Source: Escherichia coli (GTDB taxonomy: Bacteria; Pseudomonadota; Gammaproteobacteria; Enterobacterales; Enterobacteriaceae). From it: a stretch of DNA of 64,000 nt. The notes under the pieces were generated by a model, which was not told where the DNA came from, searched no databases, and worked only from the letters and a program-made list of their open reading frames with translations. This document shows positions 1 through 64,000 of this stretch, piece by piece (the stretch's first letter is position 1; the number at the start of each line of letters is the position of its first letter). The translations under genes and the position numbers were made by a program. The DNA is taken from the NCBI RefSeq assembly GCF_003019035.1, contig NZ_CP027448.1. One strand, 5' to 3'.

Positions 1-539
1 CGCTGTCTGTTTTCCCATTCAACACGACTGCGGCGCGCAGCAACCACTGCATCCTCAGACACATCAAGGGCGGCAAATAGCGCCGGTGTGAACGTGATAT
101 TGGTCGGAATGTAGCACCCGATAAGCGGATCATATTCCGTCTGGTAGGTAATCAGTCCCAGCTCTGCAAGGAACGTCAAGGCTCGGGTGGCCCGGGTGAT
201 GGAGAGTTTTCCGGCAGCAGACTCCGTCGCCAGTCCGCACTCAATGGCCAGCGTAGTGATGGAGCACTGGACGCGGTTGGCCAGCGGGTCATAGTGAAAA
301 CACAGCCCCTGCAGCAGCGCATCAATAGCCCGGCGACGCAGTACCGGTGGCATGCGCCGACGCAGTCCCTTCGAACGGGCATGTGCCACATGAATGGCGA
401 AATCAAAACGGGAGGTGAAGTCCACCGCCTTTTCCATCAGTTTTTCGCAGAACTTCAGCGTTCCGGCACCTTCACGGGGTGTGAATACCGGATTCGGGTT
501 CTTTACCTGGCGGTAATACGTTTGTTGAAGATCAGTCAC
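1..539 (-). CDS. repA1: RepA1 replication initiator, 5' part only (gene continues beyond window start)
   Basis: Manual minus-strand translation from a GTG at 539..537 gives [39 protein letters not shown]..., recognisable as IncFII RepA1; position downstream of copB/copA fits. Confidence 0.75.
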
Positions 540-606
540 ACCATCCTGCACTTACAATGCGCAGAAGGAGTGAGCACAGAAAGAAGTCTTGAACTTTTCC
601 GGGCAT
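532..606 (-). CDS. tap: Tap-like 24-aa leader peptide translationally coupled to repA1
   Basis: Minus-strand [27 protein letters not shown] whose stop overlaps the repA1 GTG; expected position in a RepFIIA control region. Confidence 0.5.
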
Positions 607-611
607 ATAAC

Positions 612-708
612 TATACTCCCCGCATAGCTGAATTGTTGGCTATACGGTTTTTAGATGGCCCCGGTAATCTTTCATGTCGCCAAACTTGAAGAAGATTATC
701 GGGGTTTT
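612..708 (+). ncRNA. copA: CopA-like antisense RNA (replication copy-number control)
   Basis: Two stem-loops on the plus strand (about 620..648 and 658..704) followed by a T-run at 705..708, antisense to the repA leader; ends approximate. Confidence 0.5.
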
Positions 709-822
709 CACTTTTCTGGCTCCTGTAAATCCACATCAGAACCGGTTCCCTGCCACCTTATGGCGTGGCCAGCCACAAAATTCCTTAAACGATCAGCAAT
801 CTATCACTCACGCCTGAGATAA

Positions 823-850
823 GCAATAATGTGAATATTCACATTATTGC
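823..850. promoter_or_regulatory. 28-bp perfect palindrome spanning the copB stop; candidate CopB operator at the repA promoter
   Basis: gcaataatgtgaat|attcacattattgc read directly; functional assignment is inference from RepFIIA biology. Confidence 0.4.
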
Positions 851-1096
851 TCTGCGTTTCAGCTCTGATTCAATCAGTTTTTCAAGCATCTGCGCCTGGG
901 TAATACCTTCCTCATCTGCCAGTTCACTCAGCCTGTCTTTTAAACGGGCCTGGATAACCGCATGAAAAGCCTTATGAGTGTTGCTTCTGCGAGCCAGAGA
1001 AGCCCTTTGCCTCTCTCTGGCCGGAACAGGGTTACCTTTCCGGTATGCACGCTTGTTACCTGATGAGGAAGTCACTGCATTTTCTGTCTGCGACAT
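839..1096 (-). CDS. copB: CopB/RepA2 replication regulatory protein
   Basis: 85-aa [16 protein letters not shown]...[19 protein letters not shown], recognisable as IncFII CopB; upstream of copA/repA1 as expected. Confidence 0.85.
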
Positions 1097-1335
1097 CTCG
1101 CCTCCTCAATACTTAAACAGGGATCATTTCGCAGAGGATACTACAGTTTTTTGAAATCAGCGACTTGAGAATTGTGACAAAGATCTGTGTTGGCGCACAA
1201 ATCAACGGGGATTACTGTCGTTTAATGTGATTTAAACTGTGAAATAGTATGGTTTTCAGTTATGGAAACGCCGGGAGCGGAGAAAACTTGCTTTTTCCCG
1301 TTTCCGGGGTTGGACAACTGAGCAACGCGAAGGCG

Positions 1336-1926
1336 TCAGCTACGATGTTCAGGTGGCTGCTGATCAGCCCCTGTTGTATTCAGCCATTCGCCGGTCATCT
1401 GCAGCAGTTTTCTGGCATCGTGGCTTCTGAGCAACGGTATACCAGCCTGCCTCATAACCTCTTCCAGAAGAATATCCCGGCGTCTGCGTTCCGGTCGTAA
1501 ATGGCTGGCATCATCCAGCTCTACTGCTGCAACAATACTGAACGAACGCCGCTCAACGATAACCACATCAACATGCCACTGGGACACCATCCTGAATAAC
1601 TGCCACCACTGACGTGATCGTGGCCGGATATTCCCGTTCAGCTGGACGATATCAGCGCCCCGTACCTGCGGGCACAGATACCACCGCTTCATATCCACAA
1701 TCCTGAACAACCCTTTCATGAAACTGACCTCTCTTTCTGTCAGCAACGTTTTCTGACGCTGCCAGTATTCACCGCTGACCAGTATTCGCTCAGCTTCACT
1801 GGGGCGTATGCCTGCTGCATGTAACCGTATCAGTGCGGGAGGACAGTTTTTACTCCTCCGGAATATTATCCGGACAGACAAAACAGCTATAATAATAACG
1901 ACTACAATGAAAATAATTAAATTCAT
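1336..1926 (-). CDS. Membrane-anchored hypothetical protein, possibly DUF2726/NERD-like nuclease fold
   Basis: ORF with N-terminal hydrophobic helix (MNLIIFIVVVIIIAVL) and motif HVDVVIVER...AAVELDD; likely start at 1926 rather than the track start 1995. Confidence 0.5.
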   Translation of the reverse strand: MNLIIFIVVVIIIAVLSVRIIFRRSKNCPPALIRLHAAGIRPSEAERILVSGEYWQRQKTLLTEREVSFMKGLFRIVDMKRWYLCPQVRGADIVQLNGNIRPRSRQWWQLFRMVSQWHVDVVIVERRSFSIVAAVELDDASHLRPERRRRDILLEEVMRQAGIPLLRSHDARKLLQMTGEWLNTTGADQQPPEHRS

Positions 1927-2077
1927 TATTATGTCCTTAATTACATATGAGTCCAGATGAACGAATGTAGTTTTCACCCGAAGTAAGACTCGCAATATTT
2001 ATCCCATGAATTACCTGAACGTTATCAGAAATACGACAAACCAGATCCGCAACAGATAATTCTGTTGTGATAAGGGG

Positions 2078-2740
2078 TCACCGCCTCGTTAACCAGACAA
2101 TTTTATCAGCCTGGATTTTAATTACCCCACGACGAACCAACTCACTACGTATACTAACAGCCCGTTCTTTATGCCATTCTCCTCGCATATGCGATTTTAA
2201 ATAATTATTAAACCCCTCCACTGACACCGGTAAATTCCGCACATCACTTCCGGATGCCTGCTGCATTCTGTTAGCCCACCGGATAATAACATCCCCCTCA
2301 GGGACAATCAGGTGAGATACCGGCAAATGACTCTCAGCGTGCTCTGGCGCAATACGTTCGCAACGAAAACCCCGTTTTTGCAGAGTATGAATTATTCCAT
2401 CATAGCCTTTATCGTTTGAAATAATATGCCAGGTGTTGTTTCCGGCACTGCAGCACGTCATCCTGCCGAGCTCCATAACAAGGTGAAAGTCAACATTATT
2501 CTTCGAAATGTTATCTATCTGTCTGATACTCACTCTGATATTATCTGGCCAGGTATCAGCAGGTAAGACCACTGTTTGCTGAAGAGGACCAGCAAATAAA
2601 ATCAAATCGGTATAATCAGCAAGCGATATATTTCTCAGATTGCAACAGTTTTCATAATCAATGAGCGCAATGCGTAATGCTTCATTTCTCATCATGTTTT
2701 CCATTATATATTCACCATAATAAAACAGAATAAACTGCAA
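2078..2740 (-). CDS. Hypothetical protein (possible NYN/PIN-like N-terminus)
   Basis: 220-aa ORF; N-terminal LIDYENCCN resembles a nuclease-like acidic motif; start may be an internal Met (MENMM). Confidence 0.5.
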   Translation of the reverse strand: MQFILFYYGEYIMENMMRNEALRIALIDYENCCNLRNISLADYTDLILFAGPLQQTVVLPADTWPDNIRVSIRQIDNISKNNVDFHLVMELGRMTCCSAGNNTWHIISNDKGYDGIIHTLQKRGFRCERIAPEHAESHLPVSHLIVPEGDVIIRWANRMQQASGSDVRNLPVSVEGFNNYLKSHMRGEWHKERAVSIRSELVRRGVIKIQADKIVWLTRR

Positions 2741-3115
2741 ACCCGACGCAGTGTATCTACCGGTCTGGTTAAGTTTTCATTATCGGAATATAAAATATTG
2801 TCTGCCGCCAGTCAGGCAGCCCGGAGTTCCGTGAGTGATATAACAAATCAATAAACCACCACTTAATTCATAAACATCCTTGTGTCACTATAAGCCGGTC
2901 GGTTATCCGGTGCGCCATGAGTAATCCGTTCTGAAGAACGGAAATACAGAGTGCCAGGTTGTCTCTCATAATACAAAAGCAAATTTCATGCATCATTCAG
3001 CCTCCTTACCCTGGAGAAACGGAGGCTGTTTTTTTATATTCCTGAAACACCATCCGCAATGATTCATCGCTGGTGAGTTTTATGAATTTAATCTCAAATA
3101 TGCCAGCCTCTTTAT

Positions 3116-3325
3116 TTATTCCTTCCGTCCATATTTCCGGCATCGTTCTGCGCGTAGCCGGGCAAATCGTCGCCAGTCCGCCCGGGGAGCAATTCCGGCG
3201 GCCTGACACCACGCCTCAGCAGCCTCCATCCAGAATCCACGGATTTCCAGATTAACAGCCCTGTGTCCGGTACGCTGCCAGCGCCAGACCTGGCCGTTTC
3301 GTGAACTGTTTCTGAATCCATTCAT
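3116..3325 (-). CDS. Small Arg/Trp-rich hypothetical protein
   Basis: 69-aa ORF preceded on the minus strand by AAAGGGGGACAGGAAA-ATG (good Shine-Dalgarno); no family recognised. Confidence 0.35.
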   Translation of the reverse strand: MNGFRNSSRNGQVWRWQRTGHRAVNLEIRGFWMEAAEAWCQAAGIAPRADWRRFARLRAERCRKYGRKE

Positions 3326-3429
3326 TTTCCTGTCCCCCTTTAGTTGTCAGTATTATTGTGATAAATAATTCAGTGGACTAGTTTTCTTTCGGGTACGGAA
3401 GTTATTTCCTTTTAAGCCTTATTTCCCTG

Positions 3430-3456
3430 CCTCCTCTCTCTGAGGGAGGCTTTTTT
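3430..3456 (+). terminator. Hairpin plus T-run (plus-strand orientation), role unclear
   Basis: gcctcc-loop-ggaggc followed by tttttt immediately before the finO stop region. Confidence 0.3.
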
Positions 3457-4016
3457 CATTTCTCATCAAGCACGGCCTGAAGTTCTGCCTTTATCCGGTT
3501 CTGGCGGCGGATTTTATCCAGACGCGTTGCCGCATACGCTTCCTCCTCCTGAGAAATATGCTCCGTCACATACCCTTCCGTGTCATACCGGCAGGCACCG
3601 GCTTTCATGGCACACAGATAGCTTTCTGAACGGGTGATGGCCTTCAGCGCCCTGCGCAGTTTTTTATGCGAGAGTGGGATATTCCGCTGCGCCACGTCTT
3701 CCATTAACACGTCCCGGATACCACAGGCCAGAAGCCGGGGTGTGTCACCGTCAAACAATCCCGGCCACCAGGGCTTCAGGGTGTTCACGGCCTCATCCAG
3801 CGTGGGCAGGTTCAGATAAATGGACAGCGCCTGTCTGGCCTGCGCTTTTTTTGCCGCCAGCTCCGCTTCCCGGGCTGCTTTCTCGGCCAGCTTCTGCTTT
3901 TTCACCTTCCATTTTGGTGGCGTGGTGACATTGATGATGGTTTTCCGGCTGCGGACAGGCGTCTCTCCTTCCGTTTTCCGCTTCAGTGTCAGTACAGGTC
4001 GTTTTTGCTCTGCCAT
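3456..4016 (-). CDS. finO: FinO fertility inhibition protein (RNA chaperone for FinP)
   Basis: ORF contains [40 protein letters not shown]..., near-identical to F/R100 FinO; start set at the internal Met, track ORF starts at 4091. Confidence 0.9.
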
Positions 4017-4118
4017 GCTTACTCTGACCTTCGTGAAAATATGCCCTGCAGGCCGTTGAAACAACTCATCGTAACAGGAAGTTAATTTCAACGACCTTTA
4101 ACGTATAAATACTGACAA

Positions 4119-4978
4119 TTAAAGATATTGTTTAAACCATTGTGTCTGCACAGCTACTACACGTTCAAAAAACGCGCCCTCATAAATATCATAATGGCAT
4201 GCATCAGCTTCCTCGTATAATTCCTTAGTACCAGAAGCAACAGCATCATATAATGCTCTTCCCTGTTCCGGTGGATTAACGCTATCCTGGCCGGCAATAA
4301 CAACCAAAACTGGGCACTGGACGCTGGCTGCACTCTCTGCCGGTTTATATTGCAACGTTTCCATGACCGTAAGGAAAGGTATTTTTATATCCATTTCGGG
4401 ATGCCGGGCTTTGATTTTCTCGAAGAATACCTTCGATTCATTATCACTTAGTACCCGTGTAACCCCCACAAACATCTCTTTCCCGGTGTTTTTCTTCTTC
4501 TCTGCCATTTTATTCAGCGTGGATAGAAAAGACGCTCTCTCCGATTCATTCATCTCTCCGGTAACCAGAACATCACCGTCAGCAAAAGCCAGCTGGCTGA
4601 CAATACATTTTACGCGTTGGTCCTGCGCAGCTGCACTGAAGACATGCCCCCTCCCAGCGATGTTCCCCATAACCCAATACGCTGATTATCAATACATTCC
4701 TGCTTTTCTGCCCAATTGATAACTGAAATAATATCTTCGGTCTGCATTGCAGGAACCAGACGCCCTCGTTCTCCATCACTCTCACCGAATCCTCGATAAT
4801 CAAAAGTAATCGTTGCGAATCCTGCTTCTGTGAAGGCATTCGCAAAGCAAGGGAGCAGAACATTCCTGATACCGCAAAACCCATGGCATAAGATAATCAA
4901 CGGATGTTTTATATTTCCTTCAGGAACACGAAATGTCAGGGCAATACCTTCAGAGAGTTTGTGATCCGTAATTTTCAT
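4119..4978 (-). pseudogene. Frameshifted alpha/beta-hydrolase (dienelactone-hydrolase-like) gene
   Basis: Two overlapping ORFs in different frames (4610..4978 with GxSxG elbow GLWGTSLGGG, and 4119..4670 continuing ...GHVFSAAAQDQRVK...) that read as one hydrolase if a 1-nt shift near 4620..4660 is corrected. Confidence 0.6.
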
Positions 4979-5036
4979 AAATATCCTGTGTTATGTTGTT
5001 TATTAATAATCAGAATCAGCGTCAGTATCATACCAG

Positions 5037-5783
5037 TCACAACGCCAGAATGCCCAGCACAGCCAGATGACAGGCATAGAACGTCGGGAAAAAATCCCCG
5101 GGCCAGAAACGGGGTAATGATTTCCCTGCACACGACACCAGACCAACGGTCAGCACCGTCATCACAAGACCAGCTACAGCCGCCACATCACTGATAGTAA
5201 GGTTAAGAGCAGGAATAACAGCCAGCAGGCATGTAACCAGAACCAGACTCTCCGCTCTGTATTCCGCCCGGTATACCCGGTAGCTGGCCGCTAACATCAA
5301 CACCCCGACAATACCGTAACTGGTACCGGACAAAGGCAGCCATACTGCCAGAAGCGACATAGTCCCTGCGGAACGCCACAGGCTGCGCGTTTCACACCAT
5401 GTCAGCACCTGTGCCGCAACGGCAAAGGCAAACAGGATATTCCCCTCATACCAGGGAAAGCCGGCCAGATAATATGCGAACTGGGCAATCACTGCCCATC
5501 CCCACAACCGGTTAATGGCCTCCTGCCGGATATGCGTATGACGGGACAGATTCAGCCCCCACACCAGGGCAAAAAGCGGAAAGGCTCCTCGACCGGCCAG
5601 AAACATCCACGTCTTGTCCAGATGCAGAATGCGGTTTGCATGGTCCAGTACCATCAGCACCAGTGCCACCGTTTTGATGATATCCCGCTGTCCGGGTGAC
5701 CAGACCAGCAACGACTGCAACCAGGTATCGGTCCGGGCAGCCAGTGAATCGTTACGTGTCGTGTTCGTGTTATCCGTTGTCAT
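5037..5783 (-). CDS. traX: TraX pilin N-acetylase
   Basis: ORF contains MTTDNTNTTRNDSLAARTDTWLQSLLVWSPGQRDI..., matching F TraX; start set at the internal Met. Confidence 0.9.
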   Translation of the reverse strand: MTTDNTNTTRNDSLAARTDTWLQSLLVWSPGQRDIIKTVALVLMVLDHANRILHLDKTWMFLAGRGAFPLFALVWGLNLSRHTHIRQEAINRLWGWAVIAQFAYYLAGFPWYEGNILFAFAVAAQVLTWCETRSLWRSAGTMSLLAVWLPLSGTSYGIVGVLMLAASYRVYRAEYRAESLVLVTCLLAVIPALNLTISDVAAVAGLVMTVLTVGLVSCAGKSLPRFWPGDFFPTFYACHLAVLGILAL

Positions 5784-5802
5784 CAGTGTTTGTCTTCCTG
5801 TA

Positions 5803-8800
5803 TCAGTCTCCGCCCAGGGTTTTCTCTTTCTGCAGGTCACGAACCATATCCCGCTCCATCTGCTGCAGACGCTCCTGCAGCAGATTTTCCCGGGCAACCT
5901 CCCGGACCGCTTCCCGCTCCCGTTGTGATTCACGCAGCACACTATCCGGCAGCGCGGCTTCCCGTTCAGTTATGGCAGCCCGGTCACGCTCCTGCCCGGC
6001 AATTTCCCTGACAGCCAGCTCTGTTTTGCCATCCGGCAGGTCAGGTTTGTTCTCTGCCATTTTACGGACAATTTCATCTGCGCGGCGTTCCGTTTCACGG
6101 CGGATGGCCTCTTCAGCCTGCCTCTGTGCCAGCACCTCTGCCGTGACCGGTTCGCCATTTCCGGCTCCCGGCTGGACGCTGTTGTCCGGGATATCCCCCC
6201 ACACGCGGCCACCGGTTATGGCACCGGGATTCCACGGACGGCCTTCACCGGCGATTCTTACCACCACACCACTGTCAGGATTATCACGGGCAATCCGGAC
6301 ACCATCCTGCATATTATCAGCCAGCAGGCTTTCTCCGTTACGGCTGCCCTGCAGGGCCACAAACTGTGCATCTTCACTGCCCTTCACCCGGCCTTCACCA
6401 CTGAATCCCCGCAGCCCGTTTCCGTCATCCGTGGTCAGCGGGTTCAGCCAGATACCGGCAGACTTGCCGTTACGGTCAAAAGCCGGCAGTGCCACATACG
6501 GCTGTGGGTATTTGCGCCCCGGAGCAATAAACCGTGCAGGACTGTCTCCCCCGGCCAGCCCCGCCTGACGAAGAACGGCTCGGCCTGCCGCCACGTCCCG
6601 CAGCTCCCGCGCCGTACTGAACAGCCGCTCTGCATTCATGACCTCCCGGTCCGATTTCGGCTCAAACACATCGTGGGCAGTTCCTTTCTGTTCGGCATTG
6701 TTAATGGCATCCGTCCAGCCCTGACGGTTATCGGTGTACACCTGCACATGCTGCTTCATACGCGACAGGGCCACGTAGGCTGACTCAAAGCCGGCCATCT
6801 GTTTCCGGCTGCCTTCCGTGCCTTCAAGCGCAATGGCAAAGGTTTCACTTGCCCCCTGCGCACCGTGGGCGGTGATGGCATAGGCCAGGTCAATATGTTG
6901 CTCTGCCCGCTCCTGACCGGGGCGAATCACCCGGGTCTGCTGTCCGCCCGACAGCGTGACACTGTCACCGGAAACCGCTGTCACCGTCCAGACGCTGTTG
7001 GCCACATAGCCGCGCTCCCGGTCACTCTTCGTGAAGCGCATCCGGTCACCGGTCCCCACCCGGATGGTGTCCGGGGTGTACAGTGTGACACCTTCAGCCA
7101 CCGCCTCCCGGGGCGAAATCAGCCGCGTGTTACCTTCCGCATCCTGCAGGGTTATCAGCCCGTCACCCTTACTGATACCGGCAATCCGGTGATACACATT
7201 ATCCACCAGGACAAGTGCGTCCCGATGTGTCTCCCAGGTGGAGAGACGACGCAACTCCCCGTCGCGTATATTCGCTGTGTTCAGGACAGGCACCATGACC
7301 TGCTCTTTCCCCAGCTCACCGGCCTTTTCCCGTGCATCATGAATCATGCTGTTCAGTACGCGCCGGTCCTCATTCAGGTGCGTGACAATAAGCGTCTGCT
7401 CCCGTGCTTCCGGCGTCCTGCCGGTATAGTCGCGGACAATGGCTTCATACAGTGTCATGGGGACATCCGGAAAAGCCTCGCCGTTCTGCATCGCCTTCTG
7501 CTGCGCTTCTGCCAGTTTCGCTTCCTGGCTGTGACTGAACTCCGTCACAGAGTGCTCCGGTACCCATGCGCCCTCCTGACGTGGCACCTGAGACGGTTTC
7601 ACACTCTCAAGCCCGGACAATGCCCTTTCCACATCCCGGTTAATCAGGCTGTATACCGCCTCCCGCAGTTCCGGCGTCTGACGCACAATCTCCTTCATGA
7701 TGGCCACATCGGCAGCGCTGCGCGTCTGCTGGAGACGGAAAGGCTGACCGGGCGCGATGGCCTGCAGCTGGTCCGTGTCACCGCTGGCCACTGCACGACC
7801 ACCACCGGCCGCAATCAGGGCATATGCCCGTGCCATGTCGGTATTGCCCACCATTGAGCTCTCATCGAGCAGGAACAGCGTGTTGCTGAAATCCGGCGTT
7901 TCTCCGCTGCGCAGCTGCAGCTGCGTGCCATGCAGAAAGGACGCCAGTGTCTGTGCATCCACGCCGGCGCTGCGCATCTCCCCGACCGCACGGTGCGTGG
8001 GCCCCAGCCCCACGACACGGGGACGCTCACTCTCCGGCAGCATGTTCACGGCTGACATCACCGCCCGGAACTGTGTGGTCTTACCCACACCGGCATAGCC
8101 CTGCACCACCGTGAAACGGTCGGACGTTTCCAGTATCATGCGGGTGGCGGCACGCTGTCCTGATGTCAGACTCTCCATGACTCCGCCAGGGACTCTCTCC
8201 ATCAGCGGCGTGACCGCCTCCTTACCTTCGAGAATATGGCGAAGAATGCTCTTTTCTGCCTCATACGACGCACGGGAAACCAGCAGGCCTGTGCCATAGC
8301 CTTTTGCCACATCCACATACAGTAAATCACCGCGTTTTATCTGCGCATTGATTTCCCCTCCCAGTTCAGTAAAACTGGTTCCTTCTGCAGCAAACGACTT
8401 CGCCTCTGTCAGCAGGTCCACCATGCTGAAGGCCAGGTTTTTACTTTCCAGCACAGGAAGGGCCAGATGAATGGCCTGCTGTGCCGGCGTGTGAAGCCCG
8501 GCTTTCTGCAGACTGATAGCGGTTTCCAGCAATGTCTCACCGGCACGCGCCTTTATCTGCTCAGAAACCACCGTAAAGGAGGGATGGCGGGCAAGGTTTT
8601 CCGCCGTACGGGTTTCATCCAGCGAGGAATACAGCCGGACATCACGACCGCTGCGGGCCAGACCGTTCAGGGTGGCGTTGTCCATTGCCATCTGTGTGAC
8701 GGAGGCAAAAACCTTCGCACTGTCGCTGACGGAATGCCCGGGCGTTTCCACCCAGCCGTTCTCCAGCTTCAGTGCCGTGAACGGTGAATCGCTCACAGGC

Positions 8801-11094
8801 AGGGAGGCCGGTTCAGCCCGCCCCGGCACAACAACCGTCATCGAATCTTCACTGACGGATGCCACCTGCAGGCGGTCACCGCCGGAGACGCGGAGTCCGG
8901 GAATTTTCCCTGTCACCCTCAGACGCTCGCCGTCTGCCACCGGCATTTTTTCCGGCCGGAACAGCGACCAGCTGCTGTCCAGGGAGGAAATACGCACCAC
9001 CTGCGTTTCGCCCTGCGCATCCCGCAGGGTCAGGCTGTGACTCTGCGCCGTCACCCGATCGATAACATAGAGGTCATGACTGCGTGTCTCCGGGTTCCAC
9101 TGCTCCATCACCATCCCCGGACGGTACATATCCCGCAGATAACGGCTCCGGCTGTCCAGCCAGACCGGTGACAGAGCGGTCATGGTCACCTCCGGGTGTC
9201 CGAGCACGCCCTGTGTTTTCAGCTCACTGCGAACGGCCTGTGTCAGTATGGCCTGTTCCCGTACCCCGCTGACCTGTGCCACGCTCTCTTCTCCGGCTTT
9301 CACGCTGGCCGCAAAATCTCCGGCCAGCCGGGCATAGCGGACATTACGGTCCGGTTCACTGATGATGGTGGCCGGTCGCTGTTCTCCCCCCTGCCAGCGA
9401 TATGTGTTCACCCCGGCATCTTTCATGGCCATCAGTGCACTGCCTGTACCGGTTCGCTGCCCGCTGTCGGTTATCAGGACCTGTACGTTATGACGTGCGG
9501 CACCGTCCAGCAGGGTTAACGTCTCTTTCAGGGAGAGTTTTTCGCCCTGGTCAACGATAACAGTACTGCCCAGCGTGAAGGCCATGCCTTCCAGCAGCTG
9601 ACGACGTCCGGTTATCAGCTCACCGGACAGCCGTTCATCCTGCTTCAGGTTCATCTGCGAGCGACGGTCAGCAGCGATAATCTGCACTTCCCGCCCCTGC
9701 TCCCGGGCCATCATGACCAGTTCAGCCACCCGCTCACGCTGCCCGGCTGCACCGCCCTGCCCGGACACAATGGCCAGCGACGGACGGTCCTGTGCCAGAA
9801 CACTGACGGCATCGCTGTAGCCGGCCGTCCGGGGGACACTTTTCTCCGGATGTACGGTCACCCGGTTCTGTTTCATGATATCGCGACTGAGTGCCCGGAC
9901 TGACAGTTCATCGAGCACATGAATCCCGGACGTGAACAGCCCCTTCTCACGGTCAAGGGGGATGAGTTGCTCACGGCTGATGGCCTCATCGATACCGGCG
10001 CGTGCCCGTTCAATCACACCATTTTCCGGCGGCAGTATACCGACCGTTCTGGCCAGCACGTCCGTGTACGTAAACTGCACTTTTCGTTCACTTAATCCGG
10101 CAATCGCCTGTGTCACCGCCTGCTGCACATCCGGCCCCTCCTGTGAAACAGCCCCGGGCGCCTGCGTGCGGGTCTCCGCACGCTGATCCGCCGCGTCACG
10201 ATATGCCCGGATGTCGAACCCGGTTTCCTTCAGCGTCTGCATCCATTCAGCCATTCTGACTTCAGGATCGACGTGCTGTTTGGATTTTCGCGTATCCAGT
10301 GCCGCCACATCCCGGGATTTCAGCGAGGCGTCCTCCCCGACGGCCTCCCGGATAGTCTGCGAGCGTCCAGAAAAGGCCTCCACCGGTATGCCCAGCATTT
10401 CCCACATACCGTGCTGACCCACCACTTCGGTTTCATAGCCCAGCGCCTCAACCTGCTCTTTCAGTTTTTCCCGGTAGAGCCTGCCAAAGGCAATCTGATT
10501 AGCGTACACATTCTCAATGAACCCCGTTTTCCCCACTTTGTCACTGCTCAGTGTCTTCCATTCGCCGTTATGCTGCGTGACATTAGCCACCACCGCATGC
10601 GTGTGTAACTGTGGTTCCTGATCGCGACTGGTGTCGTGGTTAAACAGTGCCATCACCAGATTACCGGTCAGCACCGTTTCTGACTGTCCGTCCGTCATCA
10701 CCCGTGTGGAGGCCAGCGCCTCCACCTGACGGACAGCAAAATCCACGGCCTGGTTATGTGCTTCAATAAGACGTTTGTCCCCCCCGAGCATGGCCATCAT
10801 GGAGACACTTTTGGGAGCGGAAAAGGTCAGGTCGTAGCCGGGACGATGCCTGTTACGGCCATCCTGCATGCGGCTTAAATCCGCCCCGTCTGGCAACCTG
10901 CCCTCCAGAAGGCGGGTAAAGACATCCTTATCGACACTGCCCTGCAGCCCCAGTTGTTCAGCCCCCTGGCCGGCCCAGCGTTCTCCCATGCTGCCCAGCA
11001 CATAGTAATTATCCTTGTCGGTATAATAGTTCCCGGCACTTCCGGCCGATCTGACCTGCGCAATACTCATCATAAACGTATATCCCTTTGACAT
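5803..11094 (-). CDS. traI: TraI relaxase/helicase
   Basis: 1763-aa ORF ...MMSIAQVRSAGSAGNYYTDKDNYYVLGSMGERWAGQGAEQLGLQG..., essentially F TraI; start may be a few codons inside the ORF. Confidence 0.97.
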   Translation of the reverse strand: MSKGYTFMMSIAQVRSAGSAGNYYTDKDNYYVLGSMGERWAGQGAEQLGLQGSVDKDVFTRLLEGRLPDGADLSRMQDGRNRHRPGYDLTFSAPKSVSMMAMLGGDKRLIEAHNQAVDFAVRQVEALASTRVMTDGQSETVLTGNLVMALFNHDTSRDQEPQLHTHAVVANVTQHNGEWKTLSSDKVGKTGFIENVYANQIAFGRLYREKLKEQVEALGYETEVVGQHGMWEMLGIPVEAFSGRSQTIREAVGEDASLKSRDVAALDTRKSKQHVDPEVRMAEWMQTLKETGFDIRAYRDAADQRAETRTQAPGAVSQEGPDVQQAVTQAIAGLSERKVQFTYTDVLARTVGILPPENGVIERARAGIDEAISREQLIPLDREKGLFTSGIHVLDELSVRALSRDIMKQNRVTVHPEKSVPRTAGYSDAVSVLAQDRPSLAIVSGQGGAAGQRERVAELVMMAREQGREVQIIAADRRSQMNLKQDERLSGELITGRRQLLEGMAFTLGSTVIVDQGEKLSLKETLTLLDGAARHNVQVLITDSGQRTGTGSALMAMKDAGVNTYRWQGGEQRPATIISEPDRNVRYARLAGDFAASVKAGEESVAQVSGVREQAILTQAVRSELKTQGVLGHPEVTMTALSPVWLDSRSRYLRDMYRPGMVMEQWNPETRSHDLYVIDRVTAQSHSLTLRDAQGETQVVRISSLDSSWSLFRPEKMPVADGERLRVTGKIPGLRVSGGDRLQVASVSEDSMTVVVPGRAEPASLPVSDSPFTALKLENGWVETPGHSVSDSAKVFASVTQMAMDNATLNGLARSGRDVRLYSSLDETRTAENLARHPSFTVVSEQIKARAGETLLETAISLQKAGLHTPAQQAIHLALPVLESKNLAFSMVDLLTEAKSFAAEGTSFTELGGEINAQIKRGDLLYVDVAKGYGTGLLVSRASYEAEKSILRHILEGKEAVTPLMERVPGGVMESLTSGQRAATRMILETSDRFTVVQGYAGVGKTTQFRAVMSAVNMLPESERPRVVGLGPTHRAVGEMRSAGVDAQTLASFLHGTQLQLRSGETPDFSNTLFLLDESSMVGNTDMARAYALIAAGGGRAVASGDTDQLQAIAPGQPFRLQQTRSAADVAIMKEIVRQTPELREAVYSLINRDVERALSGLESVKPSQVPRQEGAWVPEHSVTEFSHSQEAKLAEAQQKAMQNGEAFPDVPMTLYEAIVRDYTGRTPEAREQTLIVTHLNEDRRVLNSMIHDAREKAGELGKEQVMVPVLNTANIRDGELRRLSTWETHRDALVLVDNVYHRIAGISKGDGLITLQDAEGNTRLISPREAVAEGVTLYTPDTIRVGTGDRMRFTKSDRERGYVANSVWTVTAVSGDSVTLSGGQQTRVIRPGQERAEQHIDLAYAITAHGAQGASETFAIALEGTEGSRKQMAGFESAYVALSRMKQHVQVYTDNRQGWTDAINNAEQKGTAHDVFEPKSDREVMNAERLFSTARELRDVAAGRAVLRQAGLAGGDSPARFIAPGRKYPQPYVALPAFDRNGKSAGIWLNPLTTDDGNGLRGFSGEGRVKGSEDAQFVALQGSRNGESLLADNMQDGVRIARDNPDSGVVVRIAGEGRPWNPGAITGGRVWGDIPDNSVQPGAGNGEPVTAEVLAQRQAEEAIRRETERRADEIVRKMAENKPDLPDGKTELAVREIAGQERDRAAITEREAALPDSVLRESQREREAVREVARENLLQERLQQMERDMVRDLQKEKTLGGD

Positions 11095-11154
11095 ATCCCG
11101 GCATCAATCCCACAATGGATATACACAAGACATATCCACATAAGGAGGCAAATA

Positions 11155-11382
11155 ATGGAAACCACCGTATTTCTCAGCAACCGCAGCCAGGCGGTCAGAC
11201 TGCCAAAAGCGGTTGCATTGCCGGAAAACGTAAAACGCGTTGAAGTGATTGCTGTCGGACGAACCCGAATCATTACGCCTGCCGGAGAGACATGGGACGA
11301 ATGGTTCGACGGAAACAGTGTCAGCGCTGATTTTATGGATAACAGGGAACAGCCTGGTATGCAGGAAAGGGAGTCATTCTGA
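11155..11382 (+). CDS. vapB: VapB/VagC-type antitoxin (AbrB/SpoVT-like)
   Basis: 75-aa ORF immediately upstream of and overlapping a PIN-domain ORF; typical vagCD arrangement. Confidence 0.75.
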   Translation: METTVFLSNRSQAVRLPKAVALPENVKRVEVIAVGRTRIITPAGETWDEWFDGNSVSADFMDNREQPGMQERESF

Positions 11383-11780
11383 TGCTGAAGTTTATGCTCA
11401 ATACCAACATCTGCATTTTTACGATAAAGAACAAACCCGCCAGTGTCAGGGAACGTTTTAACCTGAACCAGGGGAGAATGTGCATCAGTTCGGTCACTCT
11501 GATGGAGCTGATATATGGTGCAGAAAAAAGCCAGATGCCTGAACGTAATCTCGCTGTGATCGAGGGATTTGTTTCCCGCATTGACGTTCTGGATTACGAC
11601 GCTGCTGCTGCCACACACACCGGCCAGATAAGAGCAGAACTTGCCCGTCAGGGACGCCCTGTCGGGCCATTTGATCAAATGATCGCAGGTCATGCCCGCA
11701 GTCGGGGACTGATTATTGTGACTAATAACACCCGGGAATTTGAACGTGTGGGCGGCCTGAGAATTGAAGACTGGAGTTGA
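11382..11780 (+). CDS. vapC: VapC/VagD PIN-domain toxin
   Basis: 132-aa ORF with PIN-like pattern (MLNTNICIF..., ...LIIVTNNTREFERV), start overlaps the antitoxin stop. Confidence 0.8.
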   Translation: MLKFMLNTNICIFTIKNKPASVRERFNLNQGRMCISSVTLMELIYGAEKSQMPERNLAVIEGFVSRIDVLDYDAAAATHTGQIRAELARQGRPVGPFDQMIAGHARSRGLIIVTNNTREFERVGGLRIEDWS

Positions 11781-11788
11781 CCTGTTCA

Positions 11789-13942
11789 TCAGAAATCATC
11801 TCCCGGCTCAACATCCTCCCCGCGCTCCCGGTGCACATTAATGTTCACCTCTTCACGACGCTGCATCTGCTGCTGGATGTCCGGATGATTTTCCTGTTGC
11901 CATGCCTCATAAGCGGCCATATCCACCACTTCACCGGATTCACTGATCCCGGGTGGCAGTTGCTGTTCCATCTCTTCTTCCGGTTTCATTTTCAGCTCCT
12001 GCTCGATCCCCCCTACCGGAACATTCACACCTGAATCTGACTTCTTATCGTTGATGGCAGGAGACACCGGCTGTTGCGGCTGTTCAGCCTGAGTCACGTC
12101 TTCTCCGGAAACAACCTCCGGGACATCCGGTTCGAAGAGGCTGGCCATCTGACGACCTTCTGCTTCCCTTGCGGCAAGTACGGCACTCAGACGGTTCTCC
12201 ATTTCCGGGTTGATGTCACGCGGAATAAACTCCGGAGCGACCTTCGGTCGTGTCTGATATTTCAGAGAGAGTTTTACTGCCGGATACGGTCCGGGCAGGG
12301 TGACATAACAGGTCAGATCCGGCAGAGACTGAATGTCGGAATAACTGACCAGCGTCTGGCGCTCCATATCCTTACCGGTCGATACCCCGTCACGTACCGG
12401 ATCAGCACCGTAGGAATACTGCTCGCTGGCTTTCAGGTGCTCTTTCTCACCAATTTCACCGGCAGCGAACTCTGCAATCTTATGGCTGGGAGAACGGAAA
12501 AAGGCACGGGTGTTCATGACGTCAAACAGCGAGGCAGCCGCTTTCTCACCGTAGATATCTTCCAGCTGGGCATAGGACTGGATACCAAACACATAACAGC
12601 CACCGAACTTACGGGCTTCCGGCAGGATCTCCACCAGGTCCGGCAGTTTGTGTAACGTGGGTAACTCATCACAGAAAAACCACACACGACGGTTACGGTT
12701 TTCTCCCATTGCCAGCAGACCACGAATGGCAATGGACAGCCACATGGAGATCACCGGCTTCAGGGAGGCATGGGTGTCGGCATTCGACGAAATAAACAGC
12801 CAGCCGTTTTTCTGATCTTCCCGGACACCACGCATCCAGTCACGGATGGTAAAAGACTCACCGTTATGCTCAATCCCCTGCAGGTAACGGATGGCTTTCA
12901 CGTAGTTGGTCAGCACAGCACGGATGGAAATCGCCGTTTTCTCAATTTTCTCTTCCACCAGGTTGGCCGCCGGTGAATTACGCAGGAAGGTACGCAGTTT
13001 TTCGATTTTGATGGAAAGCAGTGTGTCCACCAGTTTGCTGTAGCTGCGGTTGGGGTCATTACGCATCAGGTACGCCGCTTCCGCAAAAATGGTACGTCCT
13101 GACCCCTGCCAGAACGGGTCCTCTTTTGTGCCCATCGGGATCAGCGTGTTCGCGGTATTATCAAAATCCGGCTGTGTCAGGCACTCCTTCCACAAATCCC
13201 AGGCGGCACAGCGGGCATCCAGCGGATTCAGGATTTTATCGATGGAGGGATCATAGTAACTTTTAACAAATTCCCCTGAACGGTCATAAATCACCACCAT
13301 ATCTCCACGCTGACGGGCGTAGTTGGCCAGACGACGGATAACTTCCGACTTACCGGCCCCGACCGTGCCGTGCAGACAGAAGTTCTGGATTTCGGAATCC
13401 CGGATAATCGGCAGGTCGCCAATCCGTATATCGGAGTCCTTGCCGTCTTTTTTCAGCATCCGGGCAACGTCTTTCGGATTGTCTGTCAGCTGACGACCAC
13501 CTGTGACTTCATTTTCGCTCTGTTGTTTACCCTGACGCCCCAGAATCCAGGAGACAACAAAGAAGGTAATCAGGCAAATAACCAGTGCCACAACTGTGGC
13601 CAGAACGAATGCGGACCATAGCTGCTCTCCGCACCAGATCATATATTTATCATGCAGTACCTGAGCAGCATTCATCCGGAAGGTTTTGCCGTAATACTGG
13701 ATCTCATATACCGGCTGGGACTTGATTAAATCCCGCATGCCTTCCAGCGTGGTACACCACCAGTAAATACAGCCGTTCACAAACGTCTGCCAGCTTATTT
13801 TTACCCATAAAACCAGACCAACGAGTATCCAGAAAAAAATAAACAGGCAGTAAAGCATGATATTGGCGATCTGGCTGAACATGCGGATACGCATGGACGC
13901 AATCTGACCGCCCTGGGTCATATCCTTTGCGTTAAAACTCAT
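11789..13942 (-). CDS. traD: TraD type IV coupling protein
   Basis: 717-aa ORF with N-terminal TM segments, Walker A GTVGAGKS and Q/P-rich C-terminus; matches F TraD and gene order. Confidence 0.95.
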
Positions 13943-14193
13943 GATGATATTCCGAAGAAAAAAGTCAGTCGGACTGATTATTAATGATGAAAAGATTAAT
14001 AACCGTTAAATTCCGGCTTCGCCGGCAACACTTCACGGTCGCACAAAGAATTTGCACAACCGCTCAGTGTTTTCATATTTATTTCGGAAACGCCGGGGAG
14101 AAATAAAATTTATTTTATTTCTTTCCGGGGTTGGACAACGAGCAAAGCGAGGCGTCAGTCAGGAGGCCGGTCAGACCAGCCTCCGGAAGATAA

Positions 14194-14925
14194 TCAGAGA
14201 ATATTTGCGATTGATTTGGCCAGCTGGTCTTCGAGAACAGGCTTCGCCTCTTCAAATTTCAGGTTAACCTTGTTCGCACTGGAGACCACACGGGTCTGAT
14301 ATTTATGCTGGTTACCTGTTTCAGTACTGGTCTGAATTTTCGCACCTGAAGTGCCCTGACGCAGGGCGGCAACATTATCTGTTGTCACCGTTGTCTTAGT
14401 ACGCTCTGCAATCTGCACATCCGTGATCATGGTATAGTTCACATCTTCCACCATCGCATCTGCAGCCATACCCACCAGACCAGCAGCAAGGCCCACACCG
14501 AGTGTGGCACCGGCAGAATTGGAATTATATCCGGTAATACCGGCACCTAACGCTGCACCAACAGCTGCGCCTTCATAACCACGGTTCAGCCATCCCTGAG
14601 ACTCCCGCAGATCCATCTTATCGGCCTTCAGCACATTCGCCTGAATCCAGTAGTAGGCTTTATCCGGAGAAGTCACCACCTGATACCCTTTTGCTTTCAC
14701 AGCATCAGCAATTTTGCCCTGCAGCCCACTCATGTCTTTATCAGACGTGTTTTTGATCTGCAGAAATACCGTGCGTTCGCTGGCGGGTTCAAGCCAGATG
14801 GTCTCACTCATCTGGGTCTTCACCTCAAGGTTACGCTTCTTGATTGCTGTGCTCATCGCACCACACCCTGAAAGGGCCAGAGTGGAACTGACCAGTGCAA
14901 CCATCATCAATTTTTTTGTTTTCAT
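14194..14925 (-). CDS. traT: TraT surface exclusion lipoprotein
   Basis: 243-aa [50 protein letters not shown]..., matching F TraT. Confidence 0.95.
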
Positions 14926-14938
14926 CCAAAATATCCTT

Positions 14939-15448
14939 TTAACTAACAGACTCTTTTTTGAACAGCCCTATTACTGAGGCTATAGCTGAGAGATTATAAC
15001 GATTTATGTCTATAGCATAAATAAAGAAAAAGATTATAAACAAAGCAATTAATAAAAACTCATATAAGAGTGTATGGGCAAATGAAACCATTGAAAAAGC
15101 AATCAAAAATGACAAGATATAAGTTTTGTTCTTATCATACATAAAAGATATAACTTTCGACTCATCTCTGAATTTTTCAGGGATAGCAAGATACAACATC
15201 ATTCCATTAGTAATGGCAACAAAAAGGATAAAACCCATTACGCCACTAAAACATATATCAAATCCGGCATCTCGGATATCAATTTTATCTGCCAGCAAAC
15301 GAAGAAATGTTGGCCATAATAAAACCCATAAAAACACATACCCCCCTGGCTTTATGACCTGTAATAATGGCGGGATATTAACCCCGTCTACAGAGAGTAC
15401 ATCCTTTAGTTTCTGTGTCTCCATTTTTATATCATAGTGAGTGATCAT
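14939..15448 (-). CDS. traS: TraS entry exclusion protein
   Basis: Hydrophobic 169-aa ORF between traG and traT, the conserved position of traS. Confidence 0.65.
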
Positions 15449-18270
15449 AATGGCCCCTTCAGTCGTTCCTTTTTACCATCAATCATTTTTTTCACAGCCT
15501 CTCCTGATGGCTCAGGTATTATCTTTTGACTTTCTCGCTCTTCATTATATTTATTATTCTGAGATAATGCTTCTGTTTTATGGTGATTCTGCAGTTCAGA
15601 ATACTGTCCTCTTACAATATTTTCCTCGCCATGTATGCTGTTCTGAGTATCACCTATATTCCCTTTATATTCTGTGACCATATTATCAACCTGATGTTTT
15701 ACATCATTACGGATATTACTGTCCTGTGTTCTTTGATCAATAATGGCCTGATGCCCCTGATGGTCAGCAATAATATTCTGGCTGCCACCACCCGAAGGTA
15801 CGCTCTCCATTCCTTTACCAATATCGCCACGGGATTCACGCCAGGCATTATCAACACCAGGTTGTACCTGTTCTTGCACAAAAGACCATGCCATCGCCCG
15901 ACGGCGTTCTGCAATCTCCGGTGAACTGGTGTTTGTCAGAATAGCTTCTGCATACTGCGGCGCGTGTTTCATCACATACTGTGCAAACTGTTGCGACAGG
16001 TCTTCACTCATCTGCCCACTCATGCTTTCAGTACGGGATGCCATTTCAGCATATTCATGGCTGCGGGTCATATTCGTCGTGTACTGGTCGTAACTCTGTT
16101 TCGCTGAGTTCAGGGCTGCAGACAACTGGTCCACGCGGGAATCGGCATTATTGTCAGTATGGCTTCCGGATTCACTGACTTTGCGACTGGTAAAGTAATC
16201 GCTGGCCTCTTTAAAGTCCTTACTGGCTCTAGCGTCAATATCATGGCGAGCATCATGGGAAGCCCTGCTGCCACTACTGGCTTCATGTGAGTCCAGATCA
16301 CTACCGTCAATACTGGCTCGCCCACCAACCTTAGCGCCAACATCAACACGCACACCAAAAAGGCTGGGCTTTGCATCTAATCCGGCATGAGCATCACCAT
16401 ACAATCCAGCTGATGCAGTCGTACTTCTCGATGCCAGTTCTCTTGTCGCCTGCTCATTACTGATATTATGCGCCTTCGCATAGCTTTCCACTGCACTGCG
16501 CATACGGCTGGCCATCATGGAGTCCTGAGCACTCATCGTGCTGTCAGCACCACCGGTGACAGAATCACTGCTCCCCCGGTTAGAACCAAACTGACTGAGC
16601 GTGTTCCAGGCACTGGCAATACTGCTGCTGAACCCATGCAGGGCACTTTCTGCTCTGTTCGATGCTTCCCGGGCCATTTCCTGTTGTGCCGCCGCAATCT
16701 GACGCGTTGCATTGATGCCGACCGGTAACCGGGACATCGCTCCGCTTGCATCCATCACCATATTACCATCACGGGTCTGTGTGGCGGTTGCGCCACTGCC
16801 GGTCTGGTACATCATCTGACCAAACGACGTGGTGCTGTTGGTGCTCCAGCTGAAGCCGTTCACGTTCTCCGTCTGCATGTTGCCGTAGGAGTAATTACCG
16901 TCAACCACACTGCCTGCTGCACTGGCGGTCGGGCTGATAGCAGAGGAAGCGAAATGGCTGTACACACTGGAAAATCCTGCCCCGAGCCCCCTGACCATCA
17001 TCCAGGATAATGGCGGGATCATCATGGAAAGATACCCGGCAGTGGAAGCCAGATCGGAGTATTTCAGCTGTATCTGTGAAATTTCCGAGAGCACCACCGG
17101 TGCACCATTCTGCTTCGCATAAAATGTCATGGCGCTGTTCAGAATGGCGTACAACATTGGCCATGACTGCAACCACATCAGGGCAAACACATAGCCTTTC
17201 AGGACGGACAGCGTCAGTTTGTTGAAGACAGCCGCCAGTACCAGGAGCGGGAAAATACCGATGGCGATCCCCGTCAGGATGGTCTGCGTCATGGGCAGTG
17301 TCCGCATCGCCACATGACCGATGGAGACATGTGCCAGACGTTGCTTCTCCATCGATGATGTGGTGGCCAGATTCACCAGGCTGGCCGAATCACCATTACG
17401 TGCGGCATAACTGGTGATCCCCTCCTTCAGCGCATTGATGGTGACATTCTGGCGGATGATCTGGCTGGCTGATTTACTTGAGCCATAGAAGTAACTGTAA
17501 CTGTCGCCAATCAGCGTACTGAACAACAGGTTCGGATCAGGGCGTCCACCAAATAGCTGCTGGGCATAATAATGCCATGTTTTTCCGCCACTCTGTGTGT
17601 CCAGATTCAGCTTGTCTTTCAGCGAAACCGACGCGTCCTTACAGGTCACGAAATTATTATTGCTGTCATAAACGCCCCGCAGCGGACTGGGGCGGGAAAA
17701 AATCAGCGTGTAAGGATCAGCGGAGGCCATCAGTTCCTCCAGCGTGTATTTGTGGTTCAGGTAAATATCCCCCATCACGCAGTTCTGCACATAATCCTGG
17801 AAAAGATTGGCGATTTCCGGATTACGGGACAAAAAGTCGGTGCTTTTTGATACCAGTTCTGCGCCAAACAGCATCCCCGTTTTGCTGTAGGTGACACTGT
17901 CCGGTTGCGTGAAGATCATCTCGTAACTGGCCACCATTGCATGCCCGATACGGGTCGTCAGTGAAAGTGGCATCGCCAGTCCGACCGGCACATTATCCAC
18001 CCGGTGAATTTTGACCAGGTCACTGTTATCAATAATCTGCACCGATGTGCGGACATTAACCAGCAGGCTGATAAGCACAAACACGGCCACCCAGCCCAGC
18101 AAATCCATCACGTTGTGCCGCTGTACCCACATTACGGCCACCGCTAGAACAGACAATGTGAGCGCAATTTTTTCAATGGAATCCCACGTCCGGGTCCCCA
18201 TAAAGGCGGCAATGGCATTCAGGTTATTCCGCAACCACTCACCACCGGCAATCACATAAACTTCATTCAC
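15445..18270 (-). CDS. traG: TraG mating-pair stabilisation protein
   Basis: 941-aa ORF, size and position as F TraG. Confidence 0.9.
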   Translation of the reverse strand: MNEVYVIAGGEWLRNNLNAIAAFMGTRTWDSIEKIALTLSVLAVAVMWVQRHNVMDLLGWVAVFVLISLLVNVRTSVQIIDNSDLVKIHRVDNVPVGLAMPLSLTTRIGHAMVASYEMIFTQPDSVTYSKTGMLFGAELVSKSTDFLSRNPEIANLFQDYVQNCVMGDIYLNHKYTLEELMASADPYTLIFSRPSPLRGVYDSNNNFVTCKDASVSLKDKLNLDTQSGGKTWHYYAQQLFGGRPDPNLLFSTLIGDSYSYFYGSSKSASQIIRQNVTINALKEGITSYAARNGDSASLVNLATTSSMEKQRLAHVSIGHVAMRTLPMTQTILTGIAIGIFPLLVLAAVFNKLTLSVLKGYVFALMWLQSWPMLYAILNSAMTFYAKQNGAPVVLSEISQIQLKYSDLASTAGYLSMMIPPLSWMMVRGLGAGFSSVYSHFASSAISPTASAAGSVVDGNYSYGNMQTENVNGFSWSTNSTTSFGQMMYQTGSGATATQTRDGNMVMDASGAMSRLPVGINATRQIAAAQQEMAREASNRAESALHGFSSSIASAWNTLSQFGSNRGSSDSVTGGADSTMSAQDSMMASRMRSAVESYAKAHNISNEQATRELASRSTTASAGLYGDAHAGLDAKPSLFGVRVDVGAKVGGRASIDGSDLDSHEASSGSRASHDARHDIDARASKDFKEASDYFTSRKVSESGSHTDNNADSRVDQLSAALNSAKQSYDQYTTNMTRSHEYAEMASRTESMSGQMSEDLSQQFAQYVMKHAPQYAEAILTNTSSPEIAERRRAMAWSFVQEQVQPGVDNAWRESRGDIGKGMESVPSGGGSQNIIADHQGHQAIIDQRTQDSNIRNDVKHQVDNMVTEYKGNIGDTQNSIHGEENIVRGQYSELQNHHKTEALSQNNKYNEERESQKIIPEPSGEAVKKMIDGKKERLKGPL

Positions 18271-19643
18271 AGTGTGCTCCCTCCGAAGTGATAGTTGTTC
18301 TGGTAACGACTGAGCATGCGGGCGGAAAGCTGCTGACGCATGTAGCTCATCTGACGATCGACAACCAGCAGCGCATCCTGCTGTACCTGCACCTGTGACT
18401 GAAACGCCGCAATCTGCCGGGTGGCATCATTCATGTTGTCGTTAATATGCTCGATAACCGCTTCGTCATAATTTCCCGTGGCCACCATCGCCCGGGCCTG
18501 CTGTATCAGCTCCTGAATGTACTGCAGCAGGATGTCGTAACCGATATAGTCCGTCAGCTGGTAAATCATGCTGTTGGAAACGCCGAGCATCTGCGGGTCA
18601 ACCAGATATTTGAAGACGGGGATGGTGGTACTGGAAATAAAACCTTTTTCCTTGTCATCCAGAGGCGTGTCACTGACCGCTTTGTTCTGAATGCTGGCCA
18701 GAAGTTTAGTAATCTGAGACTTCAGTGCATTATCCCGGCTGATGGTCACCGGTGTGTCAGCCACCACTTTCAGGCATTTATCAGAATCGTTGCAGTGATA
18801 AATTTTTGCTGTGCCGCCTTCCATCATGGCCCGGATAATTGAGCGGTCAGAGGTTCTGGCTGACAGCGGTGTGATTTCGCCGTTGGGACCAAACACCAGT
18901 GAGCCGGTCAGCGTCATCACAAATTCTTTCAGCTCTTTGTTGCCGTCAAACATTCTGTTTTTGGAAAGCGCATTCCACATGATGTTGATGTTTTTGGTCA
19001 CCCGCTCCTTATCCTTGTCGCTGGCTTTATCCCTGACACTGTCAGATTTCCCGCCAACGGTACATCCCTGCCGGGAAGCCGCCCAGTCAGCAAAAATATT
19101 GCTCTCACCGGCAATGTCCTGACAGACTTTCTGCTGGGACACCTGCGTCCGGGGGAAAAGCCCGCCGATAATCCCCTGTGCAGCCTGGCAGGAACTGAGG
19201 TTCATACTGTTAATGTCGCTTGCCATTTTCTGCACGAAGTCTTTTGCGGTTTTTATTTCCGGCACCGTTGTCTGCAGGGCAAGGTCAAAAAAGTAACCGG
19301 CAGCATTGCTCATAATCTGCTTAACAAAACGCTGCAACTGCTCACCATTAATAAAACTGAACGAGCCGAGATAGGCGTCGATGCCGCCACATCCAGCATT
19401 GATATCCGGCAGCGTCATGGAAATTAGCTGAACATTTTTGACCTGAGTACGGGCATACAGGGAGCCACCGTAAGCATAGCCGGCGGCCTGCCCCTGCCAG
19501 ACGCCCGGCTGTGTGGTATTGGAAGCAAATCCCAGCTTATTAAAGAACTGATTCATGTCGCTGTTCACATCCGCTGACGCTGCAGGCGTCACCGTCAGTA
19601 AGGCGGCACAAAGAACCAGAAGAGGTTTAATGCGTGGCATCAT
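18267..19643 (-). CDS. traH: TraH pilus assembly protein
   Basis: 458-aa ORF with signal peptide, position between trbF and traG. Confidence 0.9.
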   Translation of the reverse strand: MMPRIKPLLVLCAALLTVTPAASADVNSDMNQFFNKLGFASNTTQPGVWQGQAAGYAYGGSLYARTQVKNVQLISMTLPDINAGCGGIDAYLGSFSFINGEQLQRFVKQIMSNAAGYFFDLALQTTVPEIKTAKDFVQKMASDINSMNLSSCQAAQGIIGGLFPRTQVSQQKVCQDIAGESNIFADWAASRQGCTVGGKSDSVRDKASDKDKERVTKNINIMWNALSKNRMFDGNKELKEFVMTLTGSLVFGPNGEITPLSARTSDRSIIRAMMEGGTAKIYHCNDSDKCLKVVADTPVTISRDNALKSQITKLLASIQNKAVSDTPLDDKEKGFISSTTIPVFKYLVDPQMLGVSNSMIYQLTDYIGYDILLQYIQELIQQARAMVATGNYDEAVIEHINDNMNDATRQIAAFQSQVQVQQDALLVVDRQMSYMRQQLSARMLSRYQNNYHFGGSTL

Positions 19644-20053
19644 TCTTGCCCTCCCTTAATGTGTTCTCCCGGTGCATACGACATTTCAGCAGGAATATCT
19701 TGATATTTCCGTATATTAATTCGTACATTGGGGACAGAAAAAAATGTAACAAGAAACCCGGCTGCAAGCGCATATAACGTATACGGAATGGCATATATCA
19801 GGATATTCCACATATAACTCGAATTATTTAATTCCGGGTCCGCTTTCCACGAATCAATACAGGCATCAAAAATAATATCCATAACTGTCCATAAAACAAT
19901 TCTGGCAGTCAGGAATACCAGAGACAACCCAGCATACCTGCCAGTAATTCTGGAAATGTATTTATAATCTCGTTCTGTACTTCTGATTTTGAGTTCAGGA
20001 TTACTTTTATTTTCTCTCATTATAAGCCCCCTCTGATATTTCCGATAATTCAT
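19640..20053 (-). CDS. trbF: TrbF
   Basis: Small membrane ORF directly upstream of traH; assigned by F gene order. Confidence 0.6.
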   Translation of the reverse strand: MNYRKYQRGLIMRENKSNPELKIRSTERDYKYISRITGRYAGLSLVFLTARIVLWTVMDIIFDACIDSWKADPELNNSSYMWNILIYAIPYTLYALAAGFLVTFFSVPNVRINIRKYQDIPAEMSYAPGEHIKGGQE

Positions 20054-20288
20054 TCAGACCGGTCATGCGGCTGTAATATATTTCAGACACCGAAATCCAT
20101 CCCACAATTGCCCCCACAAAAAACACAACAGAAACAGAAAAGGTAAGACTCAGAGAAACGACAATTTCTACAGGGCTGGCGGGATAAAAAAGCCCCTGAC
20201 GGATAAAGGGGATATTCAGGCTGACGATTATTCCCGTCACGATGCCGGATATTCCGGCAATGAGTAACACCACCTGCTTATTTCGCAC
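20007..20288 (-). CDS. trbJ: TrbJ
   Basis: 93-aa hydrophobic ORF between trbB and trbF; assigned by F gene order. Confidence 0.6.
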   Translation of the reverse strand: MRNKQVVLLIAGISGIVTGIIVSLNIPFIRQGLFYPASPVEIVVSLSLTFSVSVVFFVGAIVGWISVSEIYYSRMTGLNELSEISEGAYNERK

Positions 20289-20823
20289 CTTTTTTTCCTC
20301 CGTACATCTGCAAAACGGTATTCACCCGCGCCATAAAACCGGCGGCATCCGTTGCCCCCTGTAAAAGCGGTAATGCCTCAAGCGTGTTGACGTTGACCAG
20401 GAAGGTGGTCGGTGTGGCCACCGGGATATTCGGGAAGAAGGTCTGCATCACCTCCGGTGGCACCGGTAATGCTTCAGGAAAGGCCGTATCCCCCTGACCA
20501 TCCAGGGTGTAGGAAAAAACGGAAAAGCCGTACTGCTGTGCCAGCTGTTTCAGTACCGGGTCAAACTGGTGACAGTAAGGGCAATGCCCCTGCATAAACA
20601 GCACCACCTTCCAGTCGGCCAGGTTAACCTGCCTGCCATTACTGAGGCGGAACCAGCGGGGAGTCGGCTTTGCTGTCCTGGCTGACGTGCCTGCTGCCGG
20701 TTGTGCAGGCTGCGTAGCCATACCCTGCGGATTCCAGAGTCGCTCTATTTCATCCCGGGTGGAGGCCTGCACAGCAGCGGCGCTCAGCAACAGGGTGAAC
20801 AGCAGTGATTTAGTGAGAGACAT
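20278..20823 (-). CDS. trbB: TrbB periplasmic thiol-disulfide isomerase-like protein
   Basis: 181-aa ORF with signal peptide and CPYC thioredoxin motif; F order. Confidence 0.85.
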   Translation of the reverse strand: MSLTKSLLFTLLLSAAAVQASTRDEIERLWNPQGMATQPAQPAAGTSARTAKPTPRWFRLSNGRQVNLADWKVVLFMQGHCPYCHQFDPVLKQLAQQYGFSVFSYTLDGQGDTAFPEALPVPPEVMQTFFPNIPVATPTTFLVNVNTLEALPLLQGATDAAGFMARVNTVLQMYGGKKGAK

Positions 20824-21094
20824 GTCCGCCCTCCTGCTGCCCTTCCATCATGGCCTGTTGCCTGGCTTCCAGTGCCTCACGCTCTTCCCGGCTGACACGG
20901 GCAATCCATGCATCCAGCACCTGGTATGCGCCGAACAGTACGAGAATGGCCGCAATCAGCTCCGCCAGAAAAAAAGCCATCCAGGGTTTGCTGTAAACAA
21001 GACGGGCGACGATATGAAACCAGACACCCAGGGAAAATACCCACATTCCCGTAATATCAAGCCGGGGTAAAGAGAATCTGCGTTTACTTATCAT
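20810..21094 (-). CDS. traQ: TraQ pilin chaperone
   Basis: 94-aa membrane ORF at the F traQ position. Confidence 0.75.
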   Translation of the reverse strand: MISKRRFSLPRLDITGMWVFSLGVWFHIVARLVYSKPWMAFFLAELIAAILVLFGAYQVLDAWIARVSREEREALEARQQAMMEGQQEGGHVSH

Positions 21095-21174
21095 GTTAAA
21101 CTCCGGTTATTATTTACATGAGAGTATTCATGTCTGTAATATTCGCGTTTGTGTGATATTAATCAGAGGTACAA

Positions 21175-21489
21175 ATGGAAAAGCGATCTTTTAAAGAAAA
21201 ACTGGAAATAATCAGAAACATAATAAGAGAGTCGTTACTGGGAAATGCGGCAATTATTGCGCTGATATATGCAGCATCACATTCATTACCGGTCAATGCC
21301 TTCCCTGACTATCTTGTAATAACTTTATTAAGTATCGCAGCAGGCATCGTTGTATTATGGTTATTTTCAATTATCTATATTTATTTTTGTGAGCTATTCA
21401 GAAGCCACTGGATTGCGGTATGGTTTATCATATGGTCTTCAGTAATCAACCTCATTATTTTGTATGGTTTTTATGACCGTTTTATATGA
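21175..21489 (+). CDS. artA: ArtA-like ORF on the anti-tra strand
   Basis: 104-aa hydrophobic ORF on the strand opposite the tra operon between traQ and trbA, same size and location as F artA. Confidence 0.55.
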   Translation: MEKRSFKEKLEIIRNIIRESLLGNAAIIALIYAASHSLPVNAFPDYLVITLLSIAAGIVVLWLFSIIYIYFCELFRSHWIAVWFIIWSSVINLIILYGFYDRFI

Positions 21490-21490
21490 C

Positions 21491-21838
21491 TTAGCCTGTC
21501 ATAAGCCCCCTTATAAAAAACCACATCACTCCGGACCATACCGATGACAACACAATACAGATAAATATTCTTCTGAACCTGTCGAAGTTCGTAACGTCCG
21601 GTAATGCGGCCGCAACTATTGAAACAACCAGTGCTGCGCCCTGACTCATAATTGCACCACACAGAGACCAGAGACTGGCGGTAAGCACATATAAACACGC
21701 GATATTAATAACAAGGAAAACCAGTGAGCTCAAGAGAAACATTTTCCTGTCATTACGCTCAGAAAAGAAATAACCGGCAATAATGACAAATATTAACAGA
21801 ACAACACCTGTAAACATTTTCAAATAATCTTCACTCAT
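21491..21838 (-). CDS. trbA: TrbA
   Basis: 115-aa membrane ORF between traF and traQ; F order. Confidence 0.65.
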   Translation of the reverse strand: MSEDYLKMFTGVVLLIFVIIAGYFFSERNDRKMFLLSSLVFLVINIACLYVLTASLWSLCGAIMSQGAALVVSIVAAALPDVTNFDRFRRIFICIVLSSVWSGVMWFFIRGLMTG

Positions 21839-21853
21839 AAATCAAATCCGCGA

Positions 21854-22627
21854 TTAAAAATTGGGTTTAAAATCTTCAGAAACGTTCAGGAACTGTTTTG
21901 CCAGGTCGTCCTGCGAAATAAAGCCGTATGATAACGGGCGAACACTGCCCTGTTTCGGGTCAACCAGCATCATGGCCGGGAAATATTTCACGCCGAGGCG
22001 CTGCGCCTGCCCCTGGTCAGTCCGGGAATCCGGCAACAGCGGATTAATCACGCCATCCACGGAAACGGGAATAACACTCAGACCATACGTATCCCGGAAG
22101 CCATTAATGACCTGCGCCAGTTGCCCGTCGATGGGGTCCTGCCCCCGGTAAAAAAACATGATGCCGTAGTGTTCAGCCAGTTTCGCAATGGCCTGTCGCT
22201 GCTGCGCCTGGTCTGCTGCCAGCTGGTTCCGTACCGTGCCGTTGTAATGGCTGTACTGCAGGTTATAGTCCAGTTCAGGATGTGCCAGCATGGCCTTTCT
22301 GGCGCTCATGGTGAAAAGCCCGGCCTGCTGAGTCCAGTAATTTTGCAGCCGGAAATATTTCACAAAATTATCCACGCCGGGATACAGAATGGCTTCGTAC
22401 AGCGCCCGCTTTGTTGCCGTCTGCAGTGCGGCCAGTTTCTGCATAATATCCGGTTCCTGACGGGGGGCTGCAGGTACAGGTTTATTTTCTTTTTCCTTCG
22501 GATTTATTTTCTCGTTATACCACTGCCAGCCTGCATCTTTTCCTGACGCCGGAAAAATAAAGCAGCAGAGTAACAGTGGCAGTAATGCTTTATTCATCTT
22601 CATTCCTTTCATCACTTTTTCTTTCAT
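21854..22627 (-). CDS. traF: TraF pilus assembly (thioredoxin-fold) protein
   Basis: 257-aa ORF with signal peptide; size and position of F TraF. Confidence 0.9.
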   Translation of the reverse strand: MKEKVMKGMKMNKALLPLLLCCFIFPASGKDAGWQWYNEKINPKEKENKPVPAAPRQEPDIMQKLAALQTATKRALYEAILYPGVDNFVKYFRLQNYWTQQAGLFTMSARKAMLAHPELDYNLQYSHYNGTVRNQLAADQAQQRQAIAKLAEHYGIMFFYRGQDPIDGQLAQVINGFRDTYGLSVIPVSVDGVINPLLPDSRTDQGQAQRLGVKYFPAMMLVDPKQGSVRPLSYGFISQDDLAKQFLNVSEDFKPNF

Positions 22628-22850
22628 CAGGTTTCTGCAGGTCAGTCAGGGCAGAAAAACAAAAATACAGAATAAACAGGAGCACACCGGAGTAAAGGAT
22701 AACGAAAGCAGCGGCAAGCATCCCGTCTGCCGTGGTTTCTTTTACCGTATCCCACGACCAGATAATTACCGGAGAAATGACAATCGCTGTAATCAAAAGC
22801 CGGATAAGAAAATCAATAAAACGGTTCGACGTGAATATGACTTTCATCAT
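22590..22850 (-). CDS. trbE: TrbE
   Basis: 86-aa membrane ORF between traN and traF; F order. Confidence 0.6.
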   Translation of the reverse strand: MMKVIFTSNRFIDFLIRLLITAIVISPVIIWSWDTVKETTADGMLAAAFVILYSGVLLFILYFCFSALTDLQKPDERKSDERNEDE

Positions 22851-22873
22851 TTCCCCCGGTTATTTCCCATACC

Positions 22874-24682
22874 TTACTGTCCTGCCTGTTTCAGCTGGTC
22901 AGCAATCTGCTCTTTCACTTTCTGCGTCAGAACGCCACTGTCCGGGATTTTCTGGTTATTCATCAGGTCTTCGTAGAAGTTAGTGAAATCCAGTCTGTTG
23001 AACTGAATTTTCTGCAGCTCATCAACCGTAATCCCCCGACAGTCAGGATGCTTCGCTCTGCCAAAACTGATACGCAACTGACCGTTGCGCCCCTGCTGCT
23101 GGACTATCTGCGCCAGCTTCGAATCAAACTGACAGTAGCTGCGTTTTTTCTCCAGACAGACGCCCAGCACTTTCTTCGAACAGAACTCCCCGACGCTGAC
23201 GGTCAGTTTGTTTGATTTTGCTTTAGCCAGGGCTTTTTCATCACTGCTGCATTTGGCCAGCCCGATATCCTGTCCCCAGCCGCTGTCCTTACAGCAGTTG
23301 CTGTATCCGGCTGCAGCCTTCTTACAAAATTTCGCCTGACCGGTGAAAGCACGGACATCCACCCCGTTCAGCGCCGCAACATCCTTACCTGCAGCGGCCA
23401 GTGCTGCCAGCTGAGAAACAGCTTCAGCAAAATCATTACTCTTCCCGCCCTGAGCCTTATCGCATTCGCCATCGAGACAGAAGACGTCTCCCCCACAGAC
23501 CATCACTTTCCCTGATGTTTTTGACTCGCAGGAGTAGGTGGCATATTCATGCAGACAGGCACCTTCTTCGGAGTAAAAGGCGCACTGGTGTGACACCAGG
23601 GTACAGGCAGGATTGTCGGTGTAGGTCTGACAAGTTCCCTTGTCTGCTGACTGCGTGACATACGTGTCCCGGTATGCCCAGCAGCTCTGGTACATGCTGT
23701 ATGACTGACCATCTTTCACCAGCGTCCTGTTCCCGCCAGCCTCCGTACATTCTGTTTTTGTCAGTTTCCCCAGCTCCTTGCTGAACGGGCAGCTTTCAGA
23801 CCAGACAACATACGGGGTGTACGAGGCTTTTTTTACCCTGACAACCAGACGCAGCTTCATTGCCGTATGACGTTTGAATTTTGTATTCCCGACCCGGACG
23901 GGGTGAGATGACGTAAAAGCCACACCGGCAGTCAGTGTTTTCTGTACTGGTGTAAATGAGGCATCTGCTGAGTATTTGGCATTCCAGCTCAGTGGGGTTC
24001 CCAGTACTGTAATTGTCATAGGTACACTCTTCTGCAAGTAAGTACGACTCCAGCTGTAATGCGCATCGACAATTTCACCGGTAACGGGAGAGGTAATGGA
24101 GACAACATACTGACCATTCACTTCACGTGCAGGTAGCTGACTCATTTCATACTCCAGCGTCCGGGTTTCCCATGTGGTACTCCCCTGCAGCTTCATACGG
24201 GCAGTTCGTGTGCAGTACTGCTCCACCTGTAAATCCCGCTCACAGGTGTAATTCGTGTATTCACTCCTGCTAATCTCCTGCGCACTGCACTGCTGCCCGG
24301 TGTTTCCCACAATGCTGTCAGCCCGGTTCACCACATCCCTGCCGGTCTGGATAAACGGTGCATCCGGTGAAAGAATGTCTTTCGGCTTGTTCATGAATGA
24401 TTCTGTAATGGTTTTTCCGGTTTCACCGGTCGCCCATTCCGTGGTGCCGTCATTTTTCAGGCCGCCATCCCCGCCGGCAGTCACGCCACCGTAATATTTT
24501 GTCTCGTCCGGATTCGCGTTATAGCCGGGGATACTCTCCTGTGGCTTAAAGCCCTGAATACTGCTGCTTCCCTGCCCTTTGATCTGGTGAGCAAAATCAG
24601 AACCGGCCCGGTAATCACTGTTGCTGTCAGCCTGTGCCATGCCGGCAACCAGAGCCAGTATCAGAGGTAAAATACGTTTCAT
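22874..24682 (-). CDS. traN: TraN mating-pair stabilisation outer-membrane protein
   Basis: 602-aa Cys-rich ORF with signal peptide, as F TraN. Confidence 0.95.
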   Translation of the reverse strand: MKRILPLILALVAGMAQADSNSDYRAGSDFAHQIKGQGSSSIQGFKPQESIPGYNANPDETKYYGGVTAGGDGGLKNDGTTEWATGETGKTITESFMNKPKDILSPDAPFIQTGRDVVNRADSIVGNTGQQCSAQEISRSEYTNYTCERDLQVEQYCTRTARMKLQGSTTWETRTLEYEMSQLPAREVNGQYVVSITSPVTGEIVDAHYSWSRTYLQKSVPMTITVLGTPLSWNAKYSADASFTPVQKTLTAGVAFTSSHPVRVGNTKFKRHTAMKLRLVVRVKKASYTPYVVWSESCPFSKELGKLTKTECTEAGGNRTLVKDGQSYSMYQSCWAYRDTYVTQSADKGTCQTYTDNPACTLVSHQCAFYSEEGACLHEYATYSCESKTSGKVMVCGGDVFCLDGECDKAQGGKSNDFAEAVSQLAALAAAGKDVAALNGVDVRAFTGQAKFCKKAAAGYSNCCKDSGWGQDIGLAKCSSDEKALAKAKSNKLTVSVGEFCSKKVLGVCLEKKRSYCQFDSKLAQIVQQQGRNGQLRISFGRAKHPDCRGITVDELQKIQFNRLDFTNFYEDLMNNQKIPDSGVLTQKVKEQIADQLKQAGQ

Positions 24683-25320
24683 TTCCCGGCATCTCCTTTC
24701 CCTGCCAGTAAATCATGAGCCACCTGCCGGCAGTCACCCGTGGCGGCCACTTTCTCCAGCGCCTGGCCGACCCGCAGGTTTCCCCGGATGATGTCGTATC
24801 CCTGACTGCAGAACACCACCAGTGCCGGTACAGTGCGAATGCCGTACTGTGAAAACAGCGTCGGGTCGATCTGAACACCATCAGTCGCGCCGTCTTTCAC
24901 CAGGGACAACACAGCTTCAGCGGTGGTCTTCAGGTCATTGTTCACCATGCCCCGCAGTGTGGCCGGAATACCGTAGTGCCGGGTTTCGCCCAGCATTCGT
25001 TTCAGCCCCTCTTCGGGAATGGAAAACGACACAAAATACAGAGCACCCTGCCGGGGTTTCCCGTCCTGCGAAGCCTGCTGTTTACGAACCAGCTCATCCA
25101 GGAAATGGTTATCTGAACGCTGAAGGGGGTTTTCCAGCACCTGTTTCTCCGCCCAGGCTTTCAGCTGATGGTCAGGTTTTTCACGCAGTTGTCTGCTTAA
25201 ATTTTCCTGCTGCTTCAGGAACTGGCGGTTTTCAGGAGTGTTCACGTTTTCTGACGCCATAACCGCCCCGTTCAGCATCATCAGCAGTGCTGCCAGAGAT
25301 TTCATACTCAGCTTCATCAT
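24679..25320 (-). CDS. trbC: TrbC pilus assembly protein
   Basis: 213-aa ORF with signal peptide between traU and traN. Confidence 0.9.
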   Translation of the reverse strand: MMKLSMKSLAALLMMLNGAVMASENVNTPENRQFLKQQENLSRQLREKPDHQLKAWAEKQVLENPLQRSDNHFLDELVRKQQASQDGKPRQGALYFVSFSIPEEGLKRMLGETRHYGIPATLRGMVNNDLKTTAEAVLSLVKDGATDGVQIDPTLFSQYGIRTVPALVVFCSQGYDIIRGNLRVGQALEKVAATGDCRQVAHDLLAGKGDAGK

Positions 25321-25325
25321 TCACC

Positions 25326-26318
25326 TCACAGGAAGACACAGTTACGTTTACGCCACATCAGGTAGCCGAAGTTTTTCTTTGTGTTGGGCGGATTTTTCCC
25401 GGTTTCCCAGCGGGTCACGCTGCGCCCGAACGGGTGGCACTGCCCGCTGTCCGGATACATATTCACCATCTGGTAACGCCAGCGTTCTTTGGGCAGGATT
25501 GGGGACGGATATTCATTACAGACGGCGTTATTTTTCCCGATGGTTTCCATAATCATGCCCTGACGGTGCAGCTTGAACGCCATGCGTTCACTGACCAGCA
25601 GGGAGGACTGCAACGGACTGGACTCATTACTCACCCAGCCATTGAACGGGTACATACTTCCCTGCGAACCGGCACACCAGAACAGAACATCGAGAGGCAT
25701 ATTAAAGGCGCTGGCAATCGCATCTGCTGCGCAGGCTCCCTGTGCTATCGGATTGGCAAAGATGACAGCTTCCGGATTGAGAATGGTGGTCAGGCTGCTG
25801 TCCGTCCAGGTGGGGTCAATTTCAGAAAGATAAGCGATATCCAGGTCACCACCTTCCAGACAGCCCAGCGATGTGATGATGTTCAGCCAGTACGTCAGCG
25901 GGTATTTGTACCAGTGAACGTGATAGAACGCCCCATTTACCTGCTTCTCATCCTTTTTCGCCGTTCCCTGTGCCGTTTTACCAAAAGCCGGCAGGCTGAA
26001 GCCCAGGTTCACCATGCATCCCGGTGACCGGGTGACGTCCGTCAACGCCATCGGCTCCCAGTAACCAATGGCCAGCCCGATACGCCTGAACAGCGGCGGC
26101 GGTGCCGGACAAATCTGAATGGGCATCGACGGGTTCGCCGTGTCGGGGACCTTACCCTGACTGACTTTGATACTGCCCAGCGAGAGCGGGAAAATACAGC
26201 TCCAGCAGATATCTGTGATCGGGTTTACAAAACGCCCCTCACAGGCAGAATCCGCAGACGCCGCAGGGACATGACCGGCGAAAAGGAATAACATCAGCAG
26301 CCACAGCCTTCGCTTCAT
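25326..26318 (-). CDS. traU: TraU pilus assembly protein
   Basis: 330-aa ORF with signal peptide; F order and size. Confidence 0.95.
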   Translation of the reverse strand: MKRRLWLLMLFLFAGHVPAASADSACEGRFVNPITDICWSCIFPLSLGSIKVSQGKVPDTANPSMPIQICPAPPPLFRRIGLAIGYWEPMALTDVTRSPGCMVNLGFSLPAFGKTAQGTAKKDEKQVNGAFYHVHWYKYPLTYWLNIITSLGCLEGGDLDIAYLSEIDPTWTDSSLTTILNPEAVIFANPIAQGACAADAIASAFNMPLDVLFWCAGSQGSMYPFNGWVSNESSPLQSSLLVSERMAFKLHRQGMIMETIGKNNAVCNEYPSPILPKERWRYQMVNMYPDSGQCHPFGRSVTRWETGKNPPNTKKNFGYLMWRKRNCVFL

Positions 26319-26947
26319 TTTCTGCCCTCCTCTGCCGGAATAAATTCCACCTTCAGGAAGCGATCGCCGGGAACGGCGTTCACCCGTGCCGGGACCTGAT
26401 CAATGCCGAGGCGCTGGCAGAGCACACCGTTCTGGTCAAAGTAAACACGGCTGTCCAGAGACTTCTGCATCTCCGGGATACTGCCCTGCACGAGGATAAT
26501 TTTGCTCTCCAGTGTGGGCGGCGTCTGGCGTTTCATCCAGGCCACCTGCGCCGGATCATCGCCATTGATGAAATACAGCGTCTGGTTAAAAGGAACATAC
26601 TGCAGCGGATTCATCACTTCACCCTGACGGGCAAACACCCGCCCTTCGTTATCCCGGATATCCGCAGCCAGTCTGACGGACGGGTCAAACAACCGGCTGC
26701 CGTATTTCTCCGTGCGTCCGATACCGGGCACGGCAGGGGGCCGCAGACTGTTGCGGATCACCCGCTCCTTAAAGGCATCCATTTTCCGGCCCATCTCACC
26801 GGACTGCTCCAGTGCCGTCAGGCGCTGCATGATCACCGTCAGCATGTCCGGCTCCTTTACCGGCCACAGATCGCCCCAGGTACCAAGATCGGCGGCGGCC
26901 ACACTCTGCCCCCATATCAGCAGGGCAATCAACCCCCGGCATCTCAT
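26315..26947 (-). CDS. traW: TraW pilus assembly protein
   Basis: ORF 26315..27061; likely start at the internal Met (MRCRGLIALLIWG, signal peptide) giving about 210 aa as in F. Confidence 0.85.
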   Translation of the reverse strand: MRCRGLIALLIWGQSVAAADLGTWGDLWPVKEPDMLTVIMQRLTALEQSGEMGRKMDAFKERVIRNSLRPPAVPGIGRTEKYGSRLFDPSVRLAADIRDNEGRVFARQGEVMNPLQYVPFNQTLYFINGDDPAQVAWMKRQTPPTLESKIILVQGSIPEMQKSLDSRVYFDQNGVLCQRLGIDQVPARVNAVPGDRFLKVEFIPAEEGRK

Positions 26948-27330
26948 GGTTCCGCCCTCATTCGCCGGGCAATATCCTGCTGGATTTCCCGGGTGATATC
27001 CGGTGCCCCCTGTACCACAGCAGGCGACACCAGAATGACCGCGTGGTGTTTCTGCTGCCACGCCTGCAGGCTGGCTTCCAGTGCCGTGTTAAAACGCGCT
27101 GAAAGAGCTTTTGACTGCGCTTCTGACAGTTGTTTCTGACTGGCGCTGTCAAAAAACGCATCCACGGTCTGTTTCATGTTGAAGGCGACAGTCACCGGTG
27201 CGTTCAGTCTGACAATGCCGTAACTGACGGCTGCGTTCAGTAACACCATTGCCAGGCATCCCGGCACCGTCCACCACCAGTGGCTGCGTCGTTCTGCCGT
27301 GACGTCGGCGGGTTTCTGCGTTGAACTCAT
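26944..27330 (-). CDS. trbI: TrbI
   Basis: 128-aa ORF between traC and traW; F order. Confidence 0.8.
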   Translation of the reverse strand: MSSTQKPADVTAERRSHWWWTVPGCLAMVLLNAAVSYGIVRLNAPVTVAFNMKQTVDAFFDSASQKQLSEAQSKALSARFNTALEASLQAWQQKHHAVILVSPAVVQGAPDITREIQQDIARRMRAEP

Positions 27331-29954
27331 GCCACACTCCTGTATTTCTCATGTTCTTCCAGCCAGGCTTCCAGCGAAGCCATTTCCGGCCCTGACTTCT
27401 TCCACGCCAGCTGCCACACTGCCTCATGAATACTCAGCCCCTCTTTACGCTTCTGCTGCACAAACTCAAAATCCGGGCCGTCAGAGCTGTACATGGCGCG
27501 GCTTAACGGGTCCACAAACAGACGGTGCCAGGAGGAATGGTTTTCCACCTGCAGCAGGAAGGAACTGAACCACTGGTCTTTGGCCGCACCAAACTTACCA
27601 ATCATGTCACGCTGCAGTGGCAGGAACTGGTCCGGATACAGTTGGTTGTATTTCGCGAACTCCTTCGCACTCTGTTTGAGGATAATTTTGTAGGAGGAGT
27701 TACCCCATGCCGCGCGGGCAGCACTGGAGGCCTTATCAGAGTCAAAGTCGACGATGTTCTGTGTGATGGTGATATAGGCACCGGTATGACGGCGGGCCGT
27801 ACGGTAGCCTTTCTCAATAAATTCACCGACCTTGTGATTTTTGAAGTCCAGCAGACGCCAGCCTTCATCAATAACGTTCAGTTTCTTGAGGTTACGCGGC
27901 GTGCGGTACATCCTGTTCTCGATGTAGATAATCAGGGAGAACATCACCGCAACCAGCAGTGACGGACGGTCTTCCAGTCCGCCCAGCTCCAGCACCACCA
28001 TTTTTGCGTCATCCCTCAGGGACGGCTCATCAGAGTTAAAATACTGGCCGTAAGTGCCGTTGGCAGTGTACTGGTCAAGCAGCACAATCATTTCGTCCAG
28101 ACGGCTGCGTATAGTTGGTGACTCGGCATACTGCTCGCTGTCACTGGCGTTTTTCAGGAAATCCACCACGTCATCAATACGTGCTCTGTTCTCTTTGGCC
28201 AGCCAGGAGGCTCTGACCGCCTGCAACAGCAGACCTTCATGCACTTCATCCAGGTTACCGTTGGGGCTGGCCATCACTGACAACTGGTCACGGACACGCT
28301 CCGCTGACTGGTCAATATCGGTGATGTTCGCAAACGGGTTAAAACGCAGGGTTTCACCGTCCAGATACACCCCGCCCATGTTCTCACACAGGGACTTGTA
28401 TCCATCCCCCATGTCGAACACCACGGCAAAGCCTCCGGAGTCCAGCACGCTGCGGATAAGTGGCTGTATCAGCCCGGTTTTACCGGCCCCGGAGGTGCCA
28501 CAGACCGCCATGTTGTAGTTGGTGTTATTCATCCCCCGGAAGAAAATATCGATAAACGCCAGCTGGTTACGGTAGGTGGGTGCCAGCAGACCTGCCGGTG
28601 TCAGGGGGTTATCCGCCACTAACGGCATCAGGTTGGCAACATTAAAGCTCTCTGCGCGCTGAACCACTCCGGCCTCTTTCAGCTGTTTAAACAGCCCTTT
28701 CCCGGCCATAAAGGGCAGGCAGGTCAGGAAATTGCGCATGTGGTTAAAGCGCGGTGAAATCAGCTCAAAACCGTTTTTACGAAAGCTGTTCAGGATGTCC
28801 TGCTCCACTTCCAGCGCCGTTTCATTATTGTCCTTGCAGAATGCTGTGATGTTGAGGAAGTAGGACACCACGGAGGACTGACCGGAGCCCAGCCGCTGAC
28901 GCAGTTCCCCCCACTCCTTCGCCTCTTTCTCCACGGACGGAAACCATTTGGCATAGGAGGTCTTCGACTTTTTCTCCAGGTCCATGTACTTCAGGTTGGC
29001 TTCGCTGTGGGTTTTCACCTGGTCTTCCACCACCAGAGTCAGCGTCAGGATGAACGGACAGGAGATGGACAGTTCCGGGTTCAGCAGGTTGCTGTAGTTG
29101 TCGGCCATGTTCCACAGGAAAGCGATTTCCGGGTTACGGGCCAGATGGAAATTCAGGATGCGGGCCGTGCTGTTCCTGCCGTTCTCACGCAGGCCCAGCG
29201 TCAGGTAATCAGCCCGGACTTTCAGATCAAAACTGTCCTCCACACACTGATAATTCAGATCAGAATACGGGTCCAGCTGACGTCTTTTCGGGTACAGGGA
29301 GTCCGGGTTATGGTTAATCATCTCCCCGACAATATCGATAAAGACCTGTGCATCCACCGTCTGTGTGGTGATACTGGCCCCCTGTAACGACGCCCGGATG
29401 ATTTTCACCAGGTTTTCCATTTCCAGAATGTCGGCCCGGCTTTTTTTCTTCGAAGGAGAACAGTACGAGATAAACACCCGGTAATGGCGCAGGGTCAGGG
29501 GCAGATTCATCCCCTCCGGCAGCGGAAACTGTGTCGCTGCCGCTTTCATATAATAGGCCCGGGTAATGGCGTTAAACCGTTCAGCCTGTTCACCTGACCA
29601 GGAGAACTCACGCAGCCCGTATTCAATCCTGTCACCAACCAGCTGACTGGACATCAGATGGATACACAACGGAATACCGCGCGGCAGTTTGGTGCGCAGC
29701 ATGTGATCGAGGGCCTCCACAATGGACTCATTCGCCCCATTGATGGGAATGGCTTCCAGCATAAAGCCCATCGTGGTGTCATTCATGAACAGACCGGATT
29801 CCTGGTTGTAATCACGGTACGGCAGCAGACGGCTGAACTGCGGGAAGCTCATTTCGCCCAGAACTTCATTGGCCTTTGCGGATTCGTCAGGCAGTTTCAG
29901 TGCTGTGACGAGGGAGTTAACCGCCTGAGTGACGGCCTCAAGTGGGTTATTCAC
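27327..29954 (-). CDS. traC: TraC VirB4-like conjugation ATPase
   Basis: 875-aa ORF with Walker A GTSGAGKTG; size and position of F TraC. Confidence 0.97.
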   Translation of the reverse strand: MNNPLEAVTQAVNSLVTALKLPDESAKANEVLGEMSFPQFSRLLPYRDYNQESGLFMNDTTMGFMLEAIPINGANESIVEALDHMLRTKLPRGIPLCIHLMSSQLVGDRIEYGLREFSWSGEQAERFNAITRAYYMKAAATQFPLPEGMNLPLTLRHYRVFISYCSPSKKKSRADILEMENLVKIIRASLQGASITTQTVDAQVFIDIVGEMINHNPDSLYPKRRQLDPYSDLNYQCVEDSFDLKVRADYLTLGLRENGRNSTARILNFHLARNPEIAFLWNMADNYSNLLNPELSISCPFILTLTLVVEDQVKTHSEANLKYMDLEKKSKTSYAKWFPSVEKEAKEWGELRQRLGSGQSSVVSYFLNITAFCKDNNETALEVEQDILNSFRKNGFELISPRFNHMRNFLTCLPFMAGKGLFKQLKEAGVVQRAESFNVANLMPLVADNPLTPAGLLAPTYRNQLAFIDIFFRGMNNTNYNMAVCGTSGAGKTGLIQPLIRSVLDSGGFAVVFDMGDGYKSLCENMGGVYLDGETLRFNPFANITDIDQSAERVRDQLSVMASPNGNLDEVHEGLLLQAVRASWLAKENRARIDDVVDFLKNASDSEQYAESPTIRSRLDEMIVLLDQYTANGTYGQYFNSDEPSLRDDAKMVVLELGGLEDRPSLLVAVMFSLIIYIENRMYRTPRNLKKLNVIDEGWRLLDFKNHKVGEFIEKGYRTARRHTGAYITITQNIVDFDSDKASSAARAAWGNSSYKIILKQSAKEFAKYNQLYPDQFLPLQRDMIGKFGAAKDQWFSSFLLQVENHSSWHRLFVDPLSRAMYSSDGPDFEFVQQKRKEGLSIHEAVWQLAWKKSGPEMASLEAWLEEHEKYRSVA

Positions 29955-30113
29955 ATGAATTCCTTAGTTGAAAAATAAAGCGAGAAATGCGGTAGCCATG
30001 AAGGGAATACCTGTAATTAACGCACCATTTCCCGGCGCATATACAAAGATTTCTGTTTTCTGAATATCCACTCATGTTCATCCGGAATTAAATCACTATG
30101 TTCTGCGACTGAC

Positions 30114-30335
30114 TTATGCATAATGTTTTCTCTGTCTTTCCTGATACGCCTGACATTCAACGCACAACGTCACACCGGGAAATATTTTCCGCCGGGCTTC
30201 CGGAATAGGATTTCCGCATGCTTCACAGAGATAAACAGGAATACCATGAGCATTTATTTTCTGGCGTATCCGGTTTATTCCTGTCATGCTCAGTTGTTCT
30301 GTCACTGAATATGCTTCATCGGCTTCATCACTCAC
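30114..30335 (-). CDS. traR: TraR (DksA/TraR-family C4 zinc finger)
   Basis: 73-aa ORF with CEACGNPIPEARRKIFPGVTLCVECQ zinc-finger pattern. Confidence 0.85.
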   Translation of the reverse strand: MSDEADEAYSVTEQLSMTGINRIRQKINAHGIPVYLCEACGNPIPEARRKIFPGVTLCVECQAYQERQRKHYA

Positions 30336-30469
30336 GGAATATTCCTCCCGACATGTTCTGACACGCTACCGCCCATCCCTTTTCACGCACAGGGCACTCG
30401 TTTTACAGGCAGATTTTGAATACAGAAAGCCCGCCGGCATTGCCGGCTGATATACAACTTCAGGGCCAG

Positions 30470-30985
30470 TTAATTAATACGTGGTTTTCCCCATGCAGAC
30501 GGTTTAATAACAAAAAACACACTGGATGGCTGATGATAAACATCCTGATTATCAATATAAGGCGCTATCCATAATGCAGCCGTCTGCTCACCTGTTCTTA
30601 GCGGACGGGGAGGTGTTACCGGCGCAACTGAACTGACCGGAACAACCGTTTTCACTTCCCGGGCAGCGGTAAACAGCGGGCGTGGTGCCAGCAGTTTCTG
30701 CTCCGGATGAGCAGTCACTACAGGCCCGCTGCCGGATGGACTGGCCGTGCTGGCGGCCCGCACCGTGGTTGTCCGGAAGTTCCCTTCAGCCAGGCGCGGC
30801 AGTGATGCCGCAGCCGGCTTTGCATCTGCAGGCTGTTCCAGCTTTTTGGCCTTCTCGTTGGCCTGCTCCATCGTCATACAGGTATCGGATGTGGTGGCGT
30901 TACACTCAAATTCCGTACTGGTTCCGGCACAGCCGGAAAGTAATAAGGTCCCCAGCAGAGGAATAAATAAAGAAATCTGTTTCAT
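30470..30985 (-). CDS. traV: TraV lipoprotein (outer-membrane core complex)
   Basis: 171-aa ORF with lipobox LLSGCAG; F order. Confidence 0.9.
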   Translation of the reverse strand: MKQISLFIPLLGTLLLSGCAGTSTEFECNATTSDTCMTMEQANEKAKKLEQPADAKPAAASLPRLAEGNFRTTTVRAASTASPSGSGPVVTAHPEQKLLAPRPLFTAAREVKTVVPVSSVAPVTPPRPLRTGEQTAALWIAPYIDNQDVYHQPSSVFFVIKPSAWGKPRIN

Positions 30986-31233
30986 TGTCCCTCACCTTTC
31001 TCATCGCAGTTCACAAAATCCTTCTTCAAATCCCTGACCGTACAGGTTTTTACAATGTCAGGATTTTCAAAAACCGTACTCCGTGATGATTTATAAACAT
31101 ATGCCACAATGCGTTTTCCCCCCGCATCAGGTTCTGGTGCACTGACTTCACATAACGGAGGTGTTATTCCGGACTCATACAGCACCGGATAATTTATTTT
31201 TTTGACGCTGCCATCAGAAACCAGCTTATTCAT
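30982..31233 (-). CDS. trbG: TrbG
   Basis: 83-aa ORF upstream of traV; F order and size. Confidence 0.55.
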   Translation of the reverse strand: MNKLVSDGSVKKINYPVLYESGITPPLCEVSAPEPDAGGKRIVAYVYKSSRSTVFENPDIVKTCTVRDLKKDFVNCDEKGEGQ

Positions 31234-31244
31234 CGAAGGGTTCC

Positions 31245-31475
31245 TTATATTTCTGAATTCTTCATCACACCGACAGCAGTCATATTAAAATTGTCCGGCA
31301 ATGACTCAGAACCGAATTTCTCCGGTGCAGGAAGTACGATTCTTGTGGCGCAGTTACTGAGAACAGCATGCATAAAATCATCTGACACGGTTTTACCCGG
31401 CACAGAGAGGGCTGTAATAACATTAATATTACGCATGTTCATTTTTATCTCCGTTGTTTCTGTTTGTTCTGTCAT
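31245..31475 (-). CDS. trbD: TrbD
   Basis: 76-aa ORF between traP and trbG; F order. Confidence 0.55.
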   Translation of the reverse strand: MTEQTETTEIKMNMRNINVITALSVPGKTVSDDFMHAVLSNCATRIVLPAPEKFGSESLPDNFNMTAVGVMKNSEI

Positions 31476-32019
31476 CAGGAAGATAAACAGGGCATTTCCT
31501 GATTTTTCCCGGCAGGGAAGCGTCTTCCGTATAAACTTCCTTCAGATGTTCATCTGCGGTTACCCCCCGGATACATTTCATTTTTCCGGGTCGCACCGGA
31601 TATTTCCCGGTGATCGCTGCCAGCGAGACATACATCAGTGCCAGTGTTGCCCATAATGCGGTGACCAGTTGCATCAGTGACCGGTCAGTCTCCCTGACAT
31701 AATCTGCAGCATCAGCCGCACGGTAATGGCAGATATCCTGTATTTCTGATCTGCCTGAAGAATCAGAGGAAGAAAACCAGCATTCACTGACCGGGAACTG
31801 TCCGGCAGGTGCTGTTTGTCTTACGAAGTTAATCTCCTTAACCAGTAATTTCCCCGGCGTGGTGTTGTCCTTCCATAAAACAAACAGAGCCATCAGGGCC
31901 ATTGTGGCCAGTGGCAGAATGACTGTGTACTTCAGACACCAGAACAGTCCTCGCAGAACCCGGGCGACAACATACCGAGCGGCATGGCACGCCTGACGGG
32001 ACGACATATTATTTGCCAT
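31429..32019 (-). CDS. traP: TraP
   Basis: 196-aa membrane ORF downstream of traB; F order and size. Confidence 0.7.
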   Translation of the reverse strand: MANNMSSRQACHAARYVVARVLRGLFWCLKYTVILPLATMALMALFVLWKDNTTPGKLLVKEINFVRQTAPAGQFPVSECWFSSSDSSGRSEIQDICHYRAADAADYVRETDRSLMQLVTALWATLALMYVSLAAITGKYPVRPGKMKCIRGVTADEHLKEVYTEDASLPGKIRKCPVYLPDDRTNRNNGDKNEHA

Positions 32020-33436
32020 CGTTGCCCCCTCCCTGGCTGCCGGACATAAACTGCTGCGGATTCAGGTTGCCCAGCTGCTTCAGCATCTGGTCAGTATTAA
32101 AGCCGTTAAGATGACTTTCAGCCGATGGCGGAACAGGAACCGGACTTTCCGGATTGTCTTCTTCCGCTCTGCTCTGCGTGCGTTCCAGCGCCATCTCTTC
32201 CACGGTTTTCAGCTGGAAGCCGTCCTGGAACACCACGGTCACTTCGTTGCCCGCACCAATCGGTATCACCGGGTGATACTGTTCGGCACGTTTGATGTAG
32301 TAGTCACTGAGCGTCTGTGCGGCTTTCGATGCGCCGCCACCGATACCCATTTTCAGGACATCACCAGCCCCGTAAGCGGCTGTGGCACCCAGCCCGACAG
32401 CCGGCTGGGAGGCGCGCTCCATTCCCTGACCGATACCGTCAACAAATCCCGCGCCCCATGCCCAGCCGAGGATTTTGCCGTTACGCATCACCACTTCGCC
32501 CTTGATACCGTTTTTACCCCGGAAGCTGACATGCCCCTTAATCGGCATATCAATAGTTTTGCCGTCCTTCAGGCAACTGATATTGCGGGTGCGTACAATG
32601 GCACGCTCACTGGACACATCCCCCCAGGCTTCCAGACCCACAAAACATCCCGTTGCGTCATACGTCTTGCTGTTCGGCATTTCCACCAGGCCGGTGATAC
32701 GCAGCTGCATCGGCACCGTGGATTCATTACCGGTGACAGAGGCATTGGCATCCGCCCCTTCAATCAGCATGGCTTTCGCAAAACTTCCTGACGGAATGTA
32801 CGGCAGTGATGGTCCCTGTTTTCCCTCATTACGGGTAAACACCTTACGCTGTATCCGGTTAGGCACCGGCACAGACTGGTACGTCACCTGTGGTGGTGGC
32901 GTGACACCATTCCCGGGATAAAACGCCGTCGGCGGTGGAACAGCAACGCTGCCCTGCGGCGGGAAGGATACGGGGCTGTTTCCTGGCTGTGGTTCGCCTT
33001 CCGGGCCGGGCGGTGAGGCTGGCATCTGCGGTACTGGCTCACCGGTCGCCGTGACAGGATTAGCACCTAGGGCTTTCACCTGCTCTGCCAGGGCGGCATT
33101 GTCCTGTCCCAGCTTTTCAATACGACGCTGGTCATCACCGCGCTGTTTGTTCAGGACATCCAGCTCGCGACGGATTTCCTCATACTGCTTCTGCATCTGC
33201 GCTGCCGTCACCTGCATCTCTGTGGTGGCATGCTGACGCACCTTGTCATCAAAGGTCGTATCCACCACACCGGTCATATCCGGCACGGGTTCCTGTTCAG
33301 CCACGGCCTCACCGTTACCGGACATGTCCACATCAGACAGATACAGTGCACCACCAATCGCGGAGGCTGTACCGACAACCACAATCCCCAGCCACAGGTA
33401 CTGCTTGCGTTTCACAATGGTATTGATACTGGCCAT
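32009..33436 (-). CDS. traB: TraB (VirB10-like) inner-membrane core protein
   Basis: 475-aa ORF with proline-rich region; F order. Confidence 0.95.
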   Translation of the reverse strand: MASINTIVKRKQYLWLGIVVVGTASAIGGALYLSDVDMSGNGEAVAEQEPVPDMTGVVDTTFDDKVRQHATTEMQVTAAQMQKQYEEIRRELDVLNKQRGDDQRRIEKLGQDNAALAEQVKALGANPVTATGEPVPQMPASPPGPEGEPQPGNSPVSFPPQGSVAVPPPTAFYPGNGVTPPPQVTYQSVPVPNRIQRKVFTRNEGKQGPSLPYIPSGSFAKAMLIEGADANASVTGNESTVPMQLRITGLVEMPNSKTYDATGCFVGLEAWGDVSSERAIVRTRNISCLKDGKTIDMPIKGHVSFRGKNGIKGEVVMRNGKILGWAWGAGFVDGIGQGMERASQPAVGLGATAAYGAGDVLKMGIGGGASKAAQTLSDYYIKRAEQYHPVIPIGAGNEVTVVFQDGFQLKTVEEMALERTQSRAEEDNPESPVPVPPSAESHLNGFNTDQMLKQLGNLNPQQFMSGSQGGGNDGK

Positions 33437-34164
33437 CAGTTGCCCTCCCCGTCACGGATGACATACACATCCATGCGCGCACCTGCCAGTAACTGGCTGG
33501 CAGGCTGGCTGAACATCACGGCACGGGTTCCCGGCTGCCAGAAGTCACTTTCCCGGATATTCAGGGCAGACAGCGTTTTATTTTCCACGGCAAAGCGGAC
33601 CATCTTCAGGTGATTCCCCGTCCATACGGCATCTGCCACTGAAGACAGCCCCGCTGGGGCCTGCAGGGTTTCCTTTGTCACCGGGACCTGATACCAGCCT
33701 GCGGGTAATTTTCCGCCACGGACGGCCTGGCTGATGGTCACAAGCAGGGATTCGTAAGGCGTGGACGTTTCCCACGCACCGGCTTCTTCTCCGGTTCCGC
33801 GCAGGTCACTGACCAGCTGAATGGTACGCCCCGCGCCTTCACGGGGAACGGCCTGAATGGAAAGATTCAGACCACGTTCTGTTTCCAGAATGAACGTAAA
33901 GGGCTTTTTGTTGACGGTGGCAACCACCACACCGCCGGAGGCGGTCTGCTCATTATTGGTCAGGGCACCATCCAGACTGTTCACGGCGATAATCCGGTCA
34001 CCGGGAACGGTAAACAGATTCGGACTGGTATTGCTGATGGCAATACTGGCCTGACCACCGTTCACCATTGGCACCACGGTGGGGGCCAGCGTACCGTTTG
34101 CGGCCATCACGCTGCAGGAAAAAAACAGGCTGCCGAATATTATTGCCGTATTATTTTTTCTCAT
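33436..34164 (-). CDS. traK: TraK (secretin-like/VirB9-like)
   Basis: 242-aa ORF with signal peptide; F order. Confidence 0.9.
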
Positions 34165-34717
34165 CGTCTGTTTCCCCGAAATTATCCAGCCAGGTCACCC
34201 CGTTTTCCCGCTTCAGAATAAGGATGTAATGTTTGATATCAGTGAAAGGTTTTGAATCACCAATCCAGGTTTTAAGCACACCACGAATTTCCACACGGCC
34301 ATACTGAGGCCAGACACGAACACTGGTCTGGAAAAAGGCTGAGTTCACGTTATCGTTTTTAATACGCTTAGCTTCTTCAGCCAGAATAACTTTCATCTGG
34401 TTCTGTGCGCCCGGGCGGATATATTGCAGAAGCGCCTGATGTGAGGCATCGACGGTTTCTGATGAAACATTCAGACGGAGGGCAATAAATGACAGCGCCA
34501 TCTGCTGTAAATAAGAGGCGTCGGCACTGTTCTGTGACACGGCAAAGGGGGCATTAAATGCCATTGGCGTCACGGCAGTGCGTTGCTCATTCTGAAGACG
34601 GTAGTTATTCACCCCCTGAATGACGTTAACAGAGAGGCTGAGAACAATAAGCACTGACATAAATATAAAGGCGATGGCCATTACACGACTGGTACTTAAA
34701 CGGGCACCGTGTTCCAT
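34151..34717 (-). CDS. traE: TraE (VirB5/VirB8-like pilus assembly)
   Basis: 188-aa ORF with N-terminal TM; F order. Confidence 0.9.
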
Positions 34718-34738
34718 ATAACAATCCTGGTATCAGTT

Positions 34739-35050
34739 CTATTTAATCCACTGCCGGAAACACGAATCGGGAACATTATGAAAAATACCGCGCAGCAGGG
34801 CTGTTGGCATATACCAGTAAATCAGGTCTCGTAACCAGGAACTGCCCCGCCCTTTTTTCAGTTTTTTAATCCCGAAATAAACCAGAACCGCTGCACCAAT
34901 ACCGAACAGATATTTCGATGTTGTGATACCCCAGCCAATACAGATTGCTGCGGGGATCAGTTCATCCAGTGGCAGGCCAAACCAGCGGCTCTGGTTGGTC
35001 AGTGTTTCCGGGAAACGATATTTCTTAAGTTTATTCTCGTCTCCCGACAT
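34739..35050 (-). CDS. traL: TraL (VirB3-like)
   Basis: 103-aa membrane ORF between traA and traE. Confidence 0.85.
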
Positions 35051-35064
35051 CGTTTTATTTCCTG

Positions 35065-35430
35065 TCAGAGGCCAACGACGGCCATACCCACAGCAATAAA
35101 TACAGAGATGATGGCAAAACCGGCCAGGAACTTGACGTTTTTGGTCATCATGTACATGACAGCACCGACCAGAACTTCAGCCAGAACAACCCATTTAACA
35201 ACACTGGAGTCCTTACCGAAGGTCGCCTTAACCGTGGTGTTACCGCTTGCCATCAGGTCCTGACCACTGCTACCGGCGGCCATCGCCAGCTGCGGGAAGA
35301 ACATCATCAGAACAGCAGCCGGGATCACAGCGCGAGCCAGGCGAAGTATATTCAGACGAGTGAATTTGGAAAAAAACGATTTCTTTTTGACGGGCGAAGA
35401 AGCACCCTGAACACTTAAAACGGCGTCCAT
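35065..35430 (-). CDS. traA: TraA propilin (F-pilin)
   Basis: 121-aa [85 protein letters not shown]..., matching F-type propilin. Confidence 0.95.
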
Positions 35431-35463
35431 ATGATTCCTCTGTTTAATATTGATAGATAAAAA

Positions 35464-35691
35464 CTAAAGTTCTTTAAATGTTGACTCGCTCTCTTCGGTC
35501 ACCTCCCTGAATATTTCTTCGTTATAGAAATCAGGAAACCGTTTCAGATGATCTCTGAGACGGATCTGGACTTCTATCGTTTTACTTCTTCCACTACGAT
35601 CTTTGGCCTTAATAAGTCGGTTATTTGTATCCTCATCGAGATACACCGAGACCGTTCTGCTTATACCGCCTCTCGCGTTACGCCTCCTCAC
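35464..35691 (-). CDS. traY: TraY relaxosome accessory protein (ribbon-helix-helix)
   Basis: R100-type TraY sequence RRRNARGGISRTVSVYLDEDTNNRLIKAKDRSGRSKTIEVQIRLRDHLKRF...; probable GTG start at 35691, track ORF extends to 35784. Confidence 0.75.
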   Translation of the reverse strand: MRRRNARGGISRTVSVYLDEDTNNRLIKAKDRSGRSKTIEVQIRLRDHLKRFPDFYNEEIFREVTEESESTFKEL

Positions 35692-35784
35692 TAAATTCAC
35701 CTCTGTTTCCCGACTAATAAAATTATGATTGCACAGAAATCGGCGAAAAAAAACACGCCAAAATTGGCGTGTCTTATTTAACAT

Positions 35785-36471
35785 TTATTTAACACCATAA
35801 AATTCACGAATTATACTTAATAGCGAATCTATTTCTCCTTTATATATACATGACACTCTGAATAAATCAAAGTGTTCAAAAAACTCTTTTATTTTCCGTT
35901 TAACTGGTTTAATTCGATCCTCAGATGCTCTGTCTGTAATACCCAATTCTCTGGCAATTGTTGCGTGACCAACACCCAGCATATAAAAAGAGAAAACAAC
36001 CAATGTTCCTGGAGAAAGATCATTCCATATCGTTAATTGACCAGAAGTATTTGTATTACTTACACTCTGATTTAACGCAAAAAATGGATAATCAGGAAAC
36101 GGATTAATTTGCCATAAAACAACAGATTCGTCATTATAAAAAGAAACATTCTCCATCCTTATCTGATAGATTTCGCCATGAAAATTAAAACGACGACAAA
36201 ATGCAGAGCCATGTCCAAGAGCCTGGCATTCCAGTTCAAGTGATGAAAGAAAAATTTCAACCTGCAGACGTATATAACTCTCTCCGGATAAAGGTTTATC
36301 TTCTCTGGAAAAGAGTTCAATAAAAGCCCCATTGGCATAAAGGATTTTCCGGTTTTTGTTACGGACACAAACCGGAACGGGAGAATTTCTGTAGATATTC
36401 TGAACGTTAAGGATGTATTTATTTACAGATTGACTGTTTAGTGGCCTTTCTCTACGATCCAGCGCACACAT
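35785..36471 (-). CDS. traJ: TraJ transfer-operon transcriptional activator
   Basis: ORF contains [38 protein letters not shown]..., which I recognise as an R100-type TraJ allele; GGAGG Shine-Dalgarno before the ATG at 36471. Confidence 0.8.
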
Positions 36472-36540
36472 AGGAACCTCCAGTAAGGATTCTATGGACA
36501 GTCGATGCAGGGAGTTACAGCTCCCTGCATCGGCGATTTT
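36466..36540 (+). ncRNA. finP: FinP antisense RNA
   Basis: Plus-strand sequence antisense to the traJ RBS and start, with stem-loop gatgcagggag-ttacag-ctccctgcatc followed by ggcgatttt; ends approximate. Confidence 0.55.
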
Positions 36541-36660
36541 CAGTTTCAATTTTTAACGTGGTATTAACCACATAATTAATATACTAATTATCTGACGTAT
36601 TGTCATCTTTTTGAATCATAAAAATTCTTATATTTGAACCAACTCAAACTTCATTTTCAT

Positions 36661-37044
36661 TTATTCATCATCATTTTTTGGGAAAAACCGGTCCATCTCA
36701 ACAGACACTTTCTCTCTGATATCGTCAACCATACTGGCATATTCAAACTTCGGGTTTCCGGAGACATGAGGACTGAGAGACTCAATACCTAAAATTTTCG
36801 CTACTGATGATTGTGTTTTTACAACGCATTCAAGAAGTAATTTATTAAACTCAGTCTGATTAAATGCAGACTCTTTACGCTCCATCTGAGCGTCATATAC
36901 ACGGAGCCCTAATTCAAGAAGCATTGAAGCAGTTCCTGAAAGGCTTATATCTTTATCTCTTGCTCCCTCCTGACGACGCTTTTCAACAATCATGTTAATT
37001 TTTTCATGAACCTCATTACTGATATACAGATTTACTCTGGCCAT
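36661..37044 (-). CDS. traM: TraM relaxosome protein
   Basis: 127-aa ORF MARVNLYISNEVHEKINMIVEKRRQEGARDKDISLSGTASMLLELGLRVY..., matching F-like TraM. Confidence 0.9.
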   Translation of the reverse strand: MARVNLYISNEVHEKINMIVEKRRQEGARDKDISLSGTASMLLELGLRVYDAQMERKESAFNQTEFNKLLLECVVKTQSSVAKILGIESLSPHVSGNPKFEYASMVDDIREKVSVEMDRFFPKNDDE

Positions 37045-37120
37045 AAGACAGTACCTTTTAGATTCTGAAATAAGAGTTTTATTTCATCTACTCATAGTAT
37101 GGTCTGAAAAAATAAGAGCA

Positions 37121-37176
37121 CCCCTAGCAGCGCCCCTAGGGGCATACTATAAAAAAACGCACGGCGCTGCTAGGGG
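37121..37176. promoter_or_regulatory. 14-bp inverted repeat pair flanking a palindromic core upstream of traM; candidate TraM autoregulatory/relaxosome binding sites
   Basis: cccctagcagcgcc (37121..37134) and its exact reverse complement ggcgctgctagggg (37163..37176), with cccctagggg at 37133..37142. Confidence 0.4.
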
Positions 37177-37220
37177 CGGCCCTAATATATCCAAATGTTT
37201 TTCATGAAAATTGTCAAAAC

Positions 37221-37272
37221 TGACCCTAACAAGGGTCGTCATAGGGTCGTTATAGGGTCGTCAACGACCCTA
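37221..37272. promoter_or_regulatory. Three phased direct repeats (agggtcgt at 11-bp spacing) plus an inverted copy; candidate accessory-protein binding sites in oriT
   Basis: agggtcgt at 37232, 37243 and 37254, followed by caacgaccct; spacing of one helical turn. Confidence 0.4.
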
Positions 37273-37344
37273 TTTAATAATGTAAAATAAATTAAAATAC
37301 ATTATTTAGAACATAAACTAATGATTTAAAAAACAAATCAGCAA

Positions 37345-37400
37345 AAACTTGTTTTTGCGTGGGGTGTGGTGCTTTTGGTGGTGAGAATCACCAACCTGTT
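37345..37400 (+). other. oriT: oriT nic region (F-type relaxase site)
   Basis: tttgcgtggggtgt|ggtgcttttggtggtgag matches the F-family nic motif as I remember it, with the adjacent inverted repeat ggtggtga/tcaccaacc; lies between traM and gene X. Confidence 0.8.
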
Positions 37401-37458
37401 GAGCCTTTTTGTGGAGTTGGTTAAATTATTTACGGATAAAGTCACCAGAGGTGGAAAA

Positions 37459-37968
37459 ATGAAAAAATGGATGTTAGCCATCTGCTTGATGTTTATAAAT
37501 GAGATCTGCCATGCCACTGATTGCTTTGATCTTGCAGGCTGGGATTACAAAATAGATCCTGATTTACTGAGAGCAATATCATGGAAAGAATCCCGTTACC
37601 GGGTTAATGCCATCGGTATTAATCCGGTAACGGGATATGGCAGCGGACTGATGCAGGTAGATTCCCAGCATTTTAACGAACTGGCCCGCTACGGAATTAA
37701 GCCAGAACATCTGACAACAGATCCCTGCATGAACATTTATACCGGTGCTTATTATCTGGCAATAGCATTTAAAAAATGGGGCGTCACCTGGGAGGCCGTT
37801 GGTGCATACAATGCAGGATTCAGGAAATCCGAACGCCAGAACCAGAGACGTCTTGCCTACGCATCAGAGGTTTACCGGATTTATACCGGGATAAAAAGCA
37901 GTAAAGGTATCCGGCTTCCGGCCACGAAGAAATCACTTCCGGAAATTAACAGCGTGCAGAACAATTAA
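37459..37968 (+). CDS. Gene X / Orf169 lytic transglycosylase
   Basis: ORF contains [57 protein letters not shown]..., matching F orf169; start set at the internal Met, track ORF starts at 37366. Confidence 0.9.
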
Positions 37969-38220
37969 TCTTACAGATATTGTCAGATACCGGTTATGCC
38001 GCAAAAGCGGCATGGAAGGCCACACACAAAAATATCATATGAGTGACAATACTGACTGGCCGAAGCCCCGCGAAGAGGTAACCCATCTTATATATACCCG
38101 GTAACTGCGCAGCCTCCTGCCAGACCATTTTTCGCGGGCACAATATTTACAGACAACCGGAAATCCGGTCGATGAAATTGAGGTATATCAGACGACACAG
38201 CAATGCCGAAAAATGATAAT

Positions 38221-38260
38221 ATAAGTAAAGCCCCGAAAAATTTTTCGGGGCTTTACTTAT
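38221..38260. terminator. 40-bp perfect palindrome, candidate bidirectional terminator between convergent genes
   Basis: ataagtaaagccccgaaaaa|tttttcggggctttacttat; GC stem with A/T runs on both sides. Confidence 0.6.
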
Positions 38261-38378
38261 ATTATCATGACTTCCACTTTCTGAACTGTTCGGCAATCAC
38301 CCATAACGCCTTGTTGATTCTTATATCACCATCAATACCTGTAATGGCTCTTGTCCTGGTATTTTTCCCGGAGGCACT

Positions 38379-39167
38379 TCACCCCGATAATCCACCTTTT
38401 ATCATATTCTCCTGAACCCGCTGCCAGGTTGTCCAGAGATCGTTCTGTTTGTCTTCCCGACGACGGGGAGTAATTATCTGTTCAGGTGTCACTGGCGTTT
38501 TATTTTCATCTTCATACCTGACCATCAGTGCAGCTCTGCCAAATAAATGTTGCTCGTCACTGTTAAGATGAATTTCTTTCATCGCCTCCATATTATCAGT
38601 GACCTTATCAAAGACACCGAGCACTTCATACGCTCCCTCGATAACCTGCCCGACAATATCACCTTTATGTGGAACGCGGATTTCGCCAAAATTATTTCCG
38701 CACACCAGGCCATTTGTGCAGACAAAACGAAAAATTCCGGGGATCATCTGATAACTGGATGAACCATCATGTGAATTAAGCAGGATAATTTCAGGAGCTT
38801 CCTGTCCGTTAATATGCCCTTCCCTGCGAAGACGTAACATATGTTTACTGTATTCGCGACGTCCCAAATCACGAACCCGACTCTGACAGGCAAAGAATGG
38901 CTGGAAACCTTCATCACGTAACTTATTGATGATATTGATTGTTGGAATATACGTATAACGTTCACTCCGGGACTCATGTTTATCACCGGAAAATACCGAA
39001 GGCACGAACTGCATTAATTCATCATCCGTTAAAGGACGTTCACGGCGGATGGAATTATACCGACCAAAACGGGAAGCTAATCGCATAACAGCTACTCCTT
39101 TATGAAAGAATAAATTTAATAAAAAATTTTTCCGCTTAATATCATCCCCCCTGATCTCCATTAACAA
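38379..39167 (-). CDS. Leading-region protein, DUF932-like
   Basis: 262-aa ORF convergent with gene X, the position of F orf273; family assignment from memory only. Confidence 0.6.
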   Translation of the reverse strand: MLMEIRGDDIKRKNFLLNLFFHKGVAVMRLASRFGRYNSIRRERPLTDDELMQFVPSVFSGDKHESRSERYTYIPTINIINKLRDEGFQPFFACQSRVRDLGRREYSKHMLRLRREGHINGQEAPEIILLNSHDGSSSYQMIPGIFRFVCTNGLVCGNNFGEIRVPHKGDIVGQVIEGAYEVLGVFDKVTDNMEAMKEIHLNSDEQHLFGRAALMVRYEDENKTPVTPEQIITPRRREDKQNDLWTTWQRVQENMIKGGLSG

Positions 39168-39204
39168 GATTGCAACAATCAGGAGGGATATTCATCACAT
39201 CCGG

Positions 39205-39492
39205 TCAGCAGATCGCCCGGATATCGAGGCCGGCACGCTTAATCTGACGCAGGAACTGTTTGAAGTGATCGGCTTCCGCAATGTTGATATGGCGGAACTG
39301 CTTATCCACACCCTGACTGAGCGCGTAGCTATAACTGAAGGCCATCTTTTCCGGGTGGCTTTTGCGATATTTTTTCAGCTCAGTCAGGCTGCTGAATTCC
39401 AGGACGTCCCACTCTTCCCTGGTGTTTTTTTTCTTCCCGGCAACAAGAAGCGTGTACGACGCGGTGTTAACGTGGATATTTCGGGTACTCAT
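39205..39492 (-). CDS. Leading-region protein, DUF905-like
   Basis: 95-aa ORF directly downstream of repeat copy 1, with GGAG Shine-Dalgarno; family assignment from memory only. Confidence 0.55.
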   Translation of the reverse strand: MSTRNIHVNTASYTLLVAGKKKNTREEWDVLEFSSLTELKKYRKSHPEKMAFSYSYALSQGVDKQFRHINIAEADHFKQFLRQIKRAGLDIRAIC

Positions 39493-39514
39493 CCTGCTTT
39501 CTCCTCTCTCTGGT

Positions 39515-40142
39515 TTTCAGCCCCCATCATCTTTTGAGTTTCGGGAGCCGCGGTTTTGACGTTTTGCGGGGACCTGCCTTTTGTTCCCTCCGGTATTCAC
39601 CATCACCTTTTTGAGAACCTTCGCCGCAAGGGGCATCACTGCCACGGACGGAAACGACTGTCCGGGGGCAGACCGCAAAAGTTTTTGCCTGCTTTTGAGC
39701 AAAAAGTTTTGCGGGATGTACATTTCACCCCTGGACTGGCGGAGACGGTTGTGGCTGTATCAGCCCCCGGCGACAGGGGCTTAAACAGGTGAATGGCACC
39801 GGACAGAACAACGGGCAGGGACCCGCCGCAACGACGTGAAGCGCGGTTTGCGAAACGGCGTTGCCCCTTACATCCCGGCGGCCTTTTGCCGGGATGCCGG
39901 GAGCGCAGGCCACGGCGCGACAGAGGCGGCGCGACCGGAACGGTCGCTGCAAGCCCGGGGTTTTCACGCATCGGACCGTAGCGACAGCCCGAAACCGCGC
40001 CAGCGGGTTCGGCGGAGACTGGCAGGTGCGCCAGCAGCTGCCTGTCGGAGTCGGGCCTGACGACCGGATGCCGCCAAGCAGCCGGGAGCCGAAGGTGCGC
40101 CCGGCAGATAGGACAACACTGCAGTAGTCAGAATCAGAGCAG
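39515..40142 (-). repeat. Frpo/ssi-like structured repeat, copy 1
   Basis: About 620-bp GC-rich block shared with 44936..45565 and 48265..48880, each directly upstream of a minus-strand gene set. Confidence 0.7.
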
Positions 40143-40413
40143 AAAGAAAAAGAGAATAATCACAGGGAAGGTGATGTGATTTCTGACAGGCCATAACCAG
40201 AGAAGGCGGGGGAAAAGAACGGGCGCCGCAGGCGCGCGTTCATCCCCGTTCCTGAAGGGAAACGACCTTCCTGAAGTCAGGTTGTTCATGCCCGTACAAC
40301 ATCAGCAAGGAGAAAGGGGCTACCGGCGAACCAGCAGCCCCTTTATAAAGGCGCTTCAGTAGTCAGACCAGCATCAGTCCTGAAAAGGCGGGCCTGCGCC
40401 CGCCTCCAGGTTG

Positions 40414-40572
40414 CTACTTACCGGATTCGTAAGCCATGAAAGCCGCCACCTCCCTGTGTCCGTCTCTGTAACGAATCTCGCACAGCGATTTTCGTGTCAG
40501 ATAAGTGAATATCAACAGTGTGAGACACACGATCAACACACACCAGACAAGGGAACTTCGTGGTAGTTTCAT
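40414..40572 (-). CDS. hok: Hok-family membrane toxin
   Basis: Manual minus-strand translation gives [52 protein letters not shown]. Confidence 0.9.
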
Positions 40573-40630
40573 GGCCTTCTTCTCCTTGCGCAAAGCGCGG
40601 TAAGAGGCTATCCTGATGTGGACTAGACAT
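40418..40630 (-). CDS. mok: Mok (modulation of killing) overlapping reading frame
   Basis: 70-aa ORF overlapping hok in another frame, the canonical hok/mok arrangement. Confidence 0.65.
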
Positions 40631-40670
40631 AGGGATGCCTCGTGGTGGTTAATGAAAATTAACTTACTAC
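40600..40670 (+). ncRNA. sok: Sok-like antisense RNA (approximate)
   Basis: Inferred from hok/sok architecture, antisense to the mok start region; boundaries not resolved. Confidence 0.3.
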
Positions 40671-40851
40671 GGGGCTATCTTCTTTCTGCCACACAACACG
40701 GCAACAAACCACCTTCACGTCATGAGGCAGAAAGCCTCAAGCGCCGGGCACATCATAGCCCATATACCTGCACGCTGACCACACTCACTTTCCCTGAAAA
40801 TAATCCGCTCATTCAGACCGTTCACGGGAAATCCGTGTGATTGTTGCCGCA

Positions 40852-41571
40852 TCACGCTGCCTCCCGGAGTTTGTTCGGCACCATCCACCGCTCCATCTCA
40901 CGGACAGCGTGACCGGCCTCTCTTGCTGCAAGACTGGCTTCCGCAATAACCTGCCAGAACGGCATATCCTGCCACTGCCAGCGTTCCATTCCGGCCAGTG
41001 ACGGAAAACGCTCGCCCCACTGCCAGAACAGGGTTTCCAGGTCATGCTCTGCCACCCGGTCACTCCAGCGTGCATGCCAGCTTCCGACTGTTTCCGGCGA
41101 ATGGAATGCCAGTTCGATTTCAGCCTGAGCGACCAGCGCCTGGTACGCACGGGCTTTCTGCTCTGCCTCCCTCGCCTGCTGGCGGCTGTACTTCTGCATG
41201 ACCAGCGCGGATTTATGGCGACTGCGTTCCCTGACACGAAACCGCACCGACGGGAACAAGCGCTCTGCTGCATCACCGGGAAGGGGAAGGAGGCAGACCT
41301 CGCCCTGTGTTTCAATCAGCACATCGATGGCATACAGCCACTGAAGACGGTTGCCGTGCAGTTCTTCTGCGGTCAGGGACGGCATGAAAAATCGCAGGTC
41401 AGACAGCGATATCCTGCGGCTTCCGTTCAGACAGCGGAAAAACGCCCCCGCATACGGATATTCAGCCAGCGTGTTACCCTGATGGCGGCGTTTTTCGGTC
41501 TCCGCCACCGCCCGCCATACGGCCTGTTGCTCTGTGCTGAGGGGAACCAGTGCCTGTGAACGTGCGCTCAT
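40852..41571 (-). CDS. psiA: PsiA
   Basis: 239-aa ORF directly downstream of psiB, as in F-like leading regions. Confidence 0.85.
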
Positions 41572-42005
41572 GCCTGACCTCCTTCCGCCATCAGGATATG
41601 GATGATGTCACTGACGCTGTACCCCTGCGCGTCCAGTGACGCCGCCAGTGCCAGTGAATGGCTGACGGCTTCCGGTGCAAACCGCCGCTGTACCTGAACC
41701 ACCGCAAACGGCTCACCACCGGCATTCACCAGAACCAGCACCCAGACCTGAGAGACATCGCCCGGTGAACATAACGCCAGGTGAAAACGTTCGTGGGCAG
41801 GCGTGAAACGGACCTGGACGGGGAAAAATCCGCCAAACTCGCTGCCGTACTCGCCGTTCATCGTCCAGTTGTCCGGCGCATCCAGCTCCCGCATCACGGC
41901 GTGTGTCAGCTCACGGCGTTCATCACTTCCGGCAGCCCGGATATCTTCATATTCCTGTGTGTTCATGGTCTGTAATACATTCAGGGTCAGTTCAGTTTTC
42001 ATCAC
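41568..42005 (-). CDS. psiB: PsiB (inhibitor of RecA/SOS induction)
   Basis: 145-aa [67 protein letters not shown]..., matching PsiB. Confidence 0.9.
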
Positions 42006-42056
42006 GGTATCTCCCTTGCTGCCGCCCCGTCTCCGGCGGGGCGGTGTGGTTGTTCA

Positions 42057-44015
42057 TCAGGCGGCATCAGCCAGGTTATCGGTGCGTTCAGTGGCATCCG
42101 TCTGTGGGCGTGGTGCACACATCCAGCCAGGCACCCAGCGGTTGTCTTTCATATGGTGCTCTGCATGTTCAGCCGCATCGCCTTTCTTCATCTTCTCCGC
42201 GTCCCGTGCAGCACCGGACAGTCCTGCCTCATTCAGGGCTGCGATAATCTGCGGCTTTTTCAGGTGTCCGAAGAAGTTTGCTTTTGTCGGCTGCCACCAG
42301 TCGCGCATGTGAAAGCCGATGGCGCTTTCCAGCGAATCCAGCGGACTGCGTGACGTGTGACCATACTCACGGGTCTGAACACCGTGGATGCTGCATGCAG
42401 TGCAGAAACTGAGCAGGGACAACAGAACCTCCTGGCTGAGTGACAGGAACGTCGTCATATCCCGTGCCCATCCCTCCGGTAACAGGGCTGCAAGACGGGC
42501 TTTTTCTGCCATCATCGCCATGAATGCGGCACCGTCCTTCCCCGATGGCGCATCGCTGGTCAGCGCATAATGCTCACATTCCAGACGAATTTTTGCGGGA
42601 TTGCTGTACGCCCCGCTACCAAACACATTCAGGCAGAGCGTCCATGCCAGCAGTGCCAGGGATTTGTCCGGCTGTTGCATAAGCGCCGCCTGGACTGCCA
42701 GCGTGCGCTCTGAGGACATTTTCGTCAGCAGTGGCAGACTGATTTCCTCCACGGAGGCTTTCTCCTGCACCTGTTCCGTGTGGTCAGCGTCGTCAGCCAC
42801 ATCATCCTCACTGCGTAACTGCACACCACGCTGGACACATACGTTTCCATAACGCCAGGACACCACCACGCCACTTCCGGCACGCATCTCCGGCGTCCAC
42901 GCCCTGACCTTCGCCATGCAGTCAATCAGCTTCATTTCTGCTTCCAGCAGGTCGGATTCCTCACACTGGTTTTCCAGCGCATCGTAACGTGCCATCAGTT
43001 CGTTCAGGCGTTCTTCTTCTGCCTCCGTCAGCACCGCTTCCGGCTCCGGCAGACTGCGGTATGTTCCGGCATCCTCACGGCACTCACCAACGGCCTCCAT
43101 GCGTCCGGCACACCATCCCCAGCCCTCGGCTTCCCGAAGGTGTTCAGCAACAGCCTGGAGTTTTTCCAGCAGGGCAGCATCGAGCGCAACACAGTCCACA
43201 TAGCCACCCTCGTCGTCGCTGAACAAATCGGTGCGCAGTTCATCTGGCGAGAAGGCATCAGCCCCCACAAAGCGGAATTTAGTGTTCCCCACCACCGCCA
43301 CTTCACTTTCGGTCACCAGACGACGAATGGTCTGTACTCCCGGTTTTCCGCCCCATCCCGACTGACAGGCAGCTTCAAACACCTGCACCTGACGCGCGGT
43401 GTCGTTCTCCAGCGCCAGCGCCTGACAGTGCTCTGTGGTGATGCGGTCTTCTGCCAGCGCATCGAGGATGACAGGCGCAAGGTCTGCCAGTTTCAGCATT
43501 CGCTGAACGTGGCGGGGTGAATAGCCCAGCAAATCACCGATTTGTGCAGGCGTTTTGCCTTCCTGCGCCATTGCACGGAATCCGGCAATCTGTTCGGCAG
43601 GGTGCATATCCCGACGATGACCGTTTTCAGTCATTGATGCGGCAGTCGCCAGTTCCTGCGGAATAACCTTCACGCGGACAGGCCAGTCAGCAGGAAGGAT
43701 GTTGCGCTCTGCCAGCATGTTGAGTGCTGCCAGTCGGCGACCGCCTGCGGCGACACCGTAACGGTCACCTGGCAGGGCATGAACAACCAGATTCTGCAGC
43801 AGGCCGACGCCCTTAATGGACTCTGCCAGTTCGCTGACGGACTCCGCAGAATACGGCACCGTGCGCACATTCAGCGGTGACTTAATCAGCGAGGCCAGCG
43901 GCACGCTCACTTCAGCCGTCTCCGCCAGCAGGGCCGACAGGACTGTTTCCTGCGTTTTTGCAGGTTTACGGCTGGATTTACGCTCCGTTTTTACCTTAGA
44001 CTCTGTAACTGACAT
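42057..44015 (-). CDS. ParB-like nuclease-domain protein of the leading region
   Basis: Large ORF with N-terminal ParB-like region (GLLQNLVVHALPGDRYGVAAGGRRLAA); start set at MSVTESKVK, track ORF starts at 44111. Confidence 0.8.
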   Translation of the reverse strand: MSVTESKVKTERKSSRKPAKTQETVLSALLAETAEVSVPLASLIKSPLNVRTVPYSAESVSELAESIKGVGLLQNLVVHALPGDRYGVAAGGRRLAALNMLAERNILPADWPVRVKVIPQELATAASMTENGHRRDMHPAEQIAGFRAMAQEGKTPAQIGDLLGYSPRHVQRMLKLADLAPVILDALAEDRITTEHCQALALENDTARQVQVFEAACQSGWGGKPGVQTIRRLVTESEVAVVGNTKFRFVGADAFSPDELRTDLFSDDEGGYVDCVALDAALLEKLQAVAEHLREAEGWGWCAGRMEAVGECREDAGTYRSLPEPEAVLTEAEEERLNELMARYDALENQCEESDLLEAEMKLIDCMAKVRAWTPEMRAGSGVVVSWRYGNVCVQRGVQLRSEDDVADDADHTEQVQEKASVEEISLPLLTKMSSERTLAVQAALMQQPDKSLALLAWTLCLNVFGSGAYSNPAKIRLECEHYALTSDAPSGKDGAAFMAMMAEKARLAALLPEGWARDMTTFLSLSQEVLLSLLSFCTACSIHGVQTREYGHTSRSPLDSLESAIGFHMRDWWQPTKANFFGHLKKPQIIAALNEAGLSGAARDAEKMKKGDAAEHAEHHMKDNRWVPGWMCAPRPQTDATERTDNLADAA

Positions 44016-44079
44016 ATATTTCTCCTTTGACCGGGGTGGTTGTATGTCTGCCGGACGTGATCCCCGTCCGGCACCTCTC

Positions 44080-45565
<1,486 letters not shown>

Positions 45566-45667
45566 CAGGAAAAAGAAGAACAGTAGCAGTAGCAGTAGCA
45601 GGAACAACAACATCAGTAACAGACAAATGACAGGCATGAAGAAACAGAAGCCCCCATCAGAACGTCC

Positions 45668-45700
45668 GCGTAATGAAAGGGGCGGCGCGTGAGCGCGGCC
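45668..45700. terminator. GC-rich hairpin downstream of the methyltransferase gene
   Basis: gaaaggggcggcgcgtgagcgcggcccctttc inverted repeat. Confidence 0.4.
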
Positions 45701-45777
45701 CCTTTCAGCGCCACCGGCGCGCGGTCTTTTCCCGGCGCGGGCAGACGGGCATTTATCCTCCCGCCTGCCCGGCGTCT

Positions 45778-46341
45778 TCAGGCACGCAGACGAATAATCA
45801 TCGTCGGGACATCGGTATAAGCAAACGTGCCGCGCGGCAGCTCCTCGCGGACGTCAGAAAACGGTAACAGCTTCTCCTGCTGGCGTGGTCCGTTGAGACA
45901 GACGGCGACCAGCACGCCACCCGGACGCAACAGGGAAAAGGCCCGCAGGATATGCCGGATATCCTGCCCGTGGCTGAACGGCGGATTCATGATAACCCGG
46001 CTGTAATACTGCGCCGGCTGCCATTCCATGAAGTCGCCACACTGAACCCTGACACCGTTAAAATTTTCCCGCAGATACCGGACCAGCCCGCTGTTGATTT
46101 CCACCGCATCACACATGGCCCCCGGCGCGGTATCCCGAATCGCCCGCAGTATGGCCCCGGTGCCGGCAGAGGGTTCCAGAATGTGATCACGGTTGCTGAT
46201 CTCCGCCAGCATCACCAGGCGATCACAGACCGGGGCAGGAGTCACAAAAAGCTGAGATTCAGCCCGGATTTCAGCAACCGGCGCGGCGTTATCCAGCCTT
46301 GCGCGCATCAGCCGGATACGTTCTCTTAACTGACTGTGCAT
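45778..46341 (-). CDS. SAM-dependent methyltransferase (NPPF motif)
   Basis: 187-aa ORF with motif I-like EPSAGTGAI and motif IV NPPF. Confidence 0.75.
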   Translation of the reverse strand: MHSQLRERIRLMRARLDNAAPVAEIRAESQLFVTPAPVCDRLVMLAEISNRDHILEPSAGTGAILRAIRDTAPGAMCDAVEINSGLVRYLRENFNGVRVQCGDFMEWQPAQYYSRVIMNPPFSHGQDIRHILRAFSLLRPGGVLVAVCLNGPRQQEKLLPFSDVREELPRGTFAYTDVPTMIIRLRA

Positions 46342-46388
46342 GTCATTATCTCCGTCATCCCCCGGGGATTTTCCCGGGGGGATATACC

Positions 46389-47750
46389 TTATTTCTGTGG
46401 AATTTCCGTGATTTTCATGTCGGTGATATACACATTCACCAGGCGGAAATTATTGTCCATTGTGCGGCGGTAGCGGTATGCCCCGTGGTCTTCTGCTTCT
46501 GCCACACTGCGCACGGCCTTACAGTCCCGGGGCAGGGCGGCCCACTGTGCCTTTGTCATTTCCCGGAAACCTTCCCCCGGATAGTTGACTACCGGCGGAC
46601 GCTTCGCGGCCTGACTGGCGACGGCAGCCTCTTCTGCCGATGGTGCTTTGTAGTCCGTGATGCGATCGGGCGTCACTTTCATCGTGCCGCTGTACCCGAG
46701 AAAACTGTAATTTGGCGTTGTGACTGAACTCACCACCCCGTTGCTTTTGTTCACACGGATGATGGTCAGCCACTCGCCCCGGCTGAAAACCTGTCCGCCC
46801 GGCTCAAAATCCTGTGTCCGGGTAACCACGCCGCCGCTTTCGTCCAGCATGGCACGCTCATAGATCAGGCGGTTCTGATAGTGGTTAACCCAGCGTTGCT
46901 GACGCTGGATCTGCCGTTCATGACAGCGGATCGCAATTTCGCGGGCCTGCTCCGTGGTGATGATGTCATCATCCAGGGCCGACCATAACGATCGACTTCC
47001 TTCATACTGGCTTTTTTCTGCCGGGCGCGGATACGTATCCAGCGGGAAACAGGCGCTAATATGGTCATGACTGCTGATGAGTTTTGCCATATTCAGATCC
47101 AGCGATTCAGCCCGCCACATCGTCAGATATTTCTGCGACTGTGCGATGGTCTTTTCAGCCTTGCGCAAATCAGCTTCGATTTTTTTGATACGACGCCAGC
47201 GAACGTCCGGACGTTCTTTATACTTCGCGTGAAGCAGTGCCGACCGCGCGCGTTCTTCCCAGTATTCCGCACGTTCAAAGAGCATCACGGCACGTTTCAT
47301 GCCGTTTTCAATACGCTGCGCATCACGACGGGCGCGGCGTTCGCTGTGATGCCCCACAAGAATGGGCTGACCGGGCGGGATCATCGCGGCCAGTCTTTCC
47401 ACTTCATCAAGTGCCTGTGCGGATTCACTGGCCCGCTTTCCGCTGTATCCGGTAAACCGCTCCGCCCGTGCTTCCTGACGTTCAGCGAGCGTGCTGTCTT
47501 CATCCTCAATCTCTCCGGCAAGTGAGAGGAGCACGTCTTCCCGGCCCGGTGTCCAGGCTGGCGCGACAAACAGCGCCTGTTTGGGTGCCCAGCGAAAACC
47601 GGCATCATGCACTTTTTTATACGTCTCCGGGTCGAGGCGTGACGCGGCATACAGGCGCAGTTTGTTGTCATCCGGTGAGTAGGTCGCGCGGTACATCTGC
47701 ACAGGGCTGGCGGCTTCCGGGGCGGTCATGGTGATGGCTGCTAATGTCAT
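46389..47750 (-). CDS. Leading-region protein, DUF3560-like
   Basis: 453-aa ORF in the operon between repeat copy 3 and the methyltransferase; family assignment from memory only. Confidence 0.6.
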   Translation of the reverse strand: MTLAAITMTAPEAASPVQMYRATYSPDDNKLRLYAASRLDPETYKKVHDAGFRWAPKQALFVAPAWTPGREDVLLSLAGEIEDEDSTLAERQEARAERFTGYSGKRASESAQALDEVERLAAMIPPGQPILVGHHSERRARRDAQRIENGMKRAVMLFERAEYWEERARSALLHAKYKERPDVRWRRIKKIEADLRKAEKTIAQSQKYLTMWRAESLDLNMAKLISSHDHISACFPLDTYPRPAEKSQYEGSRSLWSALDDDIITTEQAREIAIRCHERQIQRQQRWVNHYQNRLIYERAMLDESGGVVTRTQDFEPGGQVFSRGEWLTIIRVNKSNGVVSSVTTPNYSFLGYSGTMKVTPDRITDYKAPSAEEAAVASQAAKRPPVVNYPGEGFREMTKAQWAALPRDCKAVRSVAEAEDHGAYRYRRTMDNNFRLVNVYITDMKITEIPQK

Positions 47751-47801
47751 AAAATGTTCTCCTTCCGTCTGTTGCCGCCCCTCGCGGGGCGGCTCACCTC
47801 A

Positions 47802-48032
47802 TCAGTTAAAAGCGCGTTTCAGTTCGAGTGTGCGGAGCACCTGCCCGAAGGCCGTGTTTTTCATGGCGGGGATGTGTACACCACGCCCCCGGTGAAAACT
47901 CCGGGCTATGTGTCGCCCGAAGGCTTTCAGCACGGGGTCAATTTCCGGCGCGGGGATGTCTTCGCGTCTGAAACGGGGATGACGGCGGGGCTTTACAGCC
48001 GCTGCGGAAGGTGAAACAATACTTACCGTCAT
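47802..48032 (-). CDS. Small hypothetical protein (76 aa)
   Basis: First ORF downstream of repeat copy 3, co-oriented with the operon; no family recognised. Confidence 0.4.
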   Translation of the reverse strand: MTVSIVSPSAAAVKPRRHPRFRREDIPAPEIDPVLKAFGRHIARSFHRGRGVHIPAMKNTAFGQVLRTLELKRAFN

Positions 48033-48264
48033 AAATGAAACTCCTTATGACTGTTGAATGGAACCGCAGAAACTGCTCGAACAGTTTTTGCGGTGTGGAT
48101 TAAGCAGGTCCTCCCCGGCCTGCTTTTTTCATATCTGCGTCTGACGTTCTCCGGTGTTTTCCTCCTTCTGTTCCTGCGTTCTCATTACCTGCCAGCCGGA
48201 TGACTGACAGAACAAATAAATGCGTATTGCCGGAGCCTGAAATAAATCCTGATTTTTAAAGAAC

Positions 48265-48880
48265 ATCACCCGTTGAGTTTCGGGAGCCGCGGTTTTGACG
48301 TTTCGCGGGAACCTGCTGCTGTATTCCCTGTGGTATGAACTTCACCCGTTTGAGAACCTTCGCCGCAAGGGGCATCACTGCCACGGCCTGACGCACCTGT
48401 CCTGGGCAGAACGCAAAATTTTTTACCGGGTTTGGGGTAAAAAATTTTGTGGGCTGTTCATTTACCCTGGACAGTCAGTGCGGCAGGTTGTGGCTGTATC
48501 AGCCCCCGGCGACAGGGACTCATACGGGTGTGTGGCACCCGGCAGGCAATGAGCAGGGACCCGCCGCAACGACGGAGAGCGCGTGCGCGAAACGGCGTTG
48601 CCCCTTACATCCCGGCGGCCTTTTGCCGGGATGCCAGGAGCGCAGGCCACGGCGCGACAGAGGCGGCGCGACCGGAACGGTCGCTGCAAGCCAGGGGGTT
48701 TCACGCATCGGACCGTAGCGGCAGCCCGAAACCGCGCCAGCGGGTTCGGCGGAGACTGGCAGGTGCGCCAGCAGCTGCCTGTCGGAGTCGGGCCTGACGA
48801 CCGGATGCCGCCAGGCAGCCGGGAGCCGAAGGTGCGCCCGGCAGACAGAACAACACTGCAGTAGTCAGAATCAGAGCAGC
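48265..48880 (-). repeat. Frpo/ssi-like structured repeat, copy 3
   Basis: Third copy of the repeat; 5' end slightly diverged. Confidence 0.7.
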
Positions 48881-49072
48881 AGATAAAGGAACAACAACAA
48901 CATCAGGAACAGTTCCACAACATAAGAAAGAAACACTCCTGAGTCAGACACATCACAGACGGGAAGGGTAACGGGCGACGCGCCAGCGTGGCCCGCTTCC
49001 CTTCCGGCAGGCGTCAGCCTGCCAGGGGTTTTCGCGCGGGCTGACAGGCGGCCTCCACCGCCTGCCCCTGTA

Positions 49073-49264
49073 TCACCTGTTTCTGCTGCCCTGTAAGATG
49101 TAGTGACCGCCCAGGAAAACCGCCTGCTGATTCGCCACAAAATCGCAGATTTCATCAACAATCTGCGCGGTGGTGAGCGGTTTCTGCCCCATTTCACGAC
49201 GCCGCGCATTAATCACGGCCCTGTAATTACGCAGAATTTCGCGGGTTTCTGTGCTGATATTCAT
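49073..49264 (-). CDS. Small hypothetical protein (63 aa), start overlaps upstream gene
   Basis: Start overlaps the stop of the 140-aa ORF upstream (ATGA); no family recognised. Confidence 0.45.
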   Translation of the reverse strand: MNISTETREILRNYRAVINARRREMGQKPLTTAQIVDEICDFVANQQAVFLGGHYILQGSRNR

Positions 49265-49683
49265 GACATCGTCTCCCCGTCCAGCGCCTGTAACACAACG
49301 TCCATTGCTTCGCGTTCCTCCCTGACGAATGCGTCACCGTCGCCCCCGTTCTCACTCCCGACGGCATACAGGCGCTTCATTTCACTGCCTGCCAGCGCCA
49401 TCACTTTTTCCAGCATCACCGCCGGGACTGTCACATGACGGCTGGCGCGCTTTTCTTCCATCAGTTCACGAACAACGTCGTGAACAACGCTGACATCCGC
49501 ACCATGCTCAAAGGCATCGTCCAGCCGCTGCATGACGGTTTCCAGCTCATCGTCTGCCAGACTCCAGTCCTGAGCTATGTGGCGCACATCCCCACGGGTC
49601 AGCACCACGGCAAAAACGCATTCACTGTCCGGCACGTCTGTATCCAGCACTTCGCGGATAATTTCTTTAACAGTACAGTACAT
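49261..49683 (-). CDS. Leading-region acidic protein, possibly DUF1380-like; paralog of 51390..51824
   Basis: 140-aa ORF MYCTVKEIIREVLDTD...VTVPAVMLEKV... sharing the MY.T N-terminus and VTVPA motif with the 144-aa ORF at 51390..51824. Confidence 0.6.
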   Translation of the reverse strand: MYCTVKEIIREVLDTDVPDSECVFAVVLTRGDVRHIAQDWSLADDELETVMQRLDDAFEHGADVSVVHDVVRELMEEKRASRHVTVPAVMLEKVMALAGSEMKRLYAVGSENGGDGDAFVREEREAMDVVLQALDGETMS

Positions 49684-49729
49684 GTTCTCGTCTCCTTTAC
49701 AGGGGCGGCATTGCCGCCCCGTCCGTTAA

Positions 49730-50155
49730 TCAGTCCAGTGCCGCGTAAATCGCGTTACATTCGGGGTGAAATTCGATGTGGCTCCACAACTGCGCATCGC
49801 GCATCCTGTACAGGTGAGTCAGTCCTGCATCACCGCTGTCGTGGTACAGCCACAACTGACGGTTAATCACAAGGGAAGTCACAATGATGCCTGCGGCATC
49901 GGCGCTGACCGTACGGTCAAACCAGTTTTCACCGTTCACCATGTGGAAACGGTCGCCATCCGGCATCATGTAACCGCCACCGTCCGGCAGGCGGATGAAG
50001 TGCCAGAATCCGCCTTCATATTCCGGCATCATTTTTTTCGCCAGCGCGTACACAGATGCCTCGGCATACAGAAAATCATTGCCAAACAGATACAGCAGAA
50101 AGGAGAGACGGTCGCATTCTTCAACATTCAGAGTGACAGGTTTCGCATACTGCAT
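49730..50155 (-). CDS. Putative antirestriction protein (ArdB/KlcA-like)
   Basis: 141-aa ORF from [41 protein letters not shown]... with GGAGG Shine-Dalgarno; family call from memory, moderate certainty. Confidence 0.55.
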
Positions 50156-50567
50156 GGGATTTCCTCCGTTGTTCACATATTCCGCGACACCGGGCGGTGC
50201 CGTGCCTCCATAAAAGCCGGGCGATAAGGCGGGGATGCACAGGGCGCAAGGGAAGCCGCAGCCTGACGCACACGGCTGACGGGAGTTGGAGGGGGAGACC
50301 GCGAAATCTGAGCGGGTGAACGACCGGAAAATCACGGCAGACGGGAAGGAGGGACCGGGTGACCGCAGCGTTCATTTTACCCTTGCATCCCCGCCAGCCC
50401 GGCTAAGATGGAGGCACGGCACAGCCCGCACACGACACGGTGGCCACATAACTGAAAACCCACAAGGCCATGCCTGCATGGCCGGGTAAAGCGGAGCCGG
50501 CGGCGACTTCCTTTGTGCTCTGTCCGGGGACCGGCAGAAAAAAAAGCGGGGATTTTCCCCGCCATCA

Positions 50568-51344
50568 TCAGCCCCTGATTTTTGCCAGGGCATCCGCCAT
50601 GCTGCGGATTTCGGCCCGGGCTTCCCGGACAACTTCCCGCAGAACACCACGGTCAAACCTCTGGCGGGGCGGTTCATCCGGTATACGCAGCACATCGCAG
50701 GCCAGCCCACTGGACAGGATATGTTCAATACAATCGCTGACCAGATACATTTCCACCGCCGAAAAACGTGCGCCCCGGTTCAGGATGGCATCGAGCACCA
50801 CGGGCAGGTTTTCGTCGTCCTCATCGAGCCAGCAGGGGTGATCGCTTTCCTTCACGACCAGGCGAAAGCGGCGCGTCTGGCGGGTCAGTAACGTCTGACC
50901 AGTGGTGGTCAGCGCCGCCCGGATACGCCGCGTATCTTCTGCCACCCGGCAACTGACACTGCGTACCGCATCGCGCACCGCCGCAAGTACAGCCCTGATT
51001 TCGTCTTCGGTCAGCCATTCACCGGCATACGGAAAAGACACCTGCGTTCCGTCTGCCGGAAGTACCGGCAGCGACTGCCACTGACTGCCGGACAGTACAA
51101 GTTCCTCCCCGGTTCCGGTCAGTTTGTGAATGGCGGAGGCCAGGAGCGGCGGCAGTACGCCGCCGTGACGGTTTATAAGTAACGTCGCCAGCTGGGGCGC
51201 ATCCAGCCGCACGTAAATGCTGATCCAACCCGGATAGTTCGGGTTTCGCTGGTCAACATCAGTCTCTTCCGGCCAGCCCTGCGCCAGCAGCAGGTCGCGG
51301 GCGTGACGACAAATCAGTGCATTCAGCGTTGTGTTTTCGTTCAT
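50568..51344 (-). CDS. Hypothetical leading-region protein (258 aa)
   Basis: Long ORF co-oriented with neighbours; no family recognised. Confidence 0.65.
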
Positions 51345-51389
51345 GATTAATCGTTCTCCCTGTATCGCCGCCCGGAGGCGGCGATAACA

Positions 51390-51824
51390 TCAGTCGTTTT
51401 CGTGTGTGTTGTTTTTCAGCAGGCTGCGGGTCTGATTAACCACCGCCTGACGGCGGGTGACGCATTCCGGGACGGCGAGGCCGTTATCACGGGCGGCCCA
51501 TTCACGCTTCCACAGTGCCTGTTCAGCGGTCTGAATCAGGGACGCCAGCAGTTCAGCAGGGACGGTCACCTGGCGGTTTTCACTCACGTTGCTGATAATC
51601 TCCATCGCCGCACAGGAAGAAATACCGGACTCAGTCCGCTGGTCTTCCGGGATGTCCTCCAGCCGCGCCAGGACGGTCCTGATTTCATGATCGGACAGGG
51701 AAATATCCATTCCGTCAGCGAGGGCCTGAGTTTCTTCCGGGGACCAGATAACCAGCATCAGCGGCGTGTCTCCCGGATACTGCGCTGCCAGCTCCCGGCA
51801 CAGCGTTTCGCATGTTCCGTACAT
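51390..51824 (-). CDS. Leading-region acidic protein, possibly DUF1380-like; paralog of 49261..49683
   Basis: 144-aa ORF MYGTCETLCRELAAQYPGDTPLMLVIW...VTVPAELLASL... Confidence 0.6.
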   Translation of the reverse strand: MYGTCETLCRELAAQYPGDTPLMLVIWSPEETQALADGMDISLSDHEIRTVLARLEDIPEDQRTESGISSCAAMEIISNVSENRQVTVPAELLASLIQTAEQALWKREWAARDNGLAVPECVTRRQAVVNQTRSLLKNNTHEND

Positions 51825-51837
51825 TCTCGTCTCCTTC

Positions 51838-52059
51838 TCAATCTTTGAAGCAGGAATCCAGTTCCAGAATTTCGGTATACGCCTCCATAAACAGGCGATT
51901 GGCGCGATACAGCGTCTGGCGTGTCAGGCGTTCAACAAGCACATCGGAATCAAAGCGACAGCGATGCTCCATATCGTTCAGCCTGGCCCGAAGGTCACAC
52001 ATGGTGTTGGCCACCTCCGCCACGTCGGCGCGAAGTTTTTCGTGTCCGGCATAGTTCAT
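51838..52059 (-). CDS. Small hypothetical protein (73 aa)
   Basis: ORF abutting the methyltransferase stop at 52060; no family recognised. Confidence 0.45.
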   Translation of the reverse strand: MNYAGHEKLRADVAEVANTMCDLRARLNDMEHRCRFDSDVLVERLTRQTLYRANRLFMEAYTEILELDSCFKD

Positions 52060-52743
52060 TTACGCAGCCTCCGGTTCAAACCAGTTATCATTCGCGGCCC
52101 CCTGCTGCATGGCCCGTTGCACGGCGGCCATTCGTTGCTGTCCGGCACGGTGATACTGTTCAAGCAGCTCGATACCGATATACCGGCGTCCGGACTGAAG
52201 GGCGACCACGCAGGTTGAGCCGCTGCCTGCAAACGGGTCCAGCACAATCGCGTTCGGATGTGTGAAGCTCTCAATCAGTGGTTGCAGGCTGGTAACGGGC
52301 TTTTCCGTCGGGTGATGGCGGTTGCCTGAATATTTCCAGCCCAGCACGTCCGGCAGCAGGTTTTGTGGCAGACGTGGACGGCCTTTTGCCAGGATGTAGG
52401 CGCATTCGTGGCGATAGCCCACATATGCGGCCTTCGATGTGTAGTTTTTGGTGAAGACCAGGTGCTCGACCACACTGAATCCCGCATTTTTCCAGGCGGC
52501 CATAAAGCGATCGACGCGGTTCCAGCCATAGAGGCTCACCATCAGCGCGTCTTTTTTCAGCACACGGTACATTTCATTACAGGCCGGTTGCAGCCATTCA
52601 TCGGTTTTATCACCCGCGATGGTACGTCCCTGACGGTCACGAAAACCGACGAGGTACGGCGGGTCAGTCAGCATGAAATCAATGGCGTTATCAGGGATAC
52701 GGGCCATAACATCGATGCAGTTACCGAGGACAAAACGGGACAT
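52060..52743 (-). CDS. Orphan DNA methyltransferase (beta-class N6A/N4C type, DPPY motif)
   Basis: 227-aa ORF with DPPY early and FAGSGST later (motif IV before motif I), YhdJ-like order; no adjacent restriction enzyme gene. Confidence 0.85.
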   Translation of the reverse strand: MSRFVLGNCIDVMARIPDNAIDFMLTDPPYLVGFRDRQGRTIAGDKTDEWLQPACNEMYRVLKKDALMVSLYGWNRVDRFMAAWKNAGFSVVEHLVFTKNYTSKAAYVGYRHECAYILAKGRPRLPQNLLPDVLGWKYSGNRHHPTEKPVTSLQPLIESFTHPNAIVLDPFAGSGSTCVVALQSGRRYIGIELLEQYHRAGQQRMAAVQRAMQQGAANDNWFEPEAA

Positions 52744-53126
52744 AACAACGCTCCTTCTTTCACAGAGGGCACCGGGAGGGCCCCCTGTGGTGCCCGTTCC
52801 CCGCTGCCTGTGGGCTGTTCACCGCGTCCGGTAACTGGTCAGGCCGACCGTGGAATACCGCAGCCGTCGTCTTTTTGACGGCAAGGTTATGCCGCGAAAG
52901 CGGCTTGAAGGGCGTTCATCAGAAAAGGGCGACGGGCTGGCGTACACTGTCACCGACGCCAGCCGGGAGCGGTAAAAGCGACCGTTCCGTGCCCGCCGGA
53001 CGCGGGACACTGACCACAGGCAGCGTTCCTGCCGCGCCGCGTCAGCCGGCGCAGTAAAAAGAGGAGCACGGCGACATCCTTTGTCGGAAAAGAAACGGGC
53101 GGTTGCCCGCCCGTCTCCGTCATACT

Positions 53127-54053
53127 TCATCCGCCATAATGCGCCACATTGTCGACTATCCACGCAGGTCCGGTGACCTCCGGCAGCTCATCGTCATCTG
53201 TCGGGGAAGACCATTCCTGTTCCCCCCACAGAACATCAACAAGCTCTCCACGCTCATATCGCTGCCAGCCACAGAAATTGCAGCCCTGTTCGGCATACCA
53301 GTGCTCCAGCGTGCAGCCGAAACGGCGGCTTAATTCTGCAACAACGTCGCTTTCCGGCTGACACCACGGCGTGTCAAAATCCACCTGAATGAAGTTTTCT
53401 CCCTGACGGCCGATATTCAGGTCATACCCACAAGGCCACTTCACGCCATACCGTTCCGTATACCAGTGATATGCAGAAGGAACACCGTTCAGAACACCAC
53501 CGTTAAAGCCGTTCACTTCAACATCCAGGCGGGTCGGCAGAACCGTCAGCAGGTCAAACGGCATGGTTTTTTCCGGCACTACGTTGTCACACAGACGGTT
53601 CCACCACACCGATACATCCTCGTTACTCCAGAAGCCACACCAGTCACCTCTTTTTGCGGTGAAAAGTGCGGTGATGGTATCCCTGACATCGTCCGGTAAT
53701 CCTTCCCAGCGACGCTGTCCAGTACCGCTCTGCAGCCAGAGTTCATGCAGCATCAGGCAGTTTTGCTCATCCAGCAGTACACCGTCCTGCAGATATGTCA
53801 GCCAGCGGGTGAACGCGATATTCTCCGGCGATACAACGCCACGCCCGGCAGCCGTCAGTCCGGGGCATGGTTCAAACCGCACATCTTCAGTGGTCTGCAG
53901 AAGTCCGGCACTTCCGGCCAGAAACAGCTGAATACCTTCATTTGTGGCGCGGCGATAAAGCGGTGTGACTGCGCCGCTGGCCAGTCGTTTAATCTCAGCG
54001 ATCTGTGCCGGTTCACCAGAAAAATACATACGATTCGAGCACCAGTTTGGCAT
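53127..54053 (-). CDS. Leading-region protein, DUF1281-like
   Basis: ORF with likely start MPNWCSNRMYFSG and GGAG Shine-Dalgarno; track ORF starts at 54098; family assignment from memory only. Confidence 0.6.
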   Translation of the reverse strand: MPNWCSNRMYFSGEPAQIAEIKRLASGAVTPLYRRATNEGIQLFLAGSAGLLQTTEDVRFEPCPGLTAAGRGVVSPENIAFTRWLTYLQDGVLLDEQNCLMLHELWLQSGTGQRRWEGLPDDVRDTITALFTAKRGDWCGFWSNEDVSVWWNRLCDNVVPEKTMPFDLLTVLPTRLDVEVNGFNGGVLNGVPSAYHWYTERYGVKWPCGYDLNIGRQGENFIQVDFDTPWCQPESDVVAELSRRFGCTLEHWYAEQGCNFCGWQRYERGELVDVLWGEQEWSSPTDDDELPEVTGPAWIVDNVAHYGG

Positions 54054-54375
54054 GGGAATTCTCCTCTCACATGCGGCCTCCATCAGGCCGTGCCGCACCT
54101 GTAACCGGGCGACCGCATACGAATGCAGGTGCGGCCCCGAAGCCGCAGCGCGTGGAGGAGGAACGACGAAACGTGACCGGGTGAGGAGGCCGGCGACAGC
54201 GACACACTTGCATCGGATGCAGCCCAGTTAACGTGCCGGCACGGCCTGGGTAACCAGGTATTTTGTCCACAGAACCGTGCACAAAATGCTGTGGATAAGC
54301 TGGACACAGCAGCCCACAGCAGGCATACAGCCACACCCTCAGAGAATTGAACGTTTTTTAGCCGCAACAATGACA

Positions 54376-54423
54376 TTTGACTGTATGTGGATTCAGTTAT
54401 TAGAATGCTGTATATGCATACAG
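54376..54423 (+). promoter_or_regulatory. imp promoter with LexA (SOS) box
   Basis: TTGACT (54376..54381), 18-bp spacer, TAGAAT (54400..54405), then CTGTATATGCATACAG (54408..54423), a perfect CTGT-N8-ACAG box; a half-like box CTGTATGTGGATTCAG lies at 54381..54396. Confidence 0.7.
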
Positions 54424-54446
54424 CAAAAGAAAAGAGAGATGAGAAC

Positions 54447-54695
54447 ATGATCCGCATTGAAATTCTTTTCGACCGCCAGAGCACAAAAAACCTCAAATCA
54501 GGCACACTTCAGGCGCTACAGAATGAAATCGAACAACGACTGAAACCACACTACCCGGAAATCTGGCTGCGTATAGACCAGGGCAGCGCCCCGTCTGTAT
54601 CTGTCACAGGAGCCCGCAACGACAAGGATAAAGAACGTATCCTGTCTCTGCTGGAAGAAATCTGGCAGGACGACAGCTGGCTGCCTGCAGCATGA
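54447..54695 (+). CDS. impC: ImpC (DinI-family SOS regulator)
   Basis: MIRIEILFDRQS...ILSLLEEIWQDDSWLP resembles the DinI C-terminus; first gene of an imp/umu-type operon; track ORF starts earlier at 54387. Confidence 0.75.
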   Translation: MIRIEILFDRQSTKNLKSGTLQALQNEIEQRLKPHYPEIWLRIDQGSAPSVSVTGARNDKDKERILSLLEEIWQDDSWLPAA

Positions 54696-55129
54696 GTACC
54701 GTTTATCACCGTCCGGCTGACCCTTCAGGCGATGACAGTTACGTGCGACCGTTGTTTGCCGATCGTTGCCAGGCCGGTTTTCCTTCGCCTGCCACTGATT
54801 ATGCTGAGCAGGAACTGGATCTGAACAGCTATTGCATCAGCAGACCTGCAGCCACCTTCTTTCTGCGCGCCAGCGGTGAATCGATGAACCAGGCTGACGT
54901 GCAGAATGGTGATCTGCTGGTAGTGGACAGGGCCGAAAAACCACAACACGGGGACATCGTTATCGCTGAGATCGACGGTGAGTTCACCGTCAAACGACTG
55001 CTGTTGCGCCCACGCCCGGCACTGGAGCCGGTTTCAGACAGCCCGGAGTTCCGCACACTGTATCCGGAAAACATCTGTATTTTTGGTGTTGTCACTCACG
55101 TGATACACAGGACGCGGGAGTTACGCTGA
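54692..55129 (+). CDS. impA: ImpA (UmuD-like S24 peptidase-domain protein)
   Basis: 145-aa ORF with LexA/UmuD-type Ser-Lys dyad context (ASGESM ... K) and overlap with impB start. Confidence 0.85.
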   Translation: MSTVYHRPADPSGDDSYVRPLFADRCQAGFPSPATDYAEQELDLNSYCISRPAATFFLRASGESMNQADVQNGDLLVVDRAEKPQHGDIVIAEIDGEFTVKRLLLRPRPALEPVSDSPEFRTLYPENICIFGVVTHVIHRTRELR

Positions 55130-55251
55130 TGTTTACACTGGCTGATATCAACAGTTTCTACGCCTCATGTGAAAAAGTTTTCCGCCCGGACCTTCGCAAC
55201 GAACCGGTCATCGTACTCAGCAATAACGATGGCTGTGTGATCGCACGCAGC
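55126..55251 (+). pseudogene. impB: impB (UmuC-like Y-family polymerase), 5' fragment cut by insertion
   Basis: MFTLADINSFYASCEKVFRPDLRNEPVIVLSNNDGCVIARS matches the UmuC N-terminus, then leaves homology and hits a stop at about 55284. Confidence 0.8.
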
Positions 55252-55301
55252 CCAGATTATGTGGAATTGCAAGTAACGTTGTAGTGCTGATGAGGAAAAT
55301 T

Positions 55302-57530
55302 TTATCTGACTACAATATTGATATCGTTTTCCGCAACAATCAGCATCACGGCAGGTAAACCCTCCACACGCATTTTCTGGTGTAATTTTTTGATTAAATT
55401 ATCATCTTCATTACTGGCTTTTGCGGAAAAGCCTTGTGGATGGGAGTGCCATTCGCCAACATAATCGACAACACGAGCGGTCAACTGGTGAACCCGTTCT
55501 AATGCTTCTTGTTGTCCCGCTTCTCCCCGGACAAAGGAGGCTGGAGAGGATTTACTGTCGATAGGTTCAGGGAGCACGTCAACCAGAATAATCGTTTTGT
55601 TCTTAAAATCTGTTATGCCAACAATTGCACCTCCTGTTTCATTAGGCAGTGCCTGTAAGCGGGTGTGCTGCAATTTTTGCGCTAAGCCCTGGTCATATTT
55701 AACAACCCATTCGCCAGAAATTATAGATACCACGGAATAGAGTTCAATTTCATGTGCATCCATCGCGCCTGATATTTCATCAGATACCCAGATACACAAT
55801 CGAGCATTTCCTTTGAGTGCAGTCTGGCGAAGTTGGCGTGAGAGGATACCGGCATGAACATGAATACATTCACTGGACATACGTACAGAAATATCCCGAC
55901 ATCCACCACCGACCCAACGATCGCCATAATTGTGCTGTAGGTGAGTACTTCCCCACTCACTGCTCAAAATTGCCCGATAGTATTGCCCCTCAATTGCATC
56001 AATTCGGCATTGTCTGTCTACATCCTCCATTAACATCACGCTAGACTGACCCGATGGAGTCAGAAACAGGCTAACTATTCTGGGTATATCATCTTTTAAC
56101 ACTAGAGTCCTCGGCACCTCAAAGGTGGTACTGACATCCACAACTAAGTCTGCCTCATTCATTGCCTTAGCAATATCATCATCGTCATCAAGAATACTTT
56201 TATGGATCGCCTGAGGGAGGGGCTCATGCGGATAAATAGATTTGGCAATATGCTGAATAATATGGGGTTTTGAGACTCCAATATGACAATCAAACCCAAT
56301 ATGGCGAGACAAATTATGTGGAAGAAGCCGATCTGGATCAATAAAAGTCCATGTCCCCCACCCCATTCGAATCCAAATATCAGCCAATGTACTACCAAGA
56401 GCGCCAACTCCAGCTAAAATACCTCGAAAAGCTGCACTCTCTGAATCAACAGCAGATATGTCTCTCGCATGTGTGGCCTTCATAGCCGAACGTATTTCAA
56501 CTGGTAAAAGCGGTAATTGTCGCCACTTGGTACTAATTGATCCGCCAAGAAGCCGTACGCGATGCTGTACTCCTCGCTCATTTTTTGGCGCCAGCATATC
56601 TAGTGCAGTGGCAAGTTCACCGAGTGAACTTTGCACAACATAGCCCATCACATCCGTACGTTCTGTTTCTCCGTTTCTTAGACGGGGGATCCAAAGCAGG
56701 ATAAGTAAGCCTTCTCCTTTACCAGACGTTGGGCGGATACCATCACTTGGTATTGCTTCATAAACAGCGTCAGTTAGTGGTTTTAGGAGCTCACTTCCCC
56801 ATTCATTAAGTTGTTCTTCTAATTTTCCCAGATTATCCGGGTATGTAGCCACCGTAGAAACATCGACAGGAGGAACAGCAATAGTTAATAAGCGAAATGG
56901 CTTAACGCTTGAGGTATCTTGTTCTGGTACAGCCCTTAAAATAATCGGTCGCCCCTCACTGACCATCTGGAGACTGAGCTTATTGTCAGTCGCGTGATGA
57001 TAATCGGGGTAATTGGCTGGCAAAATGAGCTGATAGGGACTCAAATAAAAAAGTTGCTCAAGTGGCTGATCTTCTCGATGTAGATGCAGTTCGGCCGATT
57101 CTCTAAGCCACCAAAAAATGCGCTCAAGGAATCTCTCGGGGGTCCAACTGCGCTCAACTGCGCTCCAGGAGGCCTCATATAGGCAAAGAATTCGTGGTGA
57201 GCCAGGTTCTCCAGCATGCTGGTGAGAAAGAACAGGGAAATCTTTCCGCAATGCATGAACCAAGATAGGTATGCTTGATTTGGGATTGACCTCAATAGCC
57301 AATCGTTCTTTACGACGAATACGGGCTTGATTACCAGAAGCCACAGTCCCATCAGCAGCATCAATGATTAGATATTCCGAGCGGTTATCATTTATTTCAG
57401 AAAATCGTAATTCTCTGACTGTGACGTAAGGATGATTCTCGCATGCTTTAAGCAGCGAAATCGTTTGTGGATAAAGGCTATCGCGCCCCGATGAATCGAG
57501 GCGCTCACCCAATTCGAAATATTCGATCAT
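55302..57530 (-). CDS. Fused E2-like / E1-like (ThiF/MoeB) / JAB-MPN peptidase protein
   Basis: 742-aa ORF: N-terminal H...C pattern (HQHAGEPGSPRILCLY, UBC-like); central Rossmann GILAGVGALGSTLADIWIRMGWGTWTFIDPDRLLPHNLSRH (E1 signature); C-terminal JAMM-like EWHSHPQGFSAKASNEDD. Confidence 0.75.
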   Translation of the reverse strand: MIEYFELGERLDSSGRDSLYPQTISLLKACENHPYVTVRELRFSEINDNRSEYLIIDAADGTVASGNQARIRRKERLAIEVNPKSSIPILVHALRKDFPVLSHQHAGEPGSPRILCLYEASWSAVERSWTPERFLERIFWWLRESAELHLHREDQPLEQLFYLSPYQLILPANYPDYHHATDNKLSLQMVSEGRPIILRAVPEQDTSSVKPFRLLTIAVPPVDVSTVATYPDNLGKLEEQLNEWGSELLKPLTDAVYEAIPSDGIRPTSGKGEGLLILLWIPRLRNGETERTDVMGYVVQSSLGELATALDMLAPKNERGVQHRVRLLGGSISTKWRQLPLLPVEIRSAMKATHARDISAVDSESAAFRGILAGVGALGSTLADIWIRMGWGTWTFIDPDRLLPHNLSRHIGFDCHIGVSKPHIIQHIAKSIYPHEPLPQAIHKSILDDDDDIAKAMNEADLVVDVSTTFEVPRTLVLKDDIPRIVSLFLTPSGQSSVMLMEDVDRQCRIDAIEGQYYRAILSSEWGSTHLQHNYGDRWVGGGCRDISVRMSSECIHVHAGILSRQLRQTALKGNARLCIWVSDEISGAMDAHEIELYSVVSIISGEWVVKYDQGLAQKLQHTRLQALPNETGGAIVGITDFKNKTIILVDVLPEPIDSKSSPASFVRGEAGQQEALERVHQLTARVVDYVGEWHSHPQGFSAKASNEDDNLIKKLHQKMRVEGLPAVMLIVAENDINIVVR

Positions 57531-58714
57531 TGGTTTGATACACCTGCCCTAGGAGCGGCGGCCGTAGCAGCACTTACCGCAGCTGAAACAGCACCAACAA
57601 TAGCGGGTATTAACTTCCCGTCTCCAGCCACTTCAAATTCAAGGAACGCTGTATCTTTAAGATCCCCCGTACAGCTAAACCAACCATCAACACTGTCCAG
57701 AATATCCTCATACTCACGCTTAGCCCGGATGCACGGTGGATCATAATCATCATCAAGTATCTGATTGCTACTCGATACAATTGTTGCCCCGGAACGAGCC
57801 TGACCTAAAGCATTACGGGCCGCATCACAAACTTCAGCATTCTCCCCCCATTGTGACCAGCTATCATAGGAAAGTGAATGCCATGAACAATGATGCGGTG
57901 TGAGGAGAAGATCATATTCTAGTGCCTCAGCATTGCTTTTGTAACGATCCCATAATCGCTCCCAGATGAGAACTTCTGCGTCTCCACCTAATAGAAAGTG
58001 CATAGGATTACGGGAATATGCAGAGGGCAGTATTTTCATGTTCATGATGATACTGGATTCGTTTTTAGAAAGAGCTTCTTCCAAATATTCATCATCTTCA
58101 TGTGGTGCGGGCGCCAGAAGCTGTGCGGAGAACACTTCTGAAATTTGCCCGTCAATTCTGGTGAATGTATCTCCAGCTTTGATAAGAATGGCACTCAGAT
58201 CATCTGTTTTGCCATTAATATCTTCACCCATGATAAGGATTCGATTACCGCTAGATGCATAACCATGTTCCCGCCAGTATTTTACTCGGCGCCGTGCTTC
58301 TGTATTAAATGCCTGAGCATCTTCGCAAAGTGTGTGACTTTTGGAACGACGCCGAAAAATCAATGGTGATGACCACAATTCTCGAATAATGATACGCTTT
58401 TCTGAACGTTTCACATCGTCATCTGGATAATCTTCAGGACGGCCCAGCCAGAAATGTTTACGCAGGCCACCGCAATGATCCTGATCGGGATGACTGAGCA
58501 TAAAAACATCAATAAAGGGACGATCTTTTTCATCATACTTCAATCTGCTACGTAATGCCGAGGCAACATCAGGTGTGTCATCATTGGGGTTATCAGCAGC
58601 AGAGCGAATATGTACATCAATCAGAATGGATGTGCCCCGGGTGTCGGCCAAACGTACCAGTGTCATATCACCGTTGCCGACTTGGAAAAAAGTAATTTTG
58701 GCTGCCATCGACAT
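57527..58714 (-). CDS. Metallo-beta-lactamase-fold protein
   Basis: 395-aa ORF with HPDQDHCGG (HxHxDH metal site); stop overlaps the downstream start (ATGA). Confidence 0.8.
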   Translation of the reverse strand: MSMAAKITFFQVGNGDMTLVRLADTRGTSILIDVHIRSAADNPNDDTPDVASALRSRLKYDEKDRPFIDVFMLSHPDQDHCGGLRKHFWLGRPEDYPDDDVKRSEKRIIIRELWSSPLIFRRRSKSHTLCEDAQAFNTEARRRVKYWREHGYASSGNRILIMGEDINGKTDDLSAILIKAGDTFTRIDGQISEVFSAQLLAPAPHEDDEYLEEALSKNESSIIMNMKILPSAYSRNPMHFLLGGDAEVLIWERLWDRYKSNAEALEYDLLLTPHHCSWHSLSYDSWSQWGENAEVCDAARNALGQARSGATIVSSSNQILDDDYDPPCIRAKREYEDILDSVDGWFSCTGDLKDTAFLEFEVAGDGKLIPAIVGAVSAAVSAATAAAPRAGVSNQ

Positions 58715-58767
58715 CTCCTTTAGGGATACGAAAGATTGAGGTTAAGAGCATCTATTGCTAAGATACA

Positions 58768-58796
58768 TCTAGTAATTATACTAGTCTAGTAATTAG
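58768..58796. promoter_or_regulatory. Direct repeats in the divergent promoter region; candidate operator
   Basis: tctagtaatta at 58768..58778 and 58785..58795, in the 128-bp gap between divergent operons. Confidence 0.35.
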
Positions 58797-58842
58797 ACGT
58801 ATATTTTGGACTTAAATTGTAAGTACAGGAAATTATTGATAA

Positions 58843-59697
58843 ATGAGTGATAAAATGGTGAGAACTGGTCATTGGAGCCAAGAAAGACGGCTTGAATTCA
58901 TCGATTTTCGCCTACTGTGGGAAGGTCGGCTTAACCGTGCAGATCTCACGACATTTTTCAGAATTTCAGTTCCGCAAGCCTCATTAGATTTGGCAAAATA
59001 TCAAGAAGTTGCGCCAAACAACATGGTGTATGATCGAACTCAGAAGGCTTACATTACGACTCCTGATTTCAAACCTGTTTTTACAAGCTTTGACAGTAAT
59101 CATTACCTGAATGAACTACTTGGGCGAGAAAATGAAATAGTGGATCCTGATGATAGTTTCATTGGGTGGGTACCCCCGGTAGCCAGCCTTCCTCTCCCTG
59201 CCAGGAAAGTACAACCTGAAATATTGATTGATTTAATTCGAGCCATGCAAAGAAAACAGGCTTTGGTTGTTGATTATCGCTCAATGACTAATGAACCAGC
59301 AATTCGTACGCTATACCCAACAGCATTTGCACATGATGGGCATCGGTGGCATGTTCGTGCTTATTGTTTTAAGTCTACAATGTTTAAAGATTTTGTTCTT
59401 GGTAGGTTTTTTAAAATCGTTGAATTTGTTTCCCCACCGACATCAATTCCACAAGATGTGGACTGGAATACATTTATTGACGTGGTAATAGGTCCAAACC
59501 CTAACTACGATATGAATAAACGGCTATCTATTGAACATGATTATCAAATGGTAAAAGGAGAAGCAAAAATCCACATACGTAAAGCGCAATTATATTATCT
59601 TAATCGTCGATTAAATTTGGATGTAAATAGCGATGGTTCAATAGATGACAAACAGCAGATCATCATGCTCAGAATAGACGAGTCTAAAACCTATTAA
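58843..59697 (+). CDS. wHTH-WYL regulator (BrxR/CapW-like)
   Basis: 284-aa ORF with N-terminal HTH-like region and WYL-like segment LVVDYRSMTNEPAIRTLYPTAFAHDGHRWHVRAYCFKSTMFKDFVLGRF. Confidence 0.65.
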   Translation: MSDKMVRTGHWSQERRLEFIDFRLLWEGRLNRADLTTFFRISVPQASLDLAKYQEVAPNNMVYDRTQKAYITTPDFKPVFTSFDSNHYLNELLGRENEIVDPDDSFIGWVPPVASLPLPARKVQPEILIDLIRAMQRKQALVVDYRSMTNEPAIRTLYPTAFAHDGHRWHVRAYCFKSTMFKDFVLGRFFKIVEFVSPPTSIPQDVDWNTFIDVVIGPNPNYDMNKRLSIEHDYQMVKGEAKIHIRKAQLYYLNRRLNLDVNSDGSIDDKQQIIMLRIDESKTY

Positions 59698-59709
59698 GGG
59701 AATATTTAT

Positions 59710-60228
59710 ATGAATGCGAATGATGTTAACAAACGGAATAAAGAATGGATGATTGTAATCATTATTATCTATCTTTTTATTTTGTTATGTATAGCAACAT
59801 ACGCTATTGGGGCTATGTCTCTAGGTTGGTTACCAACACCTTACGCACCATTAAGGGTGCCACTGATGTGCGGAGCAATTGCCTATATAGGTGGTTGTTT
59901 ATATTGTTTTCGTGCAATTTACCTCAATAAATGTATTAGAAAACAATGGGATCCAGATTGGCATGTATGGTATTTCATTCGCCCACTGACCAGTACAATC
60001 GCAGGTGCTATCAGTTATTTATTCCTTAAGGCGGGGTTGTTAGTTTTGGAGTCTAGTTCCAATGTAGGAGCTAGTGAAATGGGTTTCTTTGCGCTGGCAT
60101 TTATTGCTGGTTTTAACGTCGATAAATTTGTCGCAAAAATCGAGGAAGTTGCAAAGGCTGTCTGGGGTATTGAAAAAACTCGAAGCTCGACTAATAATGA
60201 TGCGAAAAATTCGGAAAAAAAAGAATAG
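59710..60228 (+). CDS. Small multi-pass membrane protein (about 4 TM helices)
   Basis: 172-aa hydrophobic ORF 13 bp downstream of the regulator gene. Confidence 0.6.
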   Translation: MNANDVNKRNKEWMIVIIIIYLFILLCIATYAIGAMSLGWLPTPYAPLRVPLMCGAIAYIGGCLYCFRAIYLNKCIRKQWDPDWHVWYFIRPLTSTIAGAISYLFLKAGLLVLESSSNVGASEMGFFALAFIAGFNVDKFVAKIEEVAKAVWGIEKTRSSTNNDAKNSEKKE

Positions 60229-60274
60229 TCTGGATGTATTTAAATTAAAATGAAATTAGTGCTGAGCTATTTTA

Positions 60275-61594
60275 TTACTTTCTCTTATTTCCTGGGGTCG
60301 CGCCCCCAGTGAGCTTATTCAAAAGTTTGTCCACTGCCTGTATATCGTTTTCTACAGCGGCTTGTTCGTCATCAGTCAAAGGGATTTCCTGCATCAGCTT
60401 GAGTAGATTCTGGCGACCTTCCAAGTATTGTGCTTCAGATGAAGATTTTGGCATATAAAATGAGCATTTTGCACATGCCATCCGATGGGGGCATTGCTCA
60501 AAAAAGTCATAAGTACAGAAACCGTGTCCAAGATCATAATAACGCCATGGCTTCCCGGATGCTACCAGCCCTTCAGCTATCGCGTCTTGATCAATGAGAA
60601 CTGAAACCATGCGGCGATTACATTCAAAGTAACCAGCTTTATCCAGTGATCCTGCCAACCTCGTCGGTGTAATTTCGACATAATGTCGGGTAGATTCAGG
60701 TGAAGAATGCCCCAACCATTTCTGTAGCTCAAAAATATCAAGTGGTTCCCTGGCGTTGTAAAGCTGACTGGCTATAGTGGCTCTTGCCCGATGGCTGGTG
60801 ATTTTACCTCTGGCATCCTGCTCAGGTATACCAGCCTTTCTGCATAGCAAAGGGATTAGCGAATTATTAATATAACTACTGTGTACCCGTTTCCCCCTGT
60901 GCATGAACAAAAAACGGACGCTTTCACCTGTTTTAGAATCTTCCTGGAGGGGGTGGGGGTTACGAACAAGTTCCCATTGTTCGATATATTCCCCGATAAT
61001 AGGGTCAACTGGCTTTGTGAATGCCGCGTAAGTCTTGCTAACGGGTACATCTATCAGACAGATACGGGATACATTATTTTCTTCTGGCTGTTGCCAGCGG
61101 ATACACCCACACTGCATACGTAGAATTTCATCACGTCTGAGGCCTCCAAATAACCAGAGAACGCTGAGTGCTCTGACCATCTCCAGTGGATAAAAATAAG
61201 GATATGCAACACAGTTTGGTAAATCCGACTCCTGCAGGTTCTGTCCGGCGTGAAGTAATTTACACCACATATCATCGGCCACAATACGAGGCTCTGGTCC
61301 AACCAGGGAAGTCAAGCTACGCGGTGCCCTGAAAACTCTTTCTGGGCTGAATCGTACAGGTATCCATCCCCATTCCTGCAAGTCATGAAAGAAAGTTCTA
61401 ATATGACCCAACATCCTGGCTCTCGCTGCAGGCATCATCATTTTGCCACGACGGTCACGATACATGCCCCCAGGGGTTGCCCATTCACCAACTTTCATTC
61501 TACAAGCGGCGGTCACCCAGACGATCGCGGTGTCCCGTGTCCAATCAGATGGTGACAGACAGGTTGGATAGCACTCAGCTAACCAGCTGACCAC
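60275..61594 (-). CDS. Tyrosine recombinase (large, with C-terminal Cys/His cluster)
   Basis: 439-aa ORF with GGLRRDE, HRARAT, LGHSSPESTRHY catalytic-type motifs and CPHRMACAKC cluster. Confidence 0.8.
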   Translation of the reverse strand: MVSWLAECYPTCLSPSDWTRDTAIVWVTAACRMKVGEWATPGGMYRDRRGKMMMPAARARMLGHIRTFFHDLQEWGWIPVRFSPERVFRAPRSLTSLVGPEPRIVADDMWCKLLHAGQNLQESDLPNCVAYPYFYPLEMVRALSVLWLFGGLRRDEILRMQCGCIRWQQPEENNVSRICLIDVPVSKTYAAFTKPVDPIIGEYIEQWELVRNPHPLQEDSKTGESVRFLFMHRGKRVHSSYINNSLIPLLCRKAGIPEQDARGKITSHRARATIASQLYNAREPLDIFELQKWLGHSSPESTRHYVEITPTRLAGSLDKAGYFECNRRMVSVLIDQDAIAEGLVASGKPWRYYDLGHGFCTYDFFEQCPHRMACAKCSFYMPKSSSEAQYLEGRQNLLKLMQEIPLTDDEQAAVENDIQAVDKLLNKLTGGATPGNKRK

Positions 61595-62525
61595 ACTTTA
61601 GCAAAACGTACCAACCGGACAAAATAGATGAAGGGCGAAGTACTGAGGTAGCACGCCACCGTTTGCACCATACCAGCCATTTAGTTGGTACATCAGCTGT
61701 TGCATTATATTCGCGGGGAGGACGGCGACGTTGTGTTATTCGGTAATCAACCCCTTCCTCAATAGTCCCTGATGCAGCCAGTATACGCGATAGAGTAGCT
61801 GAGGCTTCCCGGAGGGAATCCGGGCACGTTGCAGCAATCTGTTGCAACGTGGTCACGGTGATATGGTCTAGTTGAGCATCCCTTTGCAGAAGCATTGCCA
61901 TACACATGGCATTTCTGATGCCGTTGTTCCGACTATCACGAGGCACATATCCCAGAACCTGCATCATATTGTCAAGCTGGCTGACGGCAAAATCGGTGCT
62001 CTGTCGGCCAAAAACCTTAAGACAGAGCCGATATTGATAGAATATGCCACAGTGTTCCAGCCGCTCAAACCCACATAGCAACCATGCTAACGCTATAACA
62101 TATTGCCGACAGTTGCCGCTGGCTCCAAACCGTCGACGAAATTCCCCTTCGCTGTTGCAAATAACTTCTAACCACTCTTCTTGTGTCCAGGCCCAGTATG
62201 TTTTCCGGATGCGCTGCATCTCTAGGACTATATCGTGAATAGATGAATTGTAGGGGGCCTTGGCCGCATGCATTTTTGTTAGCGTGTCGCGTAGTGGTAA
62301 AAGAAGGCGGGAAAGCCGTTTTTGTATATCAGGTGACCAGTTTTTACCTCCTTGCTGGAAGTGGTCGACCAATGTATCCAGTGCCGCAAGCTCGCTTTCA
62401 GAGATCTCCGATCGGGTATCCCAAAGTAGGGCAGGAAGACTGAGTGATGTTGTCGGACAAGGCGCTGTATGTTCAGATTGCATCATGGAGAAGGATCCTG
62501 CTGTTGTAGTACAGTAAGGCGGCAA
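61575..62525 (-). CDS. Recombinase-associated ORF (overlaps both flanking recombinase genes)
   Basis: 316-aa ORF overlapping the upstream gene by 43 nt and the downstream gene by 20 nt; no catalytic motifs seen; could be an accessory protein or the frameshifted N-terminal part of the 439-aa recombinase. Confidence 0.5.
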   Translation of the reverse strand: MPPYCTTTAGSFSMMQSEHTAPCPTTSLSLPALLWDTRSEISESELAALDTLVDHFQQGGKNWSPDIQKRLSRLLLPLRDTLTKMHAAKAPYNSSIHDIVLEMQRIRKTYWAWTQEEWLEVICNSEGEFRRRFGASGNCRQYVIALAWLLCGFERLEHCGIFYQYRLCLKVFGRQSTDFAVSQLDNMMQVLGYVPRDSRNNGIRNAMCMAMLLQRDAQLDHITVTTLQQIAATCPDSLREASATLSRILAASGTIEEGVDYRITQRRRPPREYNATADVPTKWLVWCKRWRATSVLRPSSILSGWYVLLKCGQLVS

Positions 62526-63535
62526 GTATGCAAGGATGCGACCGTGTAATTGAAACGACTACTCAGATCACGTGCGCTGAGATGAATATAGAGCAGAGTT
62601 GACTGGATACGACGGTGGCCAGCGAATGCAGCAATTTCGTGGATGTCCCACCCCACGCGTGCCAGTTCTGTCAGACAAAGATGTCGGAATGTGTGGGTGC
62701 TGATGAGTGGAAGATCAGCCTTAATAGCTAAACCGCGAACTACTTTTGACCAAGTCCAGTTGCTAATAGGTTCTGCCCGATTACGCGGAGAGCGTGAGAG
62801 AAACAACGGACCGCGAGATGAGCTTAGCATACGACGTTCAGTGAGCCATGCTGTGTAGAGTTCCCCCGTCACAGGAGAATAGGGCACAACCCGACCAAAG
62901 CGGTTTTTGGTATGCTCAGCGCGCACAGTGAGCAAGCGTTGAGAAGGGTCAATATCTCCGGTAGCTACTGTGCAAAGTTCTTCTCTGCGTAATCCGCAGT
63001 CGTAGGCCAGTGCCAGCATAAAACGAGTACGGATATCAGCTTGTCCGGCTACCTCAAGAAAGCGCAACCACTCCGCATCATCCGGGATCCACGGTAGCCG
63101 CCGCTGCAACGGCACTATACCAGCTTTTCCTTTCCCTCCGTTTTTCCAGACACCTCGTCTGACAGGATTTCTCTCCCGTATCCCCTCCTCACAAAGCCAA
63201 TAGTTGTACAGTCGTACCACCGTCAGCCGGTGGCGGATAGTGGCAGCTGCCAGCTGGCGACCGGTATGCAGGCTGCGGACATAGAGTGCGACCGTATCAC
63301 GTCCAGCGACAGCAGCCGTCAGGGCAACAGAGTGACAGAAAGCGAGCCAGTCATTGACGCCACGGGCATAGGCATCAATGGTGTTTGGAGCACACAGCAG
63401 GTCCTCCTGCAGGCACACCCACCGGCAAGCTGAAGGATCGGCCGACAGAAAAGGCAGCGCATCCAGCAGTTTCTTGTGCACAGCATCCCCCTTTTCGATA
63501 ACAGAATGTGTTGTATGAAATATAGTCAATTCCAA
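62483..63535 (-). CDS. Tyrosine recombinase (XerC/D-like)
   Basis: 350-aa ORF with GLRREE, HTFRH, GHRRIQSTLLYIHL catalytic-type motifs. Confidence 0.85.
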   Translation of the reverse strand: MELTIFHTTHSVIEKGDAVHKKLLDALPFLSADPSACRWVCLQEDLLCAPNTIDAYARGVNDWLAFCHSVALTAAVAGRDTVALYVRSLHTGRQLAAATIRHRLTVVRLYNYWLCEEGIRERNPVRRGVWKNGGKGKAGIVPLQRRLPWIPDDAEWLRFLEVAGQADIRTRFMLALAYDCGLRREELCTVATGDIDPSQRLLTVRAEHTKNRFGRVVPYSPVTGELYTAWLTERRMLSSSRGPLFLSRSPRNRAEPISNWTWSKVVRGLAIKADLPLISTHTFRHLCLTELARVGWDIHEIAAFAGHRRIQSTLLYIHLSARDLSSRFNYTVASLHTCRLTVLQQQDPSP

Positions 63536-63543
63536 ATAACATA

Positions 63544-64000
63544 GAAGCGAAGCGGCTGGGCATAAAAATGGGAGTACCGTGGTTTCAGCTGAAGTCGGTG
63601 AAATTTCCGGAGCCGGTCATCGCCTTCTCCAGTAATTACGCGCTATACGCATCGATGTCGAACAGGGTTATGTCTCATCTCGAGGAGCTGGCGCCGGGCG
63701 TGGAGCAGTACAGTATTGATGAGATGTTTCTCGACGTGCGGGGTATTGACAGCTGCATCGATTTCGAGGATTTCGGCCGGCAGCTGCGTGAACACGTCAG
63801 GAACGGGACTGGCCTGACTATCGGTGTCGGAATGGGGCTAACCAAAACGCTGGCAAAGTCAGCACAGTGGGCTTCCAAAGAGTGGCCACAGTTTGGTGGC
63901 GTGCTGGCGTTAACGCCAGGCAATATCCGCCGTACGGAAAAACTGCTGTCACTGCAGCCGGTGGAGGAAATCTGGGGGGTAGGCAGCAGGATATCAAAGA
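63544..64000 (+). pseudogene. impB: impB (UmuC-like), 3' portion after the insertion (continues beyond window end)
   Basis: In-frame EAKRLGIKMGVPWFQLKSVKFPEPVIAFSSNYALYASMSNRVMSHLEELAPGVEQYSIDEMFLDVRGID... matches the UmuC region that follows the N-terminal fragment. Confidence 0.8.

Follow-up and report, generated by a model that had tools for sequence, protein, structure and literature searches.

What is the role of the roughly 8 kb of DNA that lies beside ssb and psiB in a 64,000-nucleotide stretch of Escherichia coli plasmid sequence (contig NZ_CP027448.1; henceforth the window)? The initial annotation described this region (45778–54053) as an anti-defence island: two orphan methyltransferases, a putative antirestriction gene and many genes of unknown function, the latter co-transcribed with the former and proposed as candidates for anti-defence functions. 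Every gene named there was recovered at its position, and all lie on the minus strand (Table 1). Our data support the view that the region is a conserved leading-region establishment island of the IncF/IncI type, a reading to which we give a probability of about 0.88. The anti-defence interpretation is right, yet it is already published: the whole idea, and each of the gene families, can be found in Samuel et al. 2024 (PMC11541004). The window is one instance of the commonest enterobacterial leading-region type. What is added here is the arrangement of the genes (at least three hairpin units plus DUF1281), the probable nature of the annotated gene yfbA as a hairpin, an apparently split DUF3560-methylase in a cassette bounded by Frpo repeats, and the fold and placement of YchA.

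Position, strand and spread of the island

An exact match to the F-type oriT nick motif, GGGTGT|GGTGCTTT, places the nick at ~37367 on the plus strand. It follows that the plus strand is the transferred strand and that everything above the motif is leading region. TraM is encoded near the motif (36661–37044) and the oriT region is homologous to that of F. The island lies 8.4–16.7 kb from the nick, at about ORF positions 11–22, in agreement with the medians published for leading regions (Samuel et al. 2024). Because the minus strand carries all named island genes, the transferred strand is their template. The neighbourhood is as had been proposed: ssb (44375–44914) and psiB (41568–42005) adjoin the island, and psiA is also near.

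More than 5000 plasmid records match the region at 90–99% identity, and 3083 of them cover at least 80% of its 8.3 kb. In comparisons with F or a second IncF plasmid, dN/dS falls between 0.04 and 0.32 for each gene whose synonymous divergence could be measured, which argues that the genes are real. No restriction enzyme or nuclease family was found among the scanned neighbours (NCBIfam, PHROG, Pfam); with no restriction enzyme gene among them, both methylases are orphans, as the annotation held.

Table 1. Features of the island and its surroundings (positions in the window).
Feature	Coordinates	Strand	Basis or remark
F-type oriT nick motif (context, outside the island)	37362..37375	+	exact match
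Frpo/ssi-type (class 1) repeat copy B, upstream of ssb	44936..45573	+	90–96% identical to two F copies
NPPF methyltransferase, 187 aa, gamma-order N6-adenine type	45778..46341	-	motif I then NPPF; M.TaqI match
DUF3560 protein (YdbA), 453 aa, predicted non-catalytic partner of NPPF methylase	46389..47750	-	Pfam PF12083
Basic 76-aa ORF, first gene after Frpo copy C	47802..48032	-	RefSeq annotation
Frpo/ssi-type (class 1) repeat copy C, predicted ssDNA promoter of orf76-DUF3560-methylase unit	48252..48887	+	
63-aa ORF, closing gene of klcA unit	49073..49264	-	dN/dS 0.07 vs F
DUF1380 protein, acidic, 140 aa, YubJ/YcjA type, pI 4.4	49261..49683	-	Pfam PF07128 3.1e-4; RefSeq annotation
KlcA/ArdB-family anti-restriction protein, F YfgB/YubI orthologue	49730..50155	-	PF03230; PDB 2KMG and 2WJ9
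Long hairpin upstream of klcA, homologue of pESBL class 2 ssDNA promoter / F ssp2	50192..50427	+	z = -5.4
Terminator-like stem and T-run right after 258-aa gene	50545..50563	-	separates methylase unit from klcA unit
YchA/YubG/NgrC protein, 258 aa, last gene of M.EcoGIX-type unit	50568..51344	-	
DUF1380 protein, acidic, 144 aa, YubF/YcgB type	51390..51824	-	Pfam PF07128 4.8e-52; PHROG 9024
YubE-family protein, 73 aa	51838..52059	-	PHROG 4830, 1e-36; PF27407 on syntenic 73-aa genes of homologous loci
Beta-class DPPY adenine methyltransferase, 227 aa, M.EcoGIX orthologue	52060..52743	-	NCBIfam PRK13699; pESBL alignment
Long conserved hairpin directly upstream of DPPY methylase	52802..53025	+	z = -6.2; ~96% conserved in F, pESBL
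DUF1281/Api92-like protein (YubB/YfdA), upstream of class 3 hairpin	53127..54053	-	PF06924 2.8e-49; PF18406 (DUF1281_C) 4.1e-15

Between the window and the islands of Samuel et al. 2024 (PMC11541004) there is no difference of substance: both lie next to oriT, are oriented for the T-strand and combine Frpo promoters with SSB/PsiB, KlcA and orphan methylases. Supplementary Table 1 of that work lists DUF1380 (families 7 and 14), methylases K07319 (8) and K07317 (26), KlcAHS (9), YchA (10), YfcA (11), DUF1281 (27) and DUF3560 (28), and the window's families are all leading-region enriched and T-strand encoded there.

Two individual plasmids are closer still. The IncI1 plasmid pESBL-EA11 (PMC7736820, PMC12672017) has the same order: impCAB, DUF1281, a 103-aa ORF, methylase, 73 aa, DUF1380, 258 aa, KlcA, DUF1380, 63 aa and ssb. 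Both of its hairpin regions are ~96% identical to those of the window, and its methylase is 92% identical. Unlike the window, it lacks the Frpo-bounded cassette (orf76, DUF3560 and NPPF methylase), has ardA further on, and is without the F-type oriT and tra genes. The F leading region (yfdA to yfgB, Frpo1/2, ssp2) shows 93.9–94.8% nucleotide identity over window positions 48947–54336 and 40121–45386 and shares the klcA-upstream hairpin (ssp2). However, F is missing 45387–48272 (the cassette, which in the window sits between Frpo copies B and C), carries two Frpo copies rather than three, and has a shortened DUF1281.

Hairpins and transcription units

The co-transcription proposed for these genes would hold within units, but not for the island as one operon: the genes are divided among three or more hairpin-promoter units, with DUF1281 apart from them, and a terminator-like site follows the 258-aa gene. 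Hairpins were scored as single-stranded folds (z) in the transferred strand. The Frpo repeat family has three copies in the window, 90–96% identical to the F copies. The gene-proximal half of copy B (~44971–45269) forms an imperfect hairpin of ~300 nt (z = -7.6), and copy C folds likewise at ~48286–48586 (z = -8.6). F, pESBL and a further IncF plasmid form the same hairpin upstream of klcA, with its sequence ~96% conserved. Single-stranded promoters of classes 1–3 have been described in pESBL and F, whose M.EcoGIX and klcA operons are switched on early and transiently in the recipient (PMC12672017); the hairpin before the DPPY methylase is probably a class 3 promoter, if our equation of it with the published class 3 is right. 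No sigma-70 consensus site is present on the coding strand across 9.6 kb. When the 3′ arms of the hairpins were scanned strictly for -35/-10 hexamers, no good pair appeared, and the identity of the hairpins as promoters thus rests on homology and folding.

The last of these hairpins overlaps an annotated 103-aa ORF, YfbA (52819–53130), between DUF1281 and the DPPY methylase. RefSeq annotates YfbA on many plasmids and the frame is open across all 103 codons in the window, as would be expected of a protein-coding gene. However, 1-nt indels among the window, F and pESBL break the frame, which in F closes after 70 codons; window and F agree at 96% of the nucleotides there, but the products are 72% identical in amino acids (dN/dS 0.56). 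The product, of pI 11.7, has no PHROG family match, and its sequence folds as the long conserved hairpin (z = -6.2). That YfbA is a real gene is therefore very improbable: the ORF is probably the promoter hairpin itself.

Two methylases and an anti-restriction protein

The DPPY methylase scores 485.8 bits against NCBIfam PRK13699 (cut-off 244) and aligns without gaps to M.EcoGIX of pESBL, with 208 of 227 residues identical. Its motif order is that of the beta class, DPPY (residues 27–30) preceding the SAM-binding FAGSG (171–175, FxGxG type); CcrM and RsrI are its relatives in the PDB, and its neighbours are YubE, DUF1380 and the hairpin. M.EcoGIX is a promiscuous m6A methylase (SAY) that acts on single strands only: by methylating the entering strand it shields pESBL against restriction (PMC7736820).

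KlcA matches Pfam PF03230 (Antirestrict) at 8e-27 and the KlcA structure 2KMG over its full length (E 4.3e-17, residues 6–142), and is 93.6% identical to its F orthologue YfgB. Loss of the ssDNA promoter of F yfgB (ssp2) lowers transfer 5-fold into EcoKI and 36-fold into EcoGIII recipients; promoter function of ssp2 has been shown in F only (preprint 10.64898/2026.01.09.698686). Together with the literature on the family, this suggests that KlcA here would relieve type I restriction in vivo. It is this homology to tested proteins, M.EcoGIX and YfgB, that bears out the anti-defence reading of the island. M.EcoGIX activity, early operon induction and the ssp2 effect belong to near-identical orthologues, and the same may be expected on this plasmid. 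In distant loci the 63-aa ORF that closes the klcA unit is kept downstream of Antirestrict genes.

The second methylase is less easily placed. It carries motif I (LEPSAGTG, residues 55–62) followed by NPPF (motif IV, 119–122), and its best solved relative is the catalytic domain of M.TaqI (E 1.2e-6, residues 33–135). Its Pfam assignment is to class I SAM methyltransferases in general. PHROG matches of 1e-15 to 1e-33 are to internal domains of families 1259–3925 aa long, and some of the phage families matched carry a DNA methyltransferase annotation. Phage copies are 30–40% identical to it. In giant phage proteins, such as one of 3782 aa with a PLxRFG domain from Pseudomonas phage Baskent_P6, the methylase is an internal module, whereas here it is free-standing and paired with DUF3560.

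This pairing is not peculiar to the window. DUF3560 and methylase are fused or adjacent, on the same strand, in 59 of 61 distant loci (GC 0.38–0.68); in 48 of the 59 they form a single reading frame, with DUF3560 N-terminal and the methyltransferase C-terminal, and one locus carries DUF3560 without the methylase. In the window the two genes are separate, with 47 nt between them. From sequence comparison they appear to be a split form of this widespread fusion, of which the NPPF protein would be the catalytic half. PF12083 accounts for only residues 89–206 of the DUF3560 protein (1.1e-36), and the AlphaFold2 model of the protein is poor. The first gene of the cassette, the 76-aa ORF, is 100% identical in amino acids to its counterpart in NZ_CP147573, with two synonymous changes.

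The substrate of the NPPF methylase is presumed to be DNA. An RNA or protein target, through an activity like that of the rRNA methylases Erm and KsgA or of PrmC, has some appeal: Erm (8.9e-9), KsgA and PrmC are the best NCBIfam matches, the rRNA methylases matching about as weakly as M.TaqI; MTS and RrnaAD are the Pfam matches; and the protein has no target-recognition domain, ending at 187 aa (M.TaqI has 421 aa, and its catalytic domain alone aligns). The NCBIfam scores are, however, far under the family cut-offs (35 vs 212 bits), the closest solved structure is that of a DNA methylase, and PHROG gives much better matches (1e-25 to 1e-33), both to methyltransferase modules of giant phage proteins and to families with a DNA methyltransferase annotation. 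Its place in the leading region and its T-strand orientation also point to DNA, as does KEGG, which puts the protein in an adenine DNA methylase group (Samuel et al. 2024, PMC11541004). We consider an RNA or protein target unlikely.

A possible course of events and the unknown genes

During conjugation the plus strand would enter with its 5′ end first, starting at the nick (~37367), as template for all island genes, and the long imperfect hairpins in it would serve as single-strand promoters until the complementary strand is made. Four units are envisaged. The class 3 hairpin (~52.8–53.0 kb) would drive the M.EcoGIX-type methylase, YubE, DUF1380 and YchA, as far as the terminator; the class 2/ssp2 hairpin (~50.19–50.43 kb) would drive KlcA/ArdB, DUF1380 and the 63-aa ORF; Frpo copy C, the 76-aa ORF, DUF3560 and the NPPF methylase; and Frpo copy B, ssb, DUF905, herB, psiB and psiA. 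Promiscuous m6A methylation of the entering strand by the DPPY methylase would blunt type II restriction, KlcA would relieve type I restriction, and DUF3560 and the NPPF methylase, acting as one split methyltransferase, would probably add a second protective adenine methylation.

YchA, the DUF1380 proteins, YubE and DUF1281 may also have a role. Whether it is one of defence inhibition is less clear, since leading genes need not be anti-defence: the nearby leading gene yfjB/herB reprograms host transcription and does not block defence (PMC13370423). These proteins, together with the 63- and 76-aa ORFs, might by analogy be establishment or host-manipulation factors, concerned with replication priming, cost compensation or regulation. 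In keeping with this, searches that included PHROG found no similarity between the unknown proteins of the island and known anti-defence proteins, and the genes give no sign of diversifying selection (dN/dS 0.07–0.32). Yet their predicted transcription units also include genes for which anti-restriction functions are proven, and the DUF1380 proteins are strongly acidic (net charge -11 and -17), as are DNA-mimic inhibitors. YchA, for its part, lies directly upstream of an ArdA or KlcA gene in all distant contexts examined, at 25–44% identity. On balance an establishment or host-manipulation role is a serious account but less likely than not, and the anti-defence functions that the annotation had proposed for these genes are putative.

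YchA itself has no sequence match in Pfam or PDB; its predicted fold is confident and without analogue among known structures. The DUF1281 protein matches Api92 (PDB 2IJR) at E 1.5e-51. In F it is cut down to 168 aa and is therefore dispensable there.

Composition and spread of the island

The initial annotation read the segment at 45778-54053 as a leading-region anti-defence island, with two methyltransferases lacking restriction partners and an ArdB/KlcA-like candidate among genes of unassigned function. Its coordinates and motifs are exact for the island genes, and the reading itself is supported: the families match the published leading-region set, and the DPPY methylase corresponds to M.EcoGIX (208 of 227 residues identical to the protein of the IncI1 plasmid pESBL). 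Both the observation and its interpretation are already published. Leading-region anti-defence islands were defined by Samuel et al. 2024 (PMC11541004), in whose Supplementary Table 1 every family found here is leading-region enriched and T-strand encoded (PMC11541004). What is added here is a revised division into operons, an annotated ORF that is probably no gene, a split DUF3560-methylase and a sharper candidate list.

The island holds thirteen plausible genes, all on the minus strand, plus one doubtful ORF of 103 aa. Beyond the NPPF methylase follow, in order, ssb, DUF905, the ParB-like herB/yfjB, psiB and psiA; HerB is a host transcription reprogrammer (PMC13370423). When the genes were compared one by one with F and another IncF plasmid, dN/dS came to 0.04-0.32 in every gene with measurable synonymous divergence, so the small ORFs are real genes; no value in these genes exceeded 0.32, and hence none indicated diversifying selection.

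Features of the island and its hairpin regions, genes in order of transcription (z, folding stability of the plus strand as DNA, scored against shuffled controls)
Feature	Coordinates	Strand	Remark
DUF1281/Api92-like gene	53127-54053	minus	first in transcription order
Annotated 103-aa ORF	52819-53130	minus	second in transcription order
DPPY methylase, 227 aa	52060-52743	minus	after 103-aa ORF
YubE-type protein, 73 aa		minus	between DPPY methylase and first DUF1380
DUF1380, first	51390-51824	minus	after YubE-type gene
258-aa protein YchA/YubG/NgrC	50568-51344	minus	between DUF1380 and KlcA/ArdB
KlcA/ArdB	49730-50155	minus	after 258-aa gene
DUF1380, second	49261-49683	minus	after KlcA/ArdB
63-aa ORF, then 76-aa ORF		minus	between second DUF1380 and DUF3560
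DUF3560	46389-47750	minus	before NPPF methylase
NPPF methylase, 187 aa	45778-46341	minus	last of island genes
Hairpin region	52744-53140	plus	z = -6.2
Hairpin region	50156-50567	plus	z = -5.4
Hairpin region	48252-48590	plus	z = -8.6
Hairpin region	44936-45270	plus	z = -7.6

The F nick motif, GGGTGT|GGTGCTTT, has a single exact occurrence, on the plus strand at 37362-37375 adjoining traM, which identifies the plus strand as the one transferred. This strand is the template for all listed island genes and enters 5' to 3' toward higher coordinates. More than 5000 plasmid records from Escherichia, Klebsiella, Salmonella and Shigella match the 8.3-kb island at 90-99% identity; 3083 of these carry at least 80% of its length. 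In several otherwise identical plasmids (nucleotide-search hits H1, H11 and H13-H15), a group II intron (ltrA) splits the 8-kb region.

Because leading-region genes help decide the establishment of resistance plasmids in new hosts, they could be targeted to curb spread. The locus offers no new principle; it marks annotated ORFs as probable promoter hairpins instead of genes, and leaves YchA, the two DUF1380 proteins and the DUF3560-methylase pair as the ORFs worth testing.

Transcription units and predicted promoter hairpins

The supposed co-transcription of the unassigned genes with the anti-restriction genes holds only partly, within units: with four stable plus-strand hairpins and a strong terminator-like site directly after the 258-aa gene, the island is not a single operon. 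The two hairpins nearest DUF1281 and KlcA are ~96% conserved, with the same folds, in F, pESBL and a second IncF plasmid; the other two belong to a ~640-nt repeat present in three copies and homologous to two copies in F. A search for a sigma-70 consensus on the coding strand found none in 9.6 kb, and a strict sigma-70 hexamer search of the hairpin arms returned nothing convincing.

Published ssDNA promoters fall into class 1 (Frpo/ssi), class 2 (klcA, ardA) and class 3 (M.EcoGIX), and recipient-specific RNA-seq has shown that the M.EcoGIX and klcA operons of both pESBL and F are induced early (PMC12672017). The gene order of pESBL is the same from impCAB through DUF1281 to the 63-aa ORF. In F, yfgB encodes an ArdB homologue, and its hairpin promoter ssp2 also acts as a roadblock to replication; without ssp2, transfer is reduced into recipients with EcoKI or EcoGIII and into several wild E. 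coli strains (2026 preprint, 10.64898/2026.01.09.698686).

The annotated 103-aa ORF (RefSeq 'hypothetical protein' YfbA) overlaps a long conserved hairpin. Since single-base indels between plasmids break its frame, and in F the frame closes early, this region is probably the class 3 ssDNA promoter hairpin and no gene; DUF1281 would then lie upstream of the M.EcoGIX-type unit. ORFs of 68 aa lie within the Frpo hairpins at 39517-39723 and 44940-45146 (minus strand). Their assignment to Samuel's family 1 (YdaB/YdfB) was rejected because NCBI records label them 'single-stranded DNA-binding protein', a name that is probably an annotation artefact from the nearby ssb.

Each repeat copy (39513-40150; B, 44936-45573; C, 48252-48887) divides into a hairpin half proximal to the genes, with 67-95% similarity among the three copies, and a GC-rich distal half of ~300 nt, which at 97% is better conserved than the promoter hairpin half. 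F lacks approximately the last 190 nt of the distal half.

The DUF3560-NPPF methylase cassette

The segment 45387-48272, comprising the 76-aa ORF, DUF3560, the NPPF methylase and one repeat copy, is absent from F, and pESBL also lacks the cassette of these genes. Frpo copies B and C flank the cassette, so recombination between repeats can account for whether a plasmid carries it; and as it is missing from both model plasmids, published expression and transfer experiments do not cover it.

The NPPF methylase has motif I and NPPF, lacks a target-recognition domain, and is best matched by modules lying within giant phage proteins. When viral contigs were scanned with a DUF3560 alignment, 67 loci emerged (33-63% identity, GC 0.38-0.68). 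In 59 of the 61 with room downstream an NPPF methylase homologue follows on the same strand, and no other leading-region gene co-occurs with DUF3560 in these loci. In 48 of the 59 paired loci one frame of about 580-990 codons spans both, with DUF3560 at the N-terminus and the methylase at the C-terminus of the fused protein; L030 (3992-5773) offers an example of such a natural fusion. The pairing agrees with the near-equal sizes of two adjacent families in the table of Samuel et al. 2024 (1957 members at position 11, 1913 at position 12; PMC11541004). On these comparisons, the DUF3560 protein and the NPPF methylase together represent, in split form, a predicted single-chain enzyme widespread in phage- and plasmid-like contigs of varied GC.

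Besides M.EcoGIX, the split pair may provide a second, different adenine methylase of low specificity acting in the entry phase, to which DUF3560 may supply DNA or replisome targeting. The DUF3560 domain alone gave only seven weak matches against phage genomes; the DUF3560 protein has no sequence match in the PDB, and its predicted structure model is poor; a literature search found no functional study of DUF3560 or DUF1380. Two E. coli 'fusions' of the pair (P0005 and P0006, 99% identity) were set aside as singleton in-frame deletions. One locus (L079, 6647-8017) is an exception to the pairing, with a full-length DUF3560 followed by psiB and no methylase gene called.

YchA and the far end of the leading region

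The 258-aa protein YchA matches nothing in Pfam or the PDB by sequence, and DUF1380 likewise has no PDB match. In a set of 1.84 billion proteins, the YchA family amounts to only 178 representative clusters, each of ~260 aa. Its predicted model is confident (pLDDT 88, pTM 0.82) and in AFDB50 finds only its own family, a predicted fold without known analogue. Neighbourhoods were taken from exact-protein contexts, the family alignment being too diverse for a locus scan. In five contexts, with homologues 25-44% identical, KlcA/ArdB or ArdA follows ychA, usually after a gap of ~400 nt, while the genes upstream vary. This position suggests a link to anti-restriction, and YchA/YubG may be an anti-restriction accessory or inhibitor of a new kind. 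The two proposals, the DUF3560-methylase as a second entry-phase adenine methylase and YchA/YubG in this role, we consider rather unlikely (probability about 0.3). In a distant plasmid (L076, 4799-6789), the interval from DUF1380 to KlcA contains two YchA-like genes in tandem, of 267 and 262 aa.

Adjoining DUF1281 are impC (DinI-like), impA (UmuD-like) and a truncated impB (54387-55284, plus strand). The imp genes adjoin DUF1281 in pESBL too, whereas F has sopAB there instead, so the far end resembles IncI1 more than F. In F, DUF1281 is truncated to 168 codons and is thus dispensable for F transfer between K-12 strains.

Just beyond the island lies a complete anti-phage 6A-MBL system (55302-58714, minus strand, with 60275-63535), which places a defence system directly beside an anti-defence island. 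Its parts include a cap2_3 E1/JAB protein (NF058523, 2e-198) and an MBL-fold protein (NF058524, 1.4e-127). Up to three tyrosine-recombinase-like ORFs adjoin the system, and the whole block is inserted in the umuC-like impB, which is cut off at 55284.

Follow-up and report, generated by a model that had tools for sequence, protein, structure and literature searches.

About one third of the most prevalent leading-region gene families are uncharacterised, and 'family 1' is the largest of them (Samuel et al. 2024). Some leading-region operons are better described: in F and pESBL, regions equivalent to three of the intergenic regions reported below are ssDNA promoters that operate in the first minutes after entry, and RNA-seq of transconjugants shows that the operons homologous to those described here are induced before second-strand synthesis (PMC12672017). 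One of these promoters in F, ssp2, drives an operon that ends in a homologue of one of the ORFs described here (ORF2), and its deletion lowers F transfer into restricting strains at least 21-fold, an effect attributed to yfgB (KlcA/ArdB).

Here we describe three small ORFs of an F-like leading region, contained within a 64,000-nucleotide stretch of DNA that we refer to as the window. They are as follows:

47802..48032, minus strand: ORF1, 76 aa, very basic (pI 11.9), YdaB-type
49073..49264, minus strand: ORF2, 63 aa, basic, UniProt name 'Plasmid protein'
51838..52059, minus strand: ORF3, 73 aa, acidic (pI 5.3), YubE family (PF27407, phrog_4830)

All three are present and co-oriented, as an earlier note on this DNA had reported. 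That note had also called them unannotated, which is incorrect, as RefSeq lists all three as hypothetical proteins (WP_000218642.1 for ORF1, WP_001027516.1 or WP_011254642.1 for ORF2, and WP_001104873.1 for ORF3). They are not novel, being already annotated and with one belonging to a named Pfam family (YubE), and as gene discovery they are ordinary. It is very probable that they are members of three of the largest uncharacterised leading-region families. Few plasmid genes of the Enterobacteriaceae are as widespread, and knowing their roles would help to account for the establishment of F-like and IncI plasmids in new hosts. We consider it fairly probable that these are genuine small-protein genes in three separate early ('zygotic') operons, each behind an ssDNA-hairpin region, with the roles that we propose below from context and fold.

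Putative ssDNA promoters

48264..48887, minus strand: Frpo-type (class 1) ssDNA-promoter element, a second copy, homologous to that upstream of ssb in the window and in F
50156..50567, minus strand: intergenic region upstream of klcA, located where F has its class 2 ssDNA promoter (ssp2)
52744..53126, minus strand: intergenic region upstream of the methylase gene, at the class 3 ssDNA promoter position

An intergenic region precedes each of the three operons; its transferred strand folds into a large hairpin, and it would act early after entry. The Frpo-type copy folds strongly on the plus (template, T) strand (z = -8.0), and strong ssDNA folding is also found upstream of klcA (on the template strand, z = -5.4) and upstream of the methylase gene (z = -6.3); for all three regions, none of 100 shuffles was as stable. 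A large hairpin on the transferred strand and homology to a characterised element, here that of the Frpo-type copy to the sequence 5' of ssb in F, are the features that identify such a promoter. Early transcription is taken from the literature on the homologous operons, and by analogy with these, conjugative plasmids probably switch on the three genes first in a new host.

ORF3, ORF2 and their operon partners

52060..52743, minus strand: orphan N6/N4 DNA methylase gene, its stop abutting the ORF3 start
51390..51824, minus strand: DUF1380 (YubF-type) gene
49730..50155, minus strand: KlcA/ArdB-type antirestriction gene, the upstream partner of ORF2
49261..49683, minus strand: gene with a weak DUF1380 likeness in the place of yubJ, also an upstream partner of ORF2, scoring under the Pfam threshold in this analysis and annotated DUF1380 in RefSeq
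49003..49072, minus strand: two GC-rich hairpins directly 3' of the ORF2 stop

ORF3 is by sequence a member of the YubE family (PF27407). It matches phrog_4830 over its full length (1-73/73, E 9.8e-37), and PF27407 is found on all 120 listed homologues, some of which contain ORF3 at 100% identity; despite the PHROG match, no ORF3 match was found in phage genomes. The yubE gene of F occupies the same place between the N6/N4 methylase and DUF1380 genes, and nothing sets ORF3 apart from the family. The heptad pattern predicts two long amphipathic helices. The methylase TAA abuts the ORF3 ATG (TAAATG), with the ORF3 ribosome-binding site (CCGGAGG) inside the 3' end of the methylase gene, and 14 of 15 distinct intact ORF3 junctions are of the form TAAATG, TAATG or ATGA with a conserved ribosome-binding site. 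Judged by these junctions, ORF3 is translationally coupled to the orphan methylase, and because it would be made in this way its most likely role is to partner or modulate either the methylase or the DUF1380 protein, whose gene begins 13 nt after the end of ORF3. YubE is missing from some methylase-DUF1380 operons in Edwardsiella, and therefore is not essential to them.

ORF2 is always the terminal gene of its operon, following klcA or ardA, and its family is small and plasmid-only. Its ATG overlaps the TGA of the upstream DUF1380-like gene (ATGA), and the two hairpins beyond its stop recur behind ORF2 homologues; they make up the 5' border of the Frpo-type region and mark the end of the operon. 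In E. coli plasmids, frameshifts or junctions often take the place of the ORF2 C-terminus, suggesting that constraint is relaxed or that the protein is dispensable. The exact sequence is entered in UniProt as 'Plasmid protein' Q1A2M1_ECOLX, and its probable counterpart in Samuel et al. 2024 is 'family 6', which has 4,048 members at a median gene position of 15; this assignment is based on position, not sequence, with family 6 adjoining the KlcA (16) and DUF1380/YcjA (15) families.

An AF2 model of ORF2 (pLDDT 91.9) has a helix-helix-beta-hairpin arrangement. A fold search with this model gave no significant structural match; winged-helix domains are enriched among the Foldseek entries, with every E-value above 1 and TM of 0.48 or less. 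From this fold, ORF2 is a compact two-helix and beta-hairpin protein that most likely serves as a small subunit with a binding or regulatory role. Three candidate relationships were rejected. ORF2 does not have the topology of a ribbon-helix-helix regulator, lacking the beta-alpha-alpha order with an N-terminal strand; homology to KorC has an hhalign probability of 0.6%; and the 13 'matches' of the 1,899-residue P0409 to ORF2 are spurious, as this is a cysteine-rich repeat protein in which only a repeated 'AQIVDES' motif aligns.

KorC provides an analogy of a different kind. In the IncP klcA-klcB-korC operon of R751 it is, like ORF2, a small protein encoded by the last gene of a KlcA-led operon, and it is a repressor, whereas the two proteins have no sequence relationship. 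By this analogy ORF2 could bind DNA as a small autoregulator at the end of the antirestriction operon, a specific role that we regard as rather unlikely.

A second alternative concerns all three ORFs, one or more of which might be a dedicated anti-defence inhibitor (anti-restriction, anti-CRISPR or SOS-inhibitor-like) blocking a host immune protein. The earlier note had hinted at PsiB-type or anti-CRISPR-like factors, and the ORFs do have KlcA, methylases, SSB and PsiB as neighbours, in a region where anti-defence genes are statistically over-represented (PMC11541004); the ORFs are also small and probably expressed early, ORF3 is acidic, and loss of ssp2 impairs F transfer into restricting strains to the extent given above. 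However, the attribution of that phenotype to yfgB points to KlcA/ArdB, and the hint found no direct support in our searches. None of the ORFs has a PsiB, Antirestrict, ArdA or PADLOC match, and PF06290, PF03230 and PF07275 gave no match at E ≤1 to any of them, whereas the neighbouring KlcA gene matches PF03230. Structure prediction, a check proposed in the earlier note, likewise returned no fold match to solved structures for the ORF1 and ORF2 models. For families 1, 6 and 11, the most likely counterparts of the three ORFs, the comparison with anti-CRISPR and anti-restriction proteins reads 'NA' both by sequence and by structure (Samuel et al. 2024). The basic character of ORF1 and ORF2 is not that of a typical DNA-mimic inhibitor, and what the ORFs share with PsiB and with known anti-CRISPR and anti-restriction proteins is their leading-region location and small size, with no sequence or fold similarity detected. 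We therefore think it improbable that any of the three is such an inhibitor, and favour the roles proposed here for each protein.

More general searches were also negative. Profile HMMs identified no paralogues of the three ORFs in the window, in F or at the other loci, sequence profiles found no solved-structure relatives of ORF1, ORF2 or ORF3, and NCBIfam searches gave no matches. No functional homologue of any of the three was found by sequence, or by fold for the ORF1 and ORF2 models, and no functional data were found in the literature on yubE, ydaB and AreA.

The ORF1 protein and its downstream hairpin

47774..47793, minus strand: GC-rich stem-loop GCCGCCCC-GCGA-GGGGCGGC, 8 nt 3' of the ORF1 stop
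46389..47750, minus strand: DUF3560 protein gene, cargo downstream of ORF1
45778..46341, minus strand: class I SAM methyltransferase gene, cargo downstream of ORF1

ORF1 has a ribosome-binding site (AAGGAG) 8 nt 5' of its ATG, and a gap of 51 nt separates its end from the DUF3560 gene. The tight packing that the earlier note had described for all three ORFs is seen at the ORF2 and ORF3 junctions and on the 3' side of ORF1, but not on its 5' side, where there is about 1 kb of non-coding DNA that includes the Frpo-type copy. ORF1 is the first ORF after a Frpo copy at all 13 loci of the closer-related group; in diverged plasmids it is a gene inside an operon, and no Frpo or strong hairpin was found directly upstream of these relatives. 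Its partner gene falls into six classes among the relatives, and the methyltransferases downstream of it in Klebsiella and E. coli are unrelated, such that ORF1 is not tied to one enzyme.

The protein has a variable basic N-terminal tail in which R20 and R23 are invariant, and an invariant C-terminal helix (GQVLRTLELKR). Fifteen residues in all are invariant across relatives down to 44% identity, with a pN/pS of 0.21-0.28. The AF2 model contains only a helix (residues 33-47), a loop and a second helix (59-75), and a fold search with it yielded no matches. ORF1 is probably part of 'family 1' (YdaB/YdfB/YgdA, 4,739 members; Samuel et al. 2024), an assignment made from names and positions, not from sequence. 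The likeness to YdaB is threefold: an ORF1 homologue bears the UniRef name 'YdaB', ORF1 lies directly 5' of ydbA (DUF3560), and the YdaB-named members (2,014) are about as numerous as those of the DUF3560 family (1,913). A YdfB- or YgdA-type paralogue was not detectable with the ORF1 profile in the window or in F. All 50 members of the ORF1 family have a weak match to PF14908 (HU-CCDC81_euk_1) at residues 25-62, and some are so named by NCBI. An HU/IHF-like assignment was rejected, given a PF14908 score of 20.1 bits against a cut-off of 26.1 and an hhalign probability of 12% versus HU/IHF; HU/IHF-like domains are also small and basic, but the DNA-binding beta-ribbon arms of HU are absent from the ORF1 model. 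ORF1 is most likely a nucleic-acid-binding establishment factor.

The hairpin accompanies ORF1 at each of 38 loci examined, is 99.4% paired with three compensatory pairs, and in Buttiauxella carries a terminator-like T-run. It is probably an mRNA-level element, and would probably set the output of ORF1 relative to the variable cargo behind it. A conserved hairpin immediately 3' of the stop, the T-run in Buttiauxella and the first position of ORF1 after Frpo in the closer-related group would also accord with a mainly cis-acting ORF1, in which a translated leader and the downstream hairpin attenuate or permit read-through into the cargo and the peptide itself matters little. The strong purifying selection on the ORF1 amino acids and their invariant residues argue otherwise, as do a length of 76 aa, unusual for a leader peptide, and the position of the gene within an operon in diverged plasmids, and we consider this explanation quite improbable.

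A more speculative extension of a nucleic-acid-binding ORF1 is that ORF1 and its covarying hairpin form a portable expression adaptor. The small arginine-rich protein would bind the RNA hairpin 3' of its own gene, or else the machinery of transcription or degradation stalled at that point, and so control read-through of the ssDNA-promoter transcript into the cargo, in the manner of phage N/boxB antitermination or of an autoregulatory RNA-binding loop. We hold this to be a long shot; if true, it would add a new layer of regulation to plasmid establishment, common to thousands of Enterobacterales plasmids. The pairing of ORF1 with a covarying RNA hairpin, the coupling of YubE to a methylase and the closing of antirestriction operons by ORF2 are context rules that offer testable starting points.

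Coding status and spread

Coding status, conservation, synteny and junctions, like the hairpin and the predicted folds of ORF1 and ORF2, were established in this analysis. A ribosome-binding site is present for each ORF, with coupling junctions for ORF2 and ORF3. The annotated frame is the only one that is stop-free in all diverged homologues (down to 35-54% identity) and under constraint, with pN/pS of 0.07-0.41 compared with about 0.9-3.1 in the shifted sense frames. The corresponding dN/dS values are 0.03-0.34 and about 0.9-3.2, third-position changes are in excess in the annotated frame, and the binomial p for the synonymous excess ranges from 0.05 in near-identical pairs to 7e-8 in the most diverged. 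Short as the ORFs are, each overlapped by long antisense ORFs in a region where conserved structured DNA is abundant, the notion that they are chance or 'shadow' frames within conserved non-coding or antisense-coding DNA is effectively refuted by these frame-openness and substitution tests and retains almost no probability: shifted sense and most antisense frames contain stops in at least one member of each compared pair, antisense frame 0 of ORF3, the only other frame open throughout, has a pN/pS of 1.1-2.2 in three diverged comparisons, the wobble-sharing antisense frame has the low pN/pS expected of it yet is interrupted by stops, no frame but the annotated one combines openness everywhere with constraint, and there are protein homologues of the same length at 33-47% identity.

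On this evidence all three ORFs are real protein-coding genes, and they are strongly conserved. The earlier note had inferred real translation and had named conservation, synteny and the balance of synonymous and non-synonymous changes as checks; the reading frames prove to be conserved with gene order kept across plasmid groups, the substitution pattern in the annotated frame is constrained and coding-like, unlike that of non-coding DNA, and together with the published transcriptomics of homologous operons these results strongly support the inference. Lengths are kept at 76, 63 and 73 aa down to 44%, 33% and 35% identity for ORF1, ORF2 and ORF3, respectively, and synteny is maintained in IncF, IncI/K, Salmonella, Erwinia, Edwardsiella and Klebsiella plasmids. 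The exact sequences of the ORFs occur in at least 1,000 contigs, and full-length copies of each are present in at least 5,000 of the 72,556 sequenced plasmids in PLSDB.

Three small genes of the plasmid leading region

At approximately 44-54 kb the window covers the leading region of a conjugative plasmid of F-like type, where every gene is on the minus strand. At 90-99% identity, a 6-kb query spanning the three small ORFs retrieves 5,000 or more plasmid records, most of them conjugative plasmids of Escherichia, Klebsiella, Salmonella and Shigella. The positions of the ORFs are exactly as the earlier note gave them, and the order of features, from 5' to 3', is as follows.

52743..52060, minus: N6/N4 DNA methylase
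51838..52059, minus: ORF3, 73 aa
51824..51390, minus: DUF1380 gene
after the DUF1380 gene, minus: gene of 258 aa, followed by a gap
50155..49730, minus: KlcA-type antirestriction gene
49683..49261, minus: DUF1380-like gene
49073..49264, minus: ORF2, 63 aa
between ORF2 and ORF1: non-coding DNA, about 1 kb
47802..48032, minus: ORF1, 76 aa
47750..46389, minus: DUF3560 gene
46341..45778, minus: class I SAM methyltransferase, then non-coding DNA and ssb

The F plasmid contains homologues of ORF2 and ORF3 and lacks the ORF1-DUF3560-methyltransferase module, in agreement with an older comparison in which R100-like plasmids share genes missing in F (PMC2797631). We also note, in the same window, a 742-aa ORF (55302-57530, minus strand) with fused Prok-E2_A, ThiF (E1) and Prok-JAB domains; PADLOC recognises it with its E1-E2 and JAB models, which serve for accessory proteins of CBASS type. 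Its neighbours are umuD (54692-55129) and a umuC fragment cut to 51 codons (55129-55284), and this position at the truncated umuC suggests that a defence-related gene has been inserted into the plasmid umuDC operon.

The three ORFs had been described as unannotated, and here the databases disagree: in close relatives RefSeq lists each of them as a hypothetical protein, each is present at full length in at least 5,000 of 72,556 PLSDB plasmids, always as a 'hypothetical protein' feature, and the exact sequence of each occurs in at least 1,000 contigs. ORF1 has AAGGAG 8 nt 5' of its ATG, the ORF2 start overlaps the TGA of the upstream gene (ATGA) with GGGGAG upstream, and the ORF3 ATG follows the methylase TAA with zero gap and is preceded by GGAGG.

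Comparison with diverged copies from Salmonella, Erwinia, Edwardsiella, Klebsiella and IncI/K plasmids gives Nei-Gojobori dN/dS values in the annotated frame of 0.13-0.28 (ORF1), 0.03-0.29 (ORF2) and 0.13-0.34 (ORF3), with third-position changes clearly in excess; the identical alignments give about 0.9-3.2 in the two shifted sense frames. The synonymous excess has a binomial p of 0.05 in near-identical pairs, falling to 7e-8 in the most diverged ones. Among all six frames only the annotated one is both stop-free in every homologue and constrained (pN/pS 0.07-0.41), and for the antisense frame without stops across from ORF3 the three diverged comparisons give pN/pS values of 1.1-2.2. Length is also kept, at 76 aa in 90 of the 120 ORF1 matches listed and 73 aa in 81 of 120 for ORF3, with diverged ORF2 relatives (33-65% identity) at 58-67 aa. 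The open frames, purifying substitution pattern and conserved lengths across diverged plasmids strongly support the proposal that these are real translated genes; unconserved frames with neutral substitutions, the pattern named in the earlier note as speaking against it, were looked for, and the frames proved conserved and the substitutions constrained. The three ORFs are thus real, conserved and already annotated genes, one of them a named Pfam family. As gene discovery this is ordinary, and its moderate value is as a pointer to very prevalent, uncharacterised proteins of plasmid establishment.

All three appear to be represented among the leading-region families ranked in Supplementary Table 1 of Samuel et al. 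2024. ORF3 fits family 11 (3,388 members, median gene position 20) by its position between DUF1380 (19) and a methylase (21), and ORF2 fits family 6 (4,048 members, mostly named 'Plasmid', position 15) by position and by its UniProt name 'Plasmid protein'. ORF1 probably falls within family 1, the largest (4,739 members, named YdaB, YdfB or YgdA), judging by names and counts: its YdaB-named members (2,014) are about as numerous as the members of the DUF3560 family (1,913). None of the three families is characterised, and they have no sequence or structure match to anti-CRISPR or anti-restriction proteins (Samuel et al. 2024), and we found no functional reports in the literature on YubE, YdaB or 'AreA'. 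The hint that the small proteins are PsiB-type or anti-CRISPR-like inhibitors, possible from location alone, gains no specific support.

The intergenic regions upstream of the three operons are predicted to fold strongly as single-stranded DNA of the template (plus) strand (z = -8.0, -5.4 and -6.3), and none of 100 shuffles is as stable. In pESBL, RNA-seq and 5' RACE have shown strong induction of the Frpo-, klcA- and M.EcoGIX-type operons in transconjugants, driven by ssDNA promoters of three classes, and F operons encoding KlcA and methylase homologues are likewise induced (Wen et al. 2025; PMC12672017). An IncI/K plasmid has the identical methylase-ORF3 and KlcA-DUF1380-ORF2 arrangement. 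From their operon membership, the three ORFs are most probably expressed early after transfer.

ORF1 and the hairpin at its 3' side

ORF1 is very basic (pI 11.9). One homologue has the UniRef name YdaB, and in a record with classical gene names the ORF1 gene directly precedes ydbA, the DUF3560 gene. A genome-collection scan identifies 33 loci across Enterobacterales, down to 44% identity. Three features stay invariant among them: the C-terminal helix GQVLRTLELKR, a loop of the form V-x-x-P-A, and two arginines of the basic N-terminal part. The AlphaFold2 model (pLDDT 79) has a low-confidence basic tail followed by a helix-loop-helix above 90, for which a fold search gives no match. We considered an HU-like protein, as a weak Pfam HU-like match is common to all 50 family members; this match is below threshold, the best hhalign comparison with HU/IHF reaches a probability of 12%, and the model is without beta-arms, so the assignment was rejected.

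A second copy of the Frpo-type element, of the class 1 ssDNA-promoter type, lies upstream of ORF1, in addition to that upstream of ssb, where F also has one; the two window copies are 97% identical over 300 nt. An Frpo-like match is present within 900 nt upstream in 13/13 loci of the closer-related ORF1 group (≥68% identity). The diverged group lies inside an operon, and its upstream sequences contain no unusual hairpin. RefSeq has short CDSs within these structured non-coding promoter repeats (window 44940-45146, minus, and ~48549-48797, plus; 953-1159 and 4550-4798 in the related locus L001), one a 68-aa 'single-stranded DNA-binding protein' and another a plus-strand 'hypothetical protein', and these are probably spurious.

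Over 37 loci, six kinds of gene are found behind ORF1: an N6_Mtase-like gene encoding about 276 aa (15/37), DUF3560 followed by a class I methyltransferase (12/37), a protein of about 125 aa (5/37), a third protein class with DUF5983 in the representative scanned (3/37), DUF4942 (1/37) and SSB (1/37). ORF1 therefore has no fixed single partner. In Klebsiella, Pantoea, Erwinia and Yersinia plasmids the following gene matches only positions 25-117 of the 311-position N6_Mtase profile (6275-7111 in L032, 6292-7122 in L037 and 10277-10951 in L009) with a 176-aa KlcA-like gene next, and it may encode a truncated or non-catalytic methyltransferase-like protein. Salmonella plasmids have an additional 75-aa gene just upstream of the ORF1 homologue (L016 14602-14829; L015 15117-15344), undetected by the ORF1 profile and with no Pfam match; it is another small uncharacterised leading-region gene.

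A GC-rich stem-loop of 8-9 bp (47774..47793, minus strand) is located directly 3' of the ORF1 stop codon, and occurs about 5-15 nt past the stop in 38/38 loci, regardless of the next gene. Twenty distinct variants are perfectly paired and one more has a single mismatch; 13 loop sequences occur among them, and three independent compensatory changes alter both sides of a pair. Pairing extends to 99.4% of cells compared with 43-78% when the partner is slid, and the covariation score is reached by 1/500 shuffles. One-sided C-to-T changes form G-U wobbles on the sense strand only, which favours an RNA element acting at the mRNA level over a palindrome in dsDNA or a structure of the T strand. A terminator-like T-run comes after the hairpin in three Buttiauxella loci; in the others the ribosome-binding site of the next gene takes that place. 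The hairpin could stabilise or partly terminate the transcript, and would in this way set ORF1 output relative to its cargo. Context and fold suggest that ORF1 is a nucleic-acid-binding factor whose output would be set by this conserved 3' hairpin.

ORF2 at the end of antirestriction operons

Word-indexed searches with ORF2 return near-identical relatives only, many with C-termini altered by frameshifts, duplications or junctions; diverged 63-aa homologues were found through synteny. An exhaustive HMMER profile search yields 132 cluster representatives among 1.84 billion, and one large apparent match was discarded as a spurious repeat protein. The diverged members are in leading-type regions of several plasmid backbones, near ArdA, ArdC, DUF905, DUF3560 or relaxase genes. 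ORF2 closes its operon in every context, coming after klcA-DUF1380 in plasmids of the IncF and IncI/K groups and after ardA in Erwinia and one metagenomic plasmid, and to its 3' side are either two conserved GC-rich hairpins opening the next Frpo-type region or a canonical terminator.

The AlphaFold2 model (23-sequence alignment; pLDDT 91.9) predicts helices at residues 5-24 and 32-44 and a beta-hairpin at 48-57. In R751 the corresponding operon position is held by the repressor gene korC; ORF2 is not related to KorC, so a role as regulator is only an analogy. Context and fold are consistent with a terminal binding or regulatory subunit of antirestriction operons.

Both hairpins lie directly after the ORF2 stop codon in the window (49003-49072, minus), at the 5' edge of the Frpo-type region. 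The pair recurs after the ORF2 homologues of F, Salmonella and Erwinia, and a motif like it comes after the class I methyltransferase. The final ~15 codons of ORF2 (49073-49120), conserved in distant relatives, are often replaced in E. coli plasmids through frameshifts, internal duplications or junctions to other sequence, and this points to a hotspot of recombination or deletion at the ORF2/Frpo boundary.

YubE and the methylase junction

ORF3 is a YubE-family protein by sequence: PF27407, named 'YubE', is precomputed on all of its homologues, and it matches phrog_4830 end to end. A phage genome collection contains no match, and sequence searches of solved structures give no relative, the weak matches being coiled-coil segments only. 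The protein is acidic (pI 5.3), with zero prolines and a single glycine at position 5. We infer a helical hairpin from a heptad pattern of hydrophobics (positions 9, 13, 16, 20, 23, 27, 30 and 34) and another amphipathic segment spanning about residues 40-71.

The junction with the methylase is its most constant feature, with the ORF3 start abutting or overlapping the methylase stop in 14/15 distinct intact junctions (identity down to 35%) as TAAATG, TAATG or ATGA. A conserved CCGGAGG lies within the methylase 3' end in enteric loci, where Rahnella has the variant GGGAG; the one remaining junction comes from an Erwinia locus that has lost the methylase and kept remnant junction sequence. Edwardsiella methylase-DUF1380 operons are without YubE, which is thus accessory and not obligatory, and context and fold suggest that it could be a partner of the methylase or of DUF1380.

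The RefSeq DUF1380 gene after ORF3 has an N-terminal extension overlapping ORF3 by 70-107 nt (7390-7908 in L001 and 6966-7520 in F, corresponding to window ~51390-51907). The window ORF starts at an ATG at 51824 with its own ribosome-binding site, and the alignment to the Pfam DUF1380 profile begins at its residue 1, so the extended start is probably an annotation artefact. Finally, a YubE sequence clusters with a 227-aa DNA methylase in a 90%-identity protein collection, which suggests read-through fusions of the two in some assemblies, or else an artefact of the clustering.

Follow-up and report, generated by a model that had tools for sequence, protein, structure and literature searches.

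The DUF1380 (PHROG 9024) proteins YubF and YubJ are among the commonest uncharacterized leading-region proteins of the IncF and IncI plasmids by which antibiotic resistance is spread. A leading-region census listing the 100 largest families places the YubF group as family 7 and the YubJ group as family 14, both uncharacterized; family 7 matched no anti-restriction or anti-CRISPR protein by sequence or structure, and family 14 had only a few matches to ArdB, probably from mis-merged neighbours (Samuel et al. 2024). On pESBL, neither maintenance nor transfer into E. coli K-12 required the corresponding proteins Hp10 and Hp12, and the same was true of M.EcoGIX, KlcA and ArdA, whose anti-restriction role is proven (PMC4288162). 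Transconjugants of pESBL and F show induction of the KlcA and M.EcoGIX operons (PMC12672017), and M.EcoGIX expressed alone methylates single-stranded DNA (ssDNA) (PMC7736820). We found no functional study of DUF1380/PF07128, or of the yub, yfc, yfe, ycg and ycj gene names, in the literature searched.

Among characterized proteins, the points of comparison are ArdA, Ocr, KlcA/ArdB (PDB 2KMG, 2WJ9) and PsiB. ArdA and Ocr resemble the DUF1380 pair in being small, acidic and expressed early, and ArdA is also encoded in leading regions; they differ in having no sequence or fold similarity to the pair, which is predicted to be all helical and has a lower charge density. KlcA/ArdB is of comparable size, with mild acidity, and its gene adjoins yubJ upstream in the same early operon, but it belongs to an unrelated family; expressed alone, KlcA relieves restriction. 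The SOS inhibitor PsiB (about 143 amino acids) has the same size, a leading-region position and zygotic induction from an ssDNA promoter in common with the pair, but is encoded in a different operon. PsiB acts by binding the host protein RecA, and such protein binding is the kind of mechanism that we propose for the DUF1380 pair.

Two homologous acidic proteins in the leading region

We analysed a window of 64,000 nucleotides of E. coli DNA (contig NZ_CP027448.1), which is an IncF plasmid. Its oriT is found near 37 kb, flanked by traM and an SLT gene, and the DUF1380 pair is 12–14 kb away with FinP, sok, psiB and ssb in between, in the leading region of a conjugative plasmid, in agreement with the first-pass annotation, which had placed the pair in a leading region. 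Between 38 and 54 kb every leading-region gene is encoded on the minus strand; it is therefore the plus strand, moving 5′ to 3′ away from oriT during transfer, that serves as the template.

There are exactly two DUF1380 copies in the window, both on the minus strand. The gene at 49261..49683 encodes a 140-amino-acid protein of the KlcA-linked clade (YubJ, also YfeC, YcjA or YcgC), 97.1% identical to pESBL Hp12 and named DUF1380 family protein by NCBI; the gene at 51390..51824 encodes a 144-amino-acid protein of the methylase-linked clade (YubF, also YfcB or YcgB), 91.7% identical to pESBL Hp10. The two starts are separated by 2,141 nt. The first-pass annotation had described them as a paralogous acidic pair about 2 kb apart that shares an MY.T start and a VTVPA motif, and each of these features was recovered: the proteins begin with MYCT and MYGT, carry VTVPA at residues 84–88 and 86–90, and have pI values of 4.41 (YubJ-type, net charge −17) and 4.55 (YubF-type, net charge −11), with the negative charge concentrated in the N-terminal domain.

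The pair aligned by BLASTP with compositional adjustment at E = 6e-9, with 27% identity over 116 residues. The Smith–Waterman score of 93 compares with 28.8 ± 5.0 (maximum 54) for 2,000 composition-preserving shuffles, none of which came near it (z = 13), so that the similarity exceeds what chance would give for composition-biased proteins. Comparison of the YubF and YubJ clade profiles with hhalign gave 99.5% probability and E = 1.2e-22 over 134 columns, which is the full length. Both proteins matched PHROG 9024 (YubF-type, 1.8e-71; YubJ-type, 2.7e-5). Against Pfam DUF1380 (PF07128), a model based on the YubF lineage with a gathering cut-off of 26 bits, the YubF-type protein scored 176.3 bits (E = 4.3e-52, profile positions 1–137 of 137) and passed; the YubJ-type protein scored 21.4 bits (E = 2.9e-4, profile positions 1–102 only) and failed. 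DUF1380 was matched by 26 of the 29 members of the joint alignment. We conclude that the two proteins are true homologues and belong to one family.

An old duplication within a small plasmid family

A search of 1.84 billion proteins yielded only 272 DUF1380 representatives with E ≤ 1e-3. The two genes occur together on more than 5,000 plasmid records from Escherichia, Klebsiella, Salmonella and Shigella. Thousands of database entries are 91–100% identical to the two proteins, and records in the thousands already carry the pair as ‘DUF1380 family protein (x2)’. The position, orientation and neighbours of the present pair are those of the DUF1380 proteins in IncF and IncI leading regions generally, with no difference. 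The pair is an ordinary feature that was annotated before this analysis, and it leaves current understanding unchanged. What we add is that census families 7 and 14 are sister clades, that each has its own upstream gene, and that their C-terminal hairpins have diverged.

The family tree resolves two clades across distant plasmids with 100/100 bootstrap support (neighbour joining). YubF and YubJ are lineages of a small DUF1380 family confined to enterobacterial conjugative plasmids. Because these clades are kept in distant plasmids and each is tied to its own upstream gene, the duplication is ancient and neither local nor recent. Of the earlier proposal of duplication and divergence inside the leading region, the paralogy and the divergence stand; a local or recent origin does not.

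Each paralogue lies inside its own operon

The pair is divided between two adjacent minus-strand operons, each with one DUF1380 gene as an internal member. The first runs methylase, yubE, yubF, yubG and the second klcA, yubJ, yffA, both with tight gaps between genes. The first operon opens with a beta-class N6/N4 DNA methylase gene (YubD/YfbB; 52060..52743, minus strand; Pfam N6_N4_Mtase, 2.9e-39), the product of which is 91.6% identical to M.EcoGIX of pESBL-EA11, has PDB matches that include CcrM, RsrI and DpnA, and is recognizably a homologue of this single-strand-specific enzyme. Between it and the YubF-type gene lies yubE (YfcA, pESBL Hp9; 51838..52059, minus strand), which encodes 73 amino acids and matches PHROG 4830 (1e-36) and, in precomputed tables, PF27407. 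The last gene, yubG (YfdA/YchA, pESBL Hp11; 50568..51344, minus strand), encodes 258 amino acids and matches PHROG 8919 (1e-138), with no match in Pfam or PDB; a protein of 255–266 amino acids follows the YubF-type gene in six loci. Five nucleotides past the yubG stop, an intrinsic-terminator-like hairpin (50545..50563, minus strand; 8-bp stem with six G–C pairs, then TTTTTTT) parts the two operons.

The second operon begins with a KlcA/ArdB-type antirestriction gene (49730..50155, minus strand; Pfam Antirestrict PF03230, 5.9e-27; PDB 2KMG KlcA, 4e-17). It ends with yffA (pESBL Hp13; 49073..49264, minus strand), a 63-amino-acid reading frame the start of which overlaps the stop of the 140-amino-acid gene (ATGA); YffA is census family 6 (Samuel et al. 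2024), and a 58-amino-acid reading frame occupies its position in two other loci (L006 and L007). No similarity was found between YffA and YubE or between KlcA and YubG. The duplication is thus limited to the DUF1380 gene, the neighbouring genes being mutually unrelated.

This arrangement recurs elsewhere, and the 12 genomic-context look-ups agreed with one another. A complete yubE gene precedes the YubF-type gene in six of the seven look-ups of YubF-type proteins, the preceding reading frame in the seventh being cut by the contig end and unclassifiable; the methylase is also visible in five of them. YubE also stands before the YubF-type gene in loci L004–L006. A KlcA/ArdB gene immediately precedes the YubJ-type gene in all five informative distant loci. 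Some plasmids carry klcA without a YubJ-type gene, and locus L010 lacks YubG: there ArdA comes after the YubF gene, in the slot occupied here by KlcA–YubJ.

Putative ssDNA promoters upstream of both operons

No sigma-70-like site was found in positions 48900–53200. Upstream of klcA, the transferred (template) strand carries a long imperfect hairpin (50191..50427, plus strand), a putative class 2 ssDNA promoter. The ssDNA fold of 50156–50567 has a predicted energy of −103.7 kcal/mol (z = −5.4), and over 408 nt it shares 92.9% identity with a pESBL region in which 5′ RACE mapping located a class 2 ssDNA promoter (Wen et al. 2025, PMC12672017). In the right hairpin arm we read by eye, as candidate promoter hexamers, TTGCAT (50383–50388) and TAAGAT (50404–50409), 15 nt apart.

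The structured region upstream of the methylase (52744..53126, plus strand) is a putative class 3 ssDNA promoter, with a 30-nt inverted repeat (52802–52831 and 52996–53025) and a predicted ssDNA fold of −109.6 kcal/mol (z = −6.3). It is 96.1% identical to the pESBL region before M.EcoGIX and is kept in distant plasmids. A 103-amino-acid reading frame in the public annotation overlaps part of this region. By near-identity with pESBL and F, both operons would be switched on minutes after DNA entry, from promoters that would exist only while the incoming strand is single-stranded and folded in hairpins; YubF and YubJ would then be produced within the first minutes of the plasmid's arrival in a new cell.

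Conserved linker and diverged C-terminal hairpin

Structure prediction, which the first-pass annotation had suggested as a check, yielded AF2 models with the same helix order in both paralogues, all helical in the YubJ-type protein (pLDDT 80.9; YubF-type, 85.2), although pTM values of only 0.56–0.58 leave the domain arrangement uncertain. Identity between the paralogues is 29% over residues 1–60, 70% in the linker, which carries an R-x-VTVPA motif common to both, and 11% in the C-terminal hairpin, which is conserved inside each clade. We infer a layout of a shared acidic helical N-terminal domain, the conserved linker and a long, lineage-specific C-terminal helical hairpin. The DUF1380 copies are real, fast-evolving genes: their dN/dS is 0.22–0.39, compared with 0.08–0.13 for the methylase and KlcA, and YubF is 25–40% identical to its counterparts on distant plasmids, compared with 68–88% for the methylase.

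When NCBIfam, PADLOC and Pfam were searched for characterized families, with E values up to 5 allowed, only DUF1380 and scattered single weak matches were returned. One candidate, PP-binding (0.013 in three members), was rejected: in the alignment, the ACP-like ‘DSL’ stretch lacks a conserved serine.

Candidate functions of YubF and YubJ

The likeliest role of YubF and YubJ is that of early helpers in establishment or anti-restriction. Our best explanation overall, to which we give an even chance, is that the DUF1380 lineages of the two operons are early restriction-evasion factors that bind protein and are not DNA mimics. YubF and YubJ would be conditionally useful establishment factors that aid the plasmid in evading restriction. 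The shared N-terminal domain may provide a common activity, our best guess being the binding of a host or plasmid protein, and the lineage-specific hairpin would link each paralogue with a partner or target of its own, so that DUF1380 proteins would act as protein-binding helpers or inhibitors rather than as DNA mimics. The first-pass annotation had suggested that the paralogues differ in specificity as DNA-mimic-type inhibitors do; a hairpin that diverges between clades and is conserved within them fits different partners or targets, and the DNA-mimic basis of the suggestion is not supported. Against our explanation, guilt by association is a weak guide, as leading regions also hold genes unrelated to defence, and fast evolution may merely mean weak constraint. 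One family, an antirestriction gene of its own for each lineage and the differing hairpin together show concretely how deletion and interaction experiments could be designed.

Only tentatively do we suggest that DUF1380 is an unrecognized restriction-evasion family, of either stand-alone defence inhibitors with different targets or cofactors of M.EcoGIX and KlcA on the entering strand. If the cofactor version is true, the published 1000-fold phenotype of the M.EcoGIX deletion would be due in part to polarity on yubE, yubF and yubG. Such polar effects are possible because the deletion was a cassette replacement and we found no complementation in the text of that paper.

A more specific and rather doubtful reading treats the proteins as accessory subunits: YubF would act with YubE and YubG to adjust or direct a weak single-strand methylase, YubJ would do likewise for KlcA, and the shared N-terminal domain would contact a platform used by both, for example the ssDNA, SSB or Pol I complex. 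The invariant gene order and tight coupling of neighbours that are not paralogous, the lineage-specific hairpins, the cassette-replacement deletion and the in-frame YubF–YubG fusions on about ten E. coli contigs are consistent with it. An obligatory partnership with KlcA or M.EcoGIX is nevertheless unlikely, because some plasmids have KlcA but lack a YubJ-type gene, and because KlcA and M.EcoGIX each work alone. Locus L010, with YubF followed by ArdA and no YubG, also argues against this reading, and the gap in evolutionary rate between the methylase and YubF would be unusual for obligate subunits. M.EcoGIX alone did lose activity on purification, which its authors attributed to ‘loss of a required factor’, but the missing factor was identified as host Pol I (PMC7736820).

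That the proteins are DNA-mimic antirestriction factors, with a carboxylate surface imitating DNA and each paralogue blocking different restriction enzymes as ArdA and Ocr do, we consider improbable. The acidity of both proteins, which in the family is conserved mainly in the N-terminal domain, the adjoining antirestriction genes, early expression, fast evolution and a conserved acidic GGDGD loop at the hairpin tip in the YubJ clade all speak for it. However, net charge per residue is −0.12 for the YubJ-type and −0.08 for the YubF-type protein, and Ocr and ArdA carry a greater net negative charge per residue; one distant family member is almost neutral, at net −1. A single sequence of ArdA (PF07275) compared with the DUF1380 family profile gave an hhalign probability of 0.09% (E = 0.57), and we found no structural match to any known DNA mimic, as the census had found none to anti-restriction proteins for family 7 (Samuel et al.). 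The corresponding hhalign probabilities were 0.11% for KlcA/ArdB (PF03230), a family that neither paralogue matches, and 0.25% for PsiB, which has no detectable homology to DUF1380. DNA mimics have no one common fold, so a DNA-mimic reading survives the fold mismatch.

Equally improbable, in our view, is that these are early proteins unrelated to defence, acting in host physiology or leading-region expression as proposed for YfjB. Zygotically induced proteins of the leading region do not all counter defence: a 2026 preprint describes one of them, YfjB, as reprogramming the host. The lack of a match to any characterized family would fit such a role, as would that to any PADLOC model, although PADLOC covers defence systems and the result therefore means only that these are not known defence proteins. 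Both lineages are, however, linked to antirestriction genes and not to ssb, psiB or parB, and an acidic protein is unlikely to be a DNA-binding regulator. A chance likeness of composition, or a recent local duplication in this plasmid, to which the low pair identity and the sub-threshold DUF1380 score of the 140-amino-acid protein might point, is refuted by the shuffles, the clade tree and the full-length profile comparison, with dN/dS below 0.4 for both genes.

The best PDB match by sequence profile was a de novo designed protein (E = 0.021). A search of viral contigs with alignment A1 found a single locus, and the best viral match in structure comparison was an uncharacterized 92-amino-acid Erwinia phage protein (E = 4e-3).

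Position of the pair in the plasmid

The window is IncF conjugative plasmid DNA. Over the 4 kb surrounding the pair, it shares 99.7% identity with E. coli plasmid pRHB01-C21_2, and at least 5000 plasmid records match this stretch at ≥90% identity. FinP and the traJ leader are at 36.5 kb and oriT, flanked by traM and an SLT gene, at ~37 kb, followed by sok, psiB, a parB-like gene, ssb and a DUF3560 gene. The pair therefore lies 12–14 kb inside the leading region, as the first-pass annotation had proposed. All leading-region genes, the pair included, are on the minus strand, so their template is the plus strand, the one transferred. Just past the leading region (~55.3–63.5 kb), the annotation of CP058084.1 (plasmid locus L002, 26503–34682) gives a ThiF-family adenylyltransferase, a metallohydrolase, a WYL-domain protein and three tyrosine recombinases/integrases. 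This stretch resembles an island that has been inserted, and may be a defence system; DinI and umuD genes lie nearby, with no umuC annotated after them.

Both genes are already named DUF1380 family proteins in public annotation and were formerly called YubF/YfcB/YcgB (144 aa) and YubJ/YfeC/YcjA/YcgC (140 aa). A leading-region census (Samuel et al. 2024, PMC11541004, supplementary file 3) lists YubF as family 7 (3957 members, median gene position 19 from oriT) and YubJ as family 14 (3145 members, position 15), both uncharacterized and kept as separate families. The pair is an ordinary, abundant and already annotated feature; searches of the literature on family and gene names found no functional study of either protein.

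An ancient duplication

The 140-aa (49261–49683) and 144-aa (51390–51824) proteins, both encoded on the minus strand, share the traits for which they were initially paired: an MY.T N-terminus (MYCT and MYGT, respectively), a VTVPA motif and acidity (pI 4.41 and 4.55; net charge −17 and −11). They are 27% identical over 116 residues (E = 6e-9; BLASTP with compositional adjustment), and their local alignment score of 93 compares with 28.8 ± 5.0 (maximum 54) in 2000 shuffles of one sequence. The likeness is thus real and far above chance, and chance similarity is refuted. Both match Pfam DUF1380 and PHROG 9024, the profiles made for each lineage on its own align across 134 columns (99.5% probability, E = 1.2e-22), and the family HMM, run against the six-frame translation of the window, found exactly two copies, the pair itself.

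The DUF1380 family is narrow: among 1.84 billion representative proteins searched with the joint profile, no more than 272 matched at E ≤ 1e-3, and many of those are fragments. Twenty-nine full-length members form two clades (100/100 neighbour-joining bootstrap) that track genomic context. A complete YubE gene lies directly upstream of the YubF-type gene in six of seven look-ups, five of these six also showing an N6/N4 methylase; in the seventh, the contig ends inside the preceding ORF and leaves just 34 codons of it. A KlcA/ArdB gene directly precedes the YubJ-type gene in all five informative cases, including the intermediate pair of family proteins P0367 and P0377. KlcA occurs without YubJ in loci L014 and L023, and L010 carries ArdA in place of the KlcA module. 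Comparison of the neighbours of the two DUF1380 genes found no paralogy among those neighbours, so the DUF1380 gene alone was duplicated. Since each clade has its own genomic context, the duplication is ancient and was made outside this plasmid. The earlier proposal of duplication and divergence within the leading region therefore stands for paralogy and divergence and falls for duplication in this plasmid; a recent duplication is refuted.

Both genes are under purifying selection, looser than that on their neighbours (dN/dS 0.22–0.39 versus 0.08–0.13). YubF is the fastest diverging member of its operon, with 25–40% identity among distant plasmids compared with 68–88% for the methylase. YubE (51838–52059), compared with plasmid loci L001, L003 and L024, is mosaic (100% identity to pEQ011, 77–78% to IncI plasmids, dS 0.77), and its flanking genes are 91–95% identical in the same comparisons, a pattern suggesting that recombination breakpoints fall within the operon.

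Two putative early operons

On the minus strand, the first operon comprises the methylase gene (52743–52060), yubE, the 144-aa gene and yubG (51344–50568), after which lies an intrinsic-terminator-like hairpin (50563–50545, minus). The second, also on the minus strand, comprises klcA (50155–49730), the 140-aa gene and yffA, whose start overlaps the stop of the 140-aa gene. We found no sigma-70-like site on either strand of 48900–53200. The plus strand folds strongly upstream of the methylase operon (−109.6 kcal/mol, z = −6.3 against shuffled controls) and of the klcA operon (−103.7 kcal/mol, z = −5.4), and one of these regions contains a 30-nt long-range inverted repeat. They are 96.1% (methylase) and 92.9% (klcA) identical to the pESBL-EA11 regions in which 5′ RACE starts define class 3 (M.EcoGIX) and class 2 (klcA) single-stranded-DNA promoters; the same study saw both operons switched on in pESBL and F transconjugants (Wen et al. 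2025, PMC12672017). The 144-aa protein is 91.7% identical to pESBL Hp10 and the 140-aa protein 97.1% to Hp12. From this near-identity of regions and proteins, we infer that both genes are expressed early.

A 103-aa hypothetical protein is annotated across the hairpin region that precedes the methylase gene (52819–53130, minus), and distant loci have small ORFs after their DUF1281 gene (L006, 499–726; L014, 3661–3993). The 103-aa ORF may be a real gene or a by-product of DNA conserved as a single-stranded-DNA promoter. Just downstream of yffA, the ORF-poor, GC-rich stretch 48033–49072 (~1 kb, without a convincing gene) has short hairpins at 48407–48456 and 48600–48641 and a match to Rfam AS-pc01 (RF02875, 'antisense to pHK01_035'; 89.7 bits; 48027–48128, plus). 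It could contain a further regulatory or single-stranded-DNA promoter element.

Predicted structure

AlphaFold2 models built on the 29-sequence alignment are confident locally and less so globally (140-aa and 144-aa, respectively: mean pLDDT 80.9 and 85.2; pTM 0.58 and 0.56). The structure prediction that had been suggested gave both proteins one layout: helices in the N-terminal part, then the VTVPA linker, then a pair of long helices at the C-terminus. Fold searches returned nothing but generic helical hairpins and one uncharacterized Erwinia phage protein. The latter, the sole notable match to the 144-aa model, is BFVD A0A7L8ZN79 (phage pEa_SNUABM_47, 92 aa; Foldseek E = 4e-3, TM 0.63 on target, 80 aligned columns, 22% identity). 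Judging from its length, we guess that it covers the N-terminal part, and the model match suggests that part of the DUF1380 fold exists on its own in a phage. Identity between the paralogues is 29% in residues 1–60, 70% in R-x-VTVPA-x-x-L and 11% in the C-terminal hairpin, which is nevertheless conserved inside each clade. Acidity is kept mainly in the N-terminal part across the family (net −4 to −13, one member excepted).

Proposed function

We conclude that the pair are old DUF1380 paralogues. Each has a fixed place in one of two neighbouring early operons, both headed by a gene that counters restriction. Most likely, they would act as protein-binding helpers or inhibitors assisting establishment against restriction, because they are small, acidic, fast-evolving, dispensable in permissive matings, co-expressed with antirestriction genes and endowed with a lineage-specific hairpin. 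A transposon screen of pESBL rated Hp10 and Hp12 'non-essential' (score 1.00) both for maintenance and for transfer into E. coli K-12, and gave M.EcoGIX, KlcA, ArdA and PsiB the same rating (PMC4288162).

On the main rival reading, they would serve the methylase or KlcA as dedicated cofactors. M.EcoGIX methylates single-stranded DNA when expressed by itself; it lost activity once purified, which the authors traced to association with host Pol I (PMC7736820). DNA mimicry, raised when the pair was first noticed, is possible but lacks positive support. Profile comparisons found no likeness to ArdA, KlcA or PsiB.

M.EcoGIX shields against EcoRI and EcoGIII in recipients. Its published knockout, a replacement by a gentamicin cassette, had a 1000-fold transfer defect into restricting recipients, and we found no complementation in the text of that paper; polar effects on the co-transcribed downstream genes yubE, yubF and yubG may therefore contribute to the phenotype (methylase to yubG: L024, pESBL-EA11 54782–56957, equivalent to window 50568–52743). 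In ~10 E. coli contigs, a deletion has taken out the C-terminus of YubF along with ~17 residues at the start of YubG, leaving the two (compare window 50568–51824) fused in frame (family proteins P0241, P0381 and P0388; 375 aa). As a 'Rosetta stone' signal, this hints weakly that YubF and YubG act together.

Follow-up and report, generated by a model that had tools for sequence, protein, structure and literature searches.

What is the function of a structured, GC-rich stretch that separates a DUF1281 gene from the imp promoter on a plasmid of Escherichia coli? The stretch lies at 54054-54386 of the window, which is the whole piece of DNA that was analysed (64,000 nucleotides), and is flanked by the ATG of the DUF1281 gene on the minus strand and by the imp promoter. 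An earlier note on this DNA had raised two possibilities, an additional single-strand promoter and a divergent regulatory region. The former is supported in silico, as the core of the stretch is a diverged homologue of class 2 ssDNA promoters (ssp2 / "Frpo3"; the klcA and ardA promoters of pESBL), is on the transferred strand, and has the orientation and gene spacing of that family. We propose that its hairpin is probably a class 2-type ssDNA promoter dedicated to DUF1281, with an activity that is deduced from sequence.

The window comes from an IncF plasmid, in which Rfam finds the traJ 5' UTR, FinP, CopA and sok. The F nic motif GGGGTGTGGTGCTTT is located at 37361-37375(+), and the deposited ssiD and ssiE sequences also match the + strand. 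This indicates that the + strand is transferred and serves as the template for minus-strand genes. The hairpin belongs to the + strand of the leading region and DUF1281 is encoded by the minus strand, so that the transferred strand both carries the hairpin and is the template of its downstream gene.

Folded as ssDNA, the stretch is better than shuffled sequence, although not dramatically: the whole of it reached -67.3 kcal/mol (z -2.9), and the core hairpin gave -44.8 kcal/mol (z -3.0), a value that 2 of 200 shuffles equalled. The dominant inverted repeat (54084-54110 / 54222-54248) is 27 nt long and 78% complementary, and it sits within a 34-bp imperfect stem formed by the two arms listed in Table 1, so that the imperfect hairpin spans 165 nt of the + strand. 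A repeat search revealed multiple inverted repeats, as had been claimed. The example quoted in the earlier note, ccacagaaccgtgcacaaaatgctgtgg at 54269-54296, is real but minor, with 6-bp arms in the distal part of the stretch, and the main hairpin is the 34-bp stem instead. A terminator-like site called on the + strand by an automatic scan (54244-54259) corresponds to the base of this hairpin. That the hairpin is more than a chance structure follows from homology and covariation, not from energy.

Table 1. Features of the window discussed in the text
Feature	Position	Strand	Basis or remark
Class 1 (Frpo-type) copies	39521-39870, 44944-45293, 48275-48607	+	F ssiD match
ssp2 / 'Frpo3', paralogous class 2 promoter	50191-50428	+	5' of ArdB/KlcA gene
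Second gap, class 3 ssDNA promoter homologue	52744-53126	+	5' of M.EcoGIX-type methylase
Terminator-like hairpin (tentative)	53092-53117	-	GAGACGGGCGG-gcaa-CCGCCCGTTTC, then TTTTCC
DUF1281 / Api92-like gene, 308 aa	53127-54053	-	Pfam DUF1281 E 2e-49, DUF1281_C E 2.4e-15
Predicted 5' UTR of DUF1281 mRNA	54054-54091	-	Hairpin geometry and sequence
5' arm (template arm)	54084-54127	+	ssDNA minimum-free-energy fold and repeat search
Apical region	54128-54208	+	Alignments; covered by nhmmer and covariance-model alignments
Putative -35 hexamer TTGCAT	54208-54213	+	Stem top, paired with 54123-54128
3' arm (non-template arm)	54209-54248	+	Motif search and fold
Putative -10 hexamer TAACGT	54229-54234	+	Alignment columns 167-172
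Distal conserved segment	54254-54336		Two small hairpins, one of them ccacagaaccgtgcacaaaatgctgtgg
imp (impC/dinI-like) promoter and two LexA-box-like sites	54377-54423	+	Outside the hairpin element

Homology to the class 2 family is established by several comparisons. A 39-nt 3'-arm motif, CTTG-N12-CCCRGYTA-N3-T-N5-CACGGC, occurs at only two + strand sites of the window, at 54207-54245 and in ssp2, where 0.03 would be expected by chance. The hairpin aligns with the candidates Frpo'4, Frpo*1 and Frpo*3 of Samuel et al. A profile built from 18 non-E. coli copies matched the hairpin region at E 1.9e-12 and the window's ssp2 at E 1.3e-12. In pESBL, the same profile found exactly three sites, located 5' of ardA (E 1e-16), klcA (2e-16) and DUF1281 (1e-13), and the last of these is a 98%-identical copy of the window's hairpin region. 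We also used a covariance model of 21 copies, all from Pantoea, Erwinia and relatives. The hairpin scored 81.1 bits (E ~3e-16, full length) on the + strand and was the window's best match, as compared with 24 bits on the opposite strand and 62 bits for ssp2. The homologues were found by a pattern scan of species-representative genomes, and part of the set was gathered with a pattern partly derived from this region, which inflates the similarity of the 3' arm. Six pattern matches were dropped, L013, L016 and L047 because they had no credible 5' arm and were taken as chance, and L015, L029 and L050 as cloning-vector contamination. BLAST barely detects the hairpin; its best match, to Frpo*1 on a 17.5-kb subject, had E 4e-5.

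The pairing of the stem is conserved together with its sequence. In the homologue alignment, 96.7% of the stem cells are paired, versus 90.2% in shuffles. Twelve pairs have changed on both sides, a number reached in none of 500 shuffles, and only 1-4 pairs covary when the partner columns are slid. The locus therefore has a long ssDNA stem-loop that would rebuild a -35 and a -10 element, with a 34-bp stem, covariation and putative hexamers in the register of the family.

The 5' arm begins with the family-invariant GCCGTG (54087-54092), and alignment columns 9-14 are invariant and paired. The apical region carries conserved GAAGCCGCAGC (54140-54150) and CCGGGTGAGGAGGCCGGCGA (54177-54196) and is shorter than that of ssp2, which makes this copy a member of a short-loop subtype. 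The hexamers were assigned, putatively, by the family register. In the candidate -35 hexamer, TTG is family-invariant, positions 4 and 5 covary with the 5' arm (pairs 46-150 and 47-149), and a conserved G-T wobble marks the functional strand. In the candidate -10 hexamer, the first T is paired and the remainder is in or beside an internal loop (consensus columns 18-24 and 168-174 are unpaired). The DUF1281-linked copies of Pantoea and Erwinia have TAACGT or TAAGGT here too. Each putative hexamer agrees with the consensus at only 3/6 positions, and 15 nt separate the two on the non-template arm. At 54226 the window copy has A in place of the G of most plasmids, which adds a mismatch to the stem. 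DUF1281 transcription would start near 54091, opposite position +1 of the 3' arm. As a side observation, when Frpo was used as a calibration, its -35 and -10 hexamers were not recognisable by eye.

The gene behind the hairpin encodes a protein that matches PDB 2IJR, 'hypothetical protein api92', at E 1.5e-51; NCBIfam has no model for DUF1281. Is the hairpin linked to this gene beyond the window? We compared the gene past the 5' arm in 61 copies and found ArdA in 16, a methylase in 16, KlcA/ArdB in 9 and DUF1281 in 6; the KlcA/ArdB count is by motif, and five further look-alikes were read by eye. In these 61 copies, the downstream gene is always on the opposite strand and its start is mostly 23-44 nt away. 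Here the distance from the 5' arm to the DUF1281 start codon is 34 nt, as compared with ~35-44 nt in most family members and 23-33 nt in the other DUF1281-linked copies. The hairpin lies upstream of every one of the six DUF1281 homologues that the fetched loci contain (42-95% amino acid identity), and three of these hairpins were not selected by the search pattern. The link to DUF1281 is conserved. Over 4,000 sequenced plasmids of the IncF and IncI groups carry the element, and a plasmid BLAST is swamped by ~4,700 near-identical records.

How does the hairpin relate to the known ssDNA promoters? The members of class 2, namely the klcA and ardA promoters of pESBL, ssp2 of F, 'Frpo3' (bioRxiv 10.1101/2025.04.03.647016) and Frpo'4 (Samuel et al. 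2024), share with it the leading region and the transferred strand, the blocks GCCGTG...CGGGCG...GAAGCCGCAGC...CGGGTGA followed by the 3'-arm motif, a common stem register that places the -10 hexamer at an internal loop, and an equal spacing from the 5' arm to an anti-defence-type gene. The apical region of the hairpin is, however, ~65 nt shorter than that of ssp2 (105 nt between the arms versus ~168), its stem is more mismatched, its -10 is TAACGT rather than TAAGAT, and its gene is DUF1281 rather than klcA or ardA. Its start site is predicted, whereas those of the pESBL klcA and ardA promoters were mapped by 5' RACE, according to the text of that study (Wen et al., NAR 2025, PMC12672017). 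The ssp2 of the window is 83% identical to Frpo'4, and the neighbouring ORF 50568-51344 contains residues encoded by the primers that bioRxiv 10.64898/2026.01.09.698686 gives for ssp2. Frpo*1 and Frpo*3, low-certainty candidates of Samuel et al. 2024 from an insect-gut metagenome (OFEI01000013.1), are of the same short-loop subtype and have the same arm motifs. They differ from the hairpin in the central region, in host plasmid group and in downstream gene; the hairpin does not have the GCGGACTGAATGTCCCGC inner hairpin of nearly all other short-type copies. The Frpo*1 and Frpo*3 sequences are also found in Candidatus Erwinia dacicola (locus L033), and the genes that these candidates precede are KlcA-like and methylase genes.

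The two other classes share the proposed mode of action, not the sequence. Class 1 (Frpo/ssiD/ssi1-3; Masai and Arai 1997; Couturier et al. 2023, PMC9849209) has the same proposed mechanism, region and strand; in this mechanism, a hairpin on the incoming strand acts like a duplex promoter until conversion to double-stranded DNA switches it off. The hairpin at 54084-54248 has no sequence similarity to class 1 (F ssiD or ColIb-P9 ssi1-3), as local alignment is at background and F ssiD matches three other sites of the window. Class 3 (5' of M.EcoGIX; ssp3 in F) is a neighbour in this leading region that shares the orientation of the hairpin and the kind of function proposed for it. Its representative here is the gap at 52744-53126, which is 96% identical to the pESBL segment directly 5' of M.EcoGIX. 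Outside class 1, no ssDNA fold of the leading region is stronger than that of the gap (-88 kcal/mol per 300 nt), and the fold of the hairpin is much weaker. This gap had been called similar to the stretch at 54054-54386; the gap is real, but the two are unrelated in sequence, and local alignment at background gives the hairpin no similarity to class 3. An 'Erse' Rfam match, far below threshold, was seen in the second gap only. The methylase genes of Pantoea and Erwinia have, in place of class 3, a class 2-like hairpin in front of them.

The hairpin is absent from the published promoter maps, as far as their texts describe them, though copies are present in both F and pESBL. The text on pESBL names six ssDNA promoters/operons, none of them for DUF1281 (PMC12672017), and the text on F names four, none at this copy (bioRxiv 10.64898/2026.01.09.698686). 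The maps were drawn by BLAST to known elements and by a folding-energy cut-off, and the hairpin escapes both. The cut-off of the pESBL study was -75 kcal/mol per 300-nt window, a heuristic and not a definition (PMC12672017, text). We re-ran the same scan with ViennaRNA DNA parameters and obtained -64 kcal/mol for the hairpin region, -78 for ssp2 and -88 for the second gap. The fold of the hairpin region is weaker than the cut-off, and this copy would thus be missed whatever its activity.

From the likeness to class 2, we infer the following course of events in vivo. In conjugation, the + strand would enter the recipient 5' end first from the nick at ~37368. About 16.8 kb later the hairpin segment would arrive and fold. 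The stem would imitate duplex promoter DNA, with the 3' arm supplying the non-template -35 and -10 elements and the 5' arm the template. Host sigma-70 RNA polymerase would start at the predicted site and transcribe leftwards out of the stem base. The transcript would have a 38-nt leader with the ribosome-binding site GAGGAG (the complement of 54061-54066), would run into DUF1281 from its ATG at 54053, and would end at the terminator-like hairpin, which is 10 nt past the DUF1281 stop and whose T-run is below the requirement of the automatic scan. The earlier note had placed the start of a long minus-strand operon at 54053. This is partly right; a gene does start there, but DUF1281 is followed by the terminator-like hairpin and then by a further promoter-type hairpin region. 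Complementary-strand synthesis would remove the hairpin, and the sense strand of the duplex would then read CTGCAT...TACAGG, a poor promoter, so that expression would be transient.

Within its subtype (-42 to -60 kcal/mol) the hairpin has one of the weakest folds, which speaks against the promoter reading. It may instead be a decayed, inactive class 2 relic, with DUF1281 silent or expressed otherwise, and we consider this rather unlikely. Compared with ssp2 the fold is indeed weak (-44.8 versus -73 kcal/mol; z -3.0 versus -8.0), the hexamers are only half-matched, and DUF1281 is frameshifted in F. The silence of the published texts on this locus also fits a relic; as the 98%-identical copy in pESBL is unlisted in the text of that study, DUF1281 may not have been seen induced there. 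However, the cut-off would produce the same silence for an active copy. Other short-loop copies, found in front of intact methylase, KlcA and DUF1281 genes, fold with energies whose range includes that of the hairpin, and the covariance-model score exceeds that of the active ssp2. Furthermore, the DUF1281-linked copies of the E. coli type and those of Pantoea/Erwinia have kept the pairing, with only 42-50% identity between their proteins, and both the window and pESBL have an intact DUF1281. These results argue against a relic.

A second alternative, which we regard as quite improbable, is that the hairpin acts mainly in DNA processing, as a barrier to complementary-strand synthesis or as a source of its RNA primer, located where the leading region has its distal border, with expression as a secondary effect. 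Priming by Frpo and the roadblock of ssp2, which is shown for the F element only, are precedents, and the hairpin is homologous to ssp2. It has been observed in F that the ssp2 stem stalls conversion and that loci upstream of ssp2 convert later than their distance from oriT predicts (bioRxiv 10.64898/2026.01.09.698686). The hairpin is also the outermost one of the leading region and would be the first met by synthesis from the maintenance side. However, ssp2 has a far more stable stem, and ssp3, another ssDNA promoter, has no roadblock activity (bioRxiv 10.64898/2026.01.09.698686). A promoter role is favoured by the close and conserved link between the hairpin and a gene's start codon.

Could the stretch be an ordinary regulatory region of duplex DNA, either a divergent promoter/operator shared with imp or a vegetative promoter of DUF1281? 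The imp promoter and its LexA boxes adjoin it: TTGACT-18-TAGAAT at 54377-54406(+) has 10/12 consensus matches, and CTGT-N8-ACAG sites are located at 54381-54396 (CTGTATGTGGATTCAG) and 54408-54423 (CTGTATATGCATACAG). The distal segment contains small palindromes and repeated CACAGCAG motifs, which are potential protein sites; 54254-54340 folds at -17.7 kcal/mol (z -3.9). Nevertheless, a promoter scan with a 16-18 nt spacer criterion found no minus-strand sigma-70 consensus upstream of DUF1281, only the + strand imp promoter. The strand-specific scores of the covariance model and the conserved G-T pairs point to a single-strand structure. The distal segment is the end of a conserved leading-region module; it is conserved in F and pESBL to ~54334, and many plasmid matches share an end point at query position 283 (~85% of the query). 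Between the window, F and pESBL, no compensatory changes were found in this segment, and the differences weaken its small stems. In F the conserved unit stops at ~54334 and abuts sopC, not imp, which indicates that the element travels with DUF1281. A duplex regulatory region is accordingly very unlikely, and the suggestion of a divergent regulatory region stands for the right-hand ~50 bp, with the LexA-regulated imp promoter, and fails for the rest.

A small protein-coding gene or a structured RNA hidden in the stretch can practically be dismissed: mechanical ORFs of 88-140 aa do overlap it, and some database annotations put 'hypothetical proteins' in comparable GC-rich gaps, but Pfam gave no match for the four ORFs scanned that overlap it or the second gap, indels of 1, 2 and 14 nt disrupt every reading frame in the homologue alignment, Rfam 15 gave no match to the stretch at gathering score or even at E <=1, and the RefSeq annotation of pESBL has no feature at the equivalent position. 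The earlier note was correct in its coordinates and in seeing no convincing ORF, and comparison of homologues revealed no conserved coding frame.

A class 2-type promoter dedicated to DUF1281 is the reading that we prefer. In its fullest form, the hairpin would be a working fifth F-type and seventh IncI1 ssDNA promoter at the outer border of the zygotically induced region, which gives an early burst of DUF1281 and slows complementary-strand synthesis as ssp2 does. We consider it unlikely that all of this holds together. If it did, DUF1281 (Api92-like) would be marked as an establishment or anti-defence factor, and the late conversion of leading-region loci upstream of ssp2 would be explained. 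ssDNA promoters determine which plasmid genes are expressed in the first minutes in a new host, the step that limits the spread of resistance plasmids. If the hairpin is active, the profile and the covariance model would serve to find further copies, DUF1281, a widespread protein, would join the short list of zygotically induced genes, and the class 2 family would be a general cassette placed before ArdA, KlcA/ArdB, ssDNA methylase and DUF1281 genes across Enterobacterales.

The stretch at 54054-54386 (hereafter, the region) is located between the ATG of the DUF1281 gene and the imp promoter, as the earlier note described. The LexA-regulated imp promoter (TTGACT-18-TAGAAT at 54377-54406, with two LexA-box-like sites) indeed adjoins it and occupies its positions from about 54337 onwards. 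The region contains no convincing ORF; its overlapping ORFs have no Pfam family match, and no Rfam match was found in 54054-54386. Folding of the + strand of the region as single-stranded DNA gave -67.3 kcal/mol (z -2.9). Of the inverted repeats in the note, the one quoted exists at 54269-54296 but is minor; the dominant structure is elsewhere, a 34-bp imperfect stem in which 54084-54127 is paired with 54209-54248 (-44.8 kcal/mol, z -3.0). Taken alone, the folding energy is unremarkable.

The region does not resemble any of the three Frpo (class 1) copies in the window and was rejected as a class 1 member. Our starting lead was the set of candidates tabulated in the supplement of Samuel et al. 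2024 (PMC11541004). The region and the candidates Frpo'4, Frpo*1 and Frpo*3 have the blocks GCCGTG, CGGGCG, GAAGCCGCAGC, CGGGTGA and CTTG-N12-CCCRGYTA-N3-T-N5-CACGGC in common. Frpo'4 shares 83% identity with window 50184-50517, which lies 5' of the ArdB/KlcA gene and is the element known as ssp2 (bioRxiv 10.64898/2026.01.09.698686), 'Frpo3' (bioRxiv 10.1101/2025.04.03.647016) or class 2 (Wen et al. 2025, PMC12672017). On the + strand of the window, the 39-nt 3'-arm motif occurs only in ssp2 and the region, where 0.03 chance matches are expected. Scanning one genome per species with this motif yielded 57 loci, mostly from Pantoea, Erwinia, Enterobacter, Klebsiella, Yersinia, Salmonella arizonae and Rahnella. 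Nearly all have a complementary GCCGTG arm 105-177 nt upstream, and an ORF on the opposite strand mostly starts 23-44 nt beyond the GCCGTG arm. Family copies have two loop sizes, and the region is of the short subtype.

Family membership was tested by three analyses, namely profile search, covariance model and covariation, and the earlier note's proposal of a further single-strand promoter is supported. A profile of 18 short-type copies, none of E. coli type, detected ssp2 (E 1.3e-12) and the region (E 1.9e-12) and no other significant + strand site in the window. In pESBL the same profile found three sites, 5' of ardA, klcA and DUF1281, the last about 98% identical to the region. The ardA and klcA sites are class 2 promoters whose start sites were mapped by 5' RACE, according to the published text of Wen et al. 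(PMC12672017). A covariance model of 21 non-E. coli copies, 3 of them from outside the motif selection, matched the region over its full length with 81.1 bits (E about 3e-16), the best match in the window; the minus strand scored 24 bits and ssp2 62 bits. In a 20-sequence alignment, standard pairs filled 96.7% of cells versus 90.2% after shuffling, and pairs changed on both sides numbered 12 versus 7.4 expected, neither value being reached in 500 shuffles; slid partners gave 1-4 such pairs. Covarying pairs occur at the stem base (UA 10, CG 8, GC 2) as well as at the fourth and fifth positions of the putative -35 hexamer. A G-T wobble is kept in 17 of the 20 sequences; the opposite strand would have a C-A mismatch at this pair, consistent with the strand preference of the covariance model. 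Similarity in the 3' arm is partly by construction, because most sequences were gathered by a 3'-arm pattern taken partly from the region; neither the 5' arm nor the central blocks nor the covariation is affected by this. The region is almost certainly homologous to the class 2 ssDNA promoter family.

The window is an IncF plasmid, in which Rfam identified the traJ 5' UTR (36466-36573, minus strand), FinP, CopA and sok. The nick, ssiE and ssiD matches are all on the + strand (see the table), and therefore the + strand is the transferred strand. Its 5' end is the first to reach the recipient, and the minus-strand genes at about 37-54 kb, which have this strand as their template, form the leading region, of which 54054-54386 is the outer end. 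The neighbour on the outer side is sopC in F and the divergent imp operon in the window and the IncI1 plasmid pESBL. At window 55129-58714 (coordinates 9249-15361 of the fetched locus L001 map to about 55302-61414), impB is reduced to 51 codons, and beyond it are encoded a 742-aa ThiF/E1-like protein whose C-terminal end is JAB-like, a metallohydrolase (395 aa), a WYL protein and an integrase, which looks like a defence-type island inserted in the imp operon.

The roles of the hairpin arms are fixed by geometry: on the transferred strand the gene is on the 5' side of the hairpin, so that the 5' arm is the template, whereas the 3' arm, followed from the loop down to the base, acts as the non-template strand. 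The family conserves C-TTG-N3, 15 nt and TA-N3-T on the 3' arm. The putative hexamers are 15 nt apart on the 3' arm and 19 nt on the template arm, the mean being 17. In the consensus structure the bases after the invariably paired first T of the -10 hexamer are in an internal loop, which would leave the -10 adenine without a partner. With a distance of 7 nt from the hexamer, transcription would start opposite 54091, and the leader would be 38 nt long with GAGGAG 7 nt before the ATG at 54053. In the duplex, the sense strand reads CTGCAT...TACAGG, without the T that should end a -10 hexamer, which fits an inferred activity restricted to single-stranded DNA. DUF1281 appears to form a separate unit, because a terminator-like hairpin and then the next promoter-type region lie beyond its stop codon.

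Features of the window and of related loci (L numbers, fetched loci)
Feature	Position	Strand	Basis or remark
DUF1281 gene	53127-54053	minus	Pfam E 2e-49; related to PDB 2IJR 'api92'
Putative -35 hexamer TTGCAT	54208-13	+	family register on 3' arm
Putative -10 hexamer TAACGT	54229-34	+	family register on 3' arm
Terminator-like hairpin after DUF1281 stop codon	53092-53117	minus	inverted-repeat search
F-type nick sequence GGGGTGT/GGTGCTTT	37361-37375	+	sequence match
F ssiE (deposited priming sequence) match	37963-38151	+	sequence match
F ssiD (Frpo) matches, class 1 copies	39521-39870; 44944-45293; 48275-48607	+	sequence match
GGAGCG-N-AGCGACATCCTTA copies	L012, L019, L033, L037, L040, L053	transferred	70-110 nt 3' of hairpins
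PGAP 'hypothetical protein' over class 3 hairpin	52819-53163; pESBL 54394-54705; F 53784-54089	minus (window)	annotation

The hairpin is found about 30 nt before the start codon in all six DUF1281 homologues among the fetched loci, two of E. coli type and four from Pantoea/Erwinia (42-50% protein identity to the window's), and the -10 hexamer is TAACGT or TAAGGT in every one of these copies. Genes downstream of the 61 near-full-length copies encode methylase (16), ArdA (16), KlcA/ArdB (9 by motif, with 5 further look-alikes in the 'other' class assigned by reading) and DUF1281 (6). In Pantoea/Erwinia the order is hairpin-DUF1281, hairpin-methylase, hairpin-KlcA. The element belongs to the class 2 ssDNA promoter family as a diverged member with a short loop, apparently dedicated to DUF1281. 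In F (locus L002, 8880-9780, corresponding to window 53127-54053), DUF1281 is frameshifted relative to the window and pESBL, so this model plasmid cannot report on the protein's function.

The distal segment 54254-54336 forms two small hairpins (z -3.9). Up to about 54334 it is conserved in F and pESBL together with the DUF1281 module. Where window, F and pESBL differ, the changes make the stems weaker and do not maintain them, and in the Pantoea copies this segment is replaced by different sequence.

The fetched loci L009, L010 and L048 have unrelated DNA before the 3' arm, with a common junction ...ACAGTTG/CTTG...; their hairpins are truncated, perhaps by insertion or recombination at the -35 position. 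L015 (an Alicyclobacillus 'plasmid'), L029 (Raphidiopsis) and L050 (Aeromicrobium) have the vector junction ...GAGCTCGTCGAC/AGCGACACACTTGCATCGGATGCAGCCCGGTTAACG..., and because of it these assemblies appear to contain vector sequence. It looks like a fragment of an F-derived cloning vector (BAC or fosmid) starting at the SalI site in the loop of the region's hairpin, GTCGAC in F versus GGCGAC in the window (54192-54197); vectors starting there would have the 3' arm only. The motif GGAGCG-N-AGCGACATCCTTA lies on the transferred strand at a fixed distance beyond many class 2-like hairpins of Pantoea, Erwinia and Rahnella. Its one exact copy in the window (53063-53081, within 53061-53087) has the DUF1281 terminator on one side and the class 3 hairpin on the other, and a look-alike is inside the loop of the region's hairpin (54183-54213).

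The gap at 52744-53126, which the earlier note called similar, showed no similarity to the region by sequence comparison. It shares 96% identity with the segment lying directly 5' of M.EcoGIX in pESBL and is the strongest non-class-1 fold of the leading region, in agreement with where the class 3 promoter (M.EcoGIX-type, ssp3) is placed and how it is described. The PGAP 'hypothetical protein' annotated there is arginine-rich and has no family match, and is therefore probably a spurious call in GC-rich structured DNA. The centre of the gap (52885-52913) has GGTTATGCCGCGAAAGCGGCTTGAAGGGC, 86% identical to the small core hairpin of F ssiE near oriT (37992-38020). In a comparison of 52744-52800 with the methylase leaders of L012 and L033 (Candidatus Erwinia dacicola), the start (…CCCCTGTGGTGCCCGT…) and the end (GGAGC…GCGACATCCTT) of the class 3 region are like those of the class 2-like methylase hairpins of Pantoea/Erwinia, whereas the interior hairpin of class 3 is different. 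An ancestor of class 2 whose interior was replaced may have given rise to class 3.

We repeated the search by which Wen et al. mined for hairpins (DNA parameters, 300-nt windows, cut-off -75 kcal/mol). Class 1 copies, ssp2 (-78) and 52744-53126 (-88) pass, and the region fails at -64; short-type copies generally fold at -42 to -60 kcal/mol. The 300 nt at 45660-45959, just upstream of the second Frpo copy, also pass (-80 kcal/mol); they contain GC-rich terminator-like repeats and are outside the known promoter classes. BLAST with published candidates gave a best E of 4e-5 (17.5-kb subject), which misses the 1e-6 threshold of published censuses. The published texts give four operons and promoters for F (bioRxiv 10.64898/2026.01.09.698686) and six for pESBL (PMC12672017) and do not include the region's copy, which is therefore apparently undescribed. 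The published promoter maps thus appear, as far as these texts tell, to lack this element, and judging from the same texts DUF1281 may not be strongly induced. We lean moderately towards promoter activity of the hairpin in vivo. Its weak predicted stem, the putative hexamers with 3/6 consensus matches each, an extra mismatch in the window copy (A at 54226, G in most plasmids) and the frameshifted DUF1281 of F would speak against activity. The element is widespread, with more than 4,000 plasmid records, and the promoter question is directly testable with existing data.
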